Of a DNA stretch of 64,000 nucleotides, positions 1 to 64,000 are shown piece after piece (positions within the stretch are counted from its first letter, which is position 1; every line of letters starts with the position of its first letter). This DNA is from Acidobacteriota bacterium (GTDB lineage: Bacteria; Acidobacteriota; UBA6911): contig OY761556.1 of assembly GCA_963664705.1 (NCBI GenBank), positions 64,001-128,000 of the forward strand. The letters are read 5' to 3'. A program made the translations under genes and the position numbers. Below the pieces are notes generated by a model. It searched no databases, was not told the origin of the DNA, and saw nothing but the letters and a program-made list of their open reading frames with translations.

Positions 1-1
1 C

Positions 2-1780
2 ACGCATGAGAGTCATCTGATCAGATAAAACGGTTCGTTCATCGGCAAGGAAGCTGGTATAGGGAGTGATGATGCCATACTGCTTGCTCAACCTGACCAG
101 TTCATCCATGACTTCCGTCGAACGGCCGTTCAGCTGAATCTGGTCCAAAAGAAAACCGATTCGCCGGACTGCCCAAAGCTGCTCGAGAAAGGCATAGCTG
201 AATCTGTCTGAGGTACGGGCAAATTCTGCAGAATAGCGAAAGGTCTGGGCTTTTCCCGCATAGTTGCCGGAAATCGAGAAACTCGCGGTTCCAGCTCCGC
301 TGTATTTCCCAACCAGGATGATCTGATCCCCTTCGAAAAGGTCCGGAATTGTCTGTGGATAGGTCAGGGTGGTTTTAACGCCCGCGAATGAAATAGACAG
401 ATCCGTCATGATGGGATTCTTCAGTTTGTTATAGAGCGAAGAAATCTTGGATTCGAGTGATTCCCGTTCCTTTACATAGCCGCTGACTCCGCGGTTTTCT
501 CCCACCAATCTGTCCAATAGTCTAACGTTTACATCATAGCCGATTCCCATGGCGAAAATATGGGCGCGCACATTTTCATTTGCAGCCAGAGTGTCTTTGA
601 GAATGGCGGATTCGTTGGTTTGCCCGACTGTCGGAAGCCCGTCCGTCAGAAACAGGATATACCGGGACCGCTTTTCCAGTGTGCCGGAACCGGCGGCTTT
701 AACTGCCCATGCAAGCGCATCATGAATATTTGTGCCGCCGGATGCGTGAATCCGGTCAATCATGCTCAATGCCTTATCGATATTGGTTCGATCATTCGAT
801 ACGAGCGATTCAAACAGCGGCTCGATGGCATCGTTATACGCAACCACATTGAAACGATCCGCGGGATTGAGATTTCTTAAGACAAAGGTCAGCGATGCTT
901 TTGCCTGCTCGATCTTTTCTCCGGACATGCTTCCTGATCGATCCAATGCAATTACCATGTCTTTGGGGATGATGGGCGGTTTTTCCTGCCTGGGAGTAGG
1001 ACTTGCCATCAGCAGGAAGTATCCATCTTCATTTTCGTGTGGGCGAAAGGAGAGGACTGTTGCGCCGACGGAATCCCTGCTGGGCTGGTATAGCAGGCGG
1101 AAGTCCGTGGATGGAATGTCCTGAGAGACTTTATAGGTTGCGACAACCCGTTCAGGTGAAGGCCTTTCTATAACTACGTCGTGTGTCGGCGAATAGGCGG
1201 AGGAAATGGGAGCCTTTTCCAGGAGATCCGCTTTGATCTCCACTTCGTCAATAGCCTTGGATGAGAATTTCTCCGTATTGAGCGGGTAGAATACTTCCAC
1301 GATGTCCCCATCCTTTTTGCACAGATCGGTATAATGCACCCCGACTCGCACCTGTTTCCCGGGCAAAAGAGGAAATGCCGACGTTCGATACATCCCGTAA
1401 TTCACATACTCAAGAAGTGCGGGATCTCTCTTGGTGCGGACGATATCTTCGTAGGTTCTCCTGGCTTCTTCAGCGCTTAATATCCTTCCCCTGAACTCCT
1501 TCCCGTCGACCAGGAGCGTCAGGCTGTCAATGGCAGCGGATGGGGGAATGGGAAACACATATTGCACCTCAATCATGCCGGAGCCGGTGTTGACAAAGGC
1601 CTGGTCGATGGAAACATCGGCCACCCGGTCGCGAACGCGGATATTGACATGGTGATATTTCACAGCCCAAGAACTTCGGACATGCATGTCCGGACGTATC
1701 GGTACTATCAGCCCATCTGCTTCGCAGAGGGAATTCGTGAACGAAAATAGGAATGCTGCAATGAGGATTCGAAGTTTCAT
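2..1780 (-). CDS. VIT + von Willebrand A domain protein, exported (3' end runs off the window)
   Basis: Hand translation from ATG 1780: signal-like MKLRILIAAFLFSF, VIT-like YHHVNIRVRDRVADVSIDQAF...YVFPIP...RDPALLEY, vWA MIDAS-like ALDRSGSMSGEKIEQAK. Absent from the ORF track because there is no stop in the window. Confidence 0.85.
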   Translation of the reverse strand, partial: MKLRILIAAFLFSFTNSLCEADGLIVPIRPDMHVRSSWAVKYHHVNIRVRDRVADVSIDQAFVNTGSGMIEVQYVFPIPPSAAIDSLTLLVDGKEFRGRILSAEEARRTYEDIVRTKRDPALLEYVNYGMYRTSAFPLLPGKQVRVGVHYTDLCKKDGDIVEVFYPLNTEKFSSKAIDEVEIKADLLEKAPISSAYSPTHDVVIERPSPERVVATYKVSQDIPSTDFRLLYQPSRDSVGATVLSFRPHENEDGYFLLMASPTPRQEKPPIIPKDMVIALDRSGSMSGEKIEQAKASLTFVLRNLNPADRFNVVAYNDAIEPLFESLVSNDRTNIDKALSMIDRIHASGGTNIHDALAWAVKAAGSGTLEKRSRYILFLTDGLPTVGQTNESAILKDTLAANENVRAHIFAMGIGYDVNVRLLDRLVGENRGVSGYVKERESLESKISSLYNKLKNPIMTDLSISFAGVKTTLTYPQTIPDLFEGDQIILVGKYSGAGTASFSISGNYAGKAQTFRYSAEFARTSDRFSYAFLEQLWAVRRIGFLLDQIQLNGRSTEVMDELVRLSKQYGIITPYTSFLADERTVLSDQMTLMR

Positions 1781-1945
1781 AGCCTGTCCTTCCGTGAGAT
1801 TGCCTCTTGCTATAGAGACGCGGGCTGGTGGGAAGCTTGCAGATTAATTTATTGCAGCGGGCAAGATTTTGGATTCCAGATTCCGGATTTCACGCAGGAA
1901 TTGGAAATCGAGGATCCGGGAAACCGGAATCTCCTCAGCGGGTGA

Positions 1946-2935
1946 CTATGGTTTGAAGGCTTCCACTACGGCATCCATGTGATCGCCCTGGCGGATCAGC
2001 TTTACCTGGATGAATCCCGCCTGCAGCAGGCCGGATTCGATTTCCTCGTAGGTATAACAACCCCCGCCCGAGGTTCCGACAAGCATATTGATCGCAAAAA
2101 TCGCGCCGTCGCGAGGGCGGGTTTTTCCCGGGGCCATGACGTGGTCTCGTACCAGGATTCTGCCTCCGGGCTTCAGTGCGCGGAAAGCCTTTTTATATAA
2201 ATCCAGATTTTCCTCGAGGCTCAGCGAATGGATAATTGCCGAGATCAGGGCTAAATCATGGCCTCCCGGCAACTCGTTTTCGTAGTAACTGCCCGGCACC
2301 AGCGTGACACGGTTGAGCAGCCCTTCCTTGGCGAAGCGCTCCCGGGCCATTTCCACCACTTCGGGCAGGTCAAATAATGTTGCCTTCATTTCGGGAACTG
2401 CCCGGAGAAATGCAATGGTATAGGTGCCGGAGCCGCCGGCAATGTCTATCAGGGCTCGCGCATTTTCGGCGTGGACCGAAGCTACGATCTGTTTGGCAAG
2501 CGGGGATCCAATGGAATGCATGGCACCGATAAAGGCACGCAGATCCTCGTCATGGCGGGTGAAATCAAACTCCTCCTTGGAGGCACCTTTTGCGATGTCT
2601 GGGAGCCGCGACCACCTCTCCCAGAGATAGGACATGTGCAGTACCATCGGCAGAACGGATTCCGGTGAATCTGCGGAAAGCAATCGGGCGATAGAATCCT
2701 CACAGGAATACGTCTGATCGAGTTTGGCCAGAAGCCCTATTGCGACCACTGCATCAAGCAGCGTGGCAATGGCGCGGGCATCCCCCTTGATCTTGTCGGC
2801 AATTTGAGCGGCAGTGAGCGGCTCCTGATGCAACAGCGTAAAAACATTGAGCTCTGCGGCGGCGTGTAGAATTCTGCACTCCATAAAACTCTGTGCCAAC
2901 TGCAAAATTTCTCTCGGGTCCGCAGTGTTTGTCAT
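1946..2935 (-). CDS. SAM-dependent O-methyltransferase (dimerisation + methyltransferase_2 domains)
   Basis: LIDIAGGSG SAM motif, ATLFDLPEV, N-terminal AAAELNVF dimerisation helix. Start taken as ATG 2935 (TTG 2950 is an alternative). Confidence 0.85.
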   Translation of the reverse strand: MTNTADPREILQLAQSFMECRILHAAAELNVFTLLHQEPLTAAQIADKIKGDARAIATLLDAVVAIGLLAKLDQTYSCEDSIARLLSADSPESVLPMVLHMSYLWERWSRLPDIAKGASKEEFDFTRHDEDLRAFIGAMHSIGSPLAKQIVASVHAENARALIDIAGGSGTYTIAFLRAVPEMKATLFDLPEVVEMARERFAKEGLLNRVTLVPGSYYENELPGGHDLALISAIIHSLSLEENLDLYKKAFRALKPGGRILVRDHVMAPGKTRPRDGAIFAINMLVGTSGGGCYTYEEIESGLLQAGFIQVKLIRQGDHMDAVVEAFKP

Positions 2936-2959
2936 GGGAATAGCTTTCAATTTCTGAGG

Positions 2960-2997
2960 ACATCACGAATCCCACAATGCTGTGGGATTCGTGATGT
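2960..2997. terminator. 17-bp perfect stem-loop between the FAD subunit and methyltransferase genes
   Basis: ACATCACGAATCCCACA-ATGC-TGTGGGATTCGTGATGT. Confidence 0.6.
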
Positions 2998-3007
2998 TTT
3001 GTTTCGG

Positions 3008-3958
3008 TTAGACGGCAGCCAGGAGAGCTCGTTTTACGAGCGTTTTGGCGATCTGGACTTTGTACTTGGTGGCACTCAACGGCTTGGCGTCTTCAACCGC
3101 AGCCGCGCCGGCCGCTTCGGCATTGGCTTCATTGATGGCCTTGCCCGCGATCGCCGCTTCGGCCTTGACCGCGCGATACGGTTTCGGGGCAACGGCATTC
3201 AGAGCAATCCTCGGAGCTCCTCCCCCCACCATCACGGCACAGTTGACGATCGGGAAATCGATCGACTTGCGGATGGCGAATTTGAGAAAAGCGCTCTTGG
3301 CACCGGCCGGAGGGGTCGGGACCTGGATTTCGGTGATGAATTCGCCGGCAGCGAGAACGGTGTTGCCGGGGAATTTGACATCAAAGAAATTCTCGGCATT
3401 GATCTTGCGCGTGTTGGTCACCACGGAGGCATTCAAAGCAATGAGAGCCGGGGCGACGTCGCTGGGATGAACGGCGATGCACTTGTTGACGTTGCCGAAG
3501 ATGGAGTGATAGCGGTTGTCGCCCATCATGGCAAAGCAGGTTGTGCCACCCTTGCGGACGCAAGGGAACCGGTTTTCCGGCTTCCGGAAGTACCAGCAGC
3601 GGTGGAGCTGAGCGATGTTGCCGCCGATGGTGCCCATGTCGCGGACATGGGGCGTGGCGACGCGCAGAGCTGCCTGAGCCAGAGCGGTGTATTTCGCATT
3701 GATGTCCTTGTTGGCGGCGATATCCGCAAGGCGTGTGGTGGCACCGATTTTCAGGATACCGGCTTCTTCCTTGATGTAATCGAGACCCGGGGTAACGGTC
3801 TTGATGTTAATCACGGCTTCGGGGTACGTGGGAAGGATGTTGTCCTTGAGCCGGCCGATGAGATCGGTGCCCCCGGCAATGATTTCTGTTTTTCCGCCGG
3901 CAAGGGCAGTTTTGACCTCGGCCAGGGTTTTTGCATTCGTATGATTGAAACCTTTCAT
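3008..3958 (-). CDS. Xanthine dehydrogenase/aldehyde oxidoreductase family FAD subunit (PaoB/YagS/HcrB-like, 4Fe-4S insert)
   Basis: IAGGTDL, GTIGGN, insert RCWYFR...C...C...CIAVHPSD, C-terminal KFAIRKSIDF. Confidence 0.9.
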   Translation of the reverse strand: MKGFNHTNAKTLAEVKTALAGGKTEIIAGGTDLIGRLKDNILPTYPEAVINIKTVTPGLDYIKEEAGILKIGATTRLADIAANKDINAKYTALAQAALRVATPHVRDMGTIGGNIAQLHRCWYFRKPENRFPCVRKGGTTCFAMMGDNRYHSIFGNVNKCIAVHPSDVAPALIALNASVVTNTRKINAENFFDVKFPGNTVLAAGEFITEIQVPTPPAGAKSAFLKFAIRKSIDFPIVNCAVMVGGGAPRIALNAVAPKPYRAVKAEAAIAGKAINEANAEAAGAAAVEDAKPLSATKYKVQIAKTLVKRALLAAV

Positions 3959-3970
3959 GAGTGTCTCCTC

Positions 3971-4678
3971 CTATGCCTTGCCCATAGCCTGAGCGGCTTC
4001 CATAATTGCGGTAGGATGCCGCGGGTAGGTTCCGCAGCAGCAGATATTGCCGGCGAGAGCCTGTTTGCAGTCATTCTCGGTCGGATTGGGATTCTTCTGC
4101 AGCAGAGCCTTGGCCGAAACGACGAAGCCCGGAGTGCAGTAGCCGCACTGCATCGCGTCCCACTTGCAATAAGACTGGATGAGGGAGCGCCATTTGGGAT
4201 CGGCAGCAATGCCTTCGACGGTCTCGATGGATTTGCCCTCGCATTCGACCGCCAGGGTCGAGCAGGAGAGGACGGTTCTGCCGTCAATGTTCACGGAGCA
4301 GGAACCGCATACGCCGCGGTCGCACATCTGCTTGGCTCCGGTAAGACCGAGTTTGAACTGCAGGGTGCGCTGAAGAGTCCAATGGGGCTCGATGAGAACT
4401 TCGTAGTCCTTGCCATTGACTTTGAGCTTGGTGGTAACGGGAAGGACCTGTCCGGGATGCGCCTGGGCGAAATGGGCCTTGAGGCTGCCGTAGGTGTTGA
4501 AATCCTTGGCGCAGATCGGGCACCTGAAATTGGTGATGGTCGAAGGGGCCTCTGCAGCAGCAGCGGCAGCCGCTTCGGTAGACAGGGTCAGACCTGCTCC
4601 CAGAGAACTGCCGGCAACCACAGCACCGGCGCTTTTAAGGAAGTTTCTGCGATTCAACCCGGTTTCTTTTTCCGCCAT
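3971..4678 (-). CDS. Tat-exported (2Fe-2S) subunit of xanthine oxidase family (PaoA/YagT-like) with C2H2 zinc finger insert
   Basis: RRNFLK Tat motif; CDRGVCGSC...C and QCGYC...NICCC 2Fe-2S ligands; CPIC-x12-H-x4-H. Confidence 0.9.
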   Translation of the reverse strand: MAEKETGLNRRNFLKSAGAVVAGSSLGAGLTLSTEAAAAAAAEAPSTITNFRCPICAKDFNTYGSLKAHFAQAHPGQVLPVTTKLKVNGKDYEVLIEPHWTLQRTLQFKLGLTGAKQMCDRGVCGSCSVNIDGRTVLSCSTLAVECEGKSIETVEGIAADPKWRSLIQSYCKWDAMQCGYCTPGFVVSAKALLQKNPNPTENDCKQALAGNICCCGTYPRHPTAIMEAAQAMGKA

Positions 4679-4917
4679 ATGGCTCTCCTTAGAAATAATC
4701 GACGAGAAACGATTGCGTGGGGCCCATCATAAAAGAGATGGCGGACAGAAGCAAGGATCACAAGACAGGATCACAAGATAGGAGACAGGAGGCAGGATTT
4801 TGAATAGGGATCAGGTGTATGCTGGGAACGGAATCGATTCTTCTCCGATTTCGACCGAAACCTATTGGGATCCAGGATCGTACACATAGGTACAATAAAG
4901 CCAATGGAGGAGGGATT

Positions 4918-5727
4918 GTGGAAACAGAAAGCAACACAGGATCCGTGCAGCCCGCGGAAGAGATAAAGCCTCGCAATTTTTTGGGCCGTTTGGGCGGAGT
5001 CTTCGCTTCTCCCCGAGAAGCTTTTGAGGAGATCGGCAGGTCTCCCAGTGTGCTTCTTCCCATGATACTTTTGATGCTGATGGGGATGGTTTCTTCCTAT
5101 TGCCTTTCACTGAAGGTCAATGTGAGTGCTCTGACCATGCAGCCTATTCTTGAGAGTCAGGTGGCGCAGGGTAACATGACCCAGGAGAAGGCGGATCAAG
5201 CGCTTCAGCCCATACTAAATCCTTCGACAGGATCAAAAATCTTCGGAGCCGTCAGCAGCGGAATTACGATCATCCTCATGGTCCTGATCATTGCTGGCGT
5301 TGCCAAGTTGATTTCAGCGGCATTTCTGGGGGCTGAAAACCGGTTTAAGGCCATTTTTGCCGTTTCTCTTTATGTCTGGCTGGTACCGGGGATTGTACAT
5401 ACGGTTTTGTTTCTCATCATTCTGTATTTCAAGAATCCCGCGGATATTACACTGCTGAGCGTCAATTCGCTGGTTGCCTCCAATCTTGAAGCGGTTTCAA
5501 TAAGCATTCTGGGTGAAGGGACTTTGCCGAAGTTCCTGGAGTCTCTCCTGGGCTGGGTCGACCTGTTTCCCATCTGGAAGATCGTCTTGATGGCTATCGG
5601 CTACGCGGCTGTTTCGCGCAAACTCAAGGCGGCAAAAGTGGCGACCTGGATTGTTGTCATCTATATCCTCATTGCTTTGATCGGTTCGGCCGGTTCATCG
5701 TTCCTTCGGACCAGGTTCGGGATGTAG
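4918..5727 (+). CDS. Yip1-domain membrane protein
   Basis: RLGGVFASPREAF Yip1-like start, multiple TM helices; GTG 4918 after GGAGGAGG. Confidence 0.75.
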   Translation: METESNTGSVQPAEEIKPRNFLGRLGGVFASPREAFEEIGRSPSVLLPMILLMLMGMVSSYCLSLKVNVSALTMQPILESQVAQGNMTQEKADQALQPILNPSTGSKIFGAVSSGITIILMVLIIAGVAKLISAAFLGAENRFKAIFAVSLYVWLVPGIVHTVLFLIILYFKNPADITLLSVNSLVASNLEAVSISILGEGTLPKFLESLLGWVDLFPIWKIVLMAIGYAAVSRKLKAAKVATWIVVIYILIALIGSAGSSFLRTRFGM

Positions 5728-5732
5728 TCGAA

Positions 5733-5764
5733 TGACGGGCGCCGGCGACCGTCGGTGCCCGTCA
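5733..5764. terminator. Hairpin between convergent genes
   Basis: TGACGGGCGCCGGCG-AC-CGTCGGTGCCCGTCA followed by an A-run. Confidence 0.55.
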
Positions 5765-6562
5765 AAAAACCTTGTCTGAGCCCACGCTCAATTCGCAGTA
5801 GCGGCAGTATTGCCTGAAGCCAATCTGTTCATAAACGCGAATGGCTGCCGCATTATCTTCCCTGACATTCAAGACAATCGTTGAGATCCCGGCGGCAAGG
5901 AGTGCCTGGGATACGGCACCTGTTGTGAGCCGTGCATAGCCACGTCCGCGCCGATCGGCGCGCGTGTATACATTGCCTATCGCAGCCGTCCCATAGTGGG
6001 GAGATACAATGTGCGTTCCTGCGATCGCGACCAGGTCATTGCCCTCGAAAAAGCCAAAAAAGGTTCCCTGAGTCAGCATGCGGGCATAAAAAAATTCCGG
6101 GGTTTCGCTTCCATATAAATTCAGGACTTTTTCTATGTGATCGGGTCCGATTGGGATCGTCCCCTCGATTGCCGATGGAGAAAAGCTCGTCAAATCCAGG
6201 AACATGCGAATCATCCGGCGCTCGTTCGTGATTCGAAATAAAGATCGGATGAGGGGCGCGGTATCGGCTCCGACGACTATTTCGCGATCCCCGGGCAACC
6301 CGGAGGCAATGGAATGAGGCTCCATGAGTGAGTTGTCTATTTCGCTGAGGATGGAGGCGAGGGATTCCGATGATTCAATGCAAAACACTATCGGCGTTAC
6401 GAACTCCCGGTAGAGCAATACGAGACCGGAACCGTCCTCGGCACAGAACCAGGAGGCGTGTTCGCGATGGCCAGGCTCCAGGTCTGCCAGCGCGTACGCC
6501 GTCCAGGAGCGATCCCTTTCCAGGCGGCCCAGGACAGCATCCAGGTCAAGTATTTTGGGCAA
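5762..6562 (-). CDS. GNAT family N-acetyltransferase (FR47-like C-terminal domain)
   Basis: IGNVYT...RRGRGYA acetyl-CoA motif, N-x-x-A-x-x-x-Y-x-x-x-GF. Confidence 0.85.
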   Translation of the reverse strand: MPKILDLDAVLGRLERDRSWTAYALADLEPGHREHASWFCAEDGSGLVLLYREFVTPIVFCIESSESLASILSEIDNSLMEPHSIASGLPGDREIVVGADTAPLIRSLFRITNERRMIRMFLDLTSFSPSAIEGTIPIGPDHIEKVLNLYGSETPEFFYARMLTQGTFFGFFEGNDLVAIAGTHIVSPHYGTAAIGNVYTRADRRGRGYARLTTGAVSQALLAAGISTIVLNVREDNAAAIRVYEQIGFRQYCRYCELSVGSDKVF

Positions 6563-6575
6563 ACCGGCACTCCTT

Positions 6576-7460
6576 CTATTTGCCTTTGTTCTGCTCCAAG
6601 CTGCGATACACCAGCTCCAGCCATTGCGGTGTTGGCAGAAATCCCTTCGTCCATGGGGCGAACCGGTCCGGGAGTCCGGCAGCTTTGATTTGATCGAGCG
6701 TCTTTCCTTCCTTCATCTGCCTGCGAACCACATCCGCGGAATCGAAGAGCATCTGTCGGAATGATTTCAGCTCGGCAATGCCGGCCAGGGGGCCGTGACC
6801 CGGGATGATCTTCGTGTCGGCTGGAAGGATAGCCAGGAGGGCGTCCAATTGGCGTACCCAGTTGTCGATGTTTCCACCGTTTGCGACATCCATGAAGGGA
6901 AACATGCCGTTGAAAAACATATCTCCGGTATGAATGACTTTGTACTTGTCAAAGAAGACGATCGTGTCTCCGTTGGTATGTGCATTCGCATAGTGAACCA
7001 GGCGGACCGGATCATTTCCCGTATACAGCGCAGCTTTGTCGGAGAAGGTAATTGAGGGCAGAGCCTCCGTGGGTAGAGGTTCGGTTTTCTGGCCCATGAG
7101 TGTCTGGGGCTTGGCCAGCAGGGTCCGAACGTTTTCCTGAGCAACAATCGTGGTTTCGGGGCCGAAGACTTTGTCGCCGTCCGTATGGTCGCTGTGCCAA
7201 TGGGTATTGATCAAAAAACGTATCTTGCCGTTGCCCGGCAAATTCTTCAAAGCCGCCCGAATCTGCCCGGCGGACACTGGATCCATGGCATCGATCATCA
7301 GGATTCCGGCGGGATCTGCAAGGACGCCAATATTGCCGCCTCCCCCCTGAAGCATGTAAATGGGGCCGGCTACCGGTACAACGGTGATTGCTGCCTGATT
7401 TTGAGCCAATGCGGGCATGCAGGTGAGTGCTGCAAAAAGGGCCAGGACTGCGGCTTTCAT
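6576..7460 (-). CDS. Exported MBL-fold metallo-hydrolase (cyclase-like)
   Basis: Signal peptide; THWHSDH, AHT, TGD, IPGHG metal motifs. Confidence 0.9.
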   Translation of the reverse strand: MKAAVLALFAALTCMPALAQNQAAITVVPVAGPIYMLQGGGGNIGVLADPAGILMIDAMDPVSAGQIRAALKNLPGNGKIRFLINTHWHSDHTDGDKVFGPETTIVAQENVRTLLAKPQTLMGQKTEPLPTEALPSITFSDKAALYTGNDPVRLVHYANAHTNGDTIVFFDKYKVIHTGDMFFNGMFPFMDVANGGNIDNWVRQLDALLAILPADTKIIPGHGPLAGIAELKSFRQMLFDSADVVRRQMKEGKTLDQIKAAGLPDRFAPWTKGFLPTPQWLELVYRSLEQNKGK

Positions 7461-7635
7461 GGATATCCACCTTTCTATCTACGATTGCTCTGAAGTGTAG
7501 ACCGCTTCCCCTTAACGGACAGGCGGTCCGCGTTGATTACGGCTGGTTTGCCGGCTCCAAAGGGATCCGACTAAATACTAGCAGCAGAAGCCTAAATCCG
7601 GTATGGTTTCCAATTACAAACAGCGAGGGGTGGAA

Positions 7636-8916
7636 ATGACGGCAAATGTATTTGACGAACTGAAATGGCGAGGACTGGTATATGACGCTACCGAGAATGT
7701 TCCCGAAATGCTCGGGAAGGCTCCGGTAGCCGTTTATAACGGTTTTGATGCTACCGCGGACAGCCTGCACGTCGGGCATATGGTGCCTCTGATTGCGTTG
7801 GCTCGACTGCAGCGGTTCGGGCATATCCCGATTCCCGTTGCCGGGGGCGGGACGAGCATGATTGGCGACCCGAGCGGCCGTGCAACGGAACGCCTGCTTC
7901 TCTCGAAAGAAATCATCGAGGCCAATCTCGAGTGCATCAAACAGCAGCTTGCCCACTTCCTTGATTTCGATGTCCAATCGAATCCGGCCCGCCTGGTGAA
8001 CAATGCCGACTGGCTGCTGTCGCTCAACCTCGTCGATTTTCTCCGCGATATCGGCAAGCATTTCACCGTGAACTACATGATCAACAAGGATTCGGTCAAA
8101 ATGCGTTTGGAACGCGAGGATGGGATCTCGTTTACCGAATTCAGCTATATGCTGCTGCAGTCGTATGATTACCTGCATCTTCACGACCATCATCACTGCA
8201 CGCTTCAGACCGGAGGGAGCGACCAGTGGGGAAATATCACAGCCGGAGTCGAGTTGATTCGGCGGATGCGCGGCAAGCCGGCAGGAGCGCTGGTATATCC
8301 GTTGATCACAAAAGCTGACGGTACCAAGTTTGGTAAGACCGCATCCGGCTCAGTCTGGCTGTCCGCGGAACGAACCTCCCCGTATCGCTTTTACCAGTTC
8401 TGGCTGAATACCGATGATCGAGACGTCATTAACTACCTGAAGTACTTTACCTGGCTCAGCCAGCAGGAGGTTCAGGAACTCGAGGCGTCCCTGGCGGAGA
8501 AGCCGGAGCAACGCGAAGCGCAGCGAAGGCTGGCGCGCGAAATAACTCGGATGGTTCACGACGAGACGGCGCTGCAAAAGGCGGAGCAGGCAACCCAGGT
8601 ACTGTTTGGCGGCGAGCTTACCGGATTATCCGCGACTGAAGTCGCGGATATTTTCGCGGATGTCCCGTCCGGTCAGATCTCTGTTCAGCAGCTTCAGGGA
8701 GACGGTGTGGCGATTGCCGATCTGCTGACGGAATGCCAGGTTTCGAAATCAAAAGGGGAAGCGCGCCGCTCCATCGAAGCCGGCGGGATTTATGTGAACA
8801 ATCAGCGCGTTGCCGGTGTGGGCGCCAAGGTCACCTTTGCCAATGCGATTGACGGGCAATTTCTCGTGTTGCGCAGCGGACGGAAGAATTACTGCCTCGT
8901 GCGGGTAATTCAATAG
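7636..8916 (+). CDS. tyrS: Tyrosine--tRNA ligase
   Basis: [13 protein letters not shown] (HIGH), [15 protein letters not shown] (KMSKS), C-terminal S4 domain. Confidence 0.98.
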
Positions 8917-9067
8917 CTACAAAAATGTATCATACTCTGATCAGTATACGATAATGTAAGTCCGGCGCGTCTACACCCGGCGTGCCGGATGCGGTTTTTC
9001 CTGCCGAGTTTCCAAATAGCCAATCCAAAAATGTAGGAGATCGGACCATTTGCCTACAATTATGTAG
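8917..9067. promoter_or_regulatory. Four CTACA-N4-TGTAG-like dyads, putative enhancer (bEBP) sites for the glnK promoter
   Basis: 8917 CTACAAAAATGTAT, 8946 ATACGATAATGTAA, 9023 ATCCAAAAATGTAG, 9054 CTACAATTATGTAG; about 120-270 bp upstream of a -24/-12 site. Confidence 0.55.
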
Positions 9068-9183
9068 TCTCTGCCCCTTGGCTGGACCCACGGGTCTGCC
9101 CGCTGCTAAATTTCTATTAACTATTTGAAAATAGATAGGATCCGCCCATCATTCCGGCCCGATTTCAGGGTGCATCCGCCTAT

Positions 9184-9199
9184 TGGCATGCATCTTGCA
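9184..9199 (+). promoter_or_regulatory. Sigma-54 (-24/-12) promoter of glnK-amtB
   Basis: TGGCAT-GCATC-TTGCA matches TGGCAC-N5-TTGCW. Confidence 0.85.
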
Positions 9200-9265
9200 A
9201 TGCCTGGTGTGTACGGAGTTTGCGCATCTTGGTGAAGGAAATTGCATAGTGAGGGTGGTGTGCTT

Positions 9266-9604
9266 ATGAAATTTGTCATTGCGATTATTCGTCCCCATCG
9301 TTTGCAGAATGTCAAGGAAGCTCTGTCGGATGCCGGTGTGGTGGGTCTGACGGTCACGGATGTTCGAGGCGCGGGGCGGCAGAAGGGTCAGATCGAGCGG
9401 TATCGGGGATCGGAATACAAAATTGATTTGATCTCCAAGTTGAAGCTGGAACTGGCAATCGAAGACGACCAGGTTGAGACGGTGGTTCAAGCCATCCGGG
9501 ACTCTGCCTACACGGGGGAAATCGGGGATGGAAAGATCTTCATCCTTCCTCTGGAAGATTCCATGCGGATCCGGACTGGGGATCGGGGAGAGAGTTCTTT
9601 ATAA
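9266..9604 (+). CDS. glnK: P-II nitrogen regulator
   Basis: AIIRP, G-x-G-x-QKG, T-loop YRGSEY, TGEIGDGKIF, RIRTG; directly upstream of amt. Confidence 0.95.
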   Translation: MKFVIAIIRPHRLQNVKEALSDAGVVGLTVTDVRGAGRQKGQIERYRGSEYKIDLISKLKLELAIEDDQVETVVQAIRDSAYTGEIGDGKIFILPLEDSMRIRTGDRGESSL

Positions 9605-9635
9605 GCAGGTGGTGTTTCATACTCGAGGATATGCC

Positions 9636-11045
9636 ATGAATCGAAAGTATTTATTGCTGATTGTTGCGGTACTTCTTCTTTTGGAGATTGCGCCGGCTTT
9701 TGCGCAGTCCGATGTTGCCGCAAAGGCCATTGAACCCGCGGACGCCAGGATTGCCCGGCTGGAGGCTCAGGTGCAGGAAGCCAAGAGCGCCGGAGACAAC
9801 GGCTGGATGCTGGTCAGTTCCGCTCTTGTTCTCATGATGACCGGGCCTGGCCTTGCGCTTTTCTACGGTGGGCTTGTGCGGAAGAAAAATGTCCTGTCGG
9901 TCATGATGCAAAGTTTTATCCTCATGGCTGTTGTGACGGCGCTGTGGGTCATCGTCGGATACAGTCTGGCTTTTTCGCACGGCAATTCCTTCATCGGCGG
10001 ATTTGAGCATCTATTCCTGCACGGAGTAGGCGCGGCGCCGGATGCCGACTATGCTCCGACAATTCCCGCCCAGACCTTTATGGTCTATCAGCTCATGTTT
10101 GCCATCATCACGCCGGCCCTCATTACCGGCGCATTTGCCGAGCGGATGAAATTCAGCGCGATGCTGGCTTTCACGGTCATCTGGTTCTTCATTATCTACA
10201 CTCCGCTGGCGCACATGGTGTGGGGGAAAGGCGGCTTCCTGAATGCCGCGCTCGGCGGACGTATCCCCTGTCTCGATTTTGCCGGGGGCACGGTGGTTCA
10301 CATCTCCTCCGGTGTTTCCGCGTTGGTATGTGCCATTTTCCTGGGAAAGCGGATTGGATATCCGCGTGAGCCGATGCCTCCCCACAGCGTCGTTCTGAGC
10401 GTCATCGGTGCCTGCCTTTTGTGGGTGGGGTGGTTTGGCTTCAATGCCGGCAGCGCATTGTCTGCGGGTTCATTGGCCACGAGCGCCTTTGTCGCGACGC
10501 ATCTGAGCGCAGCGGCGGCAACACTTGGATGGACCGTCTCGGAATGGATGCGAACCGGCAAGCCCAGTGTATTGGGAGCCATTTCCGGATCGGTAGCCGG
10601 GCTGGTGGGGATAACGCCGGCGGCAGGTTTTGTCGGGCCTATGGCTGCTTTGGCCATTGGTCTGGTCGTTGGCGTTGTCTGTTACTTCATGGTCGCCAAG
10701 ATCAAGGGGCTTTTTGGCTATGATGACTCCCTGGATGCCTTTGGAGTTCATGGCGCCGGCGGGACGCTGGGGGCATTGTTGACGGGCGTGTTTGCCATCA
10801 GCGGCGTAAATGCAATTTTCAAGGATCCTCAAGGCAAAGCACTTCCGGTCGGACTGCTGGAAGGGAATGGACACCAGTTGCTGAATCAGTTTGCAGGTGC
10901 GCTGATCGCCTGGGTCATTGCCGCCATTGGAACCTATGTGATTCTGAAGATCGTGGACGCGACTATCGGACTCCGCGTTTCGCCGGATGACGAAATCACC
11001 GGGCTCGACCTCAGCCAGCACGGCGAAGAGGGATACAATATGTAG
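9636..11045 (+). CDS. amtB: Ammonium transporter
   Basis: LVLMMT.PGLALFYGG, FAIITPALI, DFAGGTVVH, WFGFNAGS, DDSLDAFGVHG, GLDLSQHGE. Confidence 0.97.
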   Translation: MNRKYLLLIVAVLLLLEIAPAFAQSDVAAKAIEPADARIARLEAQVQEAKSAGDNGWMLVSSALVLMMTGPGLALFYGGLVRKKNVLSVMMQSFILMAVVTALWVIVGYSLAFSHGNSFIGGFEHLFLHGVGAAPDADYAPTIPAQTFMVYQLMFAIITPALITGAFAERMKFSAMLAFTVIWFFIIYTPLAHMVWGKGGFLNAALGGRIPCLDFAGGTVVHISSGVSALVCAIFLGKRIGYPREPMPPHSVVLSVIGACLLWVGWFGFNAGSALSAGSLATSAFVATHLSAAAATLGWTVSEWMRTGKPSVLGAISGSVAGLVGITPAAGFVGPMAALAIGLVVGVVCYFMVAKIKGLFGYDDSLDAFGVHGAGGTLGALLTGVFAISGVNAIFKDPQGKALPVGLLEGNGHQLLNQFAGALIAWVIAAIGTYVILKIVDATIGLRVSPDDEITGLDLSQHGEEGYNM

Positions 11046-11050
11046 CAAAA

Positions 11051-11077
11051 AGGAGGCAGGATTCGTTCCTGCCTCCT
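11051..11077. terminator. Hairpin between amtB and the convergent gene
   Basis: AGGAGGCAGGA-TTCGT-TCCTGCCTCCT, A-run on the left side. Confidence 0.7.
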
Positions 11078-11082
11078 GCCTT

Positions 11083-13302
11083 CTACATTCTCAACAAATA
11101 GCTGAGCTTCACAAAAAACTGACGTCCCGCCGATGTGTCCGGCAGTCCATTCCGTTGCATATAGGGCGACACCCGCGGGTCCATATGCATATTTTCGTAA
11201 TTATCCGTGTAGCCTACATAAACGGCGGTCCCAGGGTGCAGCAGATAGGTGAAGAGAAAGTCCAGGCCCAGCCGCTTGGTGTGCTCCAGGTATACCAGGG
11301 AACTGTTCGGCAGGACAGCGTTGTAATCGATGATCGCCCGGAGCGAGAATTCGCGTGAGAACTGATAATTCACTTTTGAGCGGAAGATGTGGTTGTTGAA
11401 AATGCTTGCATCGGAATGCTGAGGTGAGGCGAGGCGGGAGTACAGATAGGTTTCGTTCACGTTCAGGCGTGCCGATGGCTTGAGCGTAAAACCGAATGTA
11501 TTATCGAAGGATCTGGCCAGGAATGGCCTGAGTCCGCCGGCGGGATAGTAATTAATGCGGTCTCCTCTTCCGATGGAGGCGTTGAAAGCGAGCCACCGGA
11601 GCCACTCCGTGCTGAAATCGACGCTGCTATAGCTCTTGCGAAAATCGATCCCATCAAAACGTTCAAAGCTCTCGGTGTGTCCGATGAAGATATTGGTCAT
11701 TCTGGTGAGTTCGAACATAAAGGATGGATTGGCTTTCCAGTCGGTCATGGTGCCGCTGTAATCCCAGGTGACCGATCCCGCAATATGCGGGCCGAAACTC
11801 ACGACTTTGCTTTTTTCGGGCCGCCATGAATAACCCATGTCGTAACCGGTTTCCCTCATATTGACCCGCTGGATAAATCCCAGGTCGGTTTCAAAATCGG
11901 GGCTGTGGTCCTGGTAGTAGGTATTCATGTGGAACTTGCGGCCGGATCTGCTCAGTCGCGCATATCCGGCTGCGCCATCGTAGCGGCGGCCTGAGAGCGT
12001 ACGGGTTCTGCTGGCGATCAGTTGACCCGTAGCGGTCCAGTTCGTGCCGAACTTCAGCCGTGTATCGATAGCGAGGATACGGTTGGAACTGGACCCGAAA
12101 TCCCTGCTGGTGGCCAGCATCCCGATGCGGGACTCCTTGCCAAGTTCGCGATAGATCCTAAGAACGCCGATCCCGGCCCTGTCTTCATAGTAAGGATCAT
12201 CCGGAGCGCGCATTTTTCCCTCGGCCCGGTCGTCTGTTGCCAGGGCGCCGACCCCCCAGCGGCCCAGCTTTCCGGTCATACGGAGTCCAACCTGCGGATC
12301 CATAATGCGACGCGAAAAGAACAGGTTTTCCGGGGTTTGAAAAAAGTCCGCGTTTTCGATGAAGAAGGGGCGTTTTTCCGGGAAGAACACCTCGTAGCGC
12401 TGATTGACCGTGACCTGCGGAGAATCCGACTCCACCTGGCTGAAATCCGGATTGACCGTCATGTCGAATGTCAATGCATCCCGCAGGATCATCTTGGCGT
12501 CCACGCCGGCGCGGGCATCCTTGTCATTGCTGTAGTTCAGCCCGGGAATCGTCGAATCCAGATTTCGGGCGGCAGAGAACATGCCGTAGGGAATGAACTG
12601 GAAATTGCGTCCAGGCGAAATGTTGGCGAGCCCATTCAGGTGGCCGAACTGGCCGGTCCAACTCGGCAGGAGACGTCGCGTGACATGAGGCCATGTGCCG
12701 GATTCATTATTCCTCAAAATAAACCTTGATAGCAGGATGCCCCAGGTCTGAGTCGAGGTGTGCGGGAAGCGCAGACTTTTAAACGGGATAGTCATAAACA
12801 CGATATAGCCGTCCGACGTCAGTTTGCCTTCCGAGTACCAGAGAGTATCGAAACTGTCGTCATCCCCGCTGTCGGAATGAATGTAGTCCATCTGAATCCC
12901 ATAGGGATTTGCCGAGAAACCAAAGTTGCGCCGGTGATCGTGAAAAGTATCGATGGATACATCCACCCAGTCGTCGCTGAAAATCGAGGCATCCCGCTTG
13001 GTGATGTGCGCTCTGATTTTCGCGGGATCGTCCTTGCAGTCGAACGCGACATAGATGTTCTTCTGGTCATAAGAGAGATAGGTTGTCGTTGGTCGGCTTA
13101 TCGGGTCGCCGTCGCCGGGATCGAATTGGCGGAAATCCGTAATTGTCAGTTCCGCCTCTCTGGGCGTCTTATTGAGAAAATCCTCGAATTTTGGAGGCCG
13201 CGAAACCATCGGAATACGTCCGGCCGGCGTATCCTGTGCGACTGCCGGGTAGAGTCCAAATGCAGCAAAAACGACAGAAAGCCACCTTCGATTCAAAATC
13301 AT
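11083..13302 (-). CDS. CBM9-like/DUF5916-type exported protein (probable outer-membrane beta-barrel)
   Basis: Signal peptide; TVNPDFSQVE, FFPEKRPFF, LFFSRRI motifs; C-terminal FVKLSYL barrel-like strand. Confidence 0.75.
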   Translation of the reverse strand: MILNRRWLSVVFAAFGLYPAVAQDTPAGRIPMVSRPPKFEDFLNKTPREAELTITDFRQFDPGDGDPISRPTTTYLSYDQKNIYVAFDCKDDPAKIRAHITKRDASIFSDDWVDVSIDTFHDHRRNFGFSANPYGIQMDYIHSDSGDDDSFDTLWYSEGKLTSDGYIVFMTIPFKSLRFPHTSTQTWGILLSRFILRNNESGTWPHVTRRLLPSWTGQFGHLNGLANISPGRNFQFIPYGMFSAARNLDSTIPGLNYSNDKDARAGVDAKMILRDALTFDMTVNPDFSQVESDSPQVTVNQRYEVFFPEKRPFFIENADFFQTPENLFFSRRIMDPQVGLRMTGKLGRWGVGALATDDRAEGKMRAPDDPYYEDRAGIGVLRIYRELGKESRIGMLATSRDFGSSSNRILAIDTRLKFGTNWTATGQLIASRTRTLSGRRYDGAAGYARLSRSGRKFHMNTYYQDHSPDFETDLGFIQRVNMRETGYDMGYSWRPEKSKVVSFGPHIAGSVTWDYSGTMTDWKANPSFMFELTRMTNIFIGHTESFERFDGIDFRKSYSSVDFSTEWLRWLAFNASIGRGDRINYYPAGGLRPFLARSFDNTFGFTLKPSARLNVNETYLYSRLASPQHSDASIFNNHIFRSKVNYQFSREFSLRAIIDYNAVLPNSSLVYLEHTKRLGLDFLFTYLLHPGTAVYVGYTDNYENMHMDPRVSPYMQRNGLPDTSAGRQFFVKLSYLLRM

Positions 13303-13468
13303 GCCTTGCTCCAGGAATAAGCTGAGATCAGGGTTGCGAGACTATACGAAATGGAGCGGTTTGCGCAACAAATCCTTCCAGGATCAGACATATTCAGGAT
13401 CCGGAATTGCGTCCACGCTTCAAGCATGAACTTGACGAGCCAAGGCAGTGGCTCTAACATGATCTGCC

Positions 13469-15277
13469 ATGACAGAGAAAATCCGGCCCACCACTGGAAT
13501 CGCTCAGGTCGATAAGGCAATCGGCGGCGTCATTGACGGCGATAACCTCGTCTGGGAAATCGACTCGGGGGTTGCCGGAGATCATTTCATCTCGCAGTTT
13601 GTCCGCGCCTGCGAACAAAGCGGCATTCCCATCGTGTATGTCAGTTTCAACCGTTCGCCTCAGACGATCGCGGCCAAATATGCCCGTCTCATGTCTCCCG
13701 GCCGTTTTTCGCTGATCGACTGCTTTTCATCGGGGAAGGGCAATTCCGACGAGATGTTCCTTAAGTTTTTCGATGATCCGGCGCGCAACTCTGTCCACGC
13801 CCCGGTGCACATCGCCGATCCCGCGGATCCCTCGCGACTCGAACAGGCACTCATTGAAGTGGGGACGCGAGGCGGCCGATCTGCGAATTATGTTTTCGAT
13901 TCCCTCACTGGAATGCTGGATTTGTGGGGGGACGAGAATCGTGTGGTGCGGTTGTTCGGCCATCTCTGTCCGCGCCTGTATGACCTTAATACCCTTGCCT
14001 ACTGGTTGATTGAAACGGAAGCGCATACGGAAGCCTTCCTGGCCAAAGTGCGGCATATCACCCAGGTGGTCATGGAGGTATCCCTCTCAAATGGTCAGAA
14101 ATCACTGACCGTCCACAAAGCATCCGGCCGAATTGCCGAAATCGGTGTGCCTCAACCTCTGGATCTCGGAGAGGGGATTGCCTTCCATGAGGGAGAACAG
14201 CGGCATTCGCCCGAAGTCGACCCGATGACCAAACGCGGCGAGGAATTGAGAAGAACCTATCGCGTTGACAGCATTGTCGGAGGCAGCGCCGCGATTCGCA
14301 GGCTCCTGGGTGTGGCCGCAACCGCTGCGCGGTCGCGCTCTTCCGTGCTTATCACGGGTGAGACCGGCACGGGGAAAGAACTCATCGCCAACGTTGTCCA
14401 CTACAACAGCGACCGGGCCTCGGGGCCGCTGGTCAAAGTCAATTGCGGCGCTCTTCCGGAAACACTCCTCGAGACGGAGCTGTTTGGCCATGTCAAAGGA
14501 GCTTTTACCGGCGCGGTTCGGGATTATGAAGGCCGATTCCAAGCGGCTGACGGCGGGACGCTTTTCCTGGATGAAGTCAGCGAAATGAGTCCGCGCCTTC
14601 AGGTGAAACTTCTGCGGGTCTTGCAGGAGCGGCAGTTTGAACCCGTTGGATCTACTCGAACCGTGACAGTGGATGTCCGAATCGTTGCCGCCACCGGCAG
14701 AGACCTCCGCGCGGAAATCCGCGCAGGCAGATTCAGACATGACCTCTTTTACCGGCTCAACGTGATCCCCGTTCATCTTCCTCCCCTGTCTGAACGGCGC
14801 GAAGACATCCCGCTCCTCGTGGATCACTTTCTCGAAAAGTACAATCGTGAGGCGGACCGCCAGGTTACGCGCGTCCCACGGGAAGTCCTCGACAAGTTCA
14901 TGGCCTATTCATGGCCTGGCAATATCCGTGAACTGGAGAATTGTATTGAACGCGCCGTCGTCATGAGTCCGGACAACGAGGTTTCACTCGACATACTCCC
15001 GGAGGAAATCCAGGAGTGCCGAACCGATCTCGCGGCCGCGCCCGAACCTGGGAAAGAACAAGACCCCAAAGATGAATTGCGCCAGTCGGTCATCCGGTTG
15101 CTGCTATCAAACGACGATCCTTCCGGCATGCGTACCCTTATCCTCGAGACCGTTGAGGAGACGCTTCTGCGCCAGTTGCTCGAGTCCGGCCGCTATAGCC
15201 AGCGAGAACTGGCAACCCTGCTATCGCTAAGCCGAGTCACGCTGCGGAAAAAGCTCGAACACTACAAAATATCCTGA
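13469..15277 (+). CDS. Sigma-54 enhancer-binding protein with N-terminal degenerate KaiC/RAD55-like domain and C-terminal HTH
   Basis: GETGTGKE, ELFGHVKGAFTGA, LFLDE, WPGNIREL, C-terminal HTH; N-terminus TGIAQVD..IGG, YVSF, YVFDSL. Confidence 0.9.
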   Translation: MTEKIRPTTGIAQVDKAIGGVIDGDNLVWEIDSGVAGDHFISQFVRACEQSGIPIVYVSFNRSPQTIAAKYARLMSPGRFSLIDCFSSGKGNSDEMFLKFFDDPARNSVHAPVHIADPADPSRLEQALIEVGTRGGRSANYVFDSLTGMLDLWGDENRVVRLFGHLCPRLYDLNTLAYWLIETEAHTEAFLAKVRHITQVVMEVSLSNGQKSLTVHKASGRIAEIGVPQPLDLGEGIAFHEGEQRHSPEVDPMTKRGEELRRTYRVDSIVGGSAAIRRLLGVAATAARSRSSVLITGETGTGKELIANVVHYNSDRASGPLVKVNCGALPETLLETELFGHVKGAFTGAVRDYEGRFQAADGGTLFLDEVSEMSPRLQVKLLRVLQERQFEPVGSTRTVTVDVRIVAATGRDLRAEIRAGRFRHDLFYRLNVIPVHLPPLSERREDIPLLVDHFLEKYNREADRQVTRVPREVLDKFMAYSWPGNIRELENCIERAVVMSPDNEVSLDILPEEIQECRTDLAAAPEPGKEQDPKDELRQSVIRLLLSNDDPSGMRTLILETVEETLLRQLLESGRYSQRELATLLSLSRVTLRKKLEHYKIS

Positions 15278-15333
15278 AAGCCGTTCAAGCCTGCCTATCC
15301 ATGCTTCAAATTAGGCCCGGCAAATCAAAAAAC

Positions 15334-15351
15334 CGGTTTCTTTTTTAACCG
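15334..15351. promoter_or_regulatory. Dyad CGGTT-N8-AACCG, candidate activator site
   Basis: About 180 bp upstream of the -24/-12 site, followed by an AT-rich spacer (15410-15530). Confidence 0.35.
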
Positions 15352-15531
15352 AAACCTGCACCCTTGGGTCCCGTAATTTCCCGCGCCTGGTAAAAAAACT
15401 GTTCCATGTGAAAACAAAATGATCCATTTCTCGAAATTATTGGTTCTTTTGTATATGAAATATAATTTCATAAAACTTGCATGGTTTTGAAAAGATTAGG
15501 TGAAAAAATTTATTCTCAAGTCGAGCTTATT

Positions 15532-15547
15532 TGGCACGGGCATTGCT
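15532..15547 (+). promoter_or_regulatory. Sigma-54 (-24/-12) promoter of the glt-hdr-mvh-met operon
   Basis: TGGCAC-GGGCA-TTGCT, consensus match, 46 bp before ATG 15594. Confidence 0.9.
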
Positions 15548-15593
15548 AATAGAAACGCCGAACGGCAATAAAAGTTGGGAAAGGAAACGATCA

Positions 15594-15926
15594 ATGCCCA
15601 AGAACCCAAAATATTACGGTCTTTGTGAGACTTGCGAGCATGACGAAACCTGTACTTTAAGGCGCAGCTCGGTACTCAAGATCATTCAATGCGAGGAATT
15701 CTCGATTCAACCCACGGCTGCCGCGGAGCACTTTGTCAAGGACGAGGTTCTTCATGATGATTTGCAGGAACAGTCCCGCATGGGGTTGTGTGCGAACTGT
15801 CTGAATCTTCCAAGCTGTGGATTTCCAAATGCACGCCATGATGTCGTGCAGTGCGAAGAATACATCCTGGATGAAGCTGGAGTAATCCCGCCGATTCAAA
15901 AAGTACGGTCGGAATCCGCCGCATAA
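15594..15926 (+). CDS. Small tandem Cys4-repeat metal-binding protein
   Basis: Two copies of GLC-x2-C-x5-C-x11/12-CEE[FY]; RBS AAGGA before ATG 15594. Confidence 0.75.
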   Translation: MPKNPKYYGLCETCEHDETCTLRRSSVLKIIQCEEFSIQPTAAAEHFVKDEVLHDDLQEQSRMGLCANCLNLPSCGFPNARHDVVQCEEYILDEAGVIPPIQKVRSESAA

Positions 15927-15948
15927 ATAGATTTAGGAAAGAGACAGA

Positions 15949-16479
15949 ATGGATACCCTCCCCGAGCAAGCTGCCATCACAGTTTTTTTGTGCGCCAATT
16001 GTGCCCGTCCCGGCCAGGTGCCGACATCTTCCGGGCGGACACGGCCTGTTGTCCCGAATTTCGAATGGACTTGTCCCGTCGAGCAGATAGTTGTTCCCTG
16101 TGCTGGACGTCTTCAGCCGGAGAATGTGCTGAAAGCCTTTGAGAAGGGTTCCAGTGTTGTATCCGTAATTGCGTGCCAGGAAGACAACTGCCATTACATT
16201 GAAGGCAGCCGTCGATGCACGCTTCGCGTGGATTATCTTCGCTCGCTTCTTGACGAAATCGGGCTTGGCGGAGATCGCCTGTTATCGTTCTCCCTGCCGG
16301 GCTCCGCATCCCAGGACTTGGCTTTGACTTCGGGTTTGCCCGCAATAAAGACAGCCCAGGATTCGCTCGCGACTCAAATCATTCTTATTCGCGATCAGGT
16401 TATGGCGACGCTCCAGTCGTGCCCGCCCAATCCGATGGCACAAATGCCGGCGGAAGCTTCCGTGGGAGGGGTGGAATAA
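15949..16479 (+). CDS. mvhD: MvhD/FlpD-like 2Fe-2S subunit (divergent)
   Basis: FLCANC...PCAGR...ACQEDNCHY.EG...LLDEIGLGGDRL. Confidence 0.8.
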   Translation: MDTLPEQAAITVFLCANCARPGQVPTSSGRTRPVVPNFEWTCPVEQIVVPCAGRLQPENVLKAFEKGSSVVSVIACQEDNCHYIEGSRRCTLRVDYLRSLLDEIGLGGDRLLSFSLPGSASQDLALTSGLPAIKTAQDSLATQIILIRDQVMATLQSCPPNPMAQMPAEASVGGVE

Positions 16480-17369
16480 TGAACCGGTTTGCCAGTGCAT
16501 TGATGTCCCGCCAGTTGATTGTTTCGGCGGAGTGCCTGCCGCCCCGGGGTTCGGACCCGGAGGCGATCAAGGCTTTTTCCGCATCTCTTCCGGAACGGGT
16601 GAATGCCGTTGTTGTTGCGGATAACCCTGATGTAATCCGCGGATCCGCTCTTTCGACGGCTCGGCTTTTGTCGTGGGAAGGCAAGAAGAGCATTGTCCTT
16701 TCGATGGCTACACGTGATCGCAACCGGTTGGCTCTCCTGAGCGATGCTTTGGGCGCGGCGGCCCTGGATGTGGATGCAGTGCTTTGCATGAGCGGCAATC
16801 ACCAGTCCATCGGCGTGTGTCCCCAGGCTGCGGCCGCAAACGATTTTGACTCCATCCAGTTTACCCAGGCGCTGAAGAAACTGGTTCTTCATGGTGTGGG
16901 GCCCAATGGAAACGGCCTTGAACCCCGGCTCGAATTGCAGATTGGTGCGACAGCGCATCCCTACCTGCGTCCGTTGGACCTGAGTCTCTTCCGCCTCAGG
17001 AAGAAGATTCTTGCGGGAGCCGATTTTCTCTTCACGCAGGCGATCTTTGATCTTGGCGGGTTTTTTGAATGGATAAAGGGTGTGCAGGCTGCCGGGTTTG
17101 ACAAGAGGACGGCCATCATTGCCAGCGTTCTGCCGCTTGCAAGCGTCGACAAAGCGAGGGAATTGCAGAAGGCGCATACCTATGGGCCGGTTCCGGACAG
17201 CGTTGTGGAACGCATCAGCGGAGCTGCTCAGCCTGCTCGCGAAGGCGTGGCGATCGCAGCGGAGATAGCAAAGCAGTTGAAAAGTGTTCCGGAAATCCGT
17301 GGCATTCACATTCTCAACGGCGGTGATGATTCCCTGATCGCCGATGTCATAAAGCAGGCCGGAGTTTAG
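16479..17369 (+). CDS. metF: Methylenetetrahydrofolate reductase-like flavoprotein (MetF)
   Basis: SAECLPP, DNP, RDRNRLAL.SD..GA, KKI.AGADF.FTQ, GIHI; TAATG overlap with mvhD stop. Confidence 0.8.
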   Translation: MNRFASALMSRQLIVSAECLPPRGSDPEAIKAFSASLPERVNAVVVADNPDVIRGSALSTARLLSWEGKKSIVLSMATRDRNRLALLSDALGAAALDVDAVLCMSGNHQSIGVCPQAAAANDFDSIQFTQALKKLVLHGVGPNGNGLEPRLELQIGATAHPYLRPLDLSLFRLRKKILAGADFLFTQAIFDLGGFFEWIKGVQAAGFDKRTAIIASVLPLASVDKARELQKAHTYGPVPDSVVERISGAAQPAREGVAIAAEIAKQLKSVPEIRGIHILNGGDDSLIADVIKQAGV

Positions 17370-17449
17370 TTCTGAATTTTCGGGCGTGAAGCGGAAGTCG
17401 CGGAATTCCCGTTCGTTATTTTTTGGCAATTTTTTCTGTAGAGACACAT

Positions 17450-18871
17450 ATGCCTGATCGTTACCACATTCATACGGTGCCCACGCCGGGGCGCTTCTAC
17501 CGGGTCGGAAAGTTCGGCGGTGTTGACTGGCGCGAGGACTGCTCCCGTTGTTCCAATTGCGTAAAGCGGCGCTGCTGCTATGACGTGTATGACCACGAGT
17601 CGGACCATAATCGGGATCCGTTCAGCTCCAGTCAGACGTTGAATGAATGCAAGGCCTGTTTCTCCTGTGTTCAGGGCTGCACGAAAGGCCTGCTAAGCCT
17701 TTCCGTCAATCCTGAATTCCTCGAAATGGGAGATGATTTCTGGAAGCCCGACGTAATCATGACCACATGGAATCAGGCCGAGACCGGCAAAATTCCTGTG
17801 TCCGGCGCCGGATATCGCGGCCGCTTTCATGGCCCTGGATTCGATTCCATCTGGACGGATATGTCTGAGATTGTTCGCCCCACGCGGGATGGAATTCATG
17901 GACGCGAATACATCTCTACCTCCGTGGATATCGGTCCCAAGCCGATGCGCCTGAGTTTTGCACCGGACGGGACTATGCTCTCGGCTCCTGCGAAACTCCT
18001 GGAATTGCAGATGCCCGCGGTTCTGGACATCCCGGCCTGGCCGGTGCAGCAACCGGCTCTTGCCCAAGCGCGCGCCGTGGCGGCCGAAGAACTGAAAACC
18101 GTGGCTGTGATGTATGCAAAGGATGCCGTGCTCCTGTCAATGGAATTGCGGCCTTTTGTTGCACCCATCATTGATGCGGAAGTGCCGGCGGGGATTCTCG
18201 ACGGGCGCTGGGCAATGATGCAACTGATTGATCGGGCGGACATTCTGAAGAATGCCGAGGCAATTCGGGCGACAAATCCCGAGATGATTCTATCTGTCCG
18301 GTTGCCGCTTGGCCCGGATACCACCGAGCGCCTCCTCGACCTTTTCCGCCGCGGGTTTAGAGTTTTTCATCTGTGCGCGGATTTGCACGGAAAGGAACTG
18401 ACGGAGGATTCCGTGTCCGCGCGTCATATCAAGGATGTTCTTCGGGAACTTCATTCCCGCCTTGTCAAAGAGGGGATCCGGGATGAAGCAACCCTGATCG
18501 TTGCCGGCGGAATCGCGCTGGCGGAGCATATGGCCAAATCCATTATTTGCGGCGCGGATCTCGTGGCTGCCGACACGGCTTTGATGGTGGCTCTTGGCTG
18601 TCGCGTGTGCCGTGACGCTCATGTGCCGGGACAGAAGAGCTGTGCCTGCCCGGCCGAACTGGACTCTGTAGACATCAATTATGCGGCCCAGCGCATCGTC
18701 AATCTGATGGGGGCATGGCACAGTCAGCTGATTGAAGTCCTCGGCGCGATGGGCATCCGCGAAGCGCGACGGTTGCGCGGCGAAATGGGCCGGGCCATTT
18801 TCATGGAAGAGATTGAAAAAGAAGCTTTTGGAGACCTTTACCGGGTCCGTCAGGAGCAGGTGAGTGCATAA
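17450..18871 (+). CDS. Glutamate-synthase-related FMN-barrel/ferredoxin protein, degenerate paralog
   Basis: N-terminal CxxCxxC...C and CxxCxxC...C; GAGY.G...GPGFDS.WTDMSEIVRPTRDGIHGRE; LIVAGGI...AK....GAD; lacks QGAKPG. Confidence 0.8.
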   Translation: MPDRYHIHTVPTPGRFYRVGKFGGVDWREDCSRCSNCVKRRCCYDVYDHESDHNRDPFSSSQTLNECKACFSCVQGCTKGLLSLSVNPEFLEMGDDFWKPDVIMTTWNQAETGKIPVSGAGYRGRFHGPGFDSIWTDMSEIVRPTRDGIHGREYISTSVDIGPKPMRLSFAPDGTMLSAPAKLLELQMPAVLDIPAWPVQQPALAQARAVAAEELKTVAVMYAKDAVLLSMELRPFVAPIIDAEVPAGILDGRWAMMQLIDRADILKNAEAIRATNPEMILSVRLPLGPDTTERLLDLFRRGFRVFHLCADLHGKELTEDSVSARHIKDVLRELHSRLVKEGIRDEATLIVAGGIALAEHMAKSIICGADLVAADTALMVALGCRVCRDAHVPGQKSCACPAELDSVDINYAAQRIVNLMGAWHSQLIEVLGAMGIREARRLRGEMGRAIFMEEIEKEAFGDLYRVRQEQVSA

Positions 18872-18915
18872 CAGCGGAGCGCGGAATCAGAAAACCGCAG
18901 ATCAGAATAAGACCT

Positions 18916-19087
18916 GTGCCTTTACAGGGCTTTCGGGGTTGTGTTCAGGCTCGGAGACATGTGCAGGCTCAACGCTATTTTCCCGCCACATCAGGGTCGC
19001 TCCTTCCGATATGGCAGTGACAAATAGCAGGGCGAGGGCCTGCAATTATGTTTCCCGAGCTGAAAGCCCGAGGCCCTGCAAGGGCAC
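18916..19087. repeat. ~172-bp imperfect fold-back (REP/MITE-like) element inside the operon
   Basis: Termini GTGCCTTTACAGGGC / GCCCTGCAAGGGCAC (13/15 complementary) with nested complementary blocks. Confidence 0.7.
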
Positions 19088-19122
19088 CAGGTTTACTGCT
19101 CCTTTTTAGCACAGGTGGGTGC

Positions 19123-20700
19123 ATGACGACAACTATTGCAAAAATCCAAATCCAAGATGATATCCAGCCTGAGACGGGTCATAGCGATTGGCCGCAGGAA
19201 TCGGTCCCTCGCGAGGTACGTCCGGTTCCCGACCGCTATCGCAATCCGATCGGCAAATACAAGGTGGATCGGCTTGCATCCTGCATATCCTGCGGGCGTT
19301 GCGCCGAGGTTTGCCAATACGGTGTGCACGTAAAACCGGAAGGCTACAAATACATGCTTCGGCCGCTGGATTACCGATGCGTGGGCCCGGCTTGCTCGGA
19401 ACGCGGCGGGGAATGCATCCATGAATGCCCCAAGAAGGCCCTGGTGTTGAGACTGAATCCGAACGTCGACTGCATGGGCGACCCGCGCTGGTCCAGTGAT
19501 CTGATTCTGTCAACGTGGTATCAGTCGGAAACAGGGCAAACACCACCGGCTCACCTGGAATACCGGCACGGAGACTCCGGCGGGGGTTTCGACCGGATGC
19601 GTTTCAAGTTTGAAATTCCGGGTCTTGAAACCCCGAAACCCGGCACCGTCTTCGACGCCAAAAAGGAAAATCCTGCGGATGTCGATACGGGTCTGGATCT
19701 GAATCGCCGGGACGATGGACGTCCTCAGGTCCACATTGATATCCCTATCTATGGCGGTGGAATGAGTTTCGGGTCCGTCAGCATTTACACGATTCTGGCA
19801 AAGGCCCGCTCTGCGGCTGCCTGGAATACATTCAGTTGTACCGGAGAAGGCGGCTATCCCGATCGCCTCAAACCATATGATGACCATATGATTACCCAGG
19901 TGGCTACCGGTCTCTTCGGAGTTCGGGAAGAGACAATTCAGCGGGTACGCATTGTCGAATTCAAGTATGCGCAGGGCGCTAAGCCCGGATTGGGTGGACA
20001 TCTCCTGGGGGACAAAAACACTCCGGCCGTGGCTCGTATGCGAGGCGCCGTCCCCGGGAACGCGCTGTTCAGCCCATTCCCGTTTCATAGCGTTTATAGC
20101 GTCGAAGACCACAAAAAGCACCTGGACTGGATAAAGGAAGTCAACCCGGACTGCCTTGTCAGTGTAAAGGTTTCGACTCCGACGGATGTAGACATGGTTG
20201 CGGTCGGAAGCTATTACGCGGGTGCGCACATCATTCACCTCGATGGAAGCTACGGCGGGACGGGTGCGGCTCCCGACATTGCAAAAAAGAACATTGCGAT
20301 GCCGATCGAGTATGGGATCCCCAAGGTTCACAAATTTCTCACCGCCGAGGGCATTCGTGAAAAGGTCACCCTGATTGCCTCCGGTGGTTGTCGTACTGCT
20401 TACGACGTGCTGAAAGCGATTGCGCTGGGTGCTGACGGGGTGGTGATCGGGACGGCCGAAATGGTTGCTCTTGGCTGCGTGCGGTGTGCCTGCTGTGAAA
20501 GCGGCCGCGGGTGCCCCAGGGGCATTGCGTCCACCGATACAGAACTGATCGAGCTGATGGATTTGGAATGGGCGACACAGAGACTGATCAACCTCCAGAA
20601 CGCCTGGCACGAACAGATGATTTCCGTCCTGAGGCAGCTTGGAATGGCTTCCATCCGGGAGTTGCGCGGTCGCAGTGATGTGCTTTGCTACTTGGATTAG
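19123..20700 (+). CDS. Glutamate synthase FMN-binding subunit (split GltB, synthase domain) with N-terminal ferredoxin
   Basis: GGMSFGS, TGEGG, QVATGLFGV, EFKYAQGAKPGLGGHL, DG..GGTGAAP, ASGG.RT..D..KAIALGAD, GCVRCACCESGRGCP. Confidence 0.92.
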   Translation: MTTTIAKIQIQDDIQPETGHSDWPQESVPREVRPVPDRYRNPIGKYKVDRLASCISCGRCAEVCQYGVHVKPEGYKYMLRPLDYRCVGPACSERGGECIHECPKKALVLRLNPNVDCMGDPRWSSDLILSTWYQSETGQTPPAHLEYRHGDSGGGFDRMRFKFEIPGLETPKPGTVFDAKKENPADVDTGLDLNRRDDGRPQVHIDIPIYGGGMSFGSVSIYTILAKARSAAAWNTFSCTGEGGYPDRLKPYDDHMITQVATGLFGVREETIQRVRIVEFKYAQGAKPGLGGHLLGDKNTPAVARMRGAVPGNALFSPFPFHSVYSVEDHKKHLDWIKEVNPDCLVSVKVSTPTDVDMVAVGSYYAGAHIIHLDGSYGGTGAAPDIAKKNIAMPIEYGIPKVHKFLTAEGIREKVTLIASGGCRTAYDVLKAIALGADGVVIGTAEMVALGCVRCACCESGRGCPRGIASTDTELIELMDLEWATQRLINLQNAWHEQMISVLRQLGMASIRELRGRSDVLCYLD

Positions 20701-20784
20701 TTTCAAATTCAGGGGTTTGCACCGCCGGTTTCTGAGCGGCAAACCGAGATTTGAAATGTGACATCTGGAATTTAGGGGAATTAC

Positions 20785-23385
20785 GTGAACGACATAGCAG
20801 AACGACTGTTGGCAACCCGCTCGCATGTATATCGCGGGCCTCAGATGCCCTTGATCAAATCAGCCGAAGAAGGGGGATGCGGTGTTACGGGGTTTGCCTG
20901 CACAATCCCATTGGCCGGCAGGTACATTTACGAACCTTCCATTCAGATGCAGAACCGAGGGAATGGAAAAGGCGGCGGCATTGCTGCCGTCGGTCTCGTG
21001 CCGGAGCAAATGGGGGTATCTCGCGATGTGCTGGACAGCCATTACCTGTTGCAGATTGCGCTGCTCGATCCCACCTGCCATGCGGATCTCGAACGACGGT
21101 ATGTCCTGCCGAATTTCGATGTGGCTCTTTCCTCAAGACAGCCGCACATCGACGATTACCGGGACATTCCCGGGCTGGACGTCCGGCCCCCGGATGTGCA
21201 CCGGTATGTCGTTCGCCCCAAGCCAGCGATACTGAAATCCTTTGCCGCGGAAAACGGACTCGAAAGTCTGCCGGCCCGAGATATTGAAGACGAATTCGTC
21301 TGGCGGAATTCCTATCGGCTCAATGATGAATACTACGCCTCTCTTGGAGAAAAACGGGCGTTTGTCCTCTCCCATAGCCGGGATCTTCTTGTTTTCAAGC
21401 TGGTGGGCTACGCCGAACAGAATGTCGAATACTATCAGTTGCAGGATTTCAAGGCACATGCATGGATCGCGCACCAGCGCTATCCAACCAAGGGCCGTGT
21501 CTGGCATCCCGGCGGGGCTCACCCGTTTGTCGGCCTGAACGAAGCCCTGGTGCATAACGGTGATTTTGCCAATTACTATTCCGTATGCGAATATCTCCGG
21601 CAAAGGAATATCCGCCAGCAGTTTTTGACGGACACGGAAGTGTCGGCGCAGCTCTTTGATCTTTGGGATCGCGTATACAAATATCCGCTTGAATACATCA
21701 TTGAAGCGCTCGCTCCGACAACGGAACTCGATTTTGATCAGCTCCCGCCGGAGAAGCAGGCTATCTATCGACAGATCCAGGCCACGCACATTCACGCTTC
21801 CCCGGACGGCCCGTGGTTTTTCATCATTGCCCGAAGCCAGCCCGACCAGAGACGAGTTCAACTGTTGGGCATCACCGATACCGCTATGCTGCGGCCCCAG
21901 GTTTTTGCCTTGTCCAATAATGACGATATTCAAATCGGTCTGATCTGTTCCGAGAAGCAGGCGATCGATGCAACGCTGCGCAGCCTGGCAAAGGAAGATA
22001 TGCGGTTCTGCCCGGTTGCCGACAAATACTGGAATGCCCGTGGCGGGTCCAGCACGGATGGTGGTGCCTTTATTTTCAGCGTCGATTCCGATCAGGAAGG
22101 ACGGAAGACGCTTGCGTGCACGGACAAGTTCGGACGGCCCGTCGTGATTAACTCCGGCTCCGTCCGTTGCGATCTGCCTTCGACCAACACGATAGAGAAA
22201 GAAGCGCCCGATGCATTGCGCGAACTGGTCAACCAGTGGCTGCAAAAAGGGAAGGTTGAGGATCTTTTCACATATGCCCTCGATCTTCCATCCTGGTCGT
22301 CCGGCGATCTGCAGCGTTTCTGCAAACTCGTCGTCGATGGGGCCGATAACGCCACATCGCGAAAAACGGCGATTGAACTGCTGACGATGCTTCGGGACCG
22401 GCGTTTTTATACCGGTGACAAGCGAAGAGCCACGGTGATTTGGGTTGTAGACAAGATGATAGAGGCTCTGTTTGACAGTGCGCCGCTGTTTGGCGAGCCG
22501 GTCAGCCGTTTCTGGCGCCGGGTCAACTGGAATACGCGGGATCAGGTAGTTGCGCCGCGTGCCGGAGAAGAATTGCTCCTGATTGATGCCCAGGAGTTTC
22601 CGCCGGAAGGCGACTATTGCGATGCTGTTCTTCTGAGACAGGCCTATCGGCTGGGTTGGAAGCAATTCATCGTATACCGGTTGCGTGGTCAGCGCTTTCA
22701 CGGGGCAGGTCTGGGCCCGGAAACCGGTTCGGTGCGCATCGATCTGTATGGATCCAACGGAGACTATACGGCGAGCGGCATGGATGGCCTGCAGTTGTAT
22801 ATTCACGGTAATGCACAAGATCAGGTTGCTCAGATTGCCAAGAGCGGAAAACTTGTCATTTACGGAGATGTTGGCCAGACCTTCATGTATGGAGCAAAAG
22901 GAGGCGAGGTTTACGTCCTGGGAAACGCTGCAGGCAGGCCGCTGATCAATGCGGTTGGACGTCCGCGCGTAGTCATCAATGGAACATGCCTGGATTTCCT
23001 GGCGGAATCTTTCATGGCCGGGGATCCGCTGCTCGGCGGGGGCTTCGTAATCGTGAATGGAATTGAGTTTGACGGCCGCGGCAATATCGTGCCTCAACCG
23101 GCTCCCTATCCCGGCAGCAACCTCTTTTCTCTTGCCAGCGGGGGTGCCATCTATATTCGAGATCCTCATCAGCAGGTAGTCGAACGGCAGCTGAATGGCG
23201 GCGTTTTCTCCTCTTTGACCGACAAAGACTGGAGGCTCATCCGCCCCTATCTCGTAGAAAACGAGAGCCTGTTTGGAGTCCGGATCCAAGACCTCCTGAC
23301 CGTTGATGGCGTTGTAAAACCGCCACACGAAGTCTATCGAAAGGTAAGTGCAGTGAAACTTGCCGTGCTTGCCAAGTCGAAGTAG
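20785..23385 (+). CDS. Glutamate synthase amidotransferase (Ntn GATase-2) + GXGXG beta-helix subunit
   Basis: Propeptide then CGV, RG.G.GGG, AHQRYPT, AHPF, HNGD..NY, TDTE; C-terminal GSNGDY/GNAQD/GDVGQ/GNAAGR repeats. Confidence 0.92.
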   Translation: MNDIAERLLATRSHVYRGPQMPLIKSAEEGGCGVTGFACTIPLAGRYIYEPSIQMQNRGNGKGGGIAAVGLVPEQMGVSRDVLDSHYLLQIALLDPTCHADLERRYVLPNFDVALSSRQPHIDDYRDIPGLDVRPPDVHRYVVRPKPAILKSFAAENGLESLPARDIEDEFVWRNSYRLNDEYYASLGEKRAFVLSHSRDLLVFKLVGYAEQNVEYYQLQDFKAHAWIAHQRYPTKGRVWHPGGAHPFVGLNEALVHNGDFANYYSVCEYLRQRNIRQQFLTDTEVSAQLFDLWDRVYKYPLEYIIEALAPTTELDFDQLPPEKQAIYRQIQATHIHASPDGPWFFIIARSQPDQRRVQLLGITDTAMLRPQVFALSNNDDIQIGLICSEKQAIDATLRSLAKEDMRFCPVADKYWNARGGSSTDGGAFIFSVDSDQEGRKTLACTDKFGRPVVINSGSVRCDLPSTNTIEKEAPDALRELVNQWLQKGKVEDLFTYALDLPSWSSGDLQRFCKLVVDGADNATSRKTAIELLTMLRDRRFYTGDKRRATVIWVVDKMIEALFDSAPLFGEPVSRFWRRVNWNTRDQVVAPRAGEELLLIDAQEFPPEGDYCDAVLLRQAYRLGWKQFIVYRLRGQRFHGAGLGPETGSVRIDLYGSNGDYTASGMDGLQLYIHGNAQDQVAQIAKSGKLVIYGDVGQTFMYGAKGGEVYVLGNAAGRPLINAVGRPRVVINGTCLDFLAESFMAGDPLLGGGFVIVNGIEFDGRGNIVPQPAPYPGSNLFSLASGGAIYIRDPHQQVVERQLNGGVFSSLTDKDWRLIRPYLVENESLFGVRIQDLLTVDGVVKPPHEVYRKVSAVKLAVLAKSK

Positions 23386-23406
23386 CGCGGATTTTTGGAC
23401 CTGAAC

Positions 23407-26400
23407 ATGGAACAGCAAATGGACATTGAGAAGGTCGGGGCGGTGCTGGTGTGCGGCGCAGGGATTGCGGGCATCCAGGCATCGCTGGATCTGGCGGACA
23501 GCGGATTCAAAGTATATCTGCTGGAGCATACCGCCGCCATTGGCGGCCGCATGGCTCAACTGGACAAAGCCTATCCAACAGGCGACTGTTCGATGTGCAT
23601 TCTTTCGCCACGCCTGGTGGAATGTGCCAGAAACAGGAATATCGAAATCATCACCCTCGCCGATCTGGAAAGTGTTTCCGGAGAGCCCGGCAACTTCAAA
23701 GTCAAGATACGGCAGAATCCCCGTTACATTGATGCAAGGAAGTGTGATGCCTGCGGCGATTGCTCGGCGGTTTGCCCGGTCAGTCTTTCGAGCGAATTCG
23801 ATTGCGGCATGGGCGAAAAAAAGGCGGTTTCGCTGCCCTATCCCCAGGCAATTCCCGGTATCTTCAGTATTTCGAAAGCCCAGGGGCAGGTGCCTTGCAG
23901 ATCTCTTTGCCCGGCCGGAGTTAATGTCCCAGGCTTTGTCGCGCTGGTTGCCGCCGGCAAATTCAAAGAAGCTTTCGAGCTTATCCGTTTGCGTTGTTCG
24001 CTCCCCGCTGTCTCCGGGCGTATATGCCGTCATTCCTGCCAGGATAAATGCAATCGGGGTGAAGTAGATGAATCCGTCTCCATTCGCCACCTGGAAAGAT
24101 ATGTAGCCGACTACGTGCAACAGAACCCGGATCAATACCCGGAGCGCTCCGGATCCGTGATTGCATCGGGCAAAAGGGTTGCCATTATCGGATCAGGGCC
24201 TGCCGGATTGACGGCTGCTTCGGATCTGTCTCTGATGGGGTATGGCGTTACCTTGTTTGAGGCCAAACCGCAGCTTGGCGGTATGTTGCGATACGGGATC
24301 CCTGAATACCGGCTACCCAAGGAAATTCTCGATAGGGATGTTCGGCATATCCTGGAGTTGGGAGTAGAGGTCAGAACCAATACTCCGATTGAAAAACCGG
24401 GTGATCTTCTCAAATCCCGGCAAGCTGACGGTGCTTCAGCCAATGCCGCTGACTTTGACGCGGTGTTTGTATCGACCGGGGCCTGGCAAAGCCTCAAACC
24501 GGGTATTCCCGGGGAGGATGCCGGCGGAGTCTGGGAGGGATTGAAATTCCTTTACGCGGTAAATTCCGGTAGCAGTTTCGAGATCGGACCCGAAGTGCTG
24601 GTCATCGGGGGGTCCGCTTTAGCCATCGATACGGCCCGATGCGCGCTGAGAGTGCCCGGAGTGAAATCGGTGCAGCTAGCCTGCCTCGAAAATGCGGGCG
24701 AATTACGCGCGGGTACGGACCATGTCGCGGAAGCGATTGCCGAGGGCATTGAGATTCACTATAGCCTTGGGCCAACCACTGTCAATGCAAAGGACAGCCG
24801 GGTCTCCTCGGTAAGATTTCGCGCCTGCACCAGCCTGTATGACGAATATAAGAGATTTGATCCGCTGTTTGACGATTCATCCATCCGAACTATTTCCGCC
24901 GACACTGTCATTATCGCAAGTGGCCGGGCAGTCGATGCAAAGGGCTTTGGGCTCGAAATGCGGCCCGGCGGGCGCATCCTAGCCGATAAAGATACGCTGG
25001 CAACCGGTGTCCGGGGAGTGTTTGCGGGAGGGGACGCCGTTCTGGGCCCGGCATCGATGGTGGATGCAATGGCTCACGGGCATAAGGCGGCTGCATCCAT
25101 TGATGCCTTCATTCGAGGCAGCGCATCCATTCGCAGTATGTCAAAAGCATCTGCCGGGGATACTGCGAGTACCGCTTCCGTGCACTTTGCCCATAACCCG
25201 AAGCCATGGGTATCCAAGCAGTCTCACAGCCCTATCGCGCGCGCAAAAGAATCTTCCAGACCGCAGGATCATTCGGAAATATTTCTTGGCTATTCGCATG
25301 ATGCCGCCATTGCCGAGGCAAAACTGTGCCTGGCCTGTGGCTTATGCAGTGAATGCCTGTTGTGTGTGAAGGCGTGCTCGGCCGATGCCCTGGTTCATGA
25401 TCAGCAGGCGACATCCCTTGAGGTCGAGGTCGGGAGCATCATCCTCGCGCCGGGCGTCGAAGAACTCGAGTCTGCCGCAGCCCGAAAATTCGGGCTGGGT
25501 AAATATGCGAATGTTGTCTCCGGTCTGCAGTTTGAACGGATGCTTGCGGCGGCCGGGCCGTCCGGACGCCTTCATCGTCATTCGGATGCCGGCGAAGTCA
25601 GAAGCATTGCCTTTATTCAATGTGTCGGCGGTCGTGAAGGGGATGCGGACTATTGCTCTTCGATTTGCTGTATGAATACGGCAAAGGCGGCTTTGGGTGC
25701 GTTGGAGCGATCGGCTGCGGGAGCTATGGAAGTTACGATATTCTGCCGCGAAGTCCGTTCCTTTGGGAAAGAATCGGACGCCTATATTCGCAGGGCAAAG
25801 CAGGAAAATGGCTTGCATTACCTGCGGGCTGTTCCATCCAATCTTTGGGAGACGGGTGAGACCGGCAGGCTGAAGATTGCCTGGCCGGGAAAGGATGGCG
25901 TATCCGAGCAGGAGTTCGACCTGGTTGTTCTCAGTACCGGGGCACAGGTATCCGCCGGCGCCAGGGATATGGCCTCCCGGATTGGTTTGCAGCTGAATAG
26001 CTTTGGTTTTGTCCAGACGGACAGGATGTCTCCATTTGCGACATCCCGACCAGGGATTTTCGTCGCCGGCTCCTTTCAGGAACCCAAGGACATATCCGAA
26101 TCGGTCGCGCAGGCTTCCGGCGCAGCCGCCTGCTCCATGAGCCTGTTGACGGCTGTCCGGGGCACAATGACTCGGCGCCATGAGTATCCCTGGGAAAGAG
26201 ATGTTGCCGATGAGTCGCCCCGGATTGGCGTTTTTGTCTGCCGTTGCGGACACAACATTGCGGATGTTGTGGACGTTGAACTGGTTGCCAGCAAAGCGGC
26301 GAAGATGCCCGGCGTGTGCCATGCAGAGGTGAGCACCTATACATGCTCGGATACCAATCAGCAGCATATCCGCTCCCTCATTCGTAAACACCGTCTCAAC

Positions 26401-27906
26401 CGTCTGGTGGTTGCATCCTGTTCATCGCGAACCCATGAAATGCTATTCCGGGAGACCCTGCGTGAGAGCGGGCTGAACCAGTACCTGTTTGCTATGACGA
26501 ACATTCGAGACCAATGCTCCTGGGTTCATAAGGACAACCCGTTGGAGGCCACCGCCAAGGCCGTGGATCTTGTCTCCATGGCCATTGCCCGAGCCCGTTT
26601 GCTGCGGGCATTTCCCCTCCATGAGCTCGAGGTCACAGCCTCCGCTCTGATTATCGGGGGCGGGCTTGCGGGGATGACCTCGGCACTGAATCTGGCCGAC
26701 CAGGGGTTCAAGGTGCACCTGGTGGAGAGGGAACCTGCGCTGGGAGGACAACTCCGAAACCTGCAGTCCGATCTGGAGCGGGATAATATCCAGGATGAAT
26801 TGAAAGTCCTGGTGTCGCGGGTTTCGTATCATCCCAACGTGACCGTTCACAGGAACTCGATTCTTGTGCGAACCTCCGGTCAGGTAGGAAATTTCGTCAG
26901 CGTTCTGTCTGCTGCAGGCAAGGAACAAACGGTCAAGCATGGTGTTGTGATTGTTGCCACCGGTGGTCGCGAACGTTCCACGACTCGATTCCTATGCGGG
27001 GATGACTCGCGCGTGGTCACTCAGAGGGCGCTTGAATCGGCATTGTCAGGAGGGAATCTCCCATCAGAGCTGACCGGTAAAAAGGCTCCTTCCGTTGTGA
27101 TGATTCAATGCGTCGACAGCCGGAATGCGGATAATCCTTACTGCAGCCGGGTCTGTTGTTCGGAAGCGATCAAAAATGCTCTTGAACTCAAGCGCCGCAG
27201 ACCGGATGCAGATATTGCCATCCTCAACCGGGATATCCATACATACGGTTCCAGAGACGATTACTTCAGGCAGGCGCGCAACAAAGGGATCCAGTTCGTC
27301 CGGTACTCGGAGAGCCGGGAGCCCCTGGTTGCAAACGAGAGTGGAGTGCTTCAGGTGAGAGTAACGGAAAATGACACCGGGCGCGAACTGGCTTATCACC
27401 CGGATCTGCTGGTCCTGTCGACCGGCATTGCCCCGGATGCCGGGAATGCTGATATCGCCGGGATCCTCCGTTGTGCGCTAACGGCGGAAGGATTCTTCCT
27501 CGAAGCCCACCCGAAACTCAGGCCTGTGGATCTTGCCAATGAAGGGGAGTTTGTCTGTGGCCTGGCGCATTCGCCCCGCTTCATGGACGAAACAATTGCG
27601 CAAGCCCATGCCGTCGCCGGACGCGCAGCAAGGATCCTGTCGAAGACTCAGATGGAGATTGTCGGACAGGTTTCCTATGTCGAGCCGGCCAACTGTGTCG
27701 CATGCGCGACCTGCGTAAAGATCTGTCCCTATGGCGCACCCATGATCAATGCCTTGGGGAAGTCGGAGATCCAGGCGGCAAAATGCATGGGGTGCGGCAG
27801 TTGTGTTGCAGCATGTCCTGCAAGGGCGATGGCACTCCAGCATCAGGAAGGCAGCACTATGATCGCCATGCTCGATGAAATGCGGGCAAGCGGAGGATTG
27901 GAATGA
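23407..27906 (+). CDS. hdrA: HdrA-like multi-domain flavoprotein (HdrL type: HdrA, inserted GltD-like oxidoreductase, second HdrA)
   Basis: VLVCGAGIAG...DKAYPTGDC; ferredoxin motifs; GltD-like CR..CP.G...GRIC...C...C.R and GSGPAG; two QCV...YCS..CC motifs; VVASCS, NIRDQCSWVH, LEAHPKLRP. Start uncertain (23395/23407/23419). Confidence 0.92.
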   Translation: MEQQMDIEKVGAVLVCGAGIAGIQASLDLADSGFKVYLLEHTAAIGGRMAQLDKAYPTGDCSMCILSPRLVECARNRNIEIITLADLESVSGEPGNFKVKIRQNPRYIDARKCDACGDCSAVCPVSLSSEFDCGMGEKKAVSLPYPQAIPGIFSISKAQGQVPCRSLCPAGVNVPGFVALVAAGKFKEAFELIRLRCSLPAVSGRICRHSCQDKCNRGEVDESVSIRHLERYVADYVQQNPDQYPERSGSVIASGKRVAIIGSGPAGLTAASDLSLMGYGVTLFEAKPQLGGMLRYGIPEYRLPKEILDRDVRHILELGVEVRTNTPIEKPGDLLKSRQADGASANAADFDAVFVSTGAWQSLKPGIPGEDAGGVWEGLKFLYAVNSGSSFEIGPEVLVIGGSALAIDTARCALRVPGVKSVQLACLENAGELRAGTDHVAEAIAEGIEIHYSLGPTTVNAKDSRVSSVRFRACTSLYDEYKRFDPLFDDSSIRTISADTVIIASGRAVDAKGFGLEMRPGGRILADKDTLATGVRGVFAGGDAVLGPASMVDAMAHGHKAAASIDAFIRGSASIRSMSKASAGDTASTASVHFAHNPKPWVSKQSHSPIARAKESSRPQDHSEIFLGYSHDAAIAEAKLCLACGLCSECLLCVKACSADALVHDQQATSLEVEVGSIILAPGVEELESAAARKFGLGKYANVVSGLQFERMLAAAGPSGRLHRHSDAGEVRSIAFIQCVGGREGDADYCSSICCMNTAKAALGALERSAAGAMEVTIFCREVRSFGKESDAYIRRAKQENGLHYLRAVPSNLWETGETGRLKIAWPGKDGVSEQEFDLVVLSTGAQVSAGARDMASRIGLQLNSFGFVQTDRMSPFATSRPGIFVAGSFQEPKDISESVAQASGAAACSMSLLTAVRGTMTRRHEYPWERDVADESPRIGVFVCRCGHNIADVVDVELVASKAAKMPGVCHAEVSTYTCSDTNQQHIRSLIRKHRLNRLVVASCSSRTHEMLFRETLRESGLNQYLFAMTNIRDQCSWVHKDNPLEATAKAVDLVSMAIARARLLRAFPLHELEVTASALIIGGGLAGMTSALNLADQGFKVHLVEREPALGGQLRNLQSDLERDNIQDELKVLVSRVSYHPNVTVHRNSILVRTSGQVGNFVSVLSAAGKEQTVKHGVVIVATGGRERSTTRFLCGDDSRVVTQRALESALSGGNLPSELTGKKAPSVVMIQCVDSRNADNPYCSRVCCSEAIKNALELKRRRPDADIAILNRDIHTYGSRDDYFRQARNKGIQFVRYSESREPLVANESGVLQVRVTENDTGRELAYHPDLLVLSTGIAPDAGNADIAGILRCALTAEGFFLEAHPKLRPVDLANEGEFVCGLAHSPRFMDETIAQAHAVAGRAARILSKTQMEIVGQVSYVEPANCVACATCVKICPYGAPMINALGKSEIQAAKCMGCGSCVAACPARAMALQHQEGSTMIAMLDEMRASGGLE

Positions 27907-28400
27907 AGGAGCTGAACCGGGATGTGAAAAGCGGCAGCGTTTCGGTCTCCGATACCTGTGCCAATACTCAGTGGGCACCGGAGATTCTGGCATTCTGCTG
28001 CGAATATTGCGCCCATTCGGCTGCAGCTTTAGCCGGATCCAAGCGGATCCAATACCCCACCGGTGTGCGGATTATTCCCGCACCATGTACCGGAAAAATC
28101 GAAATGGAGCATATTCTCGAAGCCTTCGAGAAGGGAGTGGATGGAATCCTTGTTGTTGGCTGTCTCGAAGGTGGCTGCCATTTCCTGGAAGGTAACCTGC
28201 GGGCGCGCAAGCGCACCGAGCGCGTCTGCGAGATACTTGATGAAATCGGTCTTGGAGGGGGGCGCCTCAAGATGGTGAACCTCTCTGATTCCATGGCTTC
28301 GGAATTTGTGCAGGAAATGCACGAGATGCTGAAAACTGCCAGAGCCCTGGGCCCGAATCCGCTGAAATCAAAACATAATGAAAGTGCAGGGGATCTATGA
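27903..28400 (+). CDS. mvhD: MvhD/FlpD 2Fe-2S subunit
   Basis: AFCCEYCA, PCTGK, GCLEGGCHF.EGN; ATGA overlap with hdrA. Confidence 0.93.
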   Translation: MKELNRDVKSGSVSVSDTCANTQWAPEILAFCCEYCAHSAAALAGSKRIQYPTGVRIIPAPCTGKIEMEHILEAFEKGVDGILVVGCLEGGCHFLEGNLRARKRTERVCEILDEIGLGGGRLKMVNLSDSMASEFVQEMHEMLKTARALGPNPLKSKHNESAGDL

Positions 28401-29065
28401 TCGTTGCTTCACCAAAGTCAATTACTGAACTCAAAAGCATCATTTCCGGACACAAAAAGGTCCTGTTTGCAGGATGCGGGACTTGTGTCACCGTCTGCCT
28501 GGCTGGTGGTGAACGAGAGGTCAGCATAGCCGCCTATTCCGTTCGAATGGCTCGCAAACTCGAGCGAAATCCGGTGGAAATTTCTCAGATCACCATTGAA
28601 CGCCAATGCGAAAATGAATTCATCAAAGAGCTGGCGGAACCTGCAAGCAAGGTTGAAGCGATTGTCTCATTTGGCTGCGGTGCCGGCGTACAGGCAATTG
28701 CGGAACGATTTCCTGATAAACCGGTCTATGCCGGACTCAATACTCAGTTTCTGGGTGTACTTGAGGAACAGGCTATCTGGACCGAAAAATGCATGGGGTG
28801 CGGTGATTGTATGCTGGCGCACTTCGGAGGTATCTGCCCGGTAACCCGATGCGCCAAACGTCTGTTGAACGGTCCCTGCGGAGGTTCCCTGGAGGAACGC
28901 TGTGAAATCGATCCGGACCGGCCGTGCGCATGGCAGCTTATCTATACCCGTCTCAAAAATATCGGTCAGCTTGAAAAACTGGAAGATATCGTGCCGCCCA
29001 AAGACTGGAGCACGGCATGGTACAACGGCGCGCGGAAAGTAATTCGCAAGGAACACAAAGTCTAG
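28397..29065 (+). CDS. metV: MetV (MTHFR small Cys-rich Fe-S/Zn subunit)
   Basis: GCGTCVTVC, ERQC, CGAGVQ, C..CGDC...GGICPVTRCAK.LLNGPCGG...CE....CAW. Confidence 0.92.
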   Translation: MIVASPKSITELKSIISGHKKVLFAGCGTCVTVCLAGGEREVSIAAYSVRMARKLERNPVEISQITIERQCENEFIKELAEPASKVEAIVSFGCGAGVQAIAERFPDKPVYAGLNTQFLGVLEEQAIWTEKCMGCGDCMLAHFGGICPVTRCAKRLLNGPCGGSLEERCEIDPDRPCAWQLIYTRLKNIGQLEKLEDIVPPKDWSTAWYNGARKVIRKEHKV

Positions 29066-29076
29066 TCATATCCCGC

Positions 29077-29132
29077 AATTTGTAGAATCCGTGGCAAAAG
29101 AGGATCCTAACCTGCCGCGGATTCTACAAATT
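29077..29132. terminator. 20-bp inverted repeat ending the operon (between convergent genes)
   Basis: AATTTGTAGAATCCGTGGCA...TGCCGCGGATTCTACAAATT. Confidence 0.7.
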
Positions 29133-29158
29133 CAGAATACATCGACACTCATCCTTTA

Positions 29159-29704
29159 TCAGGCGAGAACGATCGTTGCAGCCTTAACGTAATCCATATT
29201 GGGGAACTGCTCCGACAGGTATTCATTTCCCCTCATCTGAATCTGTCCCTGGTTGGGGCGCTCGCCGTATTCACTGGTAATAGCCTCCACAACTTCCATC
29301 CCCTTGCTTACTTTGCCGAAGGGCGTGAATCCCTGCGGATCGAGGAAGCTGTTGTCCCCAAAATTGATGAACAGCTGCGTCGTTCGCGTGTTGGGTCCGG
29401 CAGTGGCGAAGGTCAAAGTTCCGCGCTGATTGGATTGGCCGCGTTTGTCGTCCTGTATGTTTGCAGATCGCCAGATCTTGCTGATGCCGGGGTCGCCGTT
29501 GATTCCAAACTGTACAATGAAGCCCTCGACAACCCGGAAAAACCGGCAGCCATCGTAGAGCCCGTTCTTTACCAGATTAAAAAACCGGTCGGCTCCATTG
29601 GGAGCCCATGCCCGGGTTACATCCACAACGAACTCGCCTTTTGTCGTTTCAAATTTGGCCTGAAAAGTTTCAGGTGCTGTCTCGTTCAATTCAGCAGGGT
29701 TCAT
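29159..29704 (-). CDS. Cyclophilin-type peptidyl-prolyl isomerase (cytoplasmic)
   Basis: FFRVV.GFIVQFG, FATAGPNTRTTQLFIN, FTPFGKV. Confidence 0.95.
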   Translation of the reverse strand: MNPAELNETAPETFQAKFETTKGEFVVDVTRAWAPNGADRFFNLVKNGLYDGCRFFRVVEGFIVQFGINGDPGISKIWRSANIQDDKRGQSNQRGTLTFATAGPNTRTTQLFINFGDNSFLDPQGFTPFGKVSKGMEVVEAITSEYGERPNQGQIQMRGNEYLSEQFPNMDYVKAATIVLA

Positions 29705-29842
29705 TCTTTCTCCTTATTGAGATTTATGCACCCTACTGACCGGCGGCCAATCCGGGCGCGGTTGCGTGATAAAGTCGGAAAGACCCAGCGAGCCATCGGA
29801 ACTCGTGGTTGTGCCAATGTCCAATGGCTCGCAAAAAGGTTT

Positions 29843-30478
29843 TTACTTTGCAGGCGCGACGATTGTTGCCGCCTTGATAAAGTCGAGATTCGGGAAAGCC
29901 TTCTGCAGATAGGCATTTCCCTGCATCTGAATCTGACCCTGATCCGGCTTTTCACTGTATTCATTATTGATGGCGTCGACAATATCCATTCCCTTGCTTA
30001 CCTTGCCAAAAGGCGTGAATCCCTGGGAATCCAGAAATGTATTGTCTTTGAAATTAATGAATACCTGGGTTGTGCGCGTGTTGGGTCCGGCCGTTGCAAA
30101 CGTGATATATCCGCGCAAGTTGGACTGCTTTGGCTTGTCATCCGGGATGTTCGCGGCGCGCCAGGCTGCGCTGACTTTCGGATTGCCATTGATTCCGAAC
30201 TGAACCATAAAGTTCTTCACGACGCGGAAGAACCGGCAATTGTCATAGCCGCCATTCTTGACGAAATTATAGAAACGGTCGGAGCCGTTCGGAGACCATG
30301 ATCTGGTGACGTCAACGATGAATTCACCCTTGGAGGTGTCAAATTTCACCTGGTATTTTTCGGGCGACTGTTCGGTCAGCTGAGCCGGTGCCATCAGTTT
30401 TGCAGCATCCTGGCCAACCGCCAGTACCGCTACAAGCGCCAGAGCCAGAATAGAGAGGGGCAGTACCTTAGAACGCAT
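29843..30478 (-). CDS. Cyclophilin-type PPIase with signal peptide
   Basis: MRSKVLPLSILALALVAVLA signal peptide; same cyclophilin motifs; RBS AAGGAG. Confidence 0.95.
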   Translation of the reverse strand: MRSKVLPLSILALALVAVLAVGQDAAKLMAPAQLTEQSPEKYQVKFDTSKGEFIVDVTRSWSPNGSDRFYNFVKNGGYDNCRFFRVVKNFMVQFGINGNPKVSAAWRAANIPDDKPKQSNLRGYITFATAGPNTRTTQVFINFKDNTFLDSQGFTPFGKVSKGMDIVDAINNEYSEKPDQGQIQMQGNAYLQKAFPNLDFIKAATIVAPAK

Positions 30479-30761
30479 TGAATTCTCCTTTTCTCGAGGA
30501 TAGTTAAATAACTCCAAAGGATAAAGTTTCCGTCGGAGTGCGCCAAAACTCAAGGAAAAAGGTCCGAAGCAATTTCGAAGTCGGATGTCGGCGCCAAATG
30601 CGCTGACCGGGCTTTTCCCCGGCCCAGTTTCCTCGTTTTCTTCTTGCCGGGCAGCGCCTTCCAACGCCCGTTTTAAGGGAATCGGCAGAGCAGACCTTGA
30701 CAATGGTCCCTGAATGTGGAGAATGCAGACTCAATTCAGATAGAGCGGTGCTGGAGGCGAG

Positions 30762-31526
30762 TTGCAGGACATTGTGGGTGTAGGGTTCAGGGTATTGCTG
30801 GCTTTCTCGCTGGCCTGGCTAGGCGGGCTGATCAGTTCGCTATTTGCCATATCGCATCAGCGACTGTGCCGTCTTATCAGCTTTGCTGCGGGCAGTTTAC
30901 TGGGCGTAACCCTTTTTTCCATCCTGCCGGAAACGTTCGAAGCCATGTCCCTTTTGCAGTTGCTGGTGGCCTTCGGTTCCGGCTACGTGGTTTTTTTTCT
31001 TGTCAGCCATTATGTCTTCCACGTTTGCCCCGCCTGTGCCGCAAGTCATTTTGATGAAGCCACAACGCATCGGTTCAGCGAGATAGCCAGTGCCATGGTC
31101 ATTGCATTGGGATTGCACAGTACAATGGACGGCCTGGCGCTGGCGTTGGGAAAAGAAGCCGAAATGGCCGGCGGCCTGGATGCCTCTCTGTTGCTCGCTG
31201 TCTGCGTGCACAAAGTTCCGGAGGGCCTGGCGCTGTGCGCGCTGCTTCTTGCTTCCGGTTTCAAACGACGGGTTGCCCTGACATGGGTGGCAGCCGTAGA
31301 GGCCACTACGTTGATGGGTGGTGCTATCGGTTTATGGGTTGTCCCCCACATTTCCGGCGTCTGGCTGGATCTCATCCTCGCACACGTTGGCGGCGGCTTC
31401 ATCTTCCTCGCGTTTCACGCTGTTTTCGGTGAACTCATGAAGCACAGCCGATCCGCGGTGATTGTCAGTTTTGCTTCAGGCATTGCGGCCATCGGCATCC
31501 TCAACCTGGTCCTCAGATATCTATAG
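30762..31526 (+). CDS. ZIP family metal transporter
   Basis: FAAG.LL.....ILPE, LHSTMDG, HKVPEG, GGGFIF; HVCPAC loop. Confidence 0.9.
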   Translation: MQDIVGVGFRVLLAFSLAWLGGLISSLFAISHQRLCRLISFAAGSLLGVTLFSILPETFEAMSLLQLLVAFGSGYVVFFLVSHYVFHVCPACAASHFDEATTHRFSEIASAMVIALGLHSTMDGLALALGKEAEMAGGLDASLLLAVCVHKVPEGLALCALLLASGFKRRVALTWVAAVEATTLMGGAIGLWVVPHISGVWLDLILAHVGGGFIFLAFHAVFGELMKHSRSAVIVSFASGIAAIGILNLVLRYL

Positions 31527-31727
31527 CCCTTTCACTCCACCGCTGCGGACAACGAATCGTCCATCGTAAATCGTCAATTGATTGCCTTCCCTGCCCTGAG
31601 TATGATGGTCCCGCATCAATCCAATAGCTCAGACTGGGATGAACCAGGAATGATAAATGTTTTTGTTGCCGGATAAATGGAGAGGACATTTGATGAATGC
31701 CGAATGTCGATTTATCCAGTGATCTCA

Positions 31728-31767
31728 ATTCGTCATTCGTCATTCGTCATTCGTAATTCGTAATTCG
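31728..31767 (+). repeat. Heptamer tandem array (ATTCGTC)3(ATTCGTA)2ATTCG
   Basis: Read directly; ends 16 bp before ATG 31784. Confidence 0.95.
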
Positions 31768-31783
31768 ATATAAGGGGGGTGTA

Positions 31784-32896
31784 ATGCGGATAAAGCTAAT
31801 TGCTCTGACAGTAATCTCAATATCGTTGTTGTTCGTTGCGGCATGTCAAAGTCCCAGCCCGGAGAGTACTGCCCCTAAAAGTGAGGCGCCAAAGACCAGC
31901 AGCGCTCCGGCAAAATGCGATCGGGCATGCCTGGAGAAATATATCGATCAATACATGGATGCCATGCTGGCGCACACCGTGAGTGATGCTCTTTTTGCAA
32001 AGAATTGCCGGTTCACTGAAAATGGCGTGCAGTTGCCTTTGGGGAACGAGGGACTCTGGGCAAGCATGGTGGGGAAGGGGACCTACAAGTTCTATGTCCC
32101 GGATGTTGAAACCCAGCAAGTCGCCTTTATTGGTACCGCCCGGGAAGAAGCGCAAAACCCGAAGGAAACATCTCCGGTGGCAGTTGCCATTCGGCTCAAA
32201 ATTGAGAATGAAAGAATTTCTGAGGCGGAGCAGCTTGTTATCCGGCCGGAAAGCAACCTGTTGAATCCGGGGGCCAAGCGTGGACCTTCTGCTGCAGAGA
32301 ATATGGAGAAGATGGGCGCTCCGAATCCGATCTTCACGGAAGTAATACCTGAAGCCGAACGTCCGTCCCGTGAAGAGATGATCAAAACCGCGAATTACTA
32401 TTTTTCCGGCATGCAGAAGAATGATGGGAAAGGATTTTATCCTTTCACGGATGATTGTGATCGCTACGAGAATGGGAGCAGGGCGACGAATATTCCCCTG
32501 AAACCGGGAGAAAAGAAGCCCGATCCCAAGACGTCGACCGTCTACTCGAGCGCATGGGGCTGCAAGGAGCAGTTCGAATCCGGTCTTATTCATTTCGTGA
32601 GCCGAATCCGCGATCGCCGATTTGTTGCGGTCGATCAGGAACGGGGCATTGTATACAGTTTTGGATTCTTCGATCATGGTGCAGGCCAGACGCGTCGCTT
32701 CAAAACGCTGGACGGCCGAGATGTGGTGGAAGGTCCGGCTGAACCCTGGACTTGGCAGATTGCGGAATTATTCAAAGTCGAAAAGGGCAAGATCCGACGG
32801 ATTGAGGCGGTATTGCAACGATGCCCCTACGGCATGAATTCCGGCTGGAGCACCTACGAAAAAGGTTTATCGGACGAGATCCAAATCATCAAGTAA
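31784..32896 (+). CDS. Uncharacterised lipoprotein (two SnoaL/NTF2-like halves), paralog 1
   Basis: Lipobox FVAAC; CDRACL; internal repeat CRFTENG / CDRYENG. Confidence 0.75.
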   Translation: MRIKLIALTVISISLLFVAACQSPSPESTAPKSEAPKTSSAPAKCDRACLEKYIDQYMDAMLAHTVSDALFAKNCRFTENGVQLPLGNEGLWASMVGKGTYKFYVPDVETQQVAFIGTAREEAQNPKETSPVAVAIRLKIENERISEAEQLVIRPESNLLNPGAKRGPSAAENMEKMGAPNPIFTEVIPEAERPSREEMIKTANYYFSGMQKNDGKGFYPFTDDCDRYENGSRATNIPLKPGEKKPDPKTSTVYSSAWGCKEQFESGLIHFVSRIRDRRFVAVDQERGIVYSFGFFDHGAGQTRRFKTLDGRDVVEGPAEPWTWQIAELFKVEKGKIRRIEAVLQRCPYGMNSGWSTYEKGLSDEIQIIK

Positions 32897-32948
32897 TTGA
32901 CGATGTACGATTGACGAATGCAACTAAGACGCCCGGGCATGCCTTTCA

Positions 32949-33001
32949 ATTCGTCATTCGTCATTCGTCATTCGTCATTCGTCATTCGTAATTCGTAATT
33001 C
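32949..33001 (+). repeat. Heptamer tandem array (ATTCGTC)5(ATTCGTA)2ATTC
   Basis: Read directly; just upstream of paralog 2. Confidence 0.95.
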
Positions 33002-33016
33002 TGTATGGGGGTTCGG

Positions 33017-34105
33017 ATGAAACGATCTGTCATTGCACTGATCCTGGTTTCTGCGCTTTTTTTCGTCGCCTGCCAAGGCAATGCCCCACAGAGTGCCGTT
33101 CCTCAAACGGTCAGTACTCAGGCTCCCTGTGATCGTGCCTGCCTTGAAAAATACATCGACCAGTATATGGATGCGATGCTCTCGCATGAGCCTGGTCCAG
33201 CGCTCTTTGCCAAGGATTGCCGGTTTACGGAGAACGGGGTTCGACTCCAGCTCGGGGAGGGCCTTTGGTCCAGCATGGCAGGGAAAGGGACTTACAAGTT
33301 CTATATTCCGGATGTGGAGACCCAACAGATTGCGTTCCTGGGCACAGCGCGGGAGGAAGGGTACAAACCGGGGGAAGGGATCCCGGTTACCATAGCGCTG
33401 CGTCTGAAGATACAGAATAGCCGGATCAGTGAAGCGGAACAGCTCGTGTTCAGGGCACAGAACAATCTGTCTGGAGGCGCTCTCGCTTATCTTTCGGAGG
33501 CCGCTGCACAGTTTGAAAAAATCGGGTCTCCGGATAAGGTATATGCCGAAGTGATCCCGGAAGCAAAAAGGCCGCCGCGGGAGGAACTGATCAAAACCGC
33601 GAACTATTATTTCTCCGGGCTCCAGCTGAATGATGGCAAAGGATTCTATCCTTTCACGGATGATTGTGATCGGATCGAAAACGGTGAACTGGCAACCAAT
33701 GTTCCGCTAAAGCCGGGAGAGAAAAGGCCGGATCCGCGAACTGCGGACATGTATTCGAGTGCGTGGAGCTGCCGGGAGCAGTTCGAATCCGGGCTGGCAC
33801 GCTTTATAACCCGTATCCGAGACAGGCGTTTCGTGGCGGCAGACCGCGAGCATGGCGTGGTGTTCAGCTTTGCCTTTTTCGATCATGCCGCCGGAAAGAC
33901 CCGGCGCTACAAAACTCCCAGTGGCCGCGATATCGTCGCCGGCCCTACCGAGCCGTGGACATGGCAGATTGCCGAGCTTTTTAAGGTTGACCAAGGAAAG
34001 ATCCGCCGGATTGAGGCTGTCATGCAAAAAGTCCCGTATGGGATGAATTCCGGCTGGAGCGGCTACGAGCAGGGTATGTCGGATCAGATTCAGATCGTTA
34101 AGTAA
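33017..34105 (+). CDS. Uncharacterised lipoprotein, paralog 2
   Basis: Lipobox FFVAC; long blocks identical to 31784-32896 (CDRACLEKYIDQYMDAML, EPWTWQIAELFKV). Confidence 0.75.
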   Translation: MKRSVIALILVSALFFVACQGNAPQSAVPQTVSTQAPCDRACLEKYIDQYMDAMLSHEPGPALFAKDCRFTENGVRLQLGEGLWSSMAGKGTYKFYIPDVETQQIAFLGTAREEGYKPGEGIPVTIALRLKIQNSRISEAEQLVFRAQNNLSGGALAYLSEAAAQFEKIGSPDKVYAEVIPEAKRPPREELIKTANYYFSGLQLNDGKGFYPFTDDCDRIENGELATNVPLKPGEKRPDPRTADMYSSAWSCREQFESGLARFITRIRDRRFVAADREHGVVFSFAFFDHAAGKTRRYKTPSGRDIVAGPTEPWTWQIAELFKVDQGKIRRIEAVMQKVPYGMNSGWSGYEQGMSDQIQIVK

Positions 34106-34157
34106 TTGCGAATGACGAATGGACCCACACGGACCGGGTCATTCGTCATTCGCAATT
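34104..34157. terminator. Hairpin built from inverted heptamer units between convergent genes
   Basis: AATTGCGAATGACGAATG...CATTCGTCATTCGCAATT followed by TTT. Confidence 0.7.
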
Positions 34158-34164
34158 TTTCGGC

Positions 34165-35841
34165 TTAGGAACCGCTGGAGAGAACAGCTGCGGCCTGTGA
34201 ATGGCCGTTTCCGGCCAGGCGCTCTTTCGCTTCTTCCCTCAATTTGAACTTCTGCACTTTACCGCTTGCGGTCAACGGGTAGTCATTTGTGAAAAAGATG
34301 AATTTGGGAATTTTGTACCGCGCGATTTTCCCGCGGCAGAAATCCTGAATTTCGCTCGGCTCCAGAACGGCGCCTTCGTGCAACTGGACAAACGCGGCGG
34401 CTTCTTCGCCGTATTTTTCGCTGGGTACGGCAACGATCTGAACGTCTCGGATGCTCTGGATCCCCCGCATGAAATCTTCCACTTCCTTCGGGTAGATGTT
34501 TTCGCCTCCGCGGATGATCACGTCTTTCAGCCGGCCGGTGATACGGATGTAGCCATCCTCATCTTCGACCGCCTGATCGCCGGTCCGGAGCCATCCGTCC
34601 GGGCTGATGGCCTCAGCCGTCTGCTGCGGCAGCTTATAATATCCCTTCATGGTGTTGTATCCGCGGGAGCAGAGCTCTCCGTGTTGTCCCGGGGGAAGCG
34701 TTTGACCGGTTTCCGGATTGATGATTTTTACTTCCACTCCGTCGAAGGCTTTTCCAACGGTTGAAACTCTCACCTGAACCGGATCATCTGTCCGTGTTTG
34801 GGTAATGCCTGGAGAGGCTTCGGTCAGCCCGTAGACGATCGTGATTTCACGACAGTTCATCTTGTCCATCACGCGCTCCATAACCGGTTCCGGACAGGGC
34901 GAGCCTGCCATGATTCCGGTTCGCAGCGAGGACATATCGAACATGTTGAACATCGGATGTGTCAGTTCAGCGATAAACATCGTGGGAACGCCGTACAGCG
35001 CCGTGCAACGTTCTTTCTGCACAACGGCAAGCACCATCAGCGGATCGAATGTCTCCAGTGGACAGACGGTGGCGGAGTGGGTGAGGACCGCCATAACTCC
35101 CAGGGTAATGCCGAAGCAGTGAAACAGAGGCACCGGGAGGCACAGTCGGTCTTCTCCCGTGAAGCGCTGGCGATCGCCGATCGACAATCCGTTATTGATG
35201 ATCCCGTAGTGGGTAAGCATTACACCCTTCGGGAAGCCGGTGGTTCCTGATGTGTATTGCATGTTTACGGTGTCATGCGTGTCGAGGCTTGTCTTTACCT
35301 TGCTAAATTCCTGATCGCTCGGTTTGCCGGGGGCATCCATAACCTCATCAAAGCTGTACATCCCTCGATGCTGGCGGGGGCCGATATAAACCACGGTTTT
35401 CAGGAAAGGGAAGCGCGCACTTTCCAGCTGGCCTTTCGGCATCGTCTTTAGTTCCGGTACCAGGTCGTAGACCGCCTGCACATAATCGGTATCGCGGTAG
35501 CCATCGATTAAAAACAAAGCCTTCATGTCGGATTGCATGACCACGTATTCAAGCTCGGACGGCCGATAACTGGTGTTTACCGTTACCAGGATGGCTCCGA
35601 CGCGCGCGGTCGCGAAGAATACCGTGAGCCAATCAGGTACATTGGTGGCCCAAATTCCGACGTGATCCCCCTTGCGGATTCCCAGGGCATACATGCCTTT
35701 CGCAAGATCTTCTACACGGGCGTTAAAAGCGCGGTACGAGTATTTAAGGTCCCTATCCGAATAAACGACGGCATCACGTTCTGGATATTTTTGCGCGGTC
35801 TCTTCGAGCAAACCACCCACTGTACAGTTTAGGAATTCCAC
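34165..35841 (-). CDS. AMP-binding acyl-CoA synthetase (ACSF2/YngI-like)
   Basis: YTSGTTGFPKG, PLFHCFG, YGLTE, GRLKD.IIRGGEN, TASGK; GTG 35841 after GGAGG. Confidence 0.92.
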   Translation of the reverse strand: MEFLNCTVGGLLEETAQKYPERDAVVYSDRDLKYSYRAFNARVEDLAKGMYALGIRKGDHVGIWATNVPDWLTVFFATARVGAILVTVNTSYRPSELEYVVMQSDMKALFLIDGYRDTDYVQAVYDLVPELKTMPKGQLESARFPFLKTVVYIGPRQHRGMYSFDEVMDAPGKPSDQEFSKVKTSLDTHDTVNMQYTSGTTGFPKGVMLTHYGIINNGLSIGDRQRFTGEDRLCLPVPLFHCFGITLGVMAVLTHSATVCPLETFDPLMVLAVVQKERCTALYGVPTMFIAELTHPMFNMFDMSSLRTGIMAGSPCPEPVMERVMDKMNCREITIVYGLTEASPGITQTRTDDPVQVRVSTVGKAFDGVEVKIINPETGQTLPPGQHGELCSRGYNTMKGYYKLPQQTAEAISPDGWLRTGDQAVEDEDGYIRITGRLKDVIIRGGENIYPKEVEDFMRGIQSIRDVQIVAVPSEKYGEEAAAFVQLHEGAVLEPSEIQDFCRGKIARYKIPKFIFFTNDYPLTASGKVQKFKLREEAKERLAGNGHSQAAAVLSSGS

Positions 35842-35941
35842 TTCTGCCTCCACAAAAGCGTCTATGTTGACCGCGGATCTGTTTGCATGCAAGCTTTTTC
35901 TCAAAGCTCGCTCACCCATCGTTTGCGCTATACTTTGTCCC

Positions 35942-37156
35942 ATGAAACGATCCGGGTTTGCCGATCTCCCCCTTCACGGAGGAAGAGTGCCTCCGTGGCT
36001 CGCGGAGCGCATGACCGCCATGGGAACAGCCATTGTAGAAGCGATCCTGTACCACTATGGCCATTCCGCCCTGTTGTCCCGTATGGCCGATCCGTTTTGG
36101 TTCCAGGCGCTTGGTTCCGTCATGGGAATGGACTGGCACTCCTCCGGTATAACAACATCGGTAATGGGGGCGCTAAAGCGGGGCCTGGTATCAAAGTCTG
36201 ATGAACTGGGACTCTATATCTGCGGTGGAAGAGGCAAGCATTCCCGGAAGACCCCGGATGAACTGAGGGCCATTGCCGAGCGTAAGGGATTGGATGGGGA
36301 GCGCCTGGTGCAAACGAGCCGGTTGACGGCTCGCATCGACAATAATGCGATTGCCGATGGATTTCAGATTTACTTGCATACCCTGACTCTCAGTTCAAAA
36401 GGTGAATGGACGGTTGTTCAGCAGGGAATGAACGAACAGAGCGGCATGGCACGCCGATATCACTGGCATTCCGCGTCCGTCAAAGATTTCACCTCCGAAC
36501 CCCATACCGGAATTGTGGGGGAGCATCAAGGCACCATTCTGAATCTGGTTGACGCCGAGGCCAAAGCTGCGCAGGCGGCACTCCTTGCAATTGCAAAGGA
36601 ACACCCGGACTCAACCCTGAAAACAGCCCGTCAATTGCTGGTTCCGAGGCGACACGACGTCAGAGCCGAGGATGTTGACCTGAAGCGGTTGGGTGCCGTA
36701 TTGGCGGTTGCGTATGAACGGGATTTTCGTGATTTTGCCTCTCTTCTTCTTCTGGAAAATCTTGGGCCCCGGACCCTCCAGTCACTCGCACTGATTGCCG
36801 AAGTTGTTCACGGAGCCCCCACGCGCTTCTCCGATCCGGCGCGTTTTTCTTTCTCTCTGGGAGGTAAGGACCGCCACCCCTTCCCTGTGCCATTGAAAAC
36901 GTATGACGAATCCATCTCTGTGCTCCGGACATCGCTGGATAGGGCAAAGGTGGGAGATAATGAAAAGCTGGAGGGCTTTCGCCGGCTTGAGCGATTTTCC
37001 CGCACAATCGAAGAACGGTTCGATCCCCGGGCCGATTTTCACGCGACGATTGTCCATGAAAAGGCCATCTCATCGCAGTATGGCGGAAGAAGCGTCTTTG
37101 ATGATGTGAAGAAAAGATCCGATAAGCGCAAATCGAGGCAACTCACCCTATTTTGA
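35942..37156 (+). CDS. DUF763-like protein
   Basis: ADLPLH.G.VP.WL, GMDWHSSG.TT, W.VVQQGM, ARRYHW, GGKD.HP.PV. Confidence 0.85.
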   Translation: MKRSGFADLPLHGGRVPPWLAERMTAMGTAIVEAILYHYGHSALLSRMADPFWFQALGSVMGMDWHSSGITTSVMGALKRGLVSKSDELGLYICGGRGKHSRKTPDELRAIAERKGLDGERLVQTSRLTARIDNNAIADGFQIYLHTLTLSSKGEWTVVQQGMNEQSGMARRYHWHSASVKDFTSEPHTGIVGEHQGTILNLVDAEAKAAQAALLAIAKEHPDSTLKTARQLLVPRRHDVRAEDVDLKRLGAVLAVAYERDFRDFASLLLLENLGPRTLQSLALIAEVVHGAPTRFSDPARFSFSLGGKDRHPFPVPLKTYDESISVLRTSLDRAKVGDNEKLEGFRRLERFSRTIEERFDPRADFHATIVHEKAISSQYGGRSVFDDVKKRSDKRKSRQLTLF

Positions 37157-37234
37157 TCCCAATCGGAGTTATCCCCATTTCCCTTTTTTAGCGTTGAGGG
37201 CGTGACCCCAAAAGTGAAAAAGGGATGGTCTGGA

Positions 37235-39031
37235 CTAAACTTCAAGGCCGATGGAACGCATCAATTCCAGGGCGTTGCTTTTTCGGACAATTCCGGGAAG
37301 CAGGTGGTAATCGAAGACCATCCGGCCATCCTCAATGTGATCCTCAAAATGGACATTGACGGCATGGGGGGCGAGCACGTCCGCAATGTGAGCCAAAGCC
37401 AGATCATGTGTGGTAAGCAAGCCGATGGCTCCTTTGCGCACGAGTCCCTTAATCACGGCCTCGGCGCCGATTCTGCGATCATGAGAGTTGGTTCCATGAA
37501 GCAGTTCATCCAACAGGAACAGCAGCGGAATCGAGCCGTCGGCAATAGCTACGAGTTTCCGGAGTCGCGTAATCTCCGCATAAAATCTTGAGGTGCCGCT
37601 GTGCAGTGAATCCATAACGCGAATGGATGCCCCGAGGGCCAGTGGAGTAATCCGCAGTTGATGGGCCCTAACCGGAGCTCCGGCCAGAGCCAGTACGGCA
37701 TTGATCCCCACGGTACGCAGGAGCGTACTCTTGCCCGACATATTGGATCCGCTAATGACAAATACCTGAATGTCTCCGGTAAGATGGACATCATTGCGAA
37801 TACACCCTCTTTCGGGAATCAGAGGGTGACCGAGTCCCTCGCCTTCAAAGCGGAGTCCTTCCTCGGATATTTCGGGGAACGGATCGTCCGGATGCTCATA
37901 GGAATATCCGGCAAGAGAAGAGATCGCCTCCAGTTCCGCCACGGCTGAGAGCCAGGTGGCGATGGAGCGTCCATGATTTTTTCGCCAGTCCTCAACGAGA
38001 TATGCGAGCTGCACTTCCCACAACAAAACCAGGGCGATCGGGGCGAAAAGTGCATTTCTCCTGGAATCGAGCAGCACGATGAGTCGGTTGAGACGCGAAA
38101 TCAGCCTGGAGGGAGGTGTTCCGGCGGAATCCAGCCTGGAGCGCAGCATTTGCAAATGAGATGTCTTGAAGGATTCTCTTTCCAGACGGTCAAGAATGGA
38201 AGAGAGCAGTTCAAGATCACGGCCCGCACTTTCAACGGCAAGGACAATGGGGCCAATCGTGTGTCTGTGCAAAAACACAAAAAGCAGCTGGATAAGGATG
38301 CCAAGAAGGAACCACTGGTGATATCCGGTTGCGATCCACACTCCGATGGATGCCAGGACCAGGCATGTCAGAATTGCAGCCAGGATCCGTATTGAATTTG
38401 ATCGAAAGCGCGCGGGGGCTTCGCCCCAGCGGATCAGCGGCTCTGGATGGACTCCTGTCCTTACTTCCGTCCCCAGCACGGCCAGGTCTTCGCGTAGATC
38501 CAGATCGGAGCGAAGTTCCTTTACGGCTTCCTGTCTGCTTCTGATTCCGCCGGCATCGGCGGGTGCTTTCAGCCAATGAGCGAGCAGCGATTCTCCCGCA
38601 TGGGTGCGCGCGCTGCACAACAGCTCAAAGAGCGAACCTTTGCCGAACAGGTCCAGGTCATCCGCATAAGGATGATCCGGATCTTTGAACCGGTCGCCTG
38701 CCTCTCCCGATCCTTCCCATTTCTCGTCGAGCCTTGCAATGCCACGGGCATAGAAGTCCGCGGCACGGCCGCGCTTCTGCAGTTTCTGAAGAACGCTGCC
38801 ATGCCATGCCACTAATCCGATGAAAACAAAAAAGGGGAAAATAAGATACCAGGGCGAGATCAGTTCGGATTTGAATGCAAACCAGGCGAGGATTGCGGCG
38901 ACGATAAACGTGAGAAGCCGCAGGTTGCCGATTTGGTGATGCCGGGCATCCAATTTAGCGGCGGAGTGCCGTCTTTGTTCCAGTCGCCTGCAATATTCGG
39001 ATCTAGGGTCTGAACTCATTCGCAATTCCAT
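37235..39031 (-). CDS. Membrane-anchored MutS-family ATPase (domain V only)
   Basis: GSNMSGKST, DSL..G.SRFYAE, LLDELL.GTN, TTHD; N-terminal TM segments, no mismatch-binding domain. Confidence 0.88.
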   Translation of the reverse strand: MELRMSSDPRSEYCRRLEQRRHSAAKLDARHHQIGNLRLLTFIVAAILAWFAFKSELISPWYLIFPFFVFIGLVAWHGSVLQKLQKRGRAADFYARGIARLDEKWEGSGEAGDRFKDPDHPYADDLDLFGKGSLFELLCSARTHAGESLLAHWLKAPADAGGIRSRQEAVKELRSDLDLREDLAVLGTEVRTGVHPEPLIRWGEAPARFRSNSIRILAAILTCLVLASIGVWIATGYHQWFLLGILIQLLFVFLHRHTIGPIVLAVESAGRDLELLSSILDRLERESFKTSHLQMLRSRLDSAGTPPSRLISRLNRLIVLLDSRRNALFAPIALVLLWEVQLAYLVEDWRKNHGRSIATWLSAVAELEAISSLAGYSYEHPDDPFPEISEEGLRFEGEGLGHPLIPERGCIRNDVHLTGDIQVFVISGSNMSGKSTLLRTVGINAVLALAGAPVRAHQLRITPLALGASIRVMDSLHSGTSRFYAEITRLRKLVAIADGSIPLLFLLDELLHGTNSHDRRIGAEAVIKGLVRKGAIGLLTTHDLALAHIADVLAPHAVNVHFEDHIEDGRMVFDYHLLPGIVRKSNALELMRSIGLEV

Positions 39032-39172
39032 CCGCCAGGGGCATTTATTTCTTCACTGTTCCGGAAGCCTGATGCTAGATTGAGCGGATCAGGTTCAGCA
39101 TAAGTAAATCACAGCCGCGGAAGAATCTAAAATGCCATCTGGCGTTCCGGCGGCAATCGTGTGGAGGGCGCG

Positions 39173-39745
39173 ATGAGGATCTTAGGTATCGTGGGCAGTC
39201 CGAGGAAAAACGGTAATACAGAAATTCTGATGAATGAGGCATTAAAAGTTGCCCGGGATGCCGGCTGCGAAACCGAAATTTTTCTGATGTCCGAAAAACA
39301 GGTGGCCCCCTGCGTCGCCTGTTACGGATGTTTCAAGGTAGGGTCCTGCGTGGTTCAGGATGATATGCAGGAGCTCTATAAGATGATGGAACGGGCCGAT
39401 GGGATCATCTTCGGGAGCCCGGTCTACTTTGGCAGCATTACCGCACAGGCGAAAGCGGTTATGGACAGAATGTTTGCTCTGCTCCGACAGCGGTCACTGA
39501 AAGACAAAGTGGCTGCGGCTCTCGTTGTAACCCGGAGAGTGGGGGCCATTCAGGCCAGGTCGCTCCTGTATGGATTTTGCATCGCGCAAGGAATGATTGT
39601 GTCCGGCGGCGCTATTGGCTACGGAAGAGAAGCCGGGGATGTTTTTACGGGAGTAGGCGGCGGTATCGATATGACCGCGATGGAGGAAACACGCGTCATG
39701 GCCTCCGGCCTTGTCCGGCTGGTCAAGAAACTCGGTCGTGAATAG
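39173..39745 (+). CDS. Iron-sulfur flavoprotein / flavodoxin family
   Basis: GSPRKNGNT, C..C..C.....C, GSPVYFG. Confidence 0.9.
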   Translation: MRILGIVGSPRKNGNTEILMNEALKVARDAGCETEIFLMSEKQVAPCVACYGCFKVGSCVVQDDMQELYKMMERADGIIFGSPVYFGSITAQAKAVMDRMFALLRQRSLKDKVAAALVVTRRVGAIQARSLLYGFCIAQGMIVSGGAIGYGREAGDVFTGVGGGIDMTAMEETRVMASGLVRLVKKLGRE

Positions 39746-39809
39746 TGCTTCGGGCGGTTGGATTCGTGGAACCAGTGGTGGCTCCTGATTCCACGAATCC
39801 AATTGCCTG

Positions 39810-40601
39810 CTATCGCAATTGGGAGGATGGCTTCCAGCCGCCATTGATGGCGAGCACTTCTCCCGTAATATAGGACGCCGCATCCGAAGCCAGGAAAACC
39901 GCGGACTGGGCGATATCTTCCGGTTCAGCCAGCCGTCCCAGCGGGACCATCCCGGCATTCTGTTTTTCAAGCTGAGGGTCTTTCCAGAAAGGCGCGTTAA
40001 ATTCCGTCTTAACGATCCCTGGAGCGATCGCATTCACCCGGATGCGATGTTCAGCCAGTTCCAACGCAAGTTGCCGGGTCAGCATGATAATTCCCGCTTT
40101 AGATACCGAATAGGCTCCGCCTCCCGGGCCAGGCGTCAAGCCTACCTGCGAAGACATATTGATAATGCTGCCGCTTTTTCTCGGAATCATGACCTTGCCG
40201 ACCGCCTGGCAGCAAAGATACGTTCCCTTGAGATTTGTGTCGATCACCTTATCCCAATGCTCCTCGCTACACTCGACCAGCGTCTCTCCCGGAATCCAGA
40301 CTCCGGCGCAGTTGACCAGGATGTCGACCTTTCCAAACGAATCCATGACGCGGCTGACCATGGCATTCACTTCTCCCGGTTGAGAAATATCGCCCTTGAG
40401 CGCAAGCGCCTTTGAGCCGGAGTTGCGCATGGCCTCTGCAGTTTTTTCAAGCAATCCGTCCGTGGTTGAGATATCGCAGACAGCAATGTCTGCCCCTGCT
40501 TCCGCCAGGGCCATGGCGATGGCCATACCAATGCCACGCCTGCCCCCTGTTACAATGGCGCATCTTCCCTTAAGACAGTCTCGTTTCATTGCGGATTCCA
40601 T
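39810..40601 (-). CDS. SDR family oxidoreductase
   Basis: TGGRRGIG, VNCAG, YSVSK, VNAIAPG. Confidence 0.93.
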   Translation of the reverse strand: MESAMKRDCLKGRCAIVTGGRRGIGMAIAMALAEAGADIAVCDISTTDGLLEKTAEAMRNSGSKALALKGDISQPGEVNAMVSRVMDSFGKVDILVNCAGVWIPGETLVECSEEHWDKVIDTNLKGTYLCCQAVGKVMIPRKSGSIINMSSQVGLTPGPGGGAYSVSKAGIIMLTRQLALELAEHRIRVNAIAPGIVKTEFNAPFWKDPQLEKQNAGMVPLGRLAEPEDIAQSAVFLASDAASYITGEVLAINGGWKPSSQLR

Positions 40602-40700
40602 ATGGGATCATCCTGGATTAAGGATTATAATCAGCATCTTTGGGATTGTACCCTCTACACAAAGCCTAAATAACTTAACACTTCAGCAGAGGAGTTGAAA

Positions 40701-41519
40701 ATGAATCGATCACGTTCTTTCCGTTGGATTATTATGGCCGCCGGATTATTCCTCTTGAGTGCCTGCGTTCTCATGCACGCGCAGGAAAAGGGCGGGTATC
40801 AGCCGCAGGTCGGCCAGCAGGGCAAGGATGTGGTCTGGGTTCCAACACAACAGGATCTTGTTGATAGAATGCTGGCGATGGCAAGAGTCACGGCGCAGGA
40901 TTATGTCATTGATCTCGGCTCAGGGGATGGACGTACCGTCATTACGGCCGCTAAGCTCGGAGCGCAGGCTCTTGGGATCGAATACAATCCCGATATGGTT
41001 GAGCTTTCCAAACGCAATGCGGCGGAGGCAGGCGTGGGCGCCAAGGCCGCTTTCATCAAAGCCGATCTGTTTGAAAGCGATTTCTCAAAAGCTACCGTTA
41101 TCACAATGTTTCTGCTTCCCGATATCAACCTTCGTTTGAGGCCCAGACTTCTCAACCTTAAGCCGGGAACTCGCATCGTTTCGAATAGCTTTACCATGGA
41201 GGACTGGGAAGCTGATGGAACAGTGGCGCTGGAAAACGGCTGTATCAGTTGGTGTACCGCCTATCTTTGGATTATTCCCGCGAAGGTGGAAGGGAAATGG
41301 CAATTTGCCAACGGTTCGCTGGATCTGACGCAGACTTTTCAGATGATTAGTGGAAAACTGGAGACCGGCGGACAAACCAGCACAGTCCGAGGGAAGCTCA
41401 GTGGAAACAATATCAGTTTTCAGGCGGGCTCGGATGAGTATGAAGGCAAAGTCGAAGGTGATGTAATCACTATCAGCTCAAAGTCAGGCAGCAGCATTCG
41501 CGCCACCAGACTTCGCTAA
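40701..41519 (+). CDS. Class I SAM-dependent methyltransferase with signal peptide
   Basis: Hydrophobic N-terminus ending MHA; DV.WVPT, IDLGSGDGR, LKPGTRIVS. Confidence 0.85.
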   Translation: MNRSRSFRWIIMAAGLFLLSACVLMHAQEKGGYQPQVGQQGKDVVWVPTQQDLVDRMLAMARVTAQDYVIDLGSGDGRTVITAAKLGAQALGIEYNPDMVELSKRNAAEAGVGAKAAFIKADLFESDFSKATVITMFLLPDINLRLRPRLLNLKPGTRIVSNSFTMEDWEADGTVALENGCISWCTAYLWIIPAKVEGKWQFANGSLDLTQTFQMISGKLETGGQTSTVRGKLSGNNISFQAGSDEYEGKVEGDVITISSKSGSSIRATRLR

Positions 41520-41527
41520 AGATCACG

Positions 41528-41551
41528 CTGGGAGCGCGTCAGCGCTCCCAG
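41528..41551. terminator. Hairpin between convergent genes
   Basis: CTGGGAGCGC-GTCA-GCGCTCCCAG. Confidence 0.55.
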
Positions 41552-41567
41552 TCGGTCCCTGGACCTG

Positions 41568-41945
41568 CTACACGGATGAGGGTGACTGCTCAGCAAGAAC
41601 CTCACCCAGCCGCTCAATAAGCAATCCGCAGTTTCTGGAAATCTCGTCGATTTCTTCTTTTGTAATCTCGTCGATGTGAATGCCGGCAATGGCACAAACC
41701 GGTATTTTCAGCCGCCGGCAAAGCATGTGCGCTGCCGTGTAGGCAATGATGTCATCTTTGTGCCCGAGCCTGGTGAGGACAGATACCGATGCTCGGTTTT
41801 CGGCGGCGCTGTATTCCGCAACCGCGACAGCGCCCACATGCGCCTGATCGTTTGAGATAAAAACCACCAGGTCATTGCCTACCGGCCTGGTGACAAGATG
41901 CACGCGAGTGCGGTTTGTCCCTTCGCTCAGAGATACCGATTTCAT
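41568..41945 (-). CDS. LpdD-like prenylated-FMN chaperone
   Basis: G.DL.V.I....AHVGAVA, GHKDD, AGIHID.I.K.EI; ATGA overlap with ubiX. Confidence 0.7.
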   Translation of the reverse strand: MKSVSLSEGTNRTRVHLVTRPVGNDLVVFISNDQAHVGAVAVAEYSAAENRASVSVLTRLGHKDDIIAYTAAHMLCRRLKIPVCAIAGIHIDEITKEEIDEISRNCGLLIERLGEVLAEQSPSSV

Positions 41946-42514
41946 AGAACGATGCCTGTGCCCGGCCACCGGGTAAAAAGGCGGTGCTGGATATTGAATA
42001 AATCGAGAACACGGCCTACGGTGTGATCGACAATATCCTGTATGGTTTGAGGCCCATGGTAAAAGGCTGGGATGGGTGGCATGACAATCGCGCCCATTTC
42101 AGTAACGCTGACCATGTTTCGCAGGTGTCCGAGGTGAAGCGGTGTTTCCCGCGCCAGCAGCACAAGGCGCCGTCTTTCTTTGAGGGTGACATCGGCGGCG
42201 CGTGTTATCAGATTGTCGGCATACGATGAAGCCAGGGCCGATAGTGTTTTCATGCTGCAGGGGGAAATGACCATTCCATCATGTTGAAAGGAACCGCTGG
42301 CAATCCGGGCTCCAATATCGTTTATGTCATAGGCGTAGTGGGCCATGGCTTTGACTTGATCTGCTTTGAAAGCCGTTTCAATTTCAATCGTCTGTTCGCC
42401 GGCAGCAGAGATAACGAGGTGCGTCTCCACTTCCTTGATATCGGACAAAACCTGCAGTAATCGGATGCCGTAGATAACCCCGGTTGCCCCGTTCATCCCA
42501 ATTAGAATTTTCAA
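41942..42514 (-). CDS. ubiX: Flavin prenyltransferase
   Basis: GATG..YG, IASGS, PCSMKTL, RAADV.LKERR.L, RETPL, P.PAFY; TTG 42514 after GAGGAG. Confidence 0.95.
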   Translation of the reverse strand: MKILIGMNGATGVIYGIRLLQVLSDIKEVETHLVISAAGEQTIEIETAFKADQVKAMAHYAYDINDIGARIASGSFQHDGMVISPCSMKTLSALASSYADNLITRAADVTLKERRRLVLLARETPLHLGHLRNMVSVTEMGAIVMPPIPAFYHGPQTIQDIVDHTVGRVLDLFNIQHRLFTRWPGTGIVL

Positions 42515-42643
42515 TAGACTACTCTCCTCAATATTTGGGATTACTATACCTCCAAGCCGTCGGCGCTCAAAAGGACTCAAATAGTTAATTTTTGAAGCAA
42601 ATCGGGGGTGGGCTGATATAGTGAACTCCTGTTGGGTGAGACT

Positions 42644-43981
42644 ATGGCTTCATCGTTTACGGGTCGTTACAGATATAAAGATATCGCGAATGCTGCAGAG
42701 CAAAGCGGTTCCTGCCGCGTGGTTGTTGAGGATCAGAACCTCCAGGTTCTGCCGGATAAAGGTTCGCCCATTGCATTGGATCTCGGGGATATCGATGAAT
42801 ATATTCCGGGAGACTATGAGCTGACGCTTCGTGTTTATGACGGGAGCTTGCTTGTTTTAAGCCATTTTGCCAAAACTTATCAGAACCTTACGCACGACCT
42901 GCTGGCCGCCTATCGCGATCGGACAATCCAGTGCCTGCTGCTGGAGGATCTCGAAGAGGCCGTCCGGATTGAAGGGAACGCACAATTGGATTCCCCTGAA
43001 TTCCAGTTTTCCTGCCGGTCTGAGATAAGGCTCTATGGAAGCAATCTGGCTATTCTGCCGGAGCGGGCGACCGGAATGCAGTGGCGGCTCGCCGACATTG
43101 ATTCCATCGCTTTTGATGAGGCAGATCATGCTCTGCATGTCAGGTCGTGCGATGATCGCCTGATACTGGGAAAGCTTGCAAAGCGGACGGGGGAATTCGA
43201 AAAATTCCTGAAATCCTCCATGAGCAATGTTTCGGAAAAATCGGCCAGGGTCATTCAGCGTATCCTGCCATTTTTATCTCCGGGGCAATTCCAGCGGTTG
43301 GCTGCCATTTTGATGGAAGGGCGGGCTGCCAATATCAGGGAGATGGAAGCCATTCATCCCAAAATCGGTCAGGCGTTGGCTGAACAGACCGTTAGCGTGA
43401 AGCTGCAGCCCTACTTTGAGGCACTTCGCCAAAGGTCCATCGAACCTGGTTTGTATTCGGGTTTTAAACTCATACGCGAAGAACCCGAAGCGGATGATGT
43501 TGTTGCCGGGACGGTAGAAATCTCCGAAGCCGGGACTCCGCTGGAAGAATCCCAACCTGCGGAGACGGATGCTCCCTCCGTTATCCATTGGTACTTTTTC
43601 CCGATTTGCGGGGACCGGGGAGAGTTGCGCAACCTCGTTGCCTGGGAGGTCGTGTCCAGTGGCGGGCGCGCCACGTATTTCTTCAGACTCGTCCCCAAAG
43701 ACCAGGAGGGATTGCTGCAAAATCCCGACCAGGCGCCGTCTGTTTTGAAAGCCTCGATTCGTCGACTCAATCGGGCGCTCGTATTATTGAACTTTCGACG
43801 GGAACCAATCTACCTGAAGGATGAGTCTCTGGAAATGCAGCCTCAATATAGACGCTACGCAATTGCCTGCCGCAAAATGCCCGTTCTGCGCCAGCTTCGC
43901 AATTCTTTTCTGGGTCGGGCCCTTCACACATCGATACAGGATTGGGAAGAGCAGGTGCAGAAAATCCTGGCGAACGCTTGA
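42644..43981 (+). CDS. Hypothetical protein
   Basis: 445-codon ORF filling the gap; no motif recognised. Confidence 0.7.
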   Translation: MASSFTGRYRYKDIANAAEQSGSCRVVVEDQNLQVLPDKGSPIALDLGDIDEYIPGDYELTLRVYDGSLLVLSHFAKTYQNLTHDLLAAYRDRTIQCLLLEDLEEAVRIEGNAQLDSPEFQFSCRSEIRLYGSNLAILPERATGMQWRLADIDSIAFDEADHALHVRSCDDRLILGKLAKRTGEFEKFLKSSMSNVSEKSARVIQRILPFLSPGQFQRLAAILMEGRAANIREMEAIHPKIGQALAEQTVSVKLQPYFEALRQRSIEPGLYSGFKLIREEPEADDVVAGTVEISEAGTPLEESQPAETDAPSVIHWYFFPICGDRGELRNLVAWEVVSSGGRATYFFRLVPKDQEGLLQNPDQAPSVLKASIRRLNRALVLLNFRREPIYLKDESLEMQPQYRRYAIACRKMPVLRQLRNSFLGRALHTSIQDWEEQVQKILANA

Positions 43982-43988
43982 TCTGGAA

Positions 43989-44606
43989 ATGATGGACTAC
44001 GCATATCAATTTGGCGACCCGCAAGCATTGTATCTGAATGTAACCAATCGATGCACCAATCGGTGCCGGTTTTGCGTTCGTAATGGGATTGAGGGTTTGG
44101 GCGGAGCGGTGCTTTGGGGAGAGGAAGAACCGGACCTTCCTGCATTGAAGCATGCGGTTGAATCTAACGGGTCTATCGAAATATTTCGTGAGTTCATATG
44201 GTGCGGTTTTGGTGAGCCGACGTATCGCCTCGAGTTGATGAAACAGGCTGCGCCCTGGCTTCGGAGCCGAGGCGCCAAAATTCGGTTGAACACAAATGGA
44301 CATGCTTGCCTGATTCACGGCCGCGATGTTCTCCCGGAACTGTCGGAATGTGTCGACGCAGTTTCGATATCGTTGAATGCCCCGAGTGCCGAACGATACA
44401 TCGAATTATGCCGGCCGGAGTCGGTAGATTTGGGTATTGCTCCCAGTCGATACTGGGATGCCTTGCTCGAGTTTCTTGAGCGGTCCCCGCACTATTTTGG
44501 GGAAACCCAGGCAAGCGTGGTCGGGTTTTCGCTCAGCCGGGAGGAAATCGAGCAATGTCGAAGGCTGGCTCTTTCCCTGAGTGTTCAGCGCTTCAGAGTT
44601 CGATAG
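43989..44606 (+). CDS. TatD-associated radical SAM protein
   Basis: LYLNVTNRCTNRCRFCVR (CxxxCxxC), CGFGEPT, RLNTNG, ISLNAP. Confidence 0.85.
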   Translation: MMDYAYQFGDPQALYLNVTNRCTNRCRFCVRNGIEGLGGAVLWGEEEPDLPALKHAVESNGSIEIFREFIWCGFGEPTYRLELMKQAAPWLRSRGAKIRLNTNGHACLIHGRDVLPELSECVDAVSISLNAPSAERYIELCRPESVDLGIAPSRYWDALLEFLERSPHYFGETQASVVGFSLSREEIEQCRRLALSLSVQRFRVR

Positions 44607-44626
44607 AGCTGTTGTTCCATTCCTGA

Positions 44627-45070
44627 TTACGGCTGTTTTTCGACCAGTTCGACTGTGATGTCATCCGGTCCCTTTAGATAGGCAACGCCCCACCTGCCTG
44701 TGCCATTGTTGCCCGGCGCCCATACCGGTGGATTGACAAACCGGATCCCCCTGCCCGAAAGCTCCTGATGCATTTTCTGGATGTCGTCGACCAGGAACGC
44801 AATATGTGCGGCGCCGGCATTGCATGAGGTCGAGTCGATCTTTTGCCCGCTGGGGCGGACGTATTCGATTAGTTCTATGCCTGGTCCCTGAGGGATTTCG
44901 ACAATGGATATGCGCAAAAAAGCGTCCGGCATTCCGACGATCTTCTGAACGTTCGGGTTCTCCACTTCCATGATGGGCGATGCATTCAATCCCAATAGGT
45001 CGCGGAAGAAATGGAGGGCCGCTTCAATATTGCTGACCGTAAAACTAAAATGTTCTGCCGCCTTTATCAT
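44627..45070 (-). CDS. VOC/glyoxalase family protein
   Basis: H.SFTV, IELIEY, HIAF.VDD, GPD...VELVE. Confidence 0.88.
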   Translation of the reverse strand: MIKAAEHFSFTVSNIEAALHFFRDLLGLNASPIMEVENPNVQKIVGMPDAFLRISIVEIPQGPGIELIEYVRPSGQKIDSTSCNAGAAHIAFLVDDIQKMHQELSGRGIRFVNPPVWAPGNNGTGRWGVAYLKGPDDITVELVEKQP

Positions 45071-45137
45071 TTCACGTCCTTTTTGGGGGAATATTGGCCG
45101 ATATTCGAGTGTCGGCGTATCCCGGTGGAAAGCAATC

Positions 45138-45902
45138 TCAGCGTGCGGTCCATCCGCCGTCAATAACCAGTTCAGAGCCAGTCAGGAACTTTGATTCATC
45201 CGATGCAAGATAGAGAACTCCGTAGGCAACATCATTGGGCTCACCGAAATGCCCCATGGCATGCCAGTTCAACGCCATCCTGTATTTGTCTTCATCTTTT
45301 TTCAAATCGTCCGCCATCTGCGTCTCCATGACGCCGGGATAAATGGAGTTTACTCTTATGTTGTAGTCATAACCGGCTTTGGAGCACTCAATGGCGGCTG
45401 CTTTGGAGAACTGGCGCACGCCTCCTTTGCTCGCATGGTAGGCTGAAGCGTCCGGATTACCGATCAGTCCTGCTACGGATGCGATGTTGATGATGGATCC
45501 GCCGCCCGTTTTTTTCATGGCCGCAATGGCAAACTTTGTTCCCAGGAATACACCGTCCAGGTTTACGCGCATCAGCCATTGCCACTCGGCAAGGGTAGTT
45601 TCTTCAATTTTCTTATAGATAATAACGCCGGCATTGTTGACCAATACATCGAGCCTTCCGTATTCCTGCACTGTCCTATCGATGACCCGCGCCCAATCGG
45701 GTTCGCTTGTTACATCCAACTGCAGCCCCATGGCCTTGCCGCCTGCACGACCAATGTCACCCGCTATGGCGGTGACGGCGGTTTCATCGATATCTGTGAC
45801 AGCAACCTTGGCTCCTTCGGATGCCAGCAGTAACGCCTGAGCTTTTCCGAGTCCTCCGGCACCACCCGTAATAATTGCAACTTTGTTTTTTACGCGATCC
45901 AT
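45138..45902 (-). CDS. SDR dehydrogenase (hydroxysteroid/cyclopentanol dehydrogenase-like)
   Basis: TGGAGGLG, NNAG, YHASK, GSELVIDGG. Confidence 0.93.
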   Translation of the reverse strand: MDRVKNKVAIITGGAGGLGKAQALLLASEGAKVAVTDIDETAVTAIAGDIGRAGGKAMGLQLDVTSEPDWARVIDRTVQEYGRLDVLVNNAGVIIYKKIEETTLAEWQWLMRVNLDGVFLGTKFAIAAMKKTGGGSIINIASVAGLIGNPDASAYHASKGGVRQFSKAAAIECSKAGYDYNIRVNSIYPGVMETQMADDLKKDEDKYRMALNWHAMGHFGEPNDVAYGVLYLASDESKFLTGSELVIDGGWTAR

Positions 45903-46029
45903 GCTGTGCCCTTTCCTGGTTAGAGCGTTTGATGAAGTGGATTCTATTCGCTTCAACCCGGTATAGGCAACACAAAGTCGGGCGCTGGGTCGCCATGCAA
46001 GCAGCCACGTCCCTTGGCTCCGAATAGAA

Positions 46030-46186
46030 CCCCGGGCGAGCTTGCGAGCCCGGGGCTACTATCTTGCGCTAGGGTAGATGGAACAGGATCCAGCCCCGGC
46101 AGGAGCGATCAGAAAGTAGACAGGGGTGAAGCGCAGCGAACCCCTGGTAGGAGAGTGAAAAACTGGAGGCCTGAAGGGGCGAAAGA
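46030..46186. repeat. Cluster of REP-like palindromes
   Basis: CCCCGGGC-N10-GCCCGGGG; CAGGGG-N-CCCCTG hairpin flanked by AGCCCCGGCAGGAGCGA and GCCTGAAGGGGCGA. Confidence 0.55.
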
Positions 46187-46337
46187 ACAAGTAAATGGCA
46201 TTGGGCGGGACTCCCGTGGGGTTCAGAAAAGTCGAACGCCACAAACCCTGTGGGATCTCGCGGTCTGCGAAACCTCACTGGATTTGTGGCGCCTATTTGA
46301 TGGGATTATTAGGGGCGTGGTTGGAACTGCCGGGTTA

Positions 46338-46706
46338 TTACCAGCGGCGATCACGTCGGCGATATGCGTCCCGATAACCTTCCCGGTATCCGTTTTTGAA
46401 TCCCTTCATGAAATCCTTTTGGAAATGGGAATTATTATATCCGTAGCCGAAGCGGCCCATGTCGCGCGCCTTGTCACTAAAGCGGCGGCCTTCACGTGAA
46501 TCACGATGCCCTTCGCGTTCTCCATCTCGGTAGCCCTGATTGTAGCCGGAGCGATAGGCATCATCCCTTGAGTCGTACCGGTTGTAGCCTCTATCCCTGT
46601 CTCTATCCCAGTCCCTGTCATTCCATCGTCCCTGTGGCAGCGCCACAATGGGGAGCGCCAGCATAAAGGCAAGGACCGGGGCAGCCAATCTGGTTATCTG
46701 TTTCAT
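46338..46706 (-). CDS. Small secreted low-complexity (R/D/G/Y-rich) protein
   Basis: Signal peptide; GY..GY..G repeats; RBS GGAGAGG. Confidence 0.7.
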   Translation of the reverse strand: MKQITRLAAPVLAFMLALPIVALPQGRWNDRDWDRDRDRGYNRYDSRDDAYRSGYNQGYRDGEREGHRDSREGRRFSDKARDMGRFGYGYNNSHFQKDFMKGFKNGYREGYRDAYRRRDRRW

Positions 46707-46771
46707 AAATCCTCTCCAATCTGATCTACCTGCTTAGATGAGGATTTGAGGCTCGGGTTTCAAATGGATCG

Positions 46772-47185
46772 CTATTTTTGTGCGACGATTGTTATGCTCT
46801 GCGATTTCAATGTTTGCGCTCTCAATTCTCGTTCAAGCTTTTGCATCCTCACCCCGGCCTTATATCCCAGCATCGAAATGCTGGAGAGGAAATGCTTGTT
46901 GCCGTACTTGTTGAAAAGAAGTTTGTCAAATGACGAATCTACACCGGGCTGGGTGAGCAAAAGACATACTCCAACGCCTTCCTTGGTTTTTATTGCAATG
47001 AAGGAGCCGGTGGGAGCCGTTCCGGATTTCATTTCAAAGGAATAATCCCCCGCTGGGAACTGCTCGCTGCCAACATAAAAATCGAAGGGGACGGTGATGT
47101 GCATTGTGGGAGAAAAGGCATAGGCGGAGCCCGCGACAAGAGTCAATACGGTGACAATAGATAAGGCTAACAGATTGCGTCTCAT
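46772..47185 (-). CDS. Small secreted beta-rich hypothetical protein
   Basis: Signal peptide AYA; VPFDF.VG...PAG.Y and L.F.KYG..HFL pattern; RBS GGAGG. Confidence 0.75.
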   Translation of the reverse strand: MRRNLLALSIVTVLTLVAGSAYAFSPTMHITVPFDFYVGSEQFPAGDYSFEMKSGTAPTGSFIAIKTKEGVGVCLLLTQPGVDSSFDKLLFNKYGNKHFLSSISMLGYKAGVRMQKLERELRAQTLKSQSITIVAQK

Positions 47186-47253
47186 AATTCCTCCAATGGG
47201 ATCTGCGGATTCCCAAGCCCCCTATTGGACTTGGTTTTCCGCCGGTTTATTGT

Positions 47254-47308
47254 TTTATACGCGGAGGGGATGAAGGTATCTGTGAGGGTTCTGTTAGGAA
47301 TTTGGGAG
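47254..47308 (-). promoter_or_regulatory. 11-bp-phased direct repeats before a TATAAA -10 box
   Basis: Minus strand: CTCCCAAATTC CTAACAGAACC CTCACAGATAC CTTCATCCCCT CCGCG TATAAA. Confidence 0.5.
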
Positions 47309-47353
47309 CGGCTTAACCCGGCACGTTTCCGTGAACATGTACCGGAATCAGCA

Positions 47354-48973
47354 CTAGGCTGTTGGGAATTGCTTCAGCAGCTTTTTGTAGCGGGGCGACG
47401 ATCGCAAAGGATCGAGATTGCTGTCATGTTCCAGCCAGGTTTTTTGTTTGAGGCCGCTTCGAACGGCTTTTTCGAGAGAGTTCAGTGCGTCATCATATTT
47501 CCTGGCTAGTGACTGGATGCAGGCAACATTGTAAAGAACCATGGGTTCATCCGGATCAATTCTCATTGCCTGTTCGGCCCATTCCAGTCCCCGGGCATGT
47601 TCGCCTAATCCAACCAGTCCGTTCGCTCCCATATACAGGGCGCGCGTATCGTCGGGATTCAGCATCAGTTTGGATTGCGCAGCCTTTATTCCGCGCAGCC
47701 GGGATGCTTTGGCTTTTTCTTCCTCTCCGAGATCCGAATAGATCTGTGCCACAAGAAGCGGCGCCTGGTAGTCGTGCGGGTTTACCTCGATAGCCTTTTC
47801 ATACATCTGTATCGTTTTCGGCAAATTCCCCTGCGCGAAACAGACTCTGGCGTAGAAGTAATAAGCTTCGAACAGCATGGGATCGAGCTGAATGGCGGTC
47901 TCGAACTCTTCCTCCGCACAGGCATAGTCCTTTTTCAGGGAACAGGCAACTCCCCGGGATGCATGCGCCTCGGCCGAATCGGGGTCCAGATTTAGAGCCT
48001 TGAGGCTCATCGTGTCGGCTTGTTTCCTGTGCTCGTCGTGATTGCCGGCATACAGGTAGAGGAAGGCACTGCAATCGGCAATCCCTGCATAAGCCCGCAC
48101 GAAACCGGAATCCAGCTCGATGGCTTGTGTGAACATCTTCAGTGCAAACTCAATGCTCTTTCTCTTATATTGATAAAAAAAAACCTTTCCCCGAAGGTAA
48201 TAGTCGTAGGCTTCCAGATCCGTGGTTGGCGCCCTGCCGATCGCGTTGCTTTCTCTCGGCGTTAAAGCGATCTTCAGGGTTGCCGCAATGCTTCTGGCGA
48301 TTTCATCCTGTATGGCAAAAATGTCTTTCAGTTCTCGATCGTATTGTTCCGACCAGAGGTAGCAGCCGTCCTCCGCTTTGATCAGCTGGGCGGTGACCCG
48401 TATTCGCTGGCCTTCTTTTCGTACGCTTCCCTGAAGAATGGTTTCCACGCCGAGTTTTTTTCCGATCGAGCGGACGTCTTCCGGCTTGGATTTGAATGCA
48501 AAGCTTGAAGTGCGGGAGGAAACTCTCAGCCCGCGGATGTGAATCAGGTTATTGATAATTTCTTCTGCAATGCCGTCACAGAAATACTCCTGGTCTTTGG
48601 CGGAACTCATATCCGAAAAAGCCAGAACTGCGATGGATCCTCGTGAACCGTGGGTGGCTTTGCCTGAAACCTCCGCGATCAGGCGATAGCCTCTTCGCGC
48701 AATGGTTTCAATGATCTTCGGATTTCTCGCGTCGTCGTGGAAAGCTTTGCGAAGCTCCGAAATTGAATATCGAAGGACTTCATTGCTGACAAAAGTATCC
48801 TGCCACACCGCCTGCATAATCTGGTTCTTGGATAGTACTTCACCGGGGTGGTCGGCCAGAAAGGTCAGAACTTCGATCACCTTGGGTTCTATCGAGACCT
48901 TTTTATTGGCGCGCGTCATTGAATTCAGATCGGGTTCAACCAGCCACTCGCCTACTCGGAATTCGCGAGCCAT
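47354..48973 (-). CDS. OmpR/CadC-type winged helix + TolB-like + TPR transcriptional regulator
   Basis: IEPK...L..L...PGEV.S...VW, ISELRK, IETI.RRGYRL; SIAVL.F, YF.DG..EE; TPRs. Confidence 0.9.
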   Translation of the reverse strand: MAREFRVGEWLVEPDLNSMTRANKKVSIEPKVIEVLTFLADHPGEVLSKNQIMQAVWQDTFVSNEVLRYSISELRKAFHDDARNPKIIETIARRGYRLIAEVSGKATHGSRGSIAVLAFSDMSSAKDQEYFCDGIAEEIINNLIHIRGLRVSSRTSSFAFKSKPEDVRSIGKKLGVETILQGSVRKEGQRIRVTAQLIKAEDGCYLWSEQYDRELKDIFAIQDEIARSIAATLKIALTPRESNAIGRAPTTDLEAYDYYLRGKVFFYQYKRKSIEFALKMFTQAIELDSGFVRAYAGIADCSAFLYLYAGNHDEHRKQADTMSLKALNLDPDSAEAHASRGVACSLKKDYACAEEEFETAIQLDPMLFEAYYFYARVCFAQGNLPKTIQMYEKAIEVNPHDYQAPLLVAQIYSDLGEEEKAKASRLRGIKAAQSKLMLNPDDTRALYMGANGLVGLGEHARGLEWAEQAMRIDPDEPMVLYNVACIQSLARKYDDALNSLEKAVRSGLKQKTWLEHDSNLDPLRSSPRYKKLLKQFPTA

Positions 48974-49072
48974 GCTTCTCCTCTTCCTATTGAACCTGTT
49001 TCCGACTTAATTGATAGCCAGTCCCTATTATGCTACAGCTCACATCATTAAACGAATTTTGAGCCAATAAGT

Positions 49073-50560
49073 TCACAGTTTTCTTAATTCTCGCCGCAAT
49101 ATTTTCCCTTGTGGCGTCTTTGGAAGATCCGAAACGAAATTGATTCTCTTCGGGACTTTATAGCGAGCCATTCGCTCTTTGCAGAAGGCGATCAATTCTC
49201 TTTCATCGACGGCCAATCCCGGCTTTATTGTGACAAATGCCGTGACCGCCTCTCCGTACTCACGATCCGGCAAGCCGACGACTCCGCACTCGTTAACCGC
49301 CCGGTGTTGGTGCAGCAGGTCCTCGACCTCCTTTGGAAAGACATTTTCGCCGCCCGTGATAATGATGTCTTTGATCCGGTCGACGATATACAGATATCCT
49401 TCCTCGTCGAAGATTCCGACGTCTCCGGAGTGCATCCAGCCGTTTCGAAGTGCCGCCGCTGTCTCAGCGGGCTGCTCGTAATAGCCTTTCATCACATTCG
49501 GACCGCGAATGATGATTTCGCCCTGATCGCCTTGCTTTACCTCGACGTCATTGGAGTCGACAAGCTTTACCTCAATGATTCCGGCGGGCATGCCAATGGA
49601 TCCGATCTTGTGCCGGAAAAGGTGATTGAACGTTACGAGCGATGCTACCTCTGTCATTCCATAGGCTTCATGAATCGGGAGTCTGAAGGCATCAAGCCAT
49701 TGACGCACGATTTCTGCCGGCATGCTTGTTCCGCCGGAAAAAACGTATTGGACGCTATTCAGGTACTTATGGGTTTCCGGGTTATTCAGAAATCTGATGA
49801 ATATGGTGGGGACGCCGTAAAAGCGGGTCACTTTTTGTTCGCTTACGCCTGCAATAACACTATCCATATCAAATGCGGAGAAGAGCAGAAGCGTGGCGCA
49901 CTGGGAAAAATAGGTGTGCATGATGTGGCACTGCGCGAAAACGTGGTTGAGCGGCAGGAAGCAGATGCCAACGTCTCCCGGGACCAATTTTTCGTGATAG
50001 GCCACATTCTGTGCGCTGTAGAGCAGGTTCCTGTGAGTCAGCATTGCACCCTTGGGAGTCCCGGTCGTTCCGCCGGTGTACAGAATAGCGGCCGGATCAT
50101 CTCCCGAAGTTTCCACCTCAGGGCAAATTCCGGGGAACGTTTCCCCGCGCAGGGCGCGTTGGAAGGTCTCATCCCGTTCGACCACGATCAAATTGCGAAT
50201 GAGGGGGATGGTTTCCGAGGGAGGCAACTGATCGAGCAACTGCTCGGACGTTACGATAACGGACGAACGGGAATCATTCACGACGCTCCTGATTTCGTCT
50301 CTTTTGTAAGCGCCGGGAACGCAGACGGAGATTGCGCCCAATTTTGCAATTGCGTAATAAACCAGGACCCATTCGGGTCTGTTTGCCATGTAGATGGAGA
50401 CCCGGTCGCCTTGGCCCACTCCCATTCCTGCCAGGTATTTGGACAGAGTTTGGATGGATTGGTTCATCTCCGCATAGGTAAAGCTTGAAGAGCCGAAGAT
50501 CAGAGCTTTTTTATCCGGATAACAAAGAGCGGCATTCTCAAACAAATCGGCAACATTCAT
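49073..50560 (-). CDS. Long-chain fatty acid--CoA ligase family
   Basis: YTGGTTGTPKG, YGMTE, SGD, DRIKD.IITGGEN, LPKTPQGK. Confidence 0.92.
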   Translation of the reverse strand: MNVADLFENAALCYPDKKALIFGSSSFTYAEMNQSIQTLSKYLAGMGVGQGDRVSIYMANRPEWVLVYYAIAKLGAISVCVPGAYKRDEIRSVVNDSRSSVIVTSEQLLDQLPPSETIPLIRNLIVVERDETFQRALRGETFPGICPEVETSGDDPAAILYTGGTTGTPKGAMLTHRNLLYSAQNVAYHEKLVPGDVGICFLPLNHVFAQCHIMHTYFSQCATLLLFSAFDMDSVIAGVSEQKVTRFYGVPTIFIRFLNNPETHKYLNSVQYVFSGGTSMPAEIVRQWLDAFRLPIHEAYGMTEVASLVTFNHLFRHKIGSIGMPAGIIEVKLVDSNDVEVKQGDQGEIIIRGPNVMKGYYEQPAETAAALRNGWMHSGDVGIFDEEGYLYIVDRIKDIIITGGENVFPKEVEDLLHQHRAVNECGVVGLPDREYGEAVTAFVTIKPGLAVDERELIAFCKERMARYKVPKRINFVSDLPKTPQGKILRRELRKL

Positions 50561-50617
50561 GATGAGCTCTCCTGACGATCTGCTTTTTCCACACCAGCCT
50601 GGTTAACCCTTCCGGCC

Positions 50618-52453
50618 CTACCGGAAGAGTCTGGGCAAAGCCGTCGACATGAAAGGTACATAGGTGATCAGTAGAACTCCCGCAAGGAGAACCAGAAGAA
50701 TCGGAATGATCGACCTGCAGACTTCCGGCATCGGCTTGTTGAATCGGTAGGAAGACAGGAATAGATTCATGCCGACCGGCGGTGTCAGATATCCGAGTTC
50801 CAGGTTTGCCAGGAAGATGATTCCAAGGTGAATCGGATCGATGCCGAAGGCCGCTCCCAGCGGTACCATCAAGGGCACCACGACTACGATCGCGGAAAAG
50901 ATATCCATAAGGCATCCGACAATGAGCAGGACAAAGTTCAAGGCCAGCAGGAAGACCAGTGGTGAATGCACCGAACTTTGCACCCATGTAATCATGTGCT
51001 CCGGTACTTGCGCCTGAATCAGAAAACCGGTGAAGCCAAGTGCAACACCCAGGATCAGAAGGATGGCCCCGACCAGGAGGCCGCACTCCGTCATGACGCG
51101 GGGGATGTCTTTGATGATGCCCAGATCCCTGTAGATCATCGATTCAACGATAAACGCATAAAATGCGGTAATGGCCGAGGCTTCAACGGCGGTCGCAATC
51201 CCGCTGAAGAGGGCGGCACACGCAACAACCGGAAGCAGCAGTTCCCATTTGGCATCCCACAGGGCACTGCGTGCTTCCGCCCAGCTGAAATGCTTTCTTT
51301 CGCTCGCGGCCATTTTGGGACTCTGGAATATGCCCCAGATGCCGGCCGCAACAACCATCAGGGTTCCCGGGAGAATACCTCCGAGGAACATCTGGTTTAT
51401 CTCAACGCGGGCAATAATGGCGTACAGAATTACCGGAAGGCAGGGAGGGAAAAGCAGTCCGATGGAGCCGGATCCGGTGAGGAGCCCCAGTGCATTCCTT
51501 TCGGAGTAGCGGGCAGCCAGCAAAACCGGCATGAGCAAGCCTCCGAGTGCAAGAATGGTCACACCGGAGGCGCCGGTAAATGATGTAAAAAAGGCGCAGA
51601 CGAGCACCGTGGCGATGGCGGGTCCGCCGCGGAAATGACCGACCAGCGTTTGAAATACGCGCACCATGCGCCGGGCCGCGCCTCCTTCCGCCAGCAGGTA
51701 TCCCGCAAGAGTAAACATGGGAATAGCCGGCAGGGCCGCATTGGTTACCTGTTCGTAATGCCGGATCGGCATGATTTCAATAGGAATTTCGTTTCCCCAA
51801 AGGAGGATCAGCGCAATGCCGCCGAGTGTGACAAAGATGGGGGCACCCAGCAGAGTCGCGGCAAGCAGCAGGATTATTGCCGGAACAATCATCTTTGACG
51901 GATCTATCGGGGACCAGACGGCGGCGGCGATAACGGCAAATGCCACCACCAATGCAAGACCGCGCCGGGACCAGCGATCCGATGCGTGCCAGAGAAGGCG
52001 GAGGGCGATGGCTCCGAATCCCAGCGGAAGAATCGTCTCTGCCCACCAGATCGGCATTCCGTATGCGAGGATGTTACCGGCTTCTTTCTCCTGAAGCACA
52101 AAGCGCACGCTTGCAATAAATAAAACAGATGTGAAAGCCGCAGCCACGGCATTACTGAAAAGCTGGGCTACATTTTTTGCGCCCGGTTTTAAGAATGTCG
52201 TAACCGTCGAAAGGGAGAGGAGTCGACCTTCCCGTGCGGCAATAGCTCCTCCGATCATGCAGACAAAAAGTGTGAGGTGCGATTGAATGGCGCTCGAGCC
52301 GCGCAGGACAATGGTGGTCGATCTTAACGCCATCTCCAGCAAGGGTATGATCACCATCGCGGCAAGACAGGCAGTGAGCAGAGTGTTTTCGCCCGTCCGC
52401 GCGATCTTGATCAAAGAATTCGAGCTGTGTTCCTTCCCGGCCGGTTCGCTCAC
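50618..52453 (-). CDS. dctM: TRAP transporter fused DctQM permease
   Basis: N-terminal 4-TM DctQ; AIPMFTLAG, FTGASG, GLLFPP, GYLTPPVGMNLF. Confidence 0.92.
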   Translation of the reverse strand: MSEPAGKEHSSNSLIKIARTGENTLLTACLAAMVIIPLLEMALRSTTIVLRGSSAIQSHLTLFVCMIGGAIAAREGRLLSLSTVTTFLKPGAKNVAQLFSNAVAAAFTSVLFIASVRFVLQEKEAGNILAYGMPIWWAETILPLGFGAIALRLLWHASDRWSRRGLALVVAFAVIAAAVWSPIDPSKMIVPAIILLLAATLLGAPIFVTLGGIALILLWGNEIPIEIMPIRHYEQVTNAALPAIPMFTLAGYLLAEGGAARRMVRVFQTLVGHFRGGPAIATVLVCAFFTSFTGASGVTILALGGLLMPVLLAARYSERNALGLLTGSGSIGLLFPPCLPVILYAIIARVEINQMFLGGILPGTLMVVAAGIWGIFQSPKMAASERKHFSWAEARSALWDAKWELLLPVVACAALFSGIATAVEASAITAFYAFIVESMIYRDLGIIKDIPRVMTECGLLVGAILLILGVALGFTGFLIQAQVPEHMITWVQSSVHSPLVFLLALNFVLLIVGCLMDIFSAIVVVVPLMVPLGAAFGIDPIHLGIIFLANLELGYLTPPVGMNLFLSSYRFNKPMPEVCRSIIPILLVLLAGVLLITYVPFMSTALPRLFR

Positions 52454-53484
52454 TTTTTAGTTCCTTTCGCGCGATATTCCGCGGCCAGTCTCTGTACCTC
52501 ATCAAAGATATCGTTGGGGACAGCCTTCCCACGCAATTGCGGATAGATGATTTTCGTCAGCTTCAGCCACTCTTCCTCAATCTGGGGAGTGATCGGGTTG
52601 ACGACCAGTCCTCTCTTCTGCATTGCGGAAATGGAGTCCAGATCTTCCTTCCTGGCACTGGCTCTGATTTTGACTCCGGCTGTGGCGGCTGCGCTGCGTA
52701 ACTTGACCTGGATGTCCGGAGGGATCTTGTCCCAGACATCTTTGCGAACGATGGTTGCCCCCGAAAGAACCGACCATTTCAGATCGAGCATGTTCTTCGC
52801 ATAGGTATAGACTTGGCCCAAAAGCGCTTGGTTGGGCGGGAGTGGTACGGCATTGATTCGATCTATCTGGAGACCTGTGAGGATATCCGCGGTTTCGGTA
52901 GGCACCGGGTTGTATCCCAGTGCTTTCATCAGATCAATCTGGTCGGAATTGCCCGCCCATGTGAACATTTTGAATCGCTTGAAGTCGTCCGGGTGTGTCC
53001 CGGGGGCTTTGGAAAAGAAACGAACCCATCCGGCATCTCCCCAGAAAAGAACAACGAAACCCTTATCCAACAGCAGCTTTTCCAATTTTGGAGACAACTT
53101 CTCAACAACATAGTCGTATTCTTCCCAGGAACGAAAAGTCAGAGGCAGAAAGGAGAGGCCGCCGACGGACTTGTCGATCTCGCTCAGCCCCACCACGGTG
53201 AACAGGCCTGCAGCCAGGGAGCGGCTGCGCATCATTTTCACCATCCCTGCCTCGGAACCCTGTACGCCGTCCGGATAGATAACCAGCTTAACGGCGCCGC
53301 CGCTTGCATTGCGCCAGCTTTCTCCCATTTCAGCTAATGCGGTGTAAAAGGAGCTCCCCTTGGGCGCCAGCGTTCCGAGCTCAATTCTAACCGGGTCCAT
53401 CGCTGCCAGATCGGAGGGCATCCCGAAAACAACAAATGCTGTGATTGCGCCAATGAATGCAAGCACGGCCGCAGATCTTCTCAT
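52450..53484 (-). CDS. dctP: TRAP substrate-binding protein (TPAT P component)
   Basis: TLAP.GS, IYP.GVQG.E..MV..MR, LEK...DKGF.VL.W. Confidence 0.88.
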   Translation of the reverse strand: MRRSAAVLAFIGAITAFVVFGMPSDLAAMDPVRIELGTLAPKGSSFYTALAEMGESWRNASGGAVKLVIYPDGVQGSEAGMVKMMRSRSLAAGLFTVVGLSEIDKSVGGLSFLPLTFRSWEEYDYVVEKLSPKLEKLLLDKGFVVLFWGDAGWVRFFSKAPGTHPDDFKRFKMFTWAGNSDQIDLMKALGYNPVPTETADILTGLQIDRINAVPLPPNQALLGQVYTYAKNMLDLKWSVLSGATIVRKDVWDKIPPDIQVKLRSAAATAGVKIRASARKEDLDSISAMQKRGLVVNPITPQIEEEWLKLTKIIYPQLRGKAVPNDIFDEVQRLAAEYRAKGTKK

Positions 53485-54434
53485 TTCTCATCTCCTTGCG
53501 TCGGTTGAGTCAAAAACAGTTCATCGATGCGCGACAGGAGCCAACGGGCGCGGCGCTGCATCACAAGATTGGCCAGCCGATATTCCGGCCGGACATTTAC
53601 ATCGACCGCAATAGCGCGGTCCAGCAAAGACTGAAATTCCTTACGGTCCTGCCTGGTTATGGAAACGGATTCGGCAAGCGATACCAGCGGTCCCGCTTGA
53701 TGCCCTCCGGAGAGCTCCATAGCCCTGTCAAAATGTTTGCGGGCGCGTTCCAGGGGGTCTCCCTCTCCGCCTTGCCGCACCGGTTCATAGCTGATCAGAA
53801 AAGAGTGGATGGCTCCCTGATCGAAGGCTTCGTTCAGCGCCAGGGCGCGGTCTACCAGCGCTTCAACCACCGGCTGATCCGCTATAAGGTCCGGTTCGTT
53901 TTTGGAAAGAGTGATCGCGAGCCCCCAGGAGGCCGCGGTCCAGTAAAGCAAAGGGACATCCGCAGCCTTTGTCGATTGCACAGTCTTGCGCGGATCTTTG
54001 ATGACCGCGGCTCCAAAGCCCGGATGTGCTGTCTCCAGCCCGCGCACTCCATAATCCCTGGCTCGCAAAAAGAGGTTTCGGGCGCGTACGCGCATTTCCG
54101 TGGCCAGCGCCAGATTCTGAGGCTCCATCTCGTCGGCTTCTTCCCTGACGAAGGCATAGGCGTACTGTGTGAAATCGCTGCAGGCTGCCAACAGCAGCGC
54201 ACGATGTTTGGGGCTCTCCGCCAGCAGGCTCTCGATGAGCTTCAGGCTGAAGGGAAGGGCATCCTTAACCAGTTCCGGATCGGGGTCGGATGCAAACGTG
54301 GTCCCGCTTTCCGCCAGTGCATCGCCGAGTTTTTTGACGGCAATTTTTCGAACAGAACAGCCGCACAGCAGAGCTGTAATAAGCACAAGAAGGAAAATGC
54401 GATGCCATGTCCCGCGTCTTTGTTTTTTATCCAT
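53481..54434 (-). CDS. tatT: TRAP TatT component lipoprotein
   Basis: Lipobox LLCGC; D.DPEL...ALPF.LKL.ESL; YA.AF; RAR..FLRARDYG; ATGA overlap with dctP. Confidence 0.85.
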   Translation of the reverse strand: MDKKQRRGTWHRIFLLVLITALLCGCSVRKIAVKKLGDALAESGTTFASDPDPELVKDALPFSLKLIESLLAESPKHRALLLAACSDFTQYAYAFVREEADEMEPQNLALATEMRVRARNLFLRARDYGVRGLETAHPGFGAAVIKDPRKTVQSTKAADVPLLYWTAASWGLAITLSKNEPDLIADQPVVEALVDRALALNEAFDQGAIHSFLISYEPVRQGGEGDPLERARKHFDRAMELSGGHQAGPLVSLAESVSITRQDRKEFQSLLDRAIAVDVNVRPEYRLANLVMQRRARWLLSRIDELFLTQPTQGDEK

Positions 54435-54605
54435 AGAGATATCCAGTCACCCAGTCTTCACTGCAAAATAAACAGTCATCCTATCAGAAATCGGCAACGA
54501 GGCATCGGCAAAAAATTCCATTCAAGGACCGGTGAATAAGTGTTGATTGACAAAATATCAGCGGCGATTATGTGATATTTTCTGTGTGACGAATGGAGCC
54601 GGGAT

Positions 54606-55586
54606 ATGGATTTATCTCGAACCTCAAGGGATCAAAGACTTGCTGGTGTGTTCACGGTTTGTGCCGCCATACTGTGGCTTTTTCTCCTGCCATTGCAGTC
54701 AGAACAGAGCAACCATAAGCGGCTGATTTTAAAAGATGGATCCTATGAGCTGATCAGCAGCTATGAAGTCCGGGGCGACCGGGTGCGCTATTACAGCACT
54801 GAGCGCAATGCCTGGGAAGAGATGCCCGCCTCTCTGGTCGATTGGAAGGCAACGGAGCAATGGTCCGGGCAGGCATCCCGCGAAGCATCGGAACGCACGC
54901 GCGAAGCGTTGGGTCGGGCAGCGGACGAGCGCAAGGATGACGAAGCCCATACGCCCCTGGTCGCGCCCGGCGTTAGATTGCTGTCCGGGGACAGCGTGTA
55001 CCTGCTGGATATTTTTCAGAATGCGCCGGAGTTGAATCCGCTGGTTCAGAATGGGGCAGACCTGAACAAAAACACCGGGAAAAATATTTTGCGGGGTGTT
55101 ATCAATCCGGTAGCCGGACCGCGTCAGACAATTGAGCTGAAGGGTTTGCATGCGAGCGTCAAATCGCATGTTACAACTCCGTCGCTCTATTTTCCCATCG
55201 ACCCCGATGATTCGTCGGCGGGATATACCAGTGCTACTGCTAAAGATCATCTTAAGATAGTGCGCTGCCTGGAAAAGAATGGAAGCCGGATCGTCAGTTC
55301 CATTGACATTGCAATATACGGAAAGGTGAAACAGAAGACGGACTTCCTGGAAGTCAAAGTCGAGCCTGTATCCGATTTTTGGGTGAAGATAGTTCCGATC
55401 GCGCCGCTTTCGATCGGCGAGTACGCGTTGGTGGAATTTGACGAGAAGGGAAGAATGAATCAGTTTGTATGGGATTTTGGCGTGAATCCGGCTGCTCCGA
55501 TTAATCCGGCGGCAGAACGGTCCAGTCCCGACAGAAATGAACCGGTTTTAGTTCAAAAGCCGAAAAAAAGCTCGCCGTCAAAATAG
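54606..55586 (+). CDS. Exported hypothetical protein
   Basis: N-terminal hydrophobic segment; RLILKDGSY...VRYYS.ER..WEE.P...VDW. Confidence 0.7.
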   Translation: MDLSRTSRDQRLAGVFTVCAAILWLFLLPLQSEQSNHKRLILKDGSYELISSYEVRGDRVRYYSTERNAWEEMPASLVDWKATEQWSGQASREASERTREALGRAADERKDDEAHTPLVAPGVRLLSGDSVYLLDIFQNAPELNPLVQNGADLNKNTGKNILRGVINPVAGPRQTIELKGLHASVKSHVTTPSLYFPIDPDDSSAGYTSATAKDHLKIVRCLEKNGSRIVSSIDIAIYGKVKQKTDFLEVKVEPVSDFWVKIVPIAPLSIGEYALVEFDEKGRMNQFVWDFGVNPAAPINPAAERSSPDRNEPVLVQKPKKSSPSK

Positions 55587-55630
55587 ATGCCGGCCGAGGC
55601 ATGGCCATTGGCAGAAGGGTATAACTCCCG

Positions 55631-56032
55631 ATGATTATCCGTCCTGAGGAAGTGCATTTTGAGTTTGTGCGGGCGTCCGGTCCGGGAGGGCAGAACGTCA
55701 ACAAAGTGGCAACGGCTGTGCAGCTTCGGTTTGACGCGCGCAACTCGCAGTCTATCACACCCGAAATACGGGAGCGGCTGCTTCGGCTGGCAGGCAAGCG
55801 TGTGACGCTGTCCGGCGAAATCATTATCGAGGCCAGGAGGTTTCGGACTCAACTGCGCAATCGCGAGGATGCGATGCAACGGCTGCTTCATTTGATAGAG
55901 CTGGCTTCCACGGAACCCAAAGTCAGGCGCAAATCGAAGCCGACGTTGTCTTCGAATTTGAAACGATTGCAGGAGAAGAAACGCAGGTCCGGCGTGAAAC
56001 AGTTCCGATCTCGCAGCAGCATGGATGATTAG
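55631..56032 (+). CDS. arfB: Alternative ribosome rescue factor B
   Basis: RASGPGGQNVNKV, RTQLRNR, basic C-terminal tail. Confidence 0.93.
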   Translation: MIIRPEEVHFEFVRASGPGGQNVNKVATAVQLRFDARNSQSITPEIRERLLRLAGKRVTLSGEIIIEARRFRTQLRNREDAMQRLLHLIELASTEPKVRRKSKPTLSSNLKRLQEKKRRSGVKQFRSRSSMDD

Positions 56033-56090
56033 CGGAATCCCGGAATCCCCGGGCATACCCGTCGGTTAAGCAGTTGAGCTGGTATGGAAG

Positions 56091-56432
56091 TTACAAATAG
56101 CGGGCGAAGCGATTCTTTTTGTCGACAAGGACGATGGTCGGTTTGAGAGGCTCCGAAACCATCTCGAATCCCATGATGATGATTTCCTCCCCGCTCTTGA
56201 TCCGAAGAGCGGCTGCCCCGTTCATGCAGATTTCGCCCGATCCACGCTTCCCGACAATGACATACGTCTCGAGTCGTTGACCGGTGGTATTGCTGACCAC
56301 CAGGACCTTTTCTCCCGGCCAGAGGCCTACCCGCTCGATCAGATCCTCGTCTATCGTGATGCTGCCGACGTACGCCACATTCGCTTCAGTGACTGTGGCA
56401 TTATGAATTTTTGATCGCAAAAGCCAACGCAT
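56091..56432 (-). CDS. panD: Aspartate 1-decarboxylase
   Basis: SKIH.ATVT.A...YVGSITID (G-S autocleavage), RLETY, NGAAA. Confidence 0.95.
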   Translation of the reverse strand: MRWLLRSKIHNATVTEANVAYVGSITIDEDLIERVGLWPGEKVLVVSNTTGQRLETYVIVGKRGSGEICMNGAAALRIKSGEEIIIMGFEMVSEPLKPTIVLVDKKNRFARYL

Positions 56433-56563
56433 ACAAATTATCCCGCGAAATGATGCCCGAAATATGGCCTGTAGTCCACAGTTAATGCGATTTTCTGCGT
56501 CACGGTGATTCTGAAAAGCCCGGAAAAGCTAAAAGGTGATACACTCAGGGGGGAGAATGCCAC

Positions 56564-57355
56564 ATGGATGCCAAAGCTTCAGGGAAGGATATTATTGTTG
56601 CGGTCGTCGATAATATGCAGGAATCCTGTGAACCCCTGCTTTACAACACACTTGTGCCAAGCCACTATGATGTCTATCTGCACAGGGAAGACCACAGCCG
56701 CCTGTCGTCCATACTGATCAGGATACGGGAAGAGGCCGTTCAGGCTCTTGATGCAAAACTGGCTGATCTGAACAAAAAAGGCTTTTCCCTGCCCGGCATG
56801 CGGACATCCAAAGCCAAGTACGAAGCTGCCGAAAAGGAATGGTCCATTAAGTTTCACATTGACGAAAACGATGAGCTCTCTCCCGGAGATATTCTGGTGG
56901 ATTCCAGGCTGGCTTTGCCAGCTCCCGTGGAATTTGGCGTGGGGACAAAGACGCAGCGCTCGGAAACGATTCGATCCGGGGGGGAGACAAAGAGGCTTCG
57001 GAAGAGATCGGAAGAGGGGCAGCCCGACGGAGGCCCGGCAATCGCAAAGCTGTCGTACCAGGATAAAAACGGACAGGGTTGCGAGTTCCTGGTCACTGCA
57101 ACTGAAATTTCGGTTGGGCGAGGCGGTCGCAACGAATTCTGCGATCTGGAATTGGATGTGCCGGCGGATATTTCCCGACGGCATTTCTACCTGAGACAGG
57201 ATCCGCAGACGCGCGAGTTTTTTATTCAGGACGTAAGCAAGTTTGGGACGGCCGTGGACGGGAAGAAGATTGCTCCGAAAGAATGGGTTCCCCTTTCCGC
57301 AAAAGCTGCCATCGTTCTTGCGGACAGAATGACATTGGAATTTCAACAGCTATGA
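56564..57355 (+). CDS. FhaA-like protein (DUF3662-like N-terminus + FHA domain)
   Basis: VP..Y.V.LH..D N-terminal region; FHA GR...ISRRH...D.SKFGT.VDG. Confidence 0.85.
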   Translation: MDAKASGKDIIVAVVDNMQESCEPLLYNTLVPSHYDVYLHREDHSRLSSILIRIREEAVQALDAKLADLNKKGFSLPGMRTSKAKYEAAEKEWSIKFHIDENDELSPGDILVDSRLALPAPVEFGVGTKTQRSETIRSGGETKRLRKRSEEGQPDGGPAIAKLSYQDKNGQGCEFLVTATEISVGRGGRNEFCDLELDVPADISRRHFYLRQDPQTREFFIQDVSKFGTAVDGKKIAPKEWVPLSAKAAIVLADRMTLEFQQL

Positions 57356-57457
57356 TATCCCTGTATTGGGCACGTTACGGATTTCTGCTCCTGATGGCTC
57401 TGGCCATTTTATCGATCGTCTGCGTTCATCTGAAGACAATCCGTTCGAGATAACTTC

Positions 57458-59068
57458 GTGCAGAAGACAAAAGCGTCTCCCAACTGGAAAGCCTGGGGTC
57501 AGACCGATCAAGGGCGAAAACGCCACAACAATGAGGATAGAATTCTCTGCGATCCCGACCGCGGCATTTTTGTCGTGGCGGATGGCATGGGTGGCGAAGC
57601 TGCAGGCGAAGTGGCCGCCCAGCAAGCCGTTGATTTTATAGGGACTCGGTTATCCTCGGAAACCGGAACCGTGGCGCGGCGGCTGAGAGAAGCCATCGCG
57701 GGGGCCAACAACGAAATCTACCGCCTTGCCTCGCAGAATTCTGAGTGGCATGGAATGGCGTGCGTCCTCACTGCGGCAGTTATTGAAAATGGGATTCTGC
57801 ATGTTGGACATGTGGGCGATTCGCGCCTTTATCGAATTCAGAACAATGCCATTCGAAAGCTCACTCCGGATCATTCCCCCGTGGGACAAAAAGAGGATTC
57901 CGGGGAGTTGACGGAACTGGAAGCGATGCGGCATCCAAGACGCAACGAGGTCTTTCGCGATGTCGGGTCTCAACCACACAAGCCCGAGGATCCGGATTTT
58001 GTCGAGTATCTTCAGTTTCCTTTCGAGCGTGACGCGGCATTTGTCTTTTGCTCCGACGGTTTGAGCGACATGCTGAGTTCCAGGGAGATCCTGGGGGCCG
58101 TGCTTGAAAATGCCGGGAGGCCGCAAGCTGCCGTCCGCAGCCTGATTGACAAGGCCAATGCGGCTGGGGGGAAGGACAATATTTCGGTCATTGTTGTCGA
58201 ATCTGCAGATTTCACCACCTCAACTGCAAAGAATACGGCTGTTATGGGAAAAAGTGGGCGGTCTGCCTCCTGGTTCCGGGAGCCTTGGGCATTCCTTGTT
58301 TACGGAATTATCCTCAGCCTTCTCGCCATTTCTATTTTCAAGAGTCCAGCCAAACCGCAGGTCGAGACGCCTCCAATTCCGTCGATACGAGCGTCTGTCG
58401 TGTTGCATGTCGCTCCTTCAGGCGAACACTCCACAATTGCAGGCGCGCTGGAAGCCGCGAACGACGGCGATCGCATCGAAGTGGCGGATGGAGAATACCA
58501 GGAAATATTGAAGCTTAAGGATGGCGTGGATATTTTTGCGAAAACACCCGGCAAGGCTGTGATCCATTTGACACAGGCGCTCCCCAATGCAAATGCCGCG
58601 GTTACGGCCGAGGGTGTCAAGCGGGCCGGCATCATGGGTCTTGCCATCAAAGCAGAGCCCTCTGCCGCGCTGCCTGTCGGGATCCGCCTTGTTAACTCCA
58701 ATGTCAGTATTGTGGGAGTGGAAGTGTCGGGGGCGGTGCGCACCGGGATCCAGGTAGAGGGAGATTCCGGGAGCTTTCTTGCCGGCTGTTACGTACATGG
58801 TAATGCGGGACCTGGGATCGTGACATCCGGGACTTCAATTCCAATCATGACTGGAAACCTGATTTATGCCAACGGCCTGGTGAGAACACAAGCAGCTCCG
58901 GGCTTGTATGTTACCGGCAATTCGGTTCCGGAAGTGAGGCGGAATACCTTTTCAGGGAATGGAGCCGAAGCTATCCGTTTGCAGAAGCAGGAACTCAAGG
59001 AAAAGATGATGGACAACCTCTTTATCAATTCCAGGAAGACAGTACTTATCGAACATATCCGGCAATAA
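57458..59068 (+). CDS. PP2C Ser/Thr phosphatase + TM + extracytoplasmic parallel beta-helix
   Basis: R..NED, VADGMGG, HVGDSR, CSDGL, GG.DN; TM; TI..AL..A..GD.I.V..G.Y followed by N..GN repeats. Confidence 0.9.
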   Translation: MQKTKASPNWKAWGQTDQGRKRHNNEDRILCDPDRGIFVVADGMGGEAAGEVAAQQAVDFIGTRLSSETGTVARRLREAIAGANNEIYRLASQNSEWHGMACVLTAAVIENGILHVGHVGDSRLYRIQNNAIRKLTPDHSPVGQKEDSGELTELEAMRHPRRNEVFRDVGSQPHKPEDPDFVEYLQFPFERDAAFVFCSDGLSDMLSSREILGAVLENAGRPQAAVRSLIDKANAAGGKDNISVIVVESADFTTSTAKNTAVMGKSGRSASWFREPWAFLVYGIILSLLAISIFKSPAKPQVETPPIPSIRASVVLHVAPSGEHSTIAGALEAANDGDRIEVADGEYQEILKLKDGVDIFAKTPGKAVIHLTQALPNANAAVTAEGVKRAGIMGLAIKAEPSAALPVGIRLVNSNVSIVGVEVSGAVRTGIQVEGDSGSFLAGCYVHGNAGPGIVTSGTSIPIMTGNLIYANGLVRTQAAPGLYVTGNSVPEVRRNTFSGNGAEAIRLQKQELKEKMMDNLFINSRKTVLIEHIRQ

Positions 59069-59101
59069 GCGAAACGGGTACAGAAGGAAATTGCAGGTGC
59101 A

Positions 59102-60982
59102 ATGAAAAGTCTTTTTGAGTCGATTGGAGACTACCAGATTGTTGAAAAGCTTGGCCGAGGCGGGATGGCGGATGTCTATCTTGCCATGAATCGAAAGAGC
59201 GGTCGACGGGTAGCTCTGAAACTGGTGGAACATGGCGCAGGCCCGGAAGCGCAGGAAGTTGTTGAGGCGGAGCGGCTCGGGGCTGAATTGCAGCAGCATA
59301 TAAGCCAGGCTGAACCCCGGGTCCCGGCGATTTATGCTTCGGGGGAGATTGACGGTTATTTCTTCATCGAAATGGAGTTTGTGGAAGGGAATGATCTCTC
59401 CTCTCTCATCGGGGCCGGAGACCTAAATTCGGGGGAGGCGGCCGCTTGGGCAAGGCAGTTGTGCGGCATTTTACGAGTGGCGCACGGGATGACGCTGCAG
59501 GTAGGGGGCCGCGAACTCCGGGCTATCGTGCACGGCGATATCAAGCCGAAAAATATCCGGATCGACACGCAAGGGGCCGTGCGAGTGCTGGATTTCGGGA
59601 TTGCCAAGGGGTTGTCGATCACGCGAAGGCTGACCAGCAATGTTTTTGGAAGCGTGGCCTATTCCTCTCCGGAGCGGCTCGATTCCGGAAGCATTGACGA
59701 AATGTCGGATCTCTGGGCAGTGGGCATTGTGCTCTATGAAATGGTGGAAGGGCGGCTTCCCTTTGAGGCTGCCACCAACGAAAGACTGGAGACCATCATC
59801 CGGTCGAGAAATTCGGTTCGACCCTTGAGAGATTCCTGCCCGATTGCCCTGCAGCAGATCATCTATAAGGCATTGGCCAGTTCGTCCGCAAGCCGTTACC
59901 AGAGCGCCACTGAGTTTGAGAGCGACCTGGAATTGTTTCTCGCGGGGAAGGAAACCCTGGCCGCGCAGGAGAATGAACAGACTCGGAGGACCGTACCTGT
60001 TGAGGATATCGAGACCAGGCGGTCCGTGCCGGAGGTAGAACACCACCCGGCCATGCAGCCGGCCCTGGTAACCGCAGCCAAAGCTGAAACGGGCCTGGAT
60101 CGCTTTTATAGGGAACTTCTGGAATATCTTTTCCGTTGGAGAAAGTGGATATTAACGGGAGGGATTGTTGTCTTTGCATGCCTGGGTACCTGGGAAGGCG
60201 TGGTTGCCCATACGGCTTCGCAATTGAAGCCCGATATCGTGTCCGGCCGATTGGATGTCGATAGTGCCTGGTCCAAATATATGAATGTGCGGGAACGCAG
60301 TATCCTTGGGTTGGCGACTCTATCGCTGCGCGCTCCGCTCCGTGATCTGCTGCTTCAAAACGGCGAGCGCGTCATTAATGACTATAGGAACAGCGACAAT
60401 CCAAAGGTCCAGGTGCGGGAAGGGGACTGGCTGCGATGCAAGCGGTACCTTCAGCGGGCGGTTCAGTTGGATTCAGGAGATCGCAAATCGACCGCTATGC
60501 TTGAATATGCAAACGGACAGATTGCCAGAATCAACCACAGGAATTCTGACGCATTGAATGCATTTCAGCATGCGGCCGAACTGCAGCCGAAATGGGCCGA
60601 TCCCTACCTGGGGCTGGCACGCACGTACATCTACAATCTTGGAGATTCGGATCGTGGGACCCAGGCTCTTGAGCGGGCTCAGGGCTTGGGCCACACTTTC
60701 GGAAAAAGGGAAATTGCCATGCTGGCAGAATCCCATCGAAAGCGGGGACTTCAGGGTGTGGAGAACGCCAAGCTTGTCGAAGGAACGGATCAGGAGAAGG
60801 AGCTTTTGAAGAAGGCGAAAAGCGACCTGGATGAGGCACTGAAGAACTACCTGCAGATCGCTCCGTGGGGTGATAGCACGGAGCAAATTCCGGAAGTCCA
60901 GGATTCCCTGGGGCGAGTCCAGATACGGCTGGATGAGTTGGAAAAACCGAATCCGATCCTTCCCTGGAACTGGTTTAAATAG
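59102..60982 (+). CDS. Hanks-type Ser/Thr kinase + TM + TPR
   Basis: LGRGGMA.V, VALK, HGDIKPKN, DFG, YSSPE, DLWAVG; TM; helical repeats. Confidence 0.92.
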   Translation: MKSLFESIGDYQIVEKLGRGGMADVYLAMNRKSGRRVALKLVEHGAGPEAQEVVEAERLGAELQQHISQAEPRVPAIYASGEIDGYFFIEMEFVEGNDLSSLIGAGDLNSGEAAAWARQLCGILRVAHGMTLQVGGRELRAIVHGDIKPKNIRIDTQGAVRVLDFGIAKGLSITRRLTSNVFGSVAYSSPERLDSGSIDEMSDLWAVGIVLYEMVEGRLPFEAATNERLETIIRSRNSVRPLRDSCPIALQQIIYKALASSSASRYQSATEFESDLELFLAGKETLAAQENEQTRRTVPVEDIETRRSVPEVEHHPAMQPALVTAAKAETGLDRFYRELLEYLFRWRKWILTGGIVVFACLGTWEGVVAHTASQLKPDIVSGRLDVDSAWSKYMNVRERSILGLATLSLRAPLRDLLLQNGERVINDYRNSDNPKVQVREGDWLRCKRYLQRAVQLDSGDRKSTAMLEYANGQIARINHRNSDALNAFQHAAELQPKWADPYLGLARTYIYNLGDSDRGTQALERAQGLGHTFGKREIAMLAESHRKRGLQGVENAKLVEGTDQEKELLKKAKSDLDEALKNYLQIAPWGDSTEQIPEVQDSLGRVQIRLDELEKPNPILPWNWFK

Positions 60983-61071
60983 GCTCTTGGCACGGCGGTA
61001 TGAAATACGCGAATTGCGGCAAAGGCAAGCGAGCGGAAGCGAATTCCGCGCATTCAAAAAAGAGAGCGTAA

Positions 61072-64000
61072 ATGGGAATTACTCGGAGTACCGCGGCGAC
61101 TCGCACGAATTCGAATCAAAGATCCGGGCGCGCGACGGAATTCTGGCTGCTATGCGCCGTTTCCGCCGTCATCCTTGTTGGACTGTACCTGGTATACAGC
61201 GTTCAATCCCGACAGATGGAGGAGGCTGTTTCCGTTGTCCATGGAGGCTCGCTTGTCAATCTGAACGAGATGGATTCATCCTCCCGGTTTCAGACCCTGA
61301 TTGATTTTTACGATACGCCGAAAGATCAGAGCTTTGCGATGCTGCGGGCGATGTCTTTTCTGCAGGATCGCGGCCGGATTGAGGGCATCGGGGAATTGCG
61401 GGAGATCCGCGTCTCCGCCAGCGATATTCAACGGACCCGCGGCCTTGTAAGTTTTCCCGAACGCCTGAAAAAAATCAGGGAAAACGGTCAGACCGAAGTG
61501 GACTCGATCCCCCTATTTACCTCTGCACAAATCAAGCAAATACGCGCGCAGGCCAGTGTCCGCACCAAAGAGGAGTACCATCGGCTGCTGTTTGTATATG
61601 CCGCGGTTTTTTTCCTCGGGTTTTATGCCCTTCATTTGGCCTGGCGGATTCGCGGCATTGGCGGCGATCAGCTGCTGCTGCCGGTTATTCACTTTTTATG
61701 CGGTACGGGCTTTCTGATGATGGTGAGGCTCCGGGACCCTTTGCGGGATGCCTTGCTTCTGCGCGATTTTGCCATAGGCGTGGGCTTTGGCTGCGTTCTT
61801 GCGTTCCTGGCAAGCCGTCCCGACTATGAGCGTTCCCCGCTGAAGCGGCTGGCATACGTACCGCTGCTGATCAGCTTCGGCCTTTCCGTCGTGCTCATTC
61901 TCTTTGGGTCGGGTCCTGGTTTGAGCGATGCCAAGGTCAATCTGCACCTGGGGCCGTTTGTATTGCAGCCGGTAGAGGCAATCAAGCTGTTGCTCATATT
62001 TTTTCTTGCAGGCTTTTTTGCCGATCGGTGGGAGTTCCTGCGCCAGCTCAGGCAATCGCCGGCATCCCTTCCGAGCGTTCTGCGCTGGCTGAAGATTCCC
62101 ATGTTGCGCTATTCCATGCCCATGATCATTGCGGTCTGCTTTGCCATTGTGTTCTTTTTCCTCGAAAAAGATCTGGGGCCGGCTCTGGTCATGGCAATTC
62201 TGTTCATCATACTGTACGCAACGGCTCGATCGCGGCTTGTCGGTGCTATTGCCGCATCTGCCACAATGATTGCCGCAGTTGCCATCGGATATGCCTATAA
62301 CGTGCCGCGAACGGTTTCTGCGCGACTTTCCATGTGGCTGACTCCCTGGGATAACTTTGTTCGACCTGGCGGCGATCATCTCGCCCAGTCGCTGTGGAGT
62401 TTCTCCACCGGGGGGCTTTTGGGAACAGGGCTCGGGCTTGGCGACCCGGGCGTGGTTCCGGCCGCGCACACCGATCTGATCCTGGCTGCGGTGGCGGAGG
62501 AGCTTGGATTTGTCGGGTTTCTTTGTGTCGTTATTGCCTATGCCATTCTCGTTTATCGCGCCCTTCGTATTTCGCTGACAGGCAGCGGGACGTACTCCCT
62601 GTTCCTTGGTCTTGCCGCCGCCCTGTTGCTTGGATTGCAGACCGCATTCATCGCCGCCGGGATTCTGGGGCTTGTGCCCCTCTCAGGTGTCGTGACGCCA
62701 TTCTTGAATTACGGTAAATCCTCCATGCTTGCGAATTTCGTCCTGCTGGGGATACTCATCTCAATTTCCAGGAGCGGTGGACAACAGCCGAATGAGGCTT
62801 TTCGCCGACAGTTTCGCTGGGCCACCGGATTCCTGGGGACTGTGGGCGTGTTGATACTGTTGCAGGCAGCGCGCGCCCAGATTGTGGATGCAGACCGATT
62901 GCTTGGTCGTGGAGCTCTGATACCGCAAGCCGACGGACATCGACGGTTTACCTATAACCCCCGCATCATGAATGCAGCTCGCAGCATTCCTCGCGGCACG
63001 ATCTATGATCGGAACGGTATCCCCCTTGCGACCGATTCCCCGGAATTGTTGAACTCTTTCAGTGCTCAGTATTCGCCGCTTCATATCGATGTAAAAGAAG
63101 TCCTGAAGCAGGGCCCCGGACGGCTGTACCCATTCGAGGCCGCTACCTTTCACCTGCTCGGGGATCTGCGGAGCCGGCTCAACTGGGGCGCGCAGAACTG
63201 TTCCTATATTGAGAGGGATTGGAATACGGTGCTCCAGGGATACGATGACCGGGCAACCGTGCTATATGTTTCGGATCGCCTTGGCGGACCGGTCCATGCG
63301 ACGATCCGGCGCGATTTCCGCGAACTCATACCGCTTGTCAGGTATCGATACCGGCCTGATAAGAAGGAAGTGAAAGAGATTCTGAACCGGGACCGGGATC
63401 TCCATCTTTCCATCGATGTCCGGATGCAGGTCCGACTTGCGTCGATCCTGGATAAGTATGTGCAGGCGGCAAAATCAGATAGTGGCGCTGCAGCCATCAT
63501 TGACCCTGCAACGGGAGACTTGCTGTCTTCCATTACCTATCCAAGGGAGGACGTGTGGAAAGCGCGACAGCCGGATATTGCGCCTGACGACATTCCGGAT
63601 GCGTCCACCCTGAAGGATAATCTGCTGGACCGCGTACGGTACGGGCTGTACCCGCCCGGGTCATCCTTCAAACTTGTTACTTCCATTGCGGCGCTGCAGA
63701 CACGACCCGATGCGGAAAGCGCTCGCTTTGAGTGCAGGCGTCTTCCGGATGGCCGTGTCGGGAATTACGTCCGAGGCTGGGGAAAGCCGATTCGCGATGA
63801 TGTGATGGATAAGGAACCGCATGGCAATGTGGATATGGCCAAGGGTCTGATCGCATCCTGTAATGCCTATTTCGCCCAGCTTGGGACTTATCTGGTCGGA
63901 GCGGAACCGCTTTTACGTACCGCGGACCTGTTTGGCATCCACGTTGCCGCTCCCAATACCGTGGCACAGCTCAAGGATGCATTGCCACAAGCGGCCTACG
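61072..64000 (+). CDS. FtsW/RodA (SEDS) - penicillin-binding transpeptidase fusion (runs off the window)
   Basis: Hand translation in one frame from ATG 61072: QPVEAIK, KDLGPA, GTGLG, PAAHTD...EELG, SGV.TPF.NYG.SS, then RGTIYDRNG, PPGSSFK (SxxK), SCN (SxN). Confidence 0.9.
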   Translation, partial: MGITRSTAATRTNSNQRSGRATEFWLLCAVSAVILVGLYLVYSVQSRQMEEAVSVVHGGSLVNLNEMDSSSRFQTLIDFYDTPKDQSFAMLRAMSFLQDRGRIEGIGELREIRVSASDIQRTRGLVSFPERLKKIRENGQTEVDSIPLFTSAQIKQIRAQASVRTKEEYHRLLFVYAAVFFLGFYALHLAWRIRGIGGDQLLLPVIHFLCGTGFLMMVRLRDPLRDALLLRDFAIGVGFGCVLAFLASRPDYERSPLKRLAYVPLLISFGLSVVLILFGSGPGLSDAKVNLHLGPFVLQPVEAIKLLLIFFLAGFFADRWEFLRQLRQSPASLPSVLRWLKIPMLRYSMPMIIAVCFAIVFFFLEKDLGPALVMAILFIILYATARSRLVGAIAASATMIAAVAIGYAYNVPRTVSARLSMWLTPWDNFVRPGGDHLAQSLWSFSTGGLLGTGLGLGDPGVVPAAHTDLILAAVAEELGFVGFLCVVIAYAILVYRALRISLTGSGTYSLFLGLAAALLLGLQTAFIAAGILGLVPLSGVVTPFLNYGKSSMLANFVLLGILISISRSGGQQPNEAFRRQFRWATGFLGTVGVLILLQAARAQIVDADRLLGRGALIPQADGHRRFTYNPRIMNAARSIPRGTIYDRNGIPLATDSPELLNSFSAQYSPLHIDVKEVLKQGPGRLYPFEAATFHLLGDLRSRLNWGAQNCSYIERDWNTVLQGYDDRATVLYVSDRLGGPVHATIRRDFRELIPLVRYRYRPDKKEVKEILNRDRDLHLSIDVRMQVRLASILDKYVQAAKSDSGAAAIIDPATGDLLSSITYPREDVWKARQPDIAPDDIPDASTLKDNLLDRVRYGLYPPGSSFKLVTSIAALQTRPDAESARFECRRLPDGRVGNYVRGWGKPIRDDVMDKEPHGNVDMAKGLIASCNAYFAQLGTYLVGAEPLLRTADLFGIHVAAPNTVAQLKDALPQAAY

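Follow-up and report, generated by a model that had tools for sequence, protein, structure and literature searches.

A sigma-54-linked gene cluster of an Acidobacteriota bacterium encoding a likely three-chain glutamate synthase with MvhD and MetV adaptors

Background

Glutamate synthases of the GltB/GltS type (PDB 1ea0, 2vdc, 6s6s, 1ofd, 7mfm) combine an amidotransferase, a synthase barrel with all key residues and a GXGXG helix, and the locus described here is alike in all three, as well as in a predicted two-barrel arrangement overlaying their central and FMN domains. The central domain of GltB has been described as a decayed duplicate (PMC5011417). In contrast to these enzymes, our cluster has three chains, an amidotransferase fused directly to GXGXG, no separate GltD and, at the predicted place of the central domain, a complete paralog that bears Fe-S and a ferredoxin domain of its own. 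The archaeal-type split synthase, of which one example was compared (Monoglobus locus L048), resembles it in the split genes, the ferredoxin domain of the FMN subunit and a cluster motif of the CxxCxxC type, but has a separate GXGXG gene and a single barrel gene followed by an FAD oxidoreductase with an Fe-S protein, whereas the cluster has two barrel genes, a fused GXGXG and MvhD/MetV. N-methylglutamate synthase MgsABC (GlxBCD; locus L047) likewise consists of three homologous GltB-derived pieces; unlike the cluster, it has no second barrel, and its MgsC is devoid of K931, E978 and the ferredoxin domain.

The remaining genes recall the HdrCBA-MvhD-MetVF complex of the Moorella/Sporomusa type, with which the cluster shares MvhD, MetV and MetF, its relatives possessing hdrC and hdrB as well. 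The HdrL of the cluster is built like the M. thermoacetica HdrA of 1487 aa, GltD insert included (PMC9430772), and has the same domain build and MvhD pairing as type III HdrA, for which the available portions of PMC2702500 and PMC12054007 give no link to a glutamate synthase core. The differences from the Moorella/Sporomusa complex are the interleaved glutamate synthase genes, a second, divergent MvhD and the lost folate anchor of MetF, together with the loss of hdrBC and the changed NAD(P)H motif in the genus. The original prediction knew of no biochemical description of such a complex, and our search of main texts likewise found no description of such a cluster, gene tables in supplements being a place where one could be mentioned.

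In this work, we are presenting an analysis of the cluster within its window, i.e. the whole stretch of 64,000 nucleotides. Our main reading, with a probability of about 0.45, is that a three-chain synthase makes glutamate under sigma-54 control, with MetV and the synthase's own MvhD, and not an eroding HdrL, as the entry point for electrons.

Results and discussion

Organisation and nitrogen context

All nine genes of the cluster are present in the window with intact open reading frames on the + strand. The predicted layout of one sigma-54 promoter, nine co-oriented genes, overlapping junctions and a terminal hairpin was confirmed. The sigma-54 -24/-12 site (TGGCAC-N5-TTGCT, 15532..15547, + strand) is the sole strict one of the window, with a chance expectation of about 0.0003 in the 316-nt gap, and it is conserved 58-65 nt 5' of the first gene in 13/13 scanned loci having the gene of the 110-aa Cys protein. 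Reading frames overlap by 1 nt at mvhD1/metF and by 4 nt at both hdrL/mvhD2 and mvhD2/metV, while the other intergenic gaps measure 21-251 nt. The long hairpin (29077..29136, no strand assigned) is flanked by convergent genes, has no U-tract, folds with -31.9 kcal/mol and occurs once in the source genome; it was not among the calls of the terminator scan, and the sigma-70 and terminator scans gave counts not above those in shuffled sequence.

Upstream, a sigma-54 enhancer-binding protein whose N-terminal domain has no annotation (13469..15277, + strand; 78-91% identity among genus loci) is the likely activator of the operon. Outside the operon lie also amtB and a gene at 9242-9604 which we take to be a glnK-like PII gene (together 9242..11045, + strand). 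The original prediction read a nitrogen role from this pair; a nitrogen neighbourhood was upheld, the neighbours of the core loci including glnA, amtB, purF and carAB. The first gene of the operon (15594..15926) is Cys-rich as proposed, with two tandem four-cysteine units instead of the single one expected; no family was assigned to its 110-aa product, which among mapped loci is found only in those of the source genus and matched only unnamed clusters in the Atlas search.

Glutamate synthase core

Judging by conserved motifs, the constant core of the family has three members, namely an amidotransferase, an FMN subunit whose catalytic residues are intact, and a paralog with Fe-S but no FMN. Two FMN/Fe-S GltB-like genes had been proposed; both are GltB-like, and FMN and 2-oxoglutarate motifs are present in one only. 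This one, fmnB (19123..20700, alternative start 19048), encodes a ferredoxin domain and an intact FMN/2-oxoglutarate synthase barrel, including the coupling residue E978: K931, K937, E978, Q909 and T1030 (A. brasilense numbering) are kept in 131/131 sequences, and simple-pattern counts gave E886 in 128, R957 in 124 and K999 in 111 of the 131. The amidotransferase gene (20785..23385) fuses an Ntn glutamine amidotransferase, with its catalytic Cys32 within EEGGCG after a propeptide, to a GXGXG beta-helix scoring over the Pfam cut-off; the HNG and TDxE motifs are kept in 106/106. The third chain, fmnA (17450..18871), has a ferredoxin domain, an FMN-less synthase-barrel paralog and a C-terminal Cys cluster; QGAKPG, GEGG and GGTG are missing in 89/89 sequences, with 11 invariant Cys retained. 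On its own, fmnA matches the FMN domain of GltB and not the central domain. Only the model of a relative's natural fmnA-fmnB fusion (L199, pTM 0.89), overlaying GltB residues 448-1182 (622 residues, rmsd 3.9, Z 34.7), predicts fmnA to sit in the central-domain position. With its catalytic motifs intact, the cluster is likely a three-chain synthase making glutamate under sigma-54 control.

Split architecture adjoining MetF/MetV might also suggest an MgsABC-like N-methylglutamate synthase passing C1 units to folate. We rejected this alternative as barely credible because the FMN subunit retains GltB residues missing from the MgsC reference: the one MgsC sequence compared (L047, identified by its glnT-glxC context) has EVV and PDDL at K931 and E978, both of which fmnB keeps in 131/131, and the MgsC-type context was met in none of the mapped loci.

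The three-gene core was found in 74/251 sampled Desulfobacterota genomes, 70 of which have no canonical GltB; canonical GltB occurs in 49/251, and both types in 4 versus 14.4 expected, in genomes that are not independent owing to kinship. Besides the cluster, the source genome has canonical GltBD as well as two genes of the glutamate dehydrogenase family, which counts against our main reading. As canonical GltBD already covers synthesis there and in 20/30 genus genomes, the cluster might instead run toward glutamate oxidation with electrons passing into Hdr. This is very improbable in view of the intact glutaminase motifs, the neighbouring glnK-amtB and glnA, the near-exclusion with canonical GltB and a forward reaction that is strongly exergonic with assumed potentials.

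Interchangeable putative electron inlets

The two MvhD proteins differ in kind. MvhD1 (15949..16479), a synthase-linked [2Fe-2S] adaptor with four invariant Cys, is without the motif of HdrA-partner MvhDs, while MvhD2 (27903..28400) is of the HdrA type; the motif is missing in 126/127 synthase-side MvhDs and present in 13/13 hdrL-side ones, and mvhD2 is lost in every case of hdrL loss. In the upstream block, 36/40 Desulfobacterota loci carry MvhD and the remaining 4 an LctD-like flavoprotein, which also occurs fused to fmnA. The electron inlet is interchangeable: some loci have a dedicated MvhD, which MetV, MetF or Hdr may accompany, and others an LctD-like flavoprotein. That the latter works as a lactate or 2-hydroxyglutarate dehydrogenase was an idea dropped because the metal ligands GH...H/EHG are found in 0/14 site-spanning sequences; they are present in the genome's own GlcD-like control. 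The expected co-conservation of glutamate synthase with MvhD, MetV/MetF and often Hdr holds across several phyla.

MvhD is the sole inlet gene in 9/40 loci, and loci L146 and L153-L155 have no recognisable inlet. Such loci, together with the ferredoxin domains on both fmnA and fmnB, would suit a ferredoxin-dependent synthase in which MetV or these domains take electrons directly, HdrL and MetF being vestigial. In vitro, the donor of C. ljungdahlii MetVF is reduced ferredoxin and not NAD(P)H, but the same source argues that ferredoxin is not its in vivo donor (PMC8760232). We consider this explanation unlikely, since it leaves unexplained both the dedicated flavoprotein inlets, kept even as fusions to fmnA, and the purifying selection on HdrL and MetF.

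Apparent erosion of HdrL in the genus

HdrL (23407..27906) consists of two HdrA modules and a GltD/Nfn-like insert at about residues 160-570. Absence of gltD, hdrB and hdrC had been claimed; none is a gene of the cluster, but a GltD/Nfn-like domain is hidden within HdrL, and the genome has canonical gltB-gltD and two sets of hdrBC at other places. In the window's copy Ser403 replaces a glycine of the NAD(P)H motif, a kind of change that impairs binding. This glycine is altered in 13/14 readable hdrBC-less genus copies, the window's included; the motif is intact in the hdrBC-less G597, which speaks against our main reading, and in 21/21 relatives whose operons contain both hdrB and hdrC. Among 21 complete genus loci, hdrL is absent in 6, has internally deleted HdrA cores in 5 and is full-length in 10. 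In this lineage the large flavoprotein appears to be decaying. G595, G579 and G573, which have no operon hdrL, carry shorter HdrA types or fragments and no full-length GltD-containing HdrL elsewhere, an observation that also counts against our main reading.

The proposal that HdrL is the defining replacement of GltD found no support, because Hdr genes occur in few loci (7/40 in Desulfobacterota) and hdrL is often lost or deleted in the genus (11/21). A narrower version has the HdrL-MvhD2 pair of the operon itself oxidise NAD(P)H and supply the synthase via MetV, possibly by bifurcation. The window's HdrL is indeed full-length and keeps E710/K760 and E1210/K1256, the E356/K409 bifurcation signature of HdrA (PMC9430772). 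Its gene is translationally coupled to mvhD2 and metV, and comparison with L004 (dN 0.24, dS 2.26) points to continuing purifying selection; these features stand against our main reading, and the intact motif of the 21 relatives agrees with the narrower version too. On the other side are the altered glycine, the absent or deleted copies in loci where metV is retained, and the GltD insert, predicted to block the ferredoxin site of HdrA (PMC12054007). We regard feeding by the operon's own HdrL as doubtful. Bifurcation is plausible for the complete hdrBC-containing relatives and doubtful for the window's HdrL.

MetF, MetV and the proposed electron route

The MetF-like protein (16479..17369) keeps the Glu28 and Gln183 equivalents, and has Asn107 at the position of the folate-anchoring Asp120, which is described as invariant and catalytically essential (PMC9900621). 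The suggested methyl/methylene-THF coupling is unsupported in the source genome because MetF lacks this Asp, and the protein is likely no longer a folate reductase, as far as its residues tell. The Asp is kept in 20/20 Hdr-less type I loci versus 16/66 of type II. Type II MetF forms one clade and so does the hdrBC-less type, so loss of Asp120 and loss of hdrBC each count as a single event and not as repeated evidence. The genus carries a trimmed copy, with hdrBC and the MetF Asp lost and the HdrL glycine mostly changed.

That MetF oxidises methyl-THF and passes electrons via MetV and MvhD to the synthase is therefore quite improbable in the source genome, in which, moreover, a search for acetyl-CoA synthase found none. 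The same route is likelier, and a possibility worth entertaining, for the Hdr-less type I relatives (16/40 Desulfobacterota loci): their MetF is canonical and, in 5/5 genomes checked, additional to other paralogs, the matches to the MTHFR family numbering 3-7, and the reaction would yield about -26 kJ/mol with assumed standard potentials. Acetyl-CoA synthase, present in 14/16 type I genomes, 164/251 overall and 7/9 MvhD-only ones, does not discriminate.

MetV (28397..29065) is the most conserved cluster gene within the genus, kept in 21/21 loci with a mean identity of 84% versus 58% for hdrL. Full-length copies of a canonical MetF, with 83% or more identity to the paralog linked to Hdr in the source genome, occur in 24/30 genus genomes, including all six missing the operon hdrL. 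In the genus, electrons likely enter via MetV, their most plausible source being the intact paralogous Hdr-MvhD-MetVF complex.

According to our main reading, the amidotransferase would free ammonia from glutamine and fmnB, as its motifs suggest, would reduce 2-iminoglutarate. Packed centrally against fmnB, fmnA would serve as an Fe-S wire, a role predicted from the model and the natural fusions, and MvhD1 would plug the inlet onto fmnA, as gene order and the alternative inlet fused to fmnA suggest. MetF without its folate anchor may act as scaffold or flavin relay, so that electrons normally reducing methylene-THF would be diverted to the synthase. The weakest step is the source, presumably the separately encoded, well-conserved HdrCB-HdrL-MvhD-MetVF complex of the genome, to which the operon MetV would attach where MetVF normally sits. 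Against this, shared docking is not evident because the MetVs of the operon and of the paralogous complex are only 48% identical.

Conclusions

Widespread in anaerobic bacteria, the three-chain type seems to serve roughly three in ten of the sampled Desulfobacterota, as well as many uncultured anaerobes, as their principal glutamate synthase, and its iron-sulfur inlet adaptors are likely borrowed from the folate-reducing complex. The window holds a trimmed version, the hdrBC-containing and MvhD-MetVF relatives being more suitable for biochemical study. The cluster is also relevant to the question of a second partner for MetVF complexes of the Hdr type, and its two-barrel arrangement, still intact, provides an intermediate for how the GltB central domain arose. 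About 49 kJ/mol is released by the canonical NADPH-dependent reaction (computed with assumed values). With an inlet built from parts of bifurcating complexes, cells short of energy could regain this energy or draw on weaker donors. Tentatively, and on balance somewhat unlikely, the whole family may be an electron-bifurcating glutamate synthase, in which glutamate synthesis is the high-potential sink and drives NAD(P)H-dependent reduction of ferredoxin (about -24 kJ/mol for the coupled reaction, computed with assumed potentials). In two known bifurcating machines the high-potential arm is MetVF (Hdr complex) or the LctD-like subunit (lactate dehydrogenase-ETF); both arms would here be plugs whose substrate site is lost. 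If true, nitrogen assimilation would conserve energy in these organisms, and in the fmnA chain the ancestor of the GltB central domain would survive in living form.

Results

Architecture and probable regulation of the operon

In the window the nine genes of the original prediction were found in the proposed order and with three overlaps, and the expected sigma-54 promoter, at 15532, is the sole strict match within the window; in all 13 scanned loci carrying the first gene, such a site lies 58-65 nt 5' of it. The closing hairpin is real, but it has no U-tract. The reported absence of gltD holds for separate genes, while HdrL contains a GltD/Nfn-like insert. A gene for an enhancer-binding protein is located immediately 5' of the operon, with glnK-amtB another 4 kb upstream, and we infer that the operon is under nitrogen regulation. 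The N-terminal domain of this activator (13469-14260), in appearance presumably KaiC/RecA-like, gave no match in Pfam and may represent an undescribed nitrogen sensor. In Desulfobacterota it is found again next to the synthase genes, there as part of proteins with other fused domains (L190:12293-13600; L224:5318-7900).

The Cys-rich leader protein (15594-15926) carries a four-Cys unit once or twice, depending on the genome, and its look-alikes in the Atlas belong to unnamed clusters of Acidobacteriota and Planctomycetota. A DUF5916/CBM9 protein (11083-13302, minus strand) separates amtB from the activator, while in several relatives amtB directly precedes it. Two similar tandem genes (29159-30703, minus strand), which we take to encode cyclophilin-type isomerase-like proteins, converge on the hairpin.

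Three-gene synthase core

For comparison we used 40 genome loci, the best 80 of at least 571 metagenome loci (close relatives over-represented), 13 Acidobacteriota regions and 40 of 74 Desulfobacterota matches, the last picked by score and by length of the contig. On every contig of sufficient length, fmnA, fmnB and the amidotransferase gene follow one another in this order, except in locus L200, where the amidotransferase was not found within 2 kb 3' of fmnB. The fmnA-fmnB gap measures 251 nt in the window (18872-19122); in relatives the two genes may be fused, touch each other or lie up to about 330 nt apart.

All 131 fmnB sequences carry the synthase residues K931, K937, Q909, E978 and T1030 (as numbered in A. 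brasilense GltB), and motif comparison showed retention of the amidotransferase catalytic motifs. The single MgsC reference lacks K931 and E978, and the suggested MgsABC-like enzyme was not borne out by this comparison (n=1). By its motifs and predicted fold the cluster would work like GltB; it falls outside GltBD, MgsABC and the intact Hdr-type MTHFR.

The fmnA product is a paralog of fmnB (26% identical) which lacks all FMN and substrate loops in 89/89 sequences and has 11 invariant cysteines. Alone it overlays the GltB FMN domain (Z 25.2, rmsd 3.8, 323 residues). A natural fmnA-fmnB fusion of a relative gave a rigid predicted fold (pTM 0.89), overlaying both the central and the FMN domain of GltB at once (Z 34.7, rmsd 3.9, 622 residues); the two-barrel packing is likewise a prediction. 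Since the GltB central domain arose by duplication of the FMN domain followed by decay, according to PMC5011417, fmnA is predicted to be its undecayed, Fe-S-bearing counterpart, as modelled on the relative's protein and transferred to the window by homology.

Interchangeable electron inlets

The inlet of the synthase is modular. Among 40 Desulfobacterota loci, 16 carry mvhD-metV-metF without Hdr (type I), nine mvhD only, four mvhD-metV, seven Hdr genes, and four an LctD-like FAD/Fe-S protein instead. The latter is fused to fmnA in proteins P0024 and P0027, and in the giant single chains P0139 (3016 aa) and P0146 (2508 aa) it is joined to the two barrels and the amidotransferase. In a quick tree built from 74 amidotransferases, with sequences containing X, of unclear architecture or above 86% similarity left out, the eight architecture labels required 15 changes, where 7 is the minimum. 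The HdrA-type motif is absent from the synthase-side MvhD in 126/127 cases and present in the hdrL-side MvhD in 13/13; by these motifs MvhD1 is probably a dedicated plug onto fmnA.

MetF Asp120, invariant and essential for catalysis according to PMC9900621, is kept in 20/20 type I against 16/66 type II sequences, type II having mvhD before metF and Hdr downstream (sequences deduplicated at 90%). Type II MetF has eleven other residues at this position, and several copies are shortened; as it forms one clade in a quick tree, the loss counts as one event. In the LctD-like inlet, the metal-binding His/Glu motifs are missing in 14/14 sequences long enough to cover them. Judged from sequence, the MetVF-type (type II) and LctD-like inlets thus both appear to have lost their textbook substrate sites. 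MetVF and LctD belong to known or proposed bifurcating complexes (PMC6085437), of which we regard them as the high-potential 'arms'; parallel site loss in two such arms is the basis of a more speculative reading, of low probability, in which the family is an electron-bifurcating glutamate synthase.

Trimmed copy in the genus of the window

The lineage of the window has a trimmed copy of the cluster. Operons of the hdrBC-less type group as a single clade nested within those that contain hdrBC (99% local support). All 21 hdrBC-containing operons preserve the NAD(P)H motif of the GltD insert, GGG[D/N]xAxD. In the genus, the third glycine of this motif is altered in 13 of the 14 HdrL copies that could be read (Ser403 in the window), genome G597 being the exception and G591 unreadable. 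The locus extends as far as metV in 21 genus genomes; loci L250, L251 and L253, which are cut off too soon, were excluded. Of these 21, 10 have full-length hdrL, two of them with frameshifts that are possibly assembly errors, five an internally deleted gene and six none. The mvhD2 gene was lost together with hdrL, metV never. Mean identity in the genus is 84% for MetV (highest in the cluster), 61% for MetF and 58% for HdrL.

Against trimming, HdrL of the window retains both bifurcation signatures and the dN of its gene is far below dS; the operon's own HdrL as electron source, as originally proposed, is a close rival. Most genus genomes retain a separate Hdr-MvhD-MetVF system (HdrL identity 74-88%); the decay of the operon's own Hdr parts, with MetV spared, is best accounted for by redundancy with this system. 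In the window's genome (G000) this paralogous operon, hdrC-hdrB-hdrL-mvhD-metV-metF, is complete and lies about 30 kb upstream (L041:8917-17178; contig C1, about 43-51 kb); its MetF is canonical, and it is conserved across the genus. A third metV-metF pair (L043:4440-11668) follows genes for a CoA transferase, a GlcD-like FAD protein, an Fe-S/MvhD fusion and a LarA-family protein.

Electrons from a putative donor would pass from MetV through MvhD1 and fmnA to the FMN of fmnB. With standard potentials, the reaction yields -49 kJ/mol with NAD(P)H, -26 with methyl-THF and -24 when bifurcated to ferredoxin, so thermodynamics excludes none of these routes, and direct use of ferredoxin by the synthase is also a close rival.

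Distribution and nitrogen context

The fmnA profile matched 74/251 sampled Desulfobacterota genomes, 15/301 Acidobacteriota genomes and 24/29 other genomes of the window's genus, while Actinomycetota and Dehalococcoidia are also represented among named records. Canonical GltB accompanies the split type in only 4/74 Desulfobacterota genomes against 14.4 expected, a test inflated by kinship and leaving archaeal-type synthases uncounted. This near-exclusion, together with the frequent neighbours glnA, amtB, purF and carAB, speaks for a functional enzyme of nitrogen assimilation. The cluster occurs without a canonical GltB match in five genus genomes of 93% completeness or more (G577, G220, G595, G596, G579); hdrL is deleted or missing in four of them.

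The genome of the window (98% complete) also has canonical gltB-gltD outside the cluster. Fhs was found there and acetyl-CoA synthase gave no match, this being the sole genus genome tested. Its single glutamine synthetase match (G000:C1:4302849-4303322) lies within a 729-aa frame, by size presumably type III-like, and no type I GlnA was found in this genome. A further 550-aa protein near glnA (L036:2122-3771) matches Glu_synthase weakly, and there are similar weak matches in genomes G301 and G304.

Conclusions

We found no published description of the cluster in the literature outside subscription journals and supplements. It is a real, widespread and apparently undescribed variant of glutamate synthase, and most of its potential interest sits with the complete relatives.
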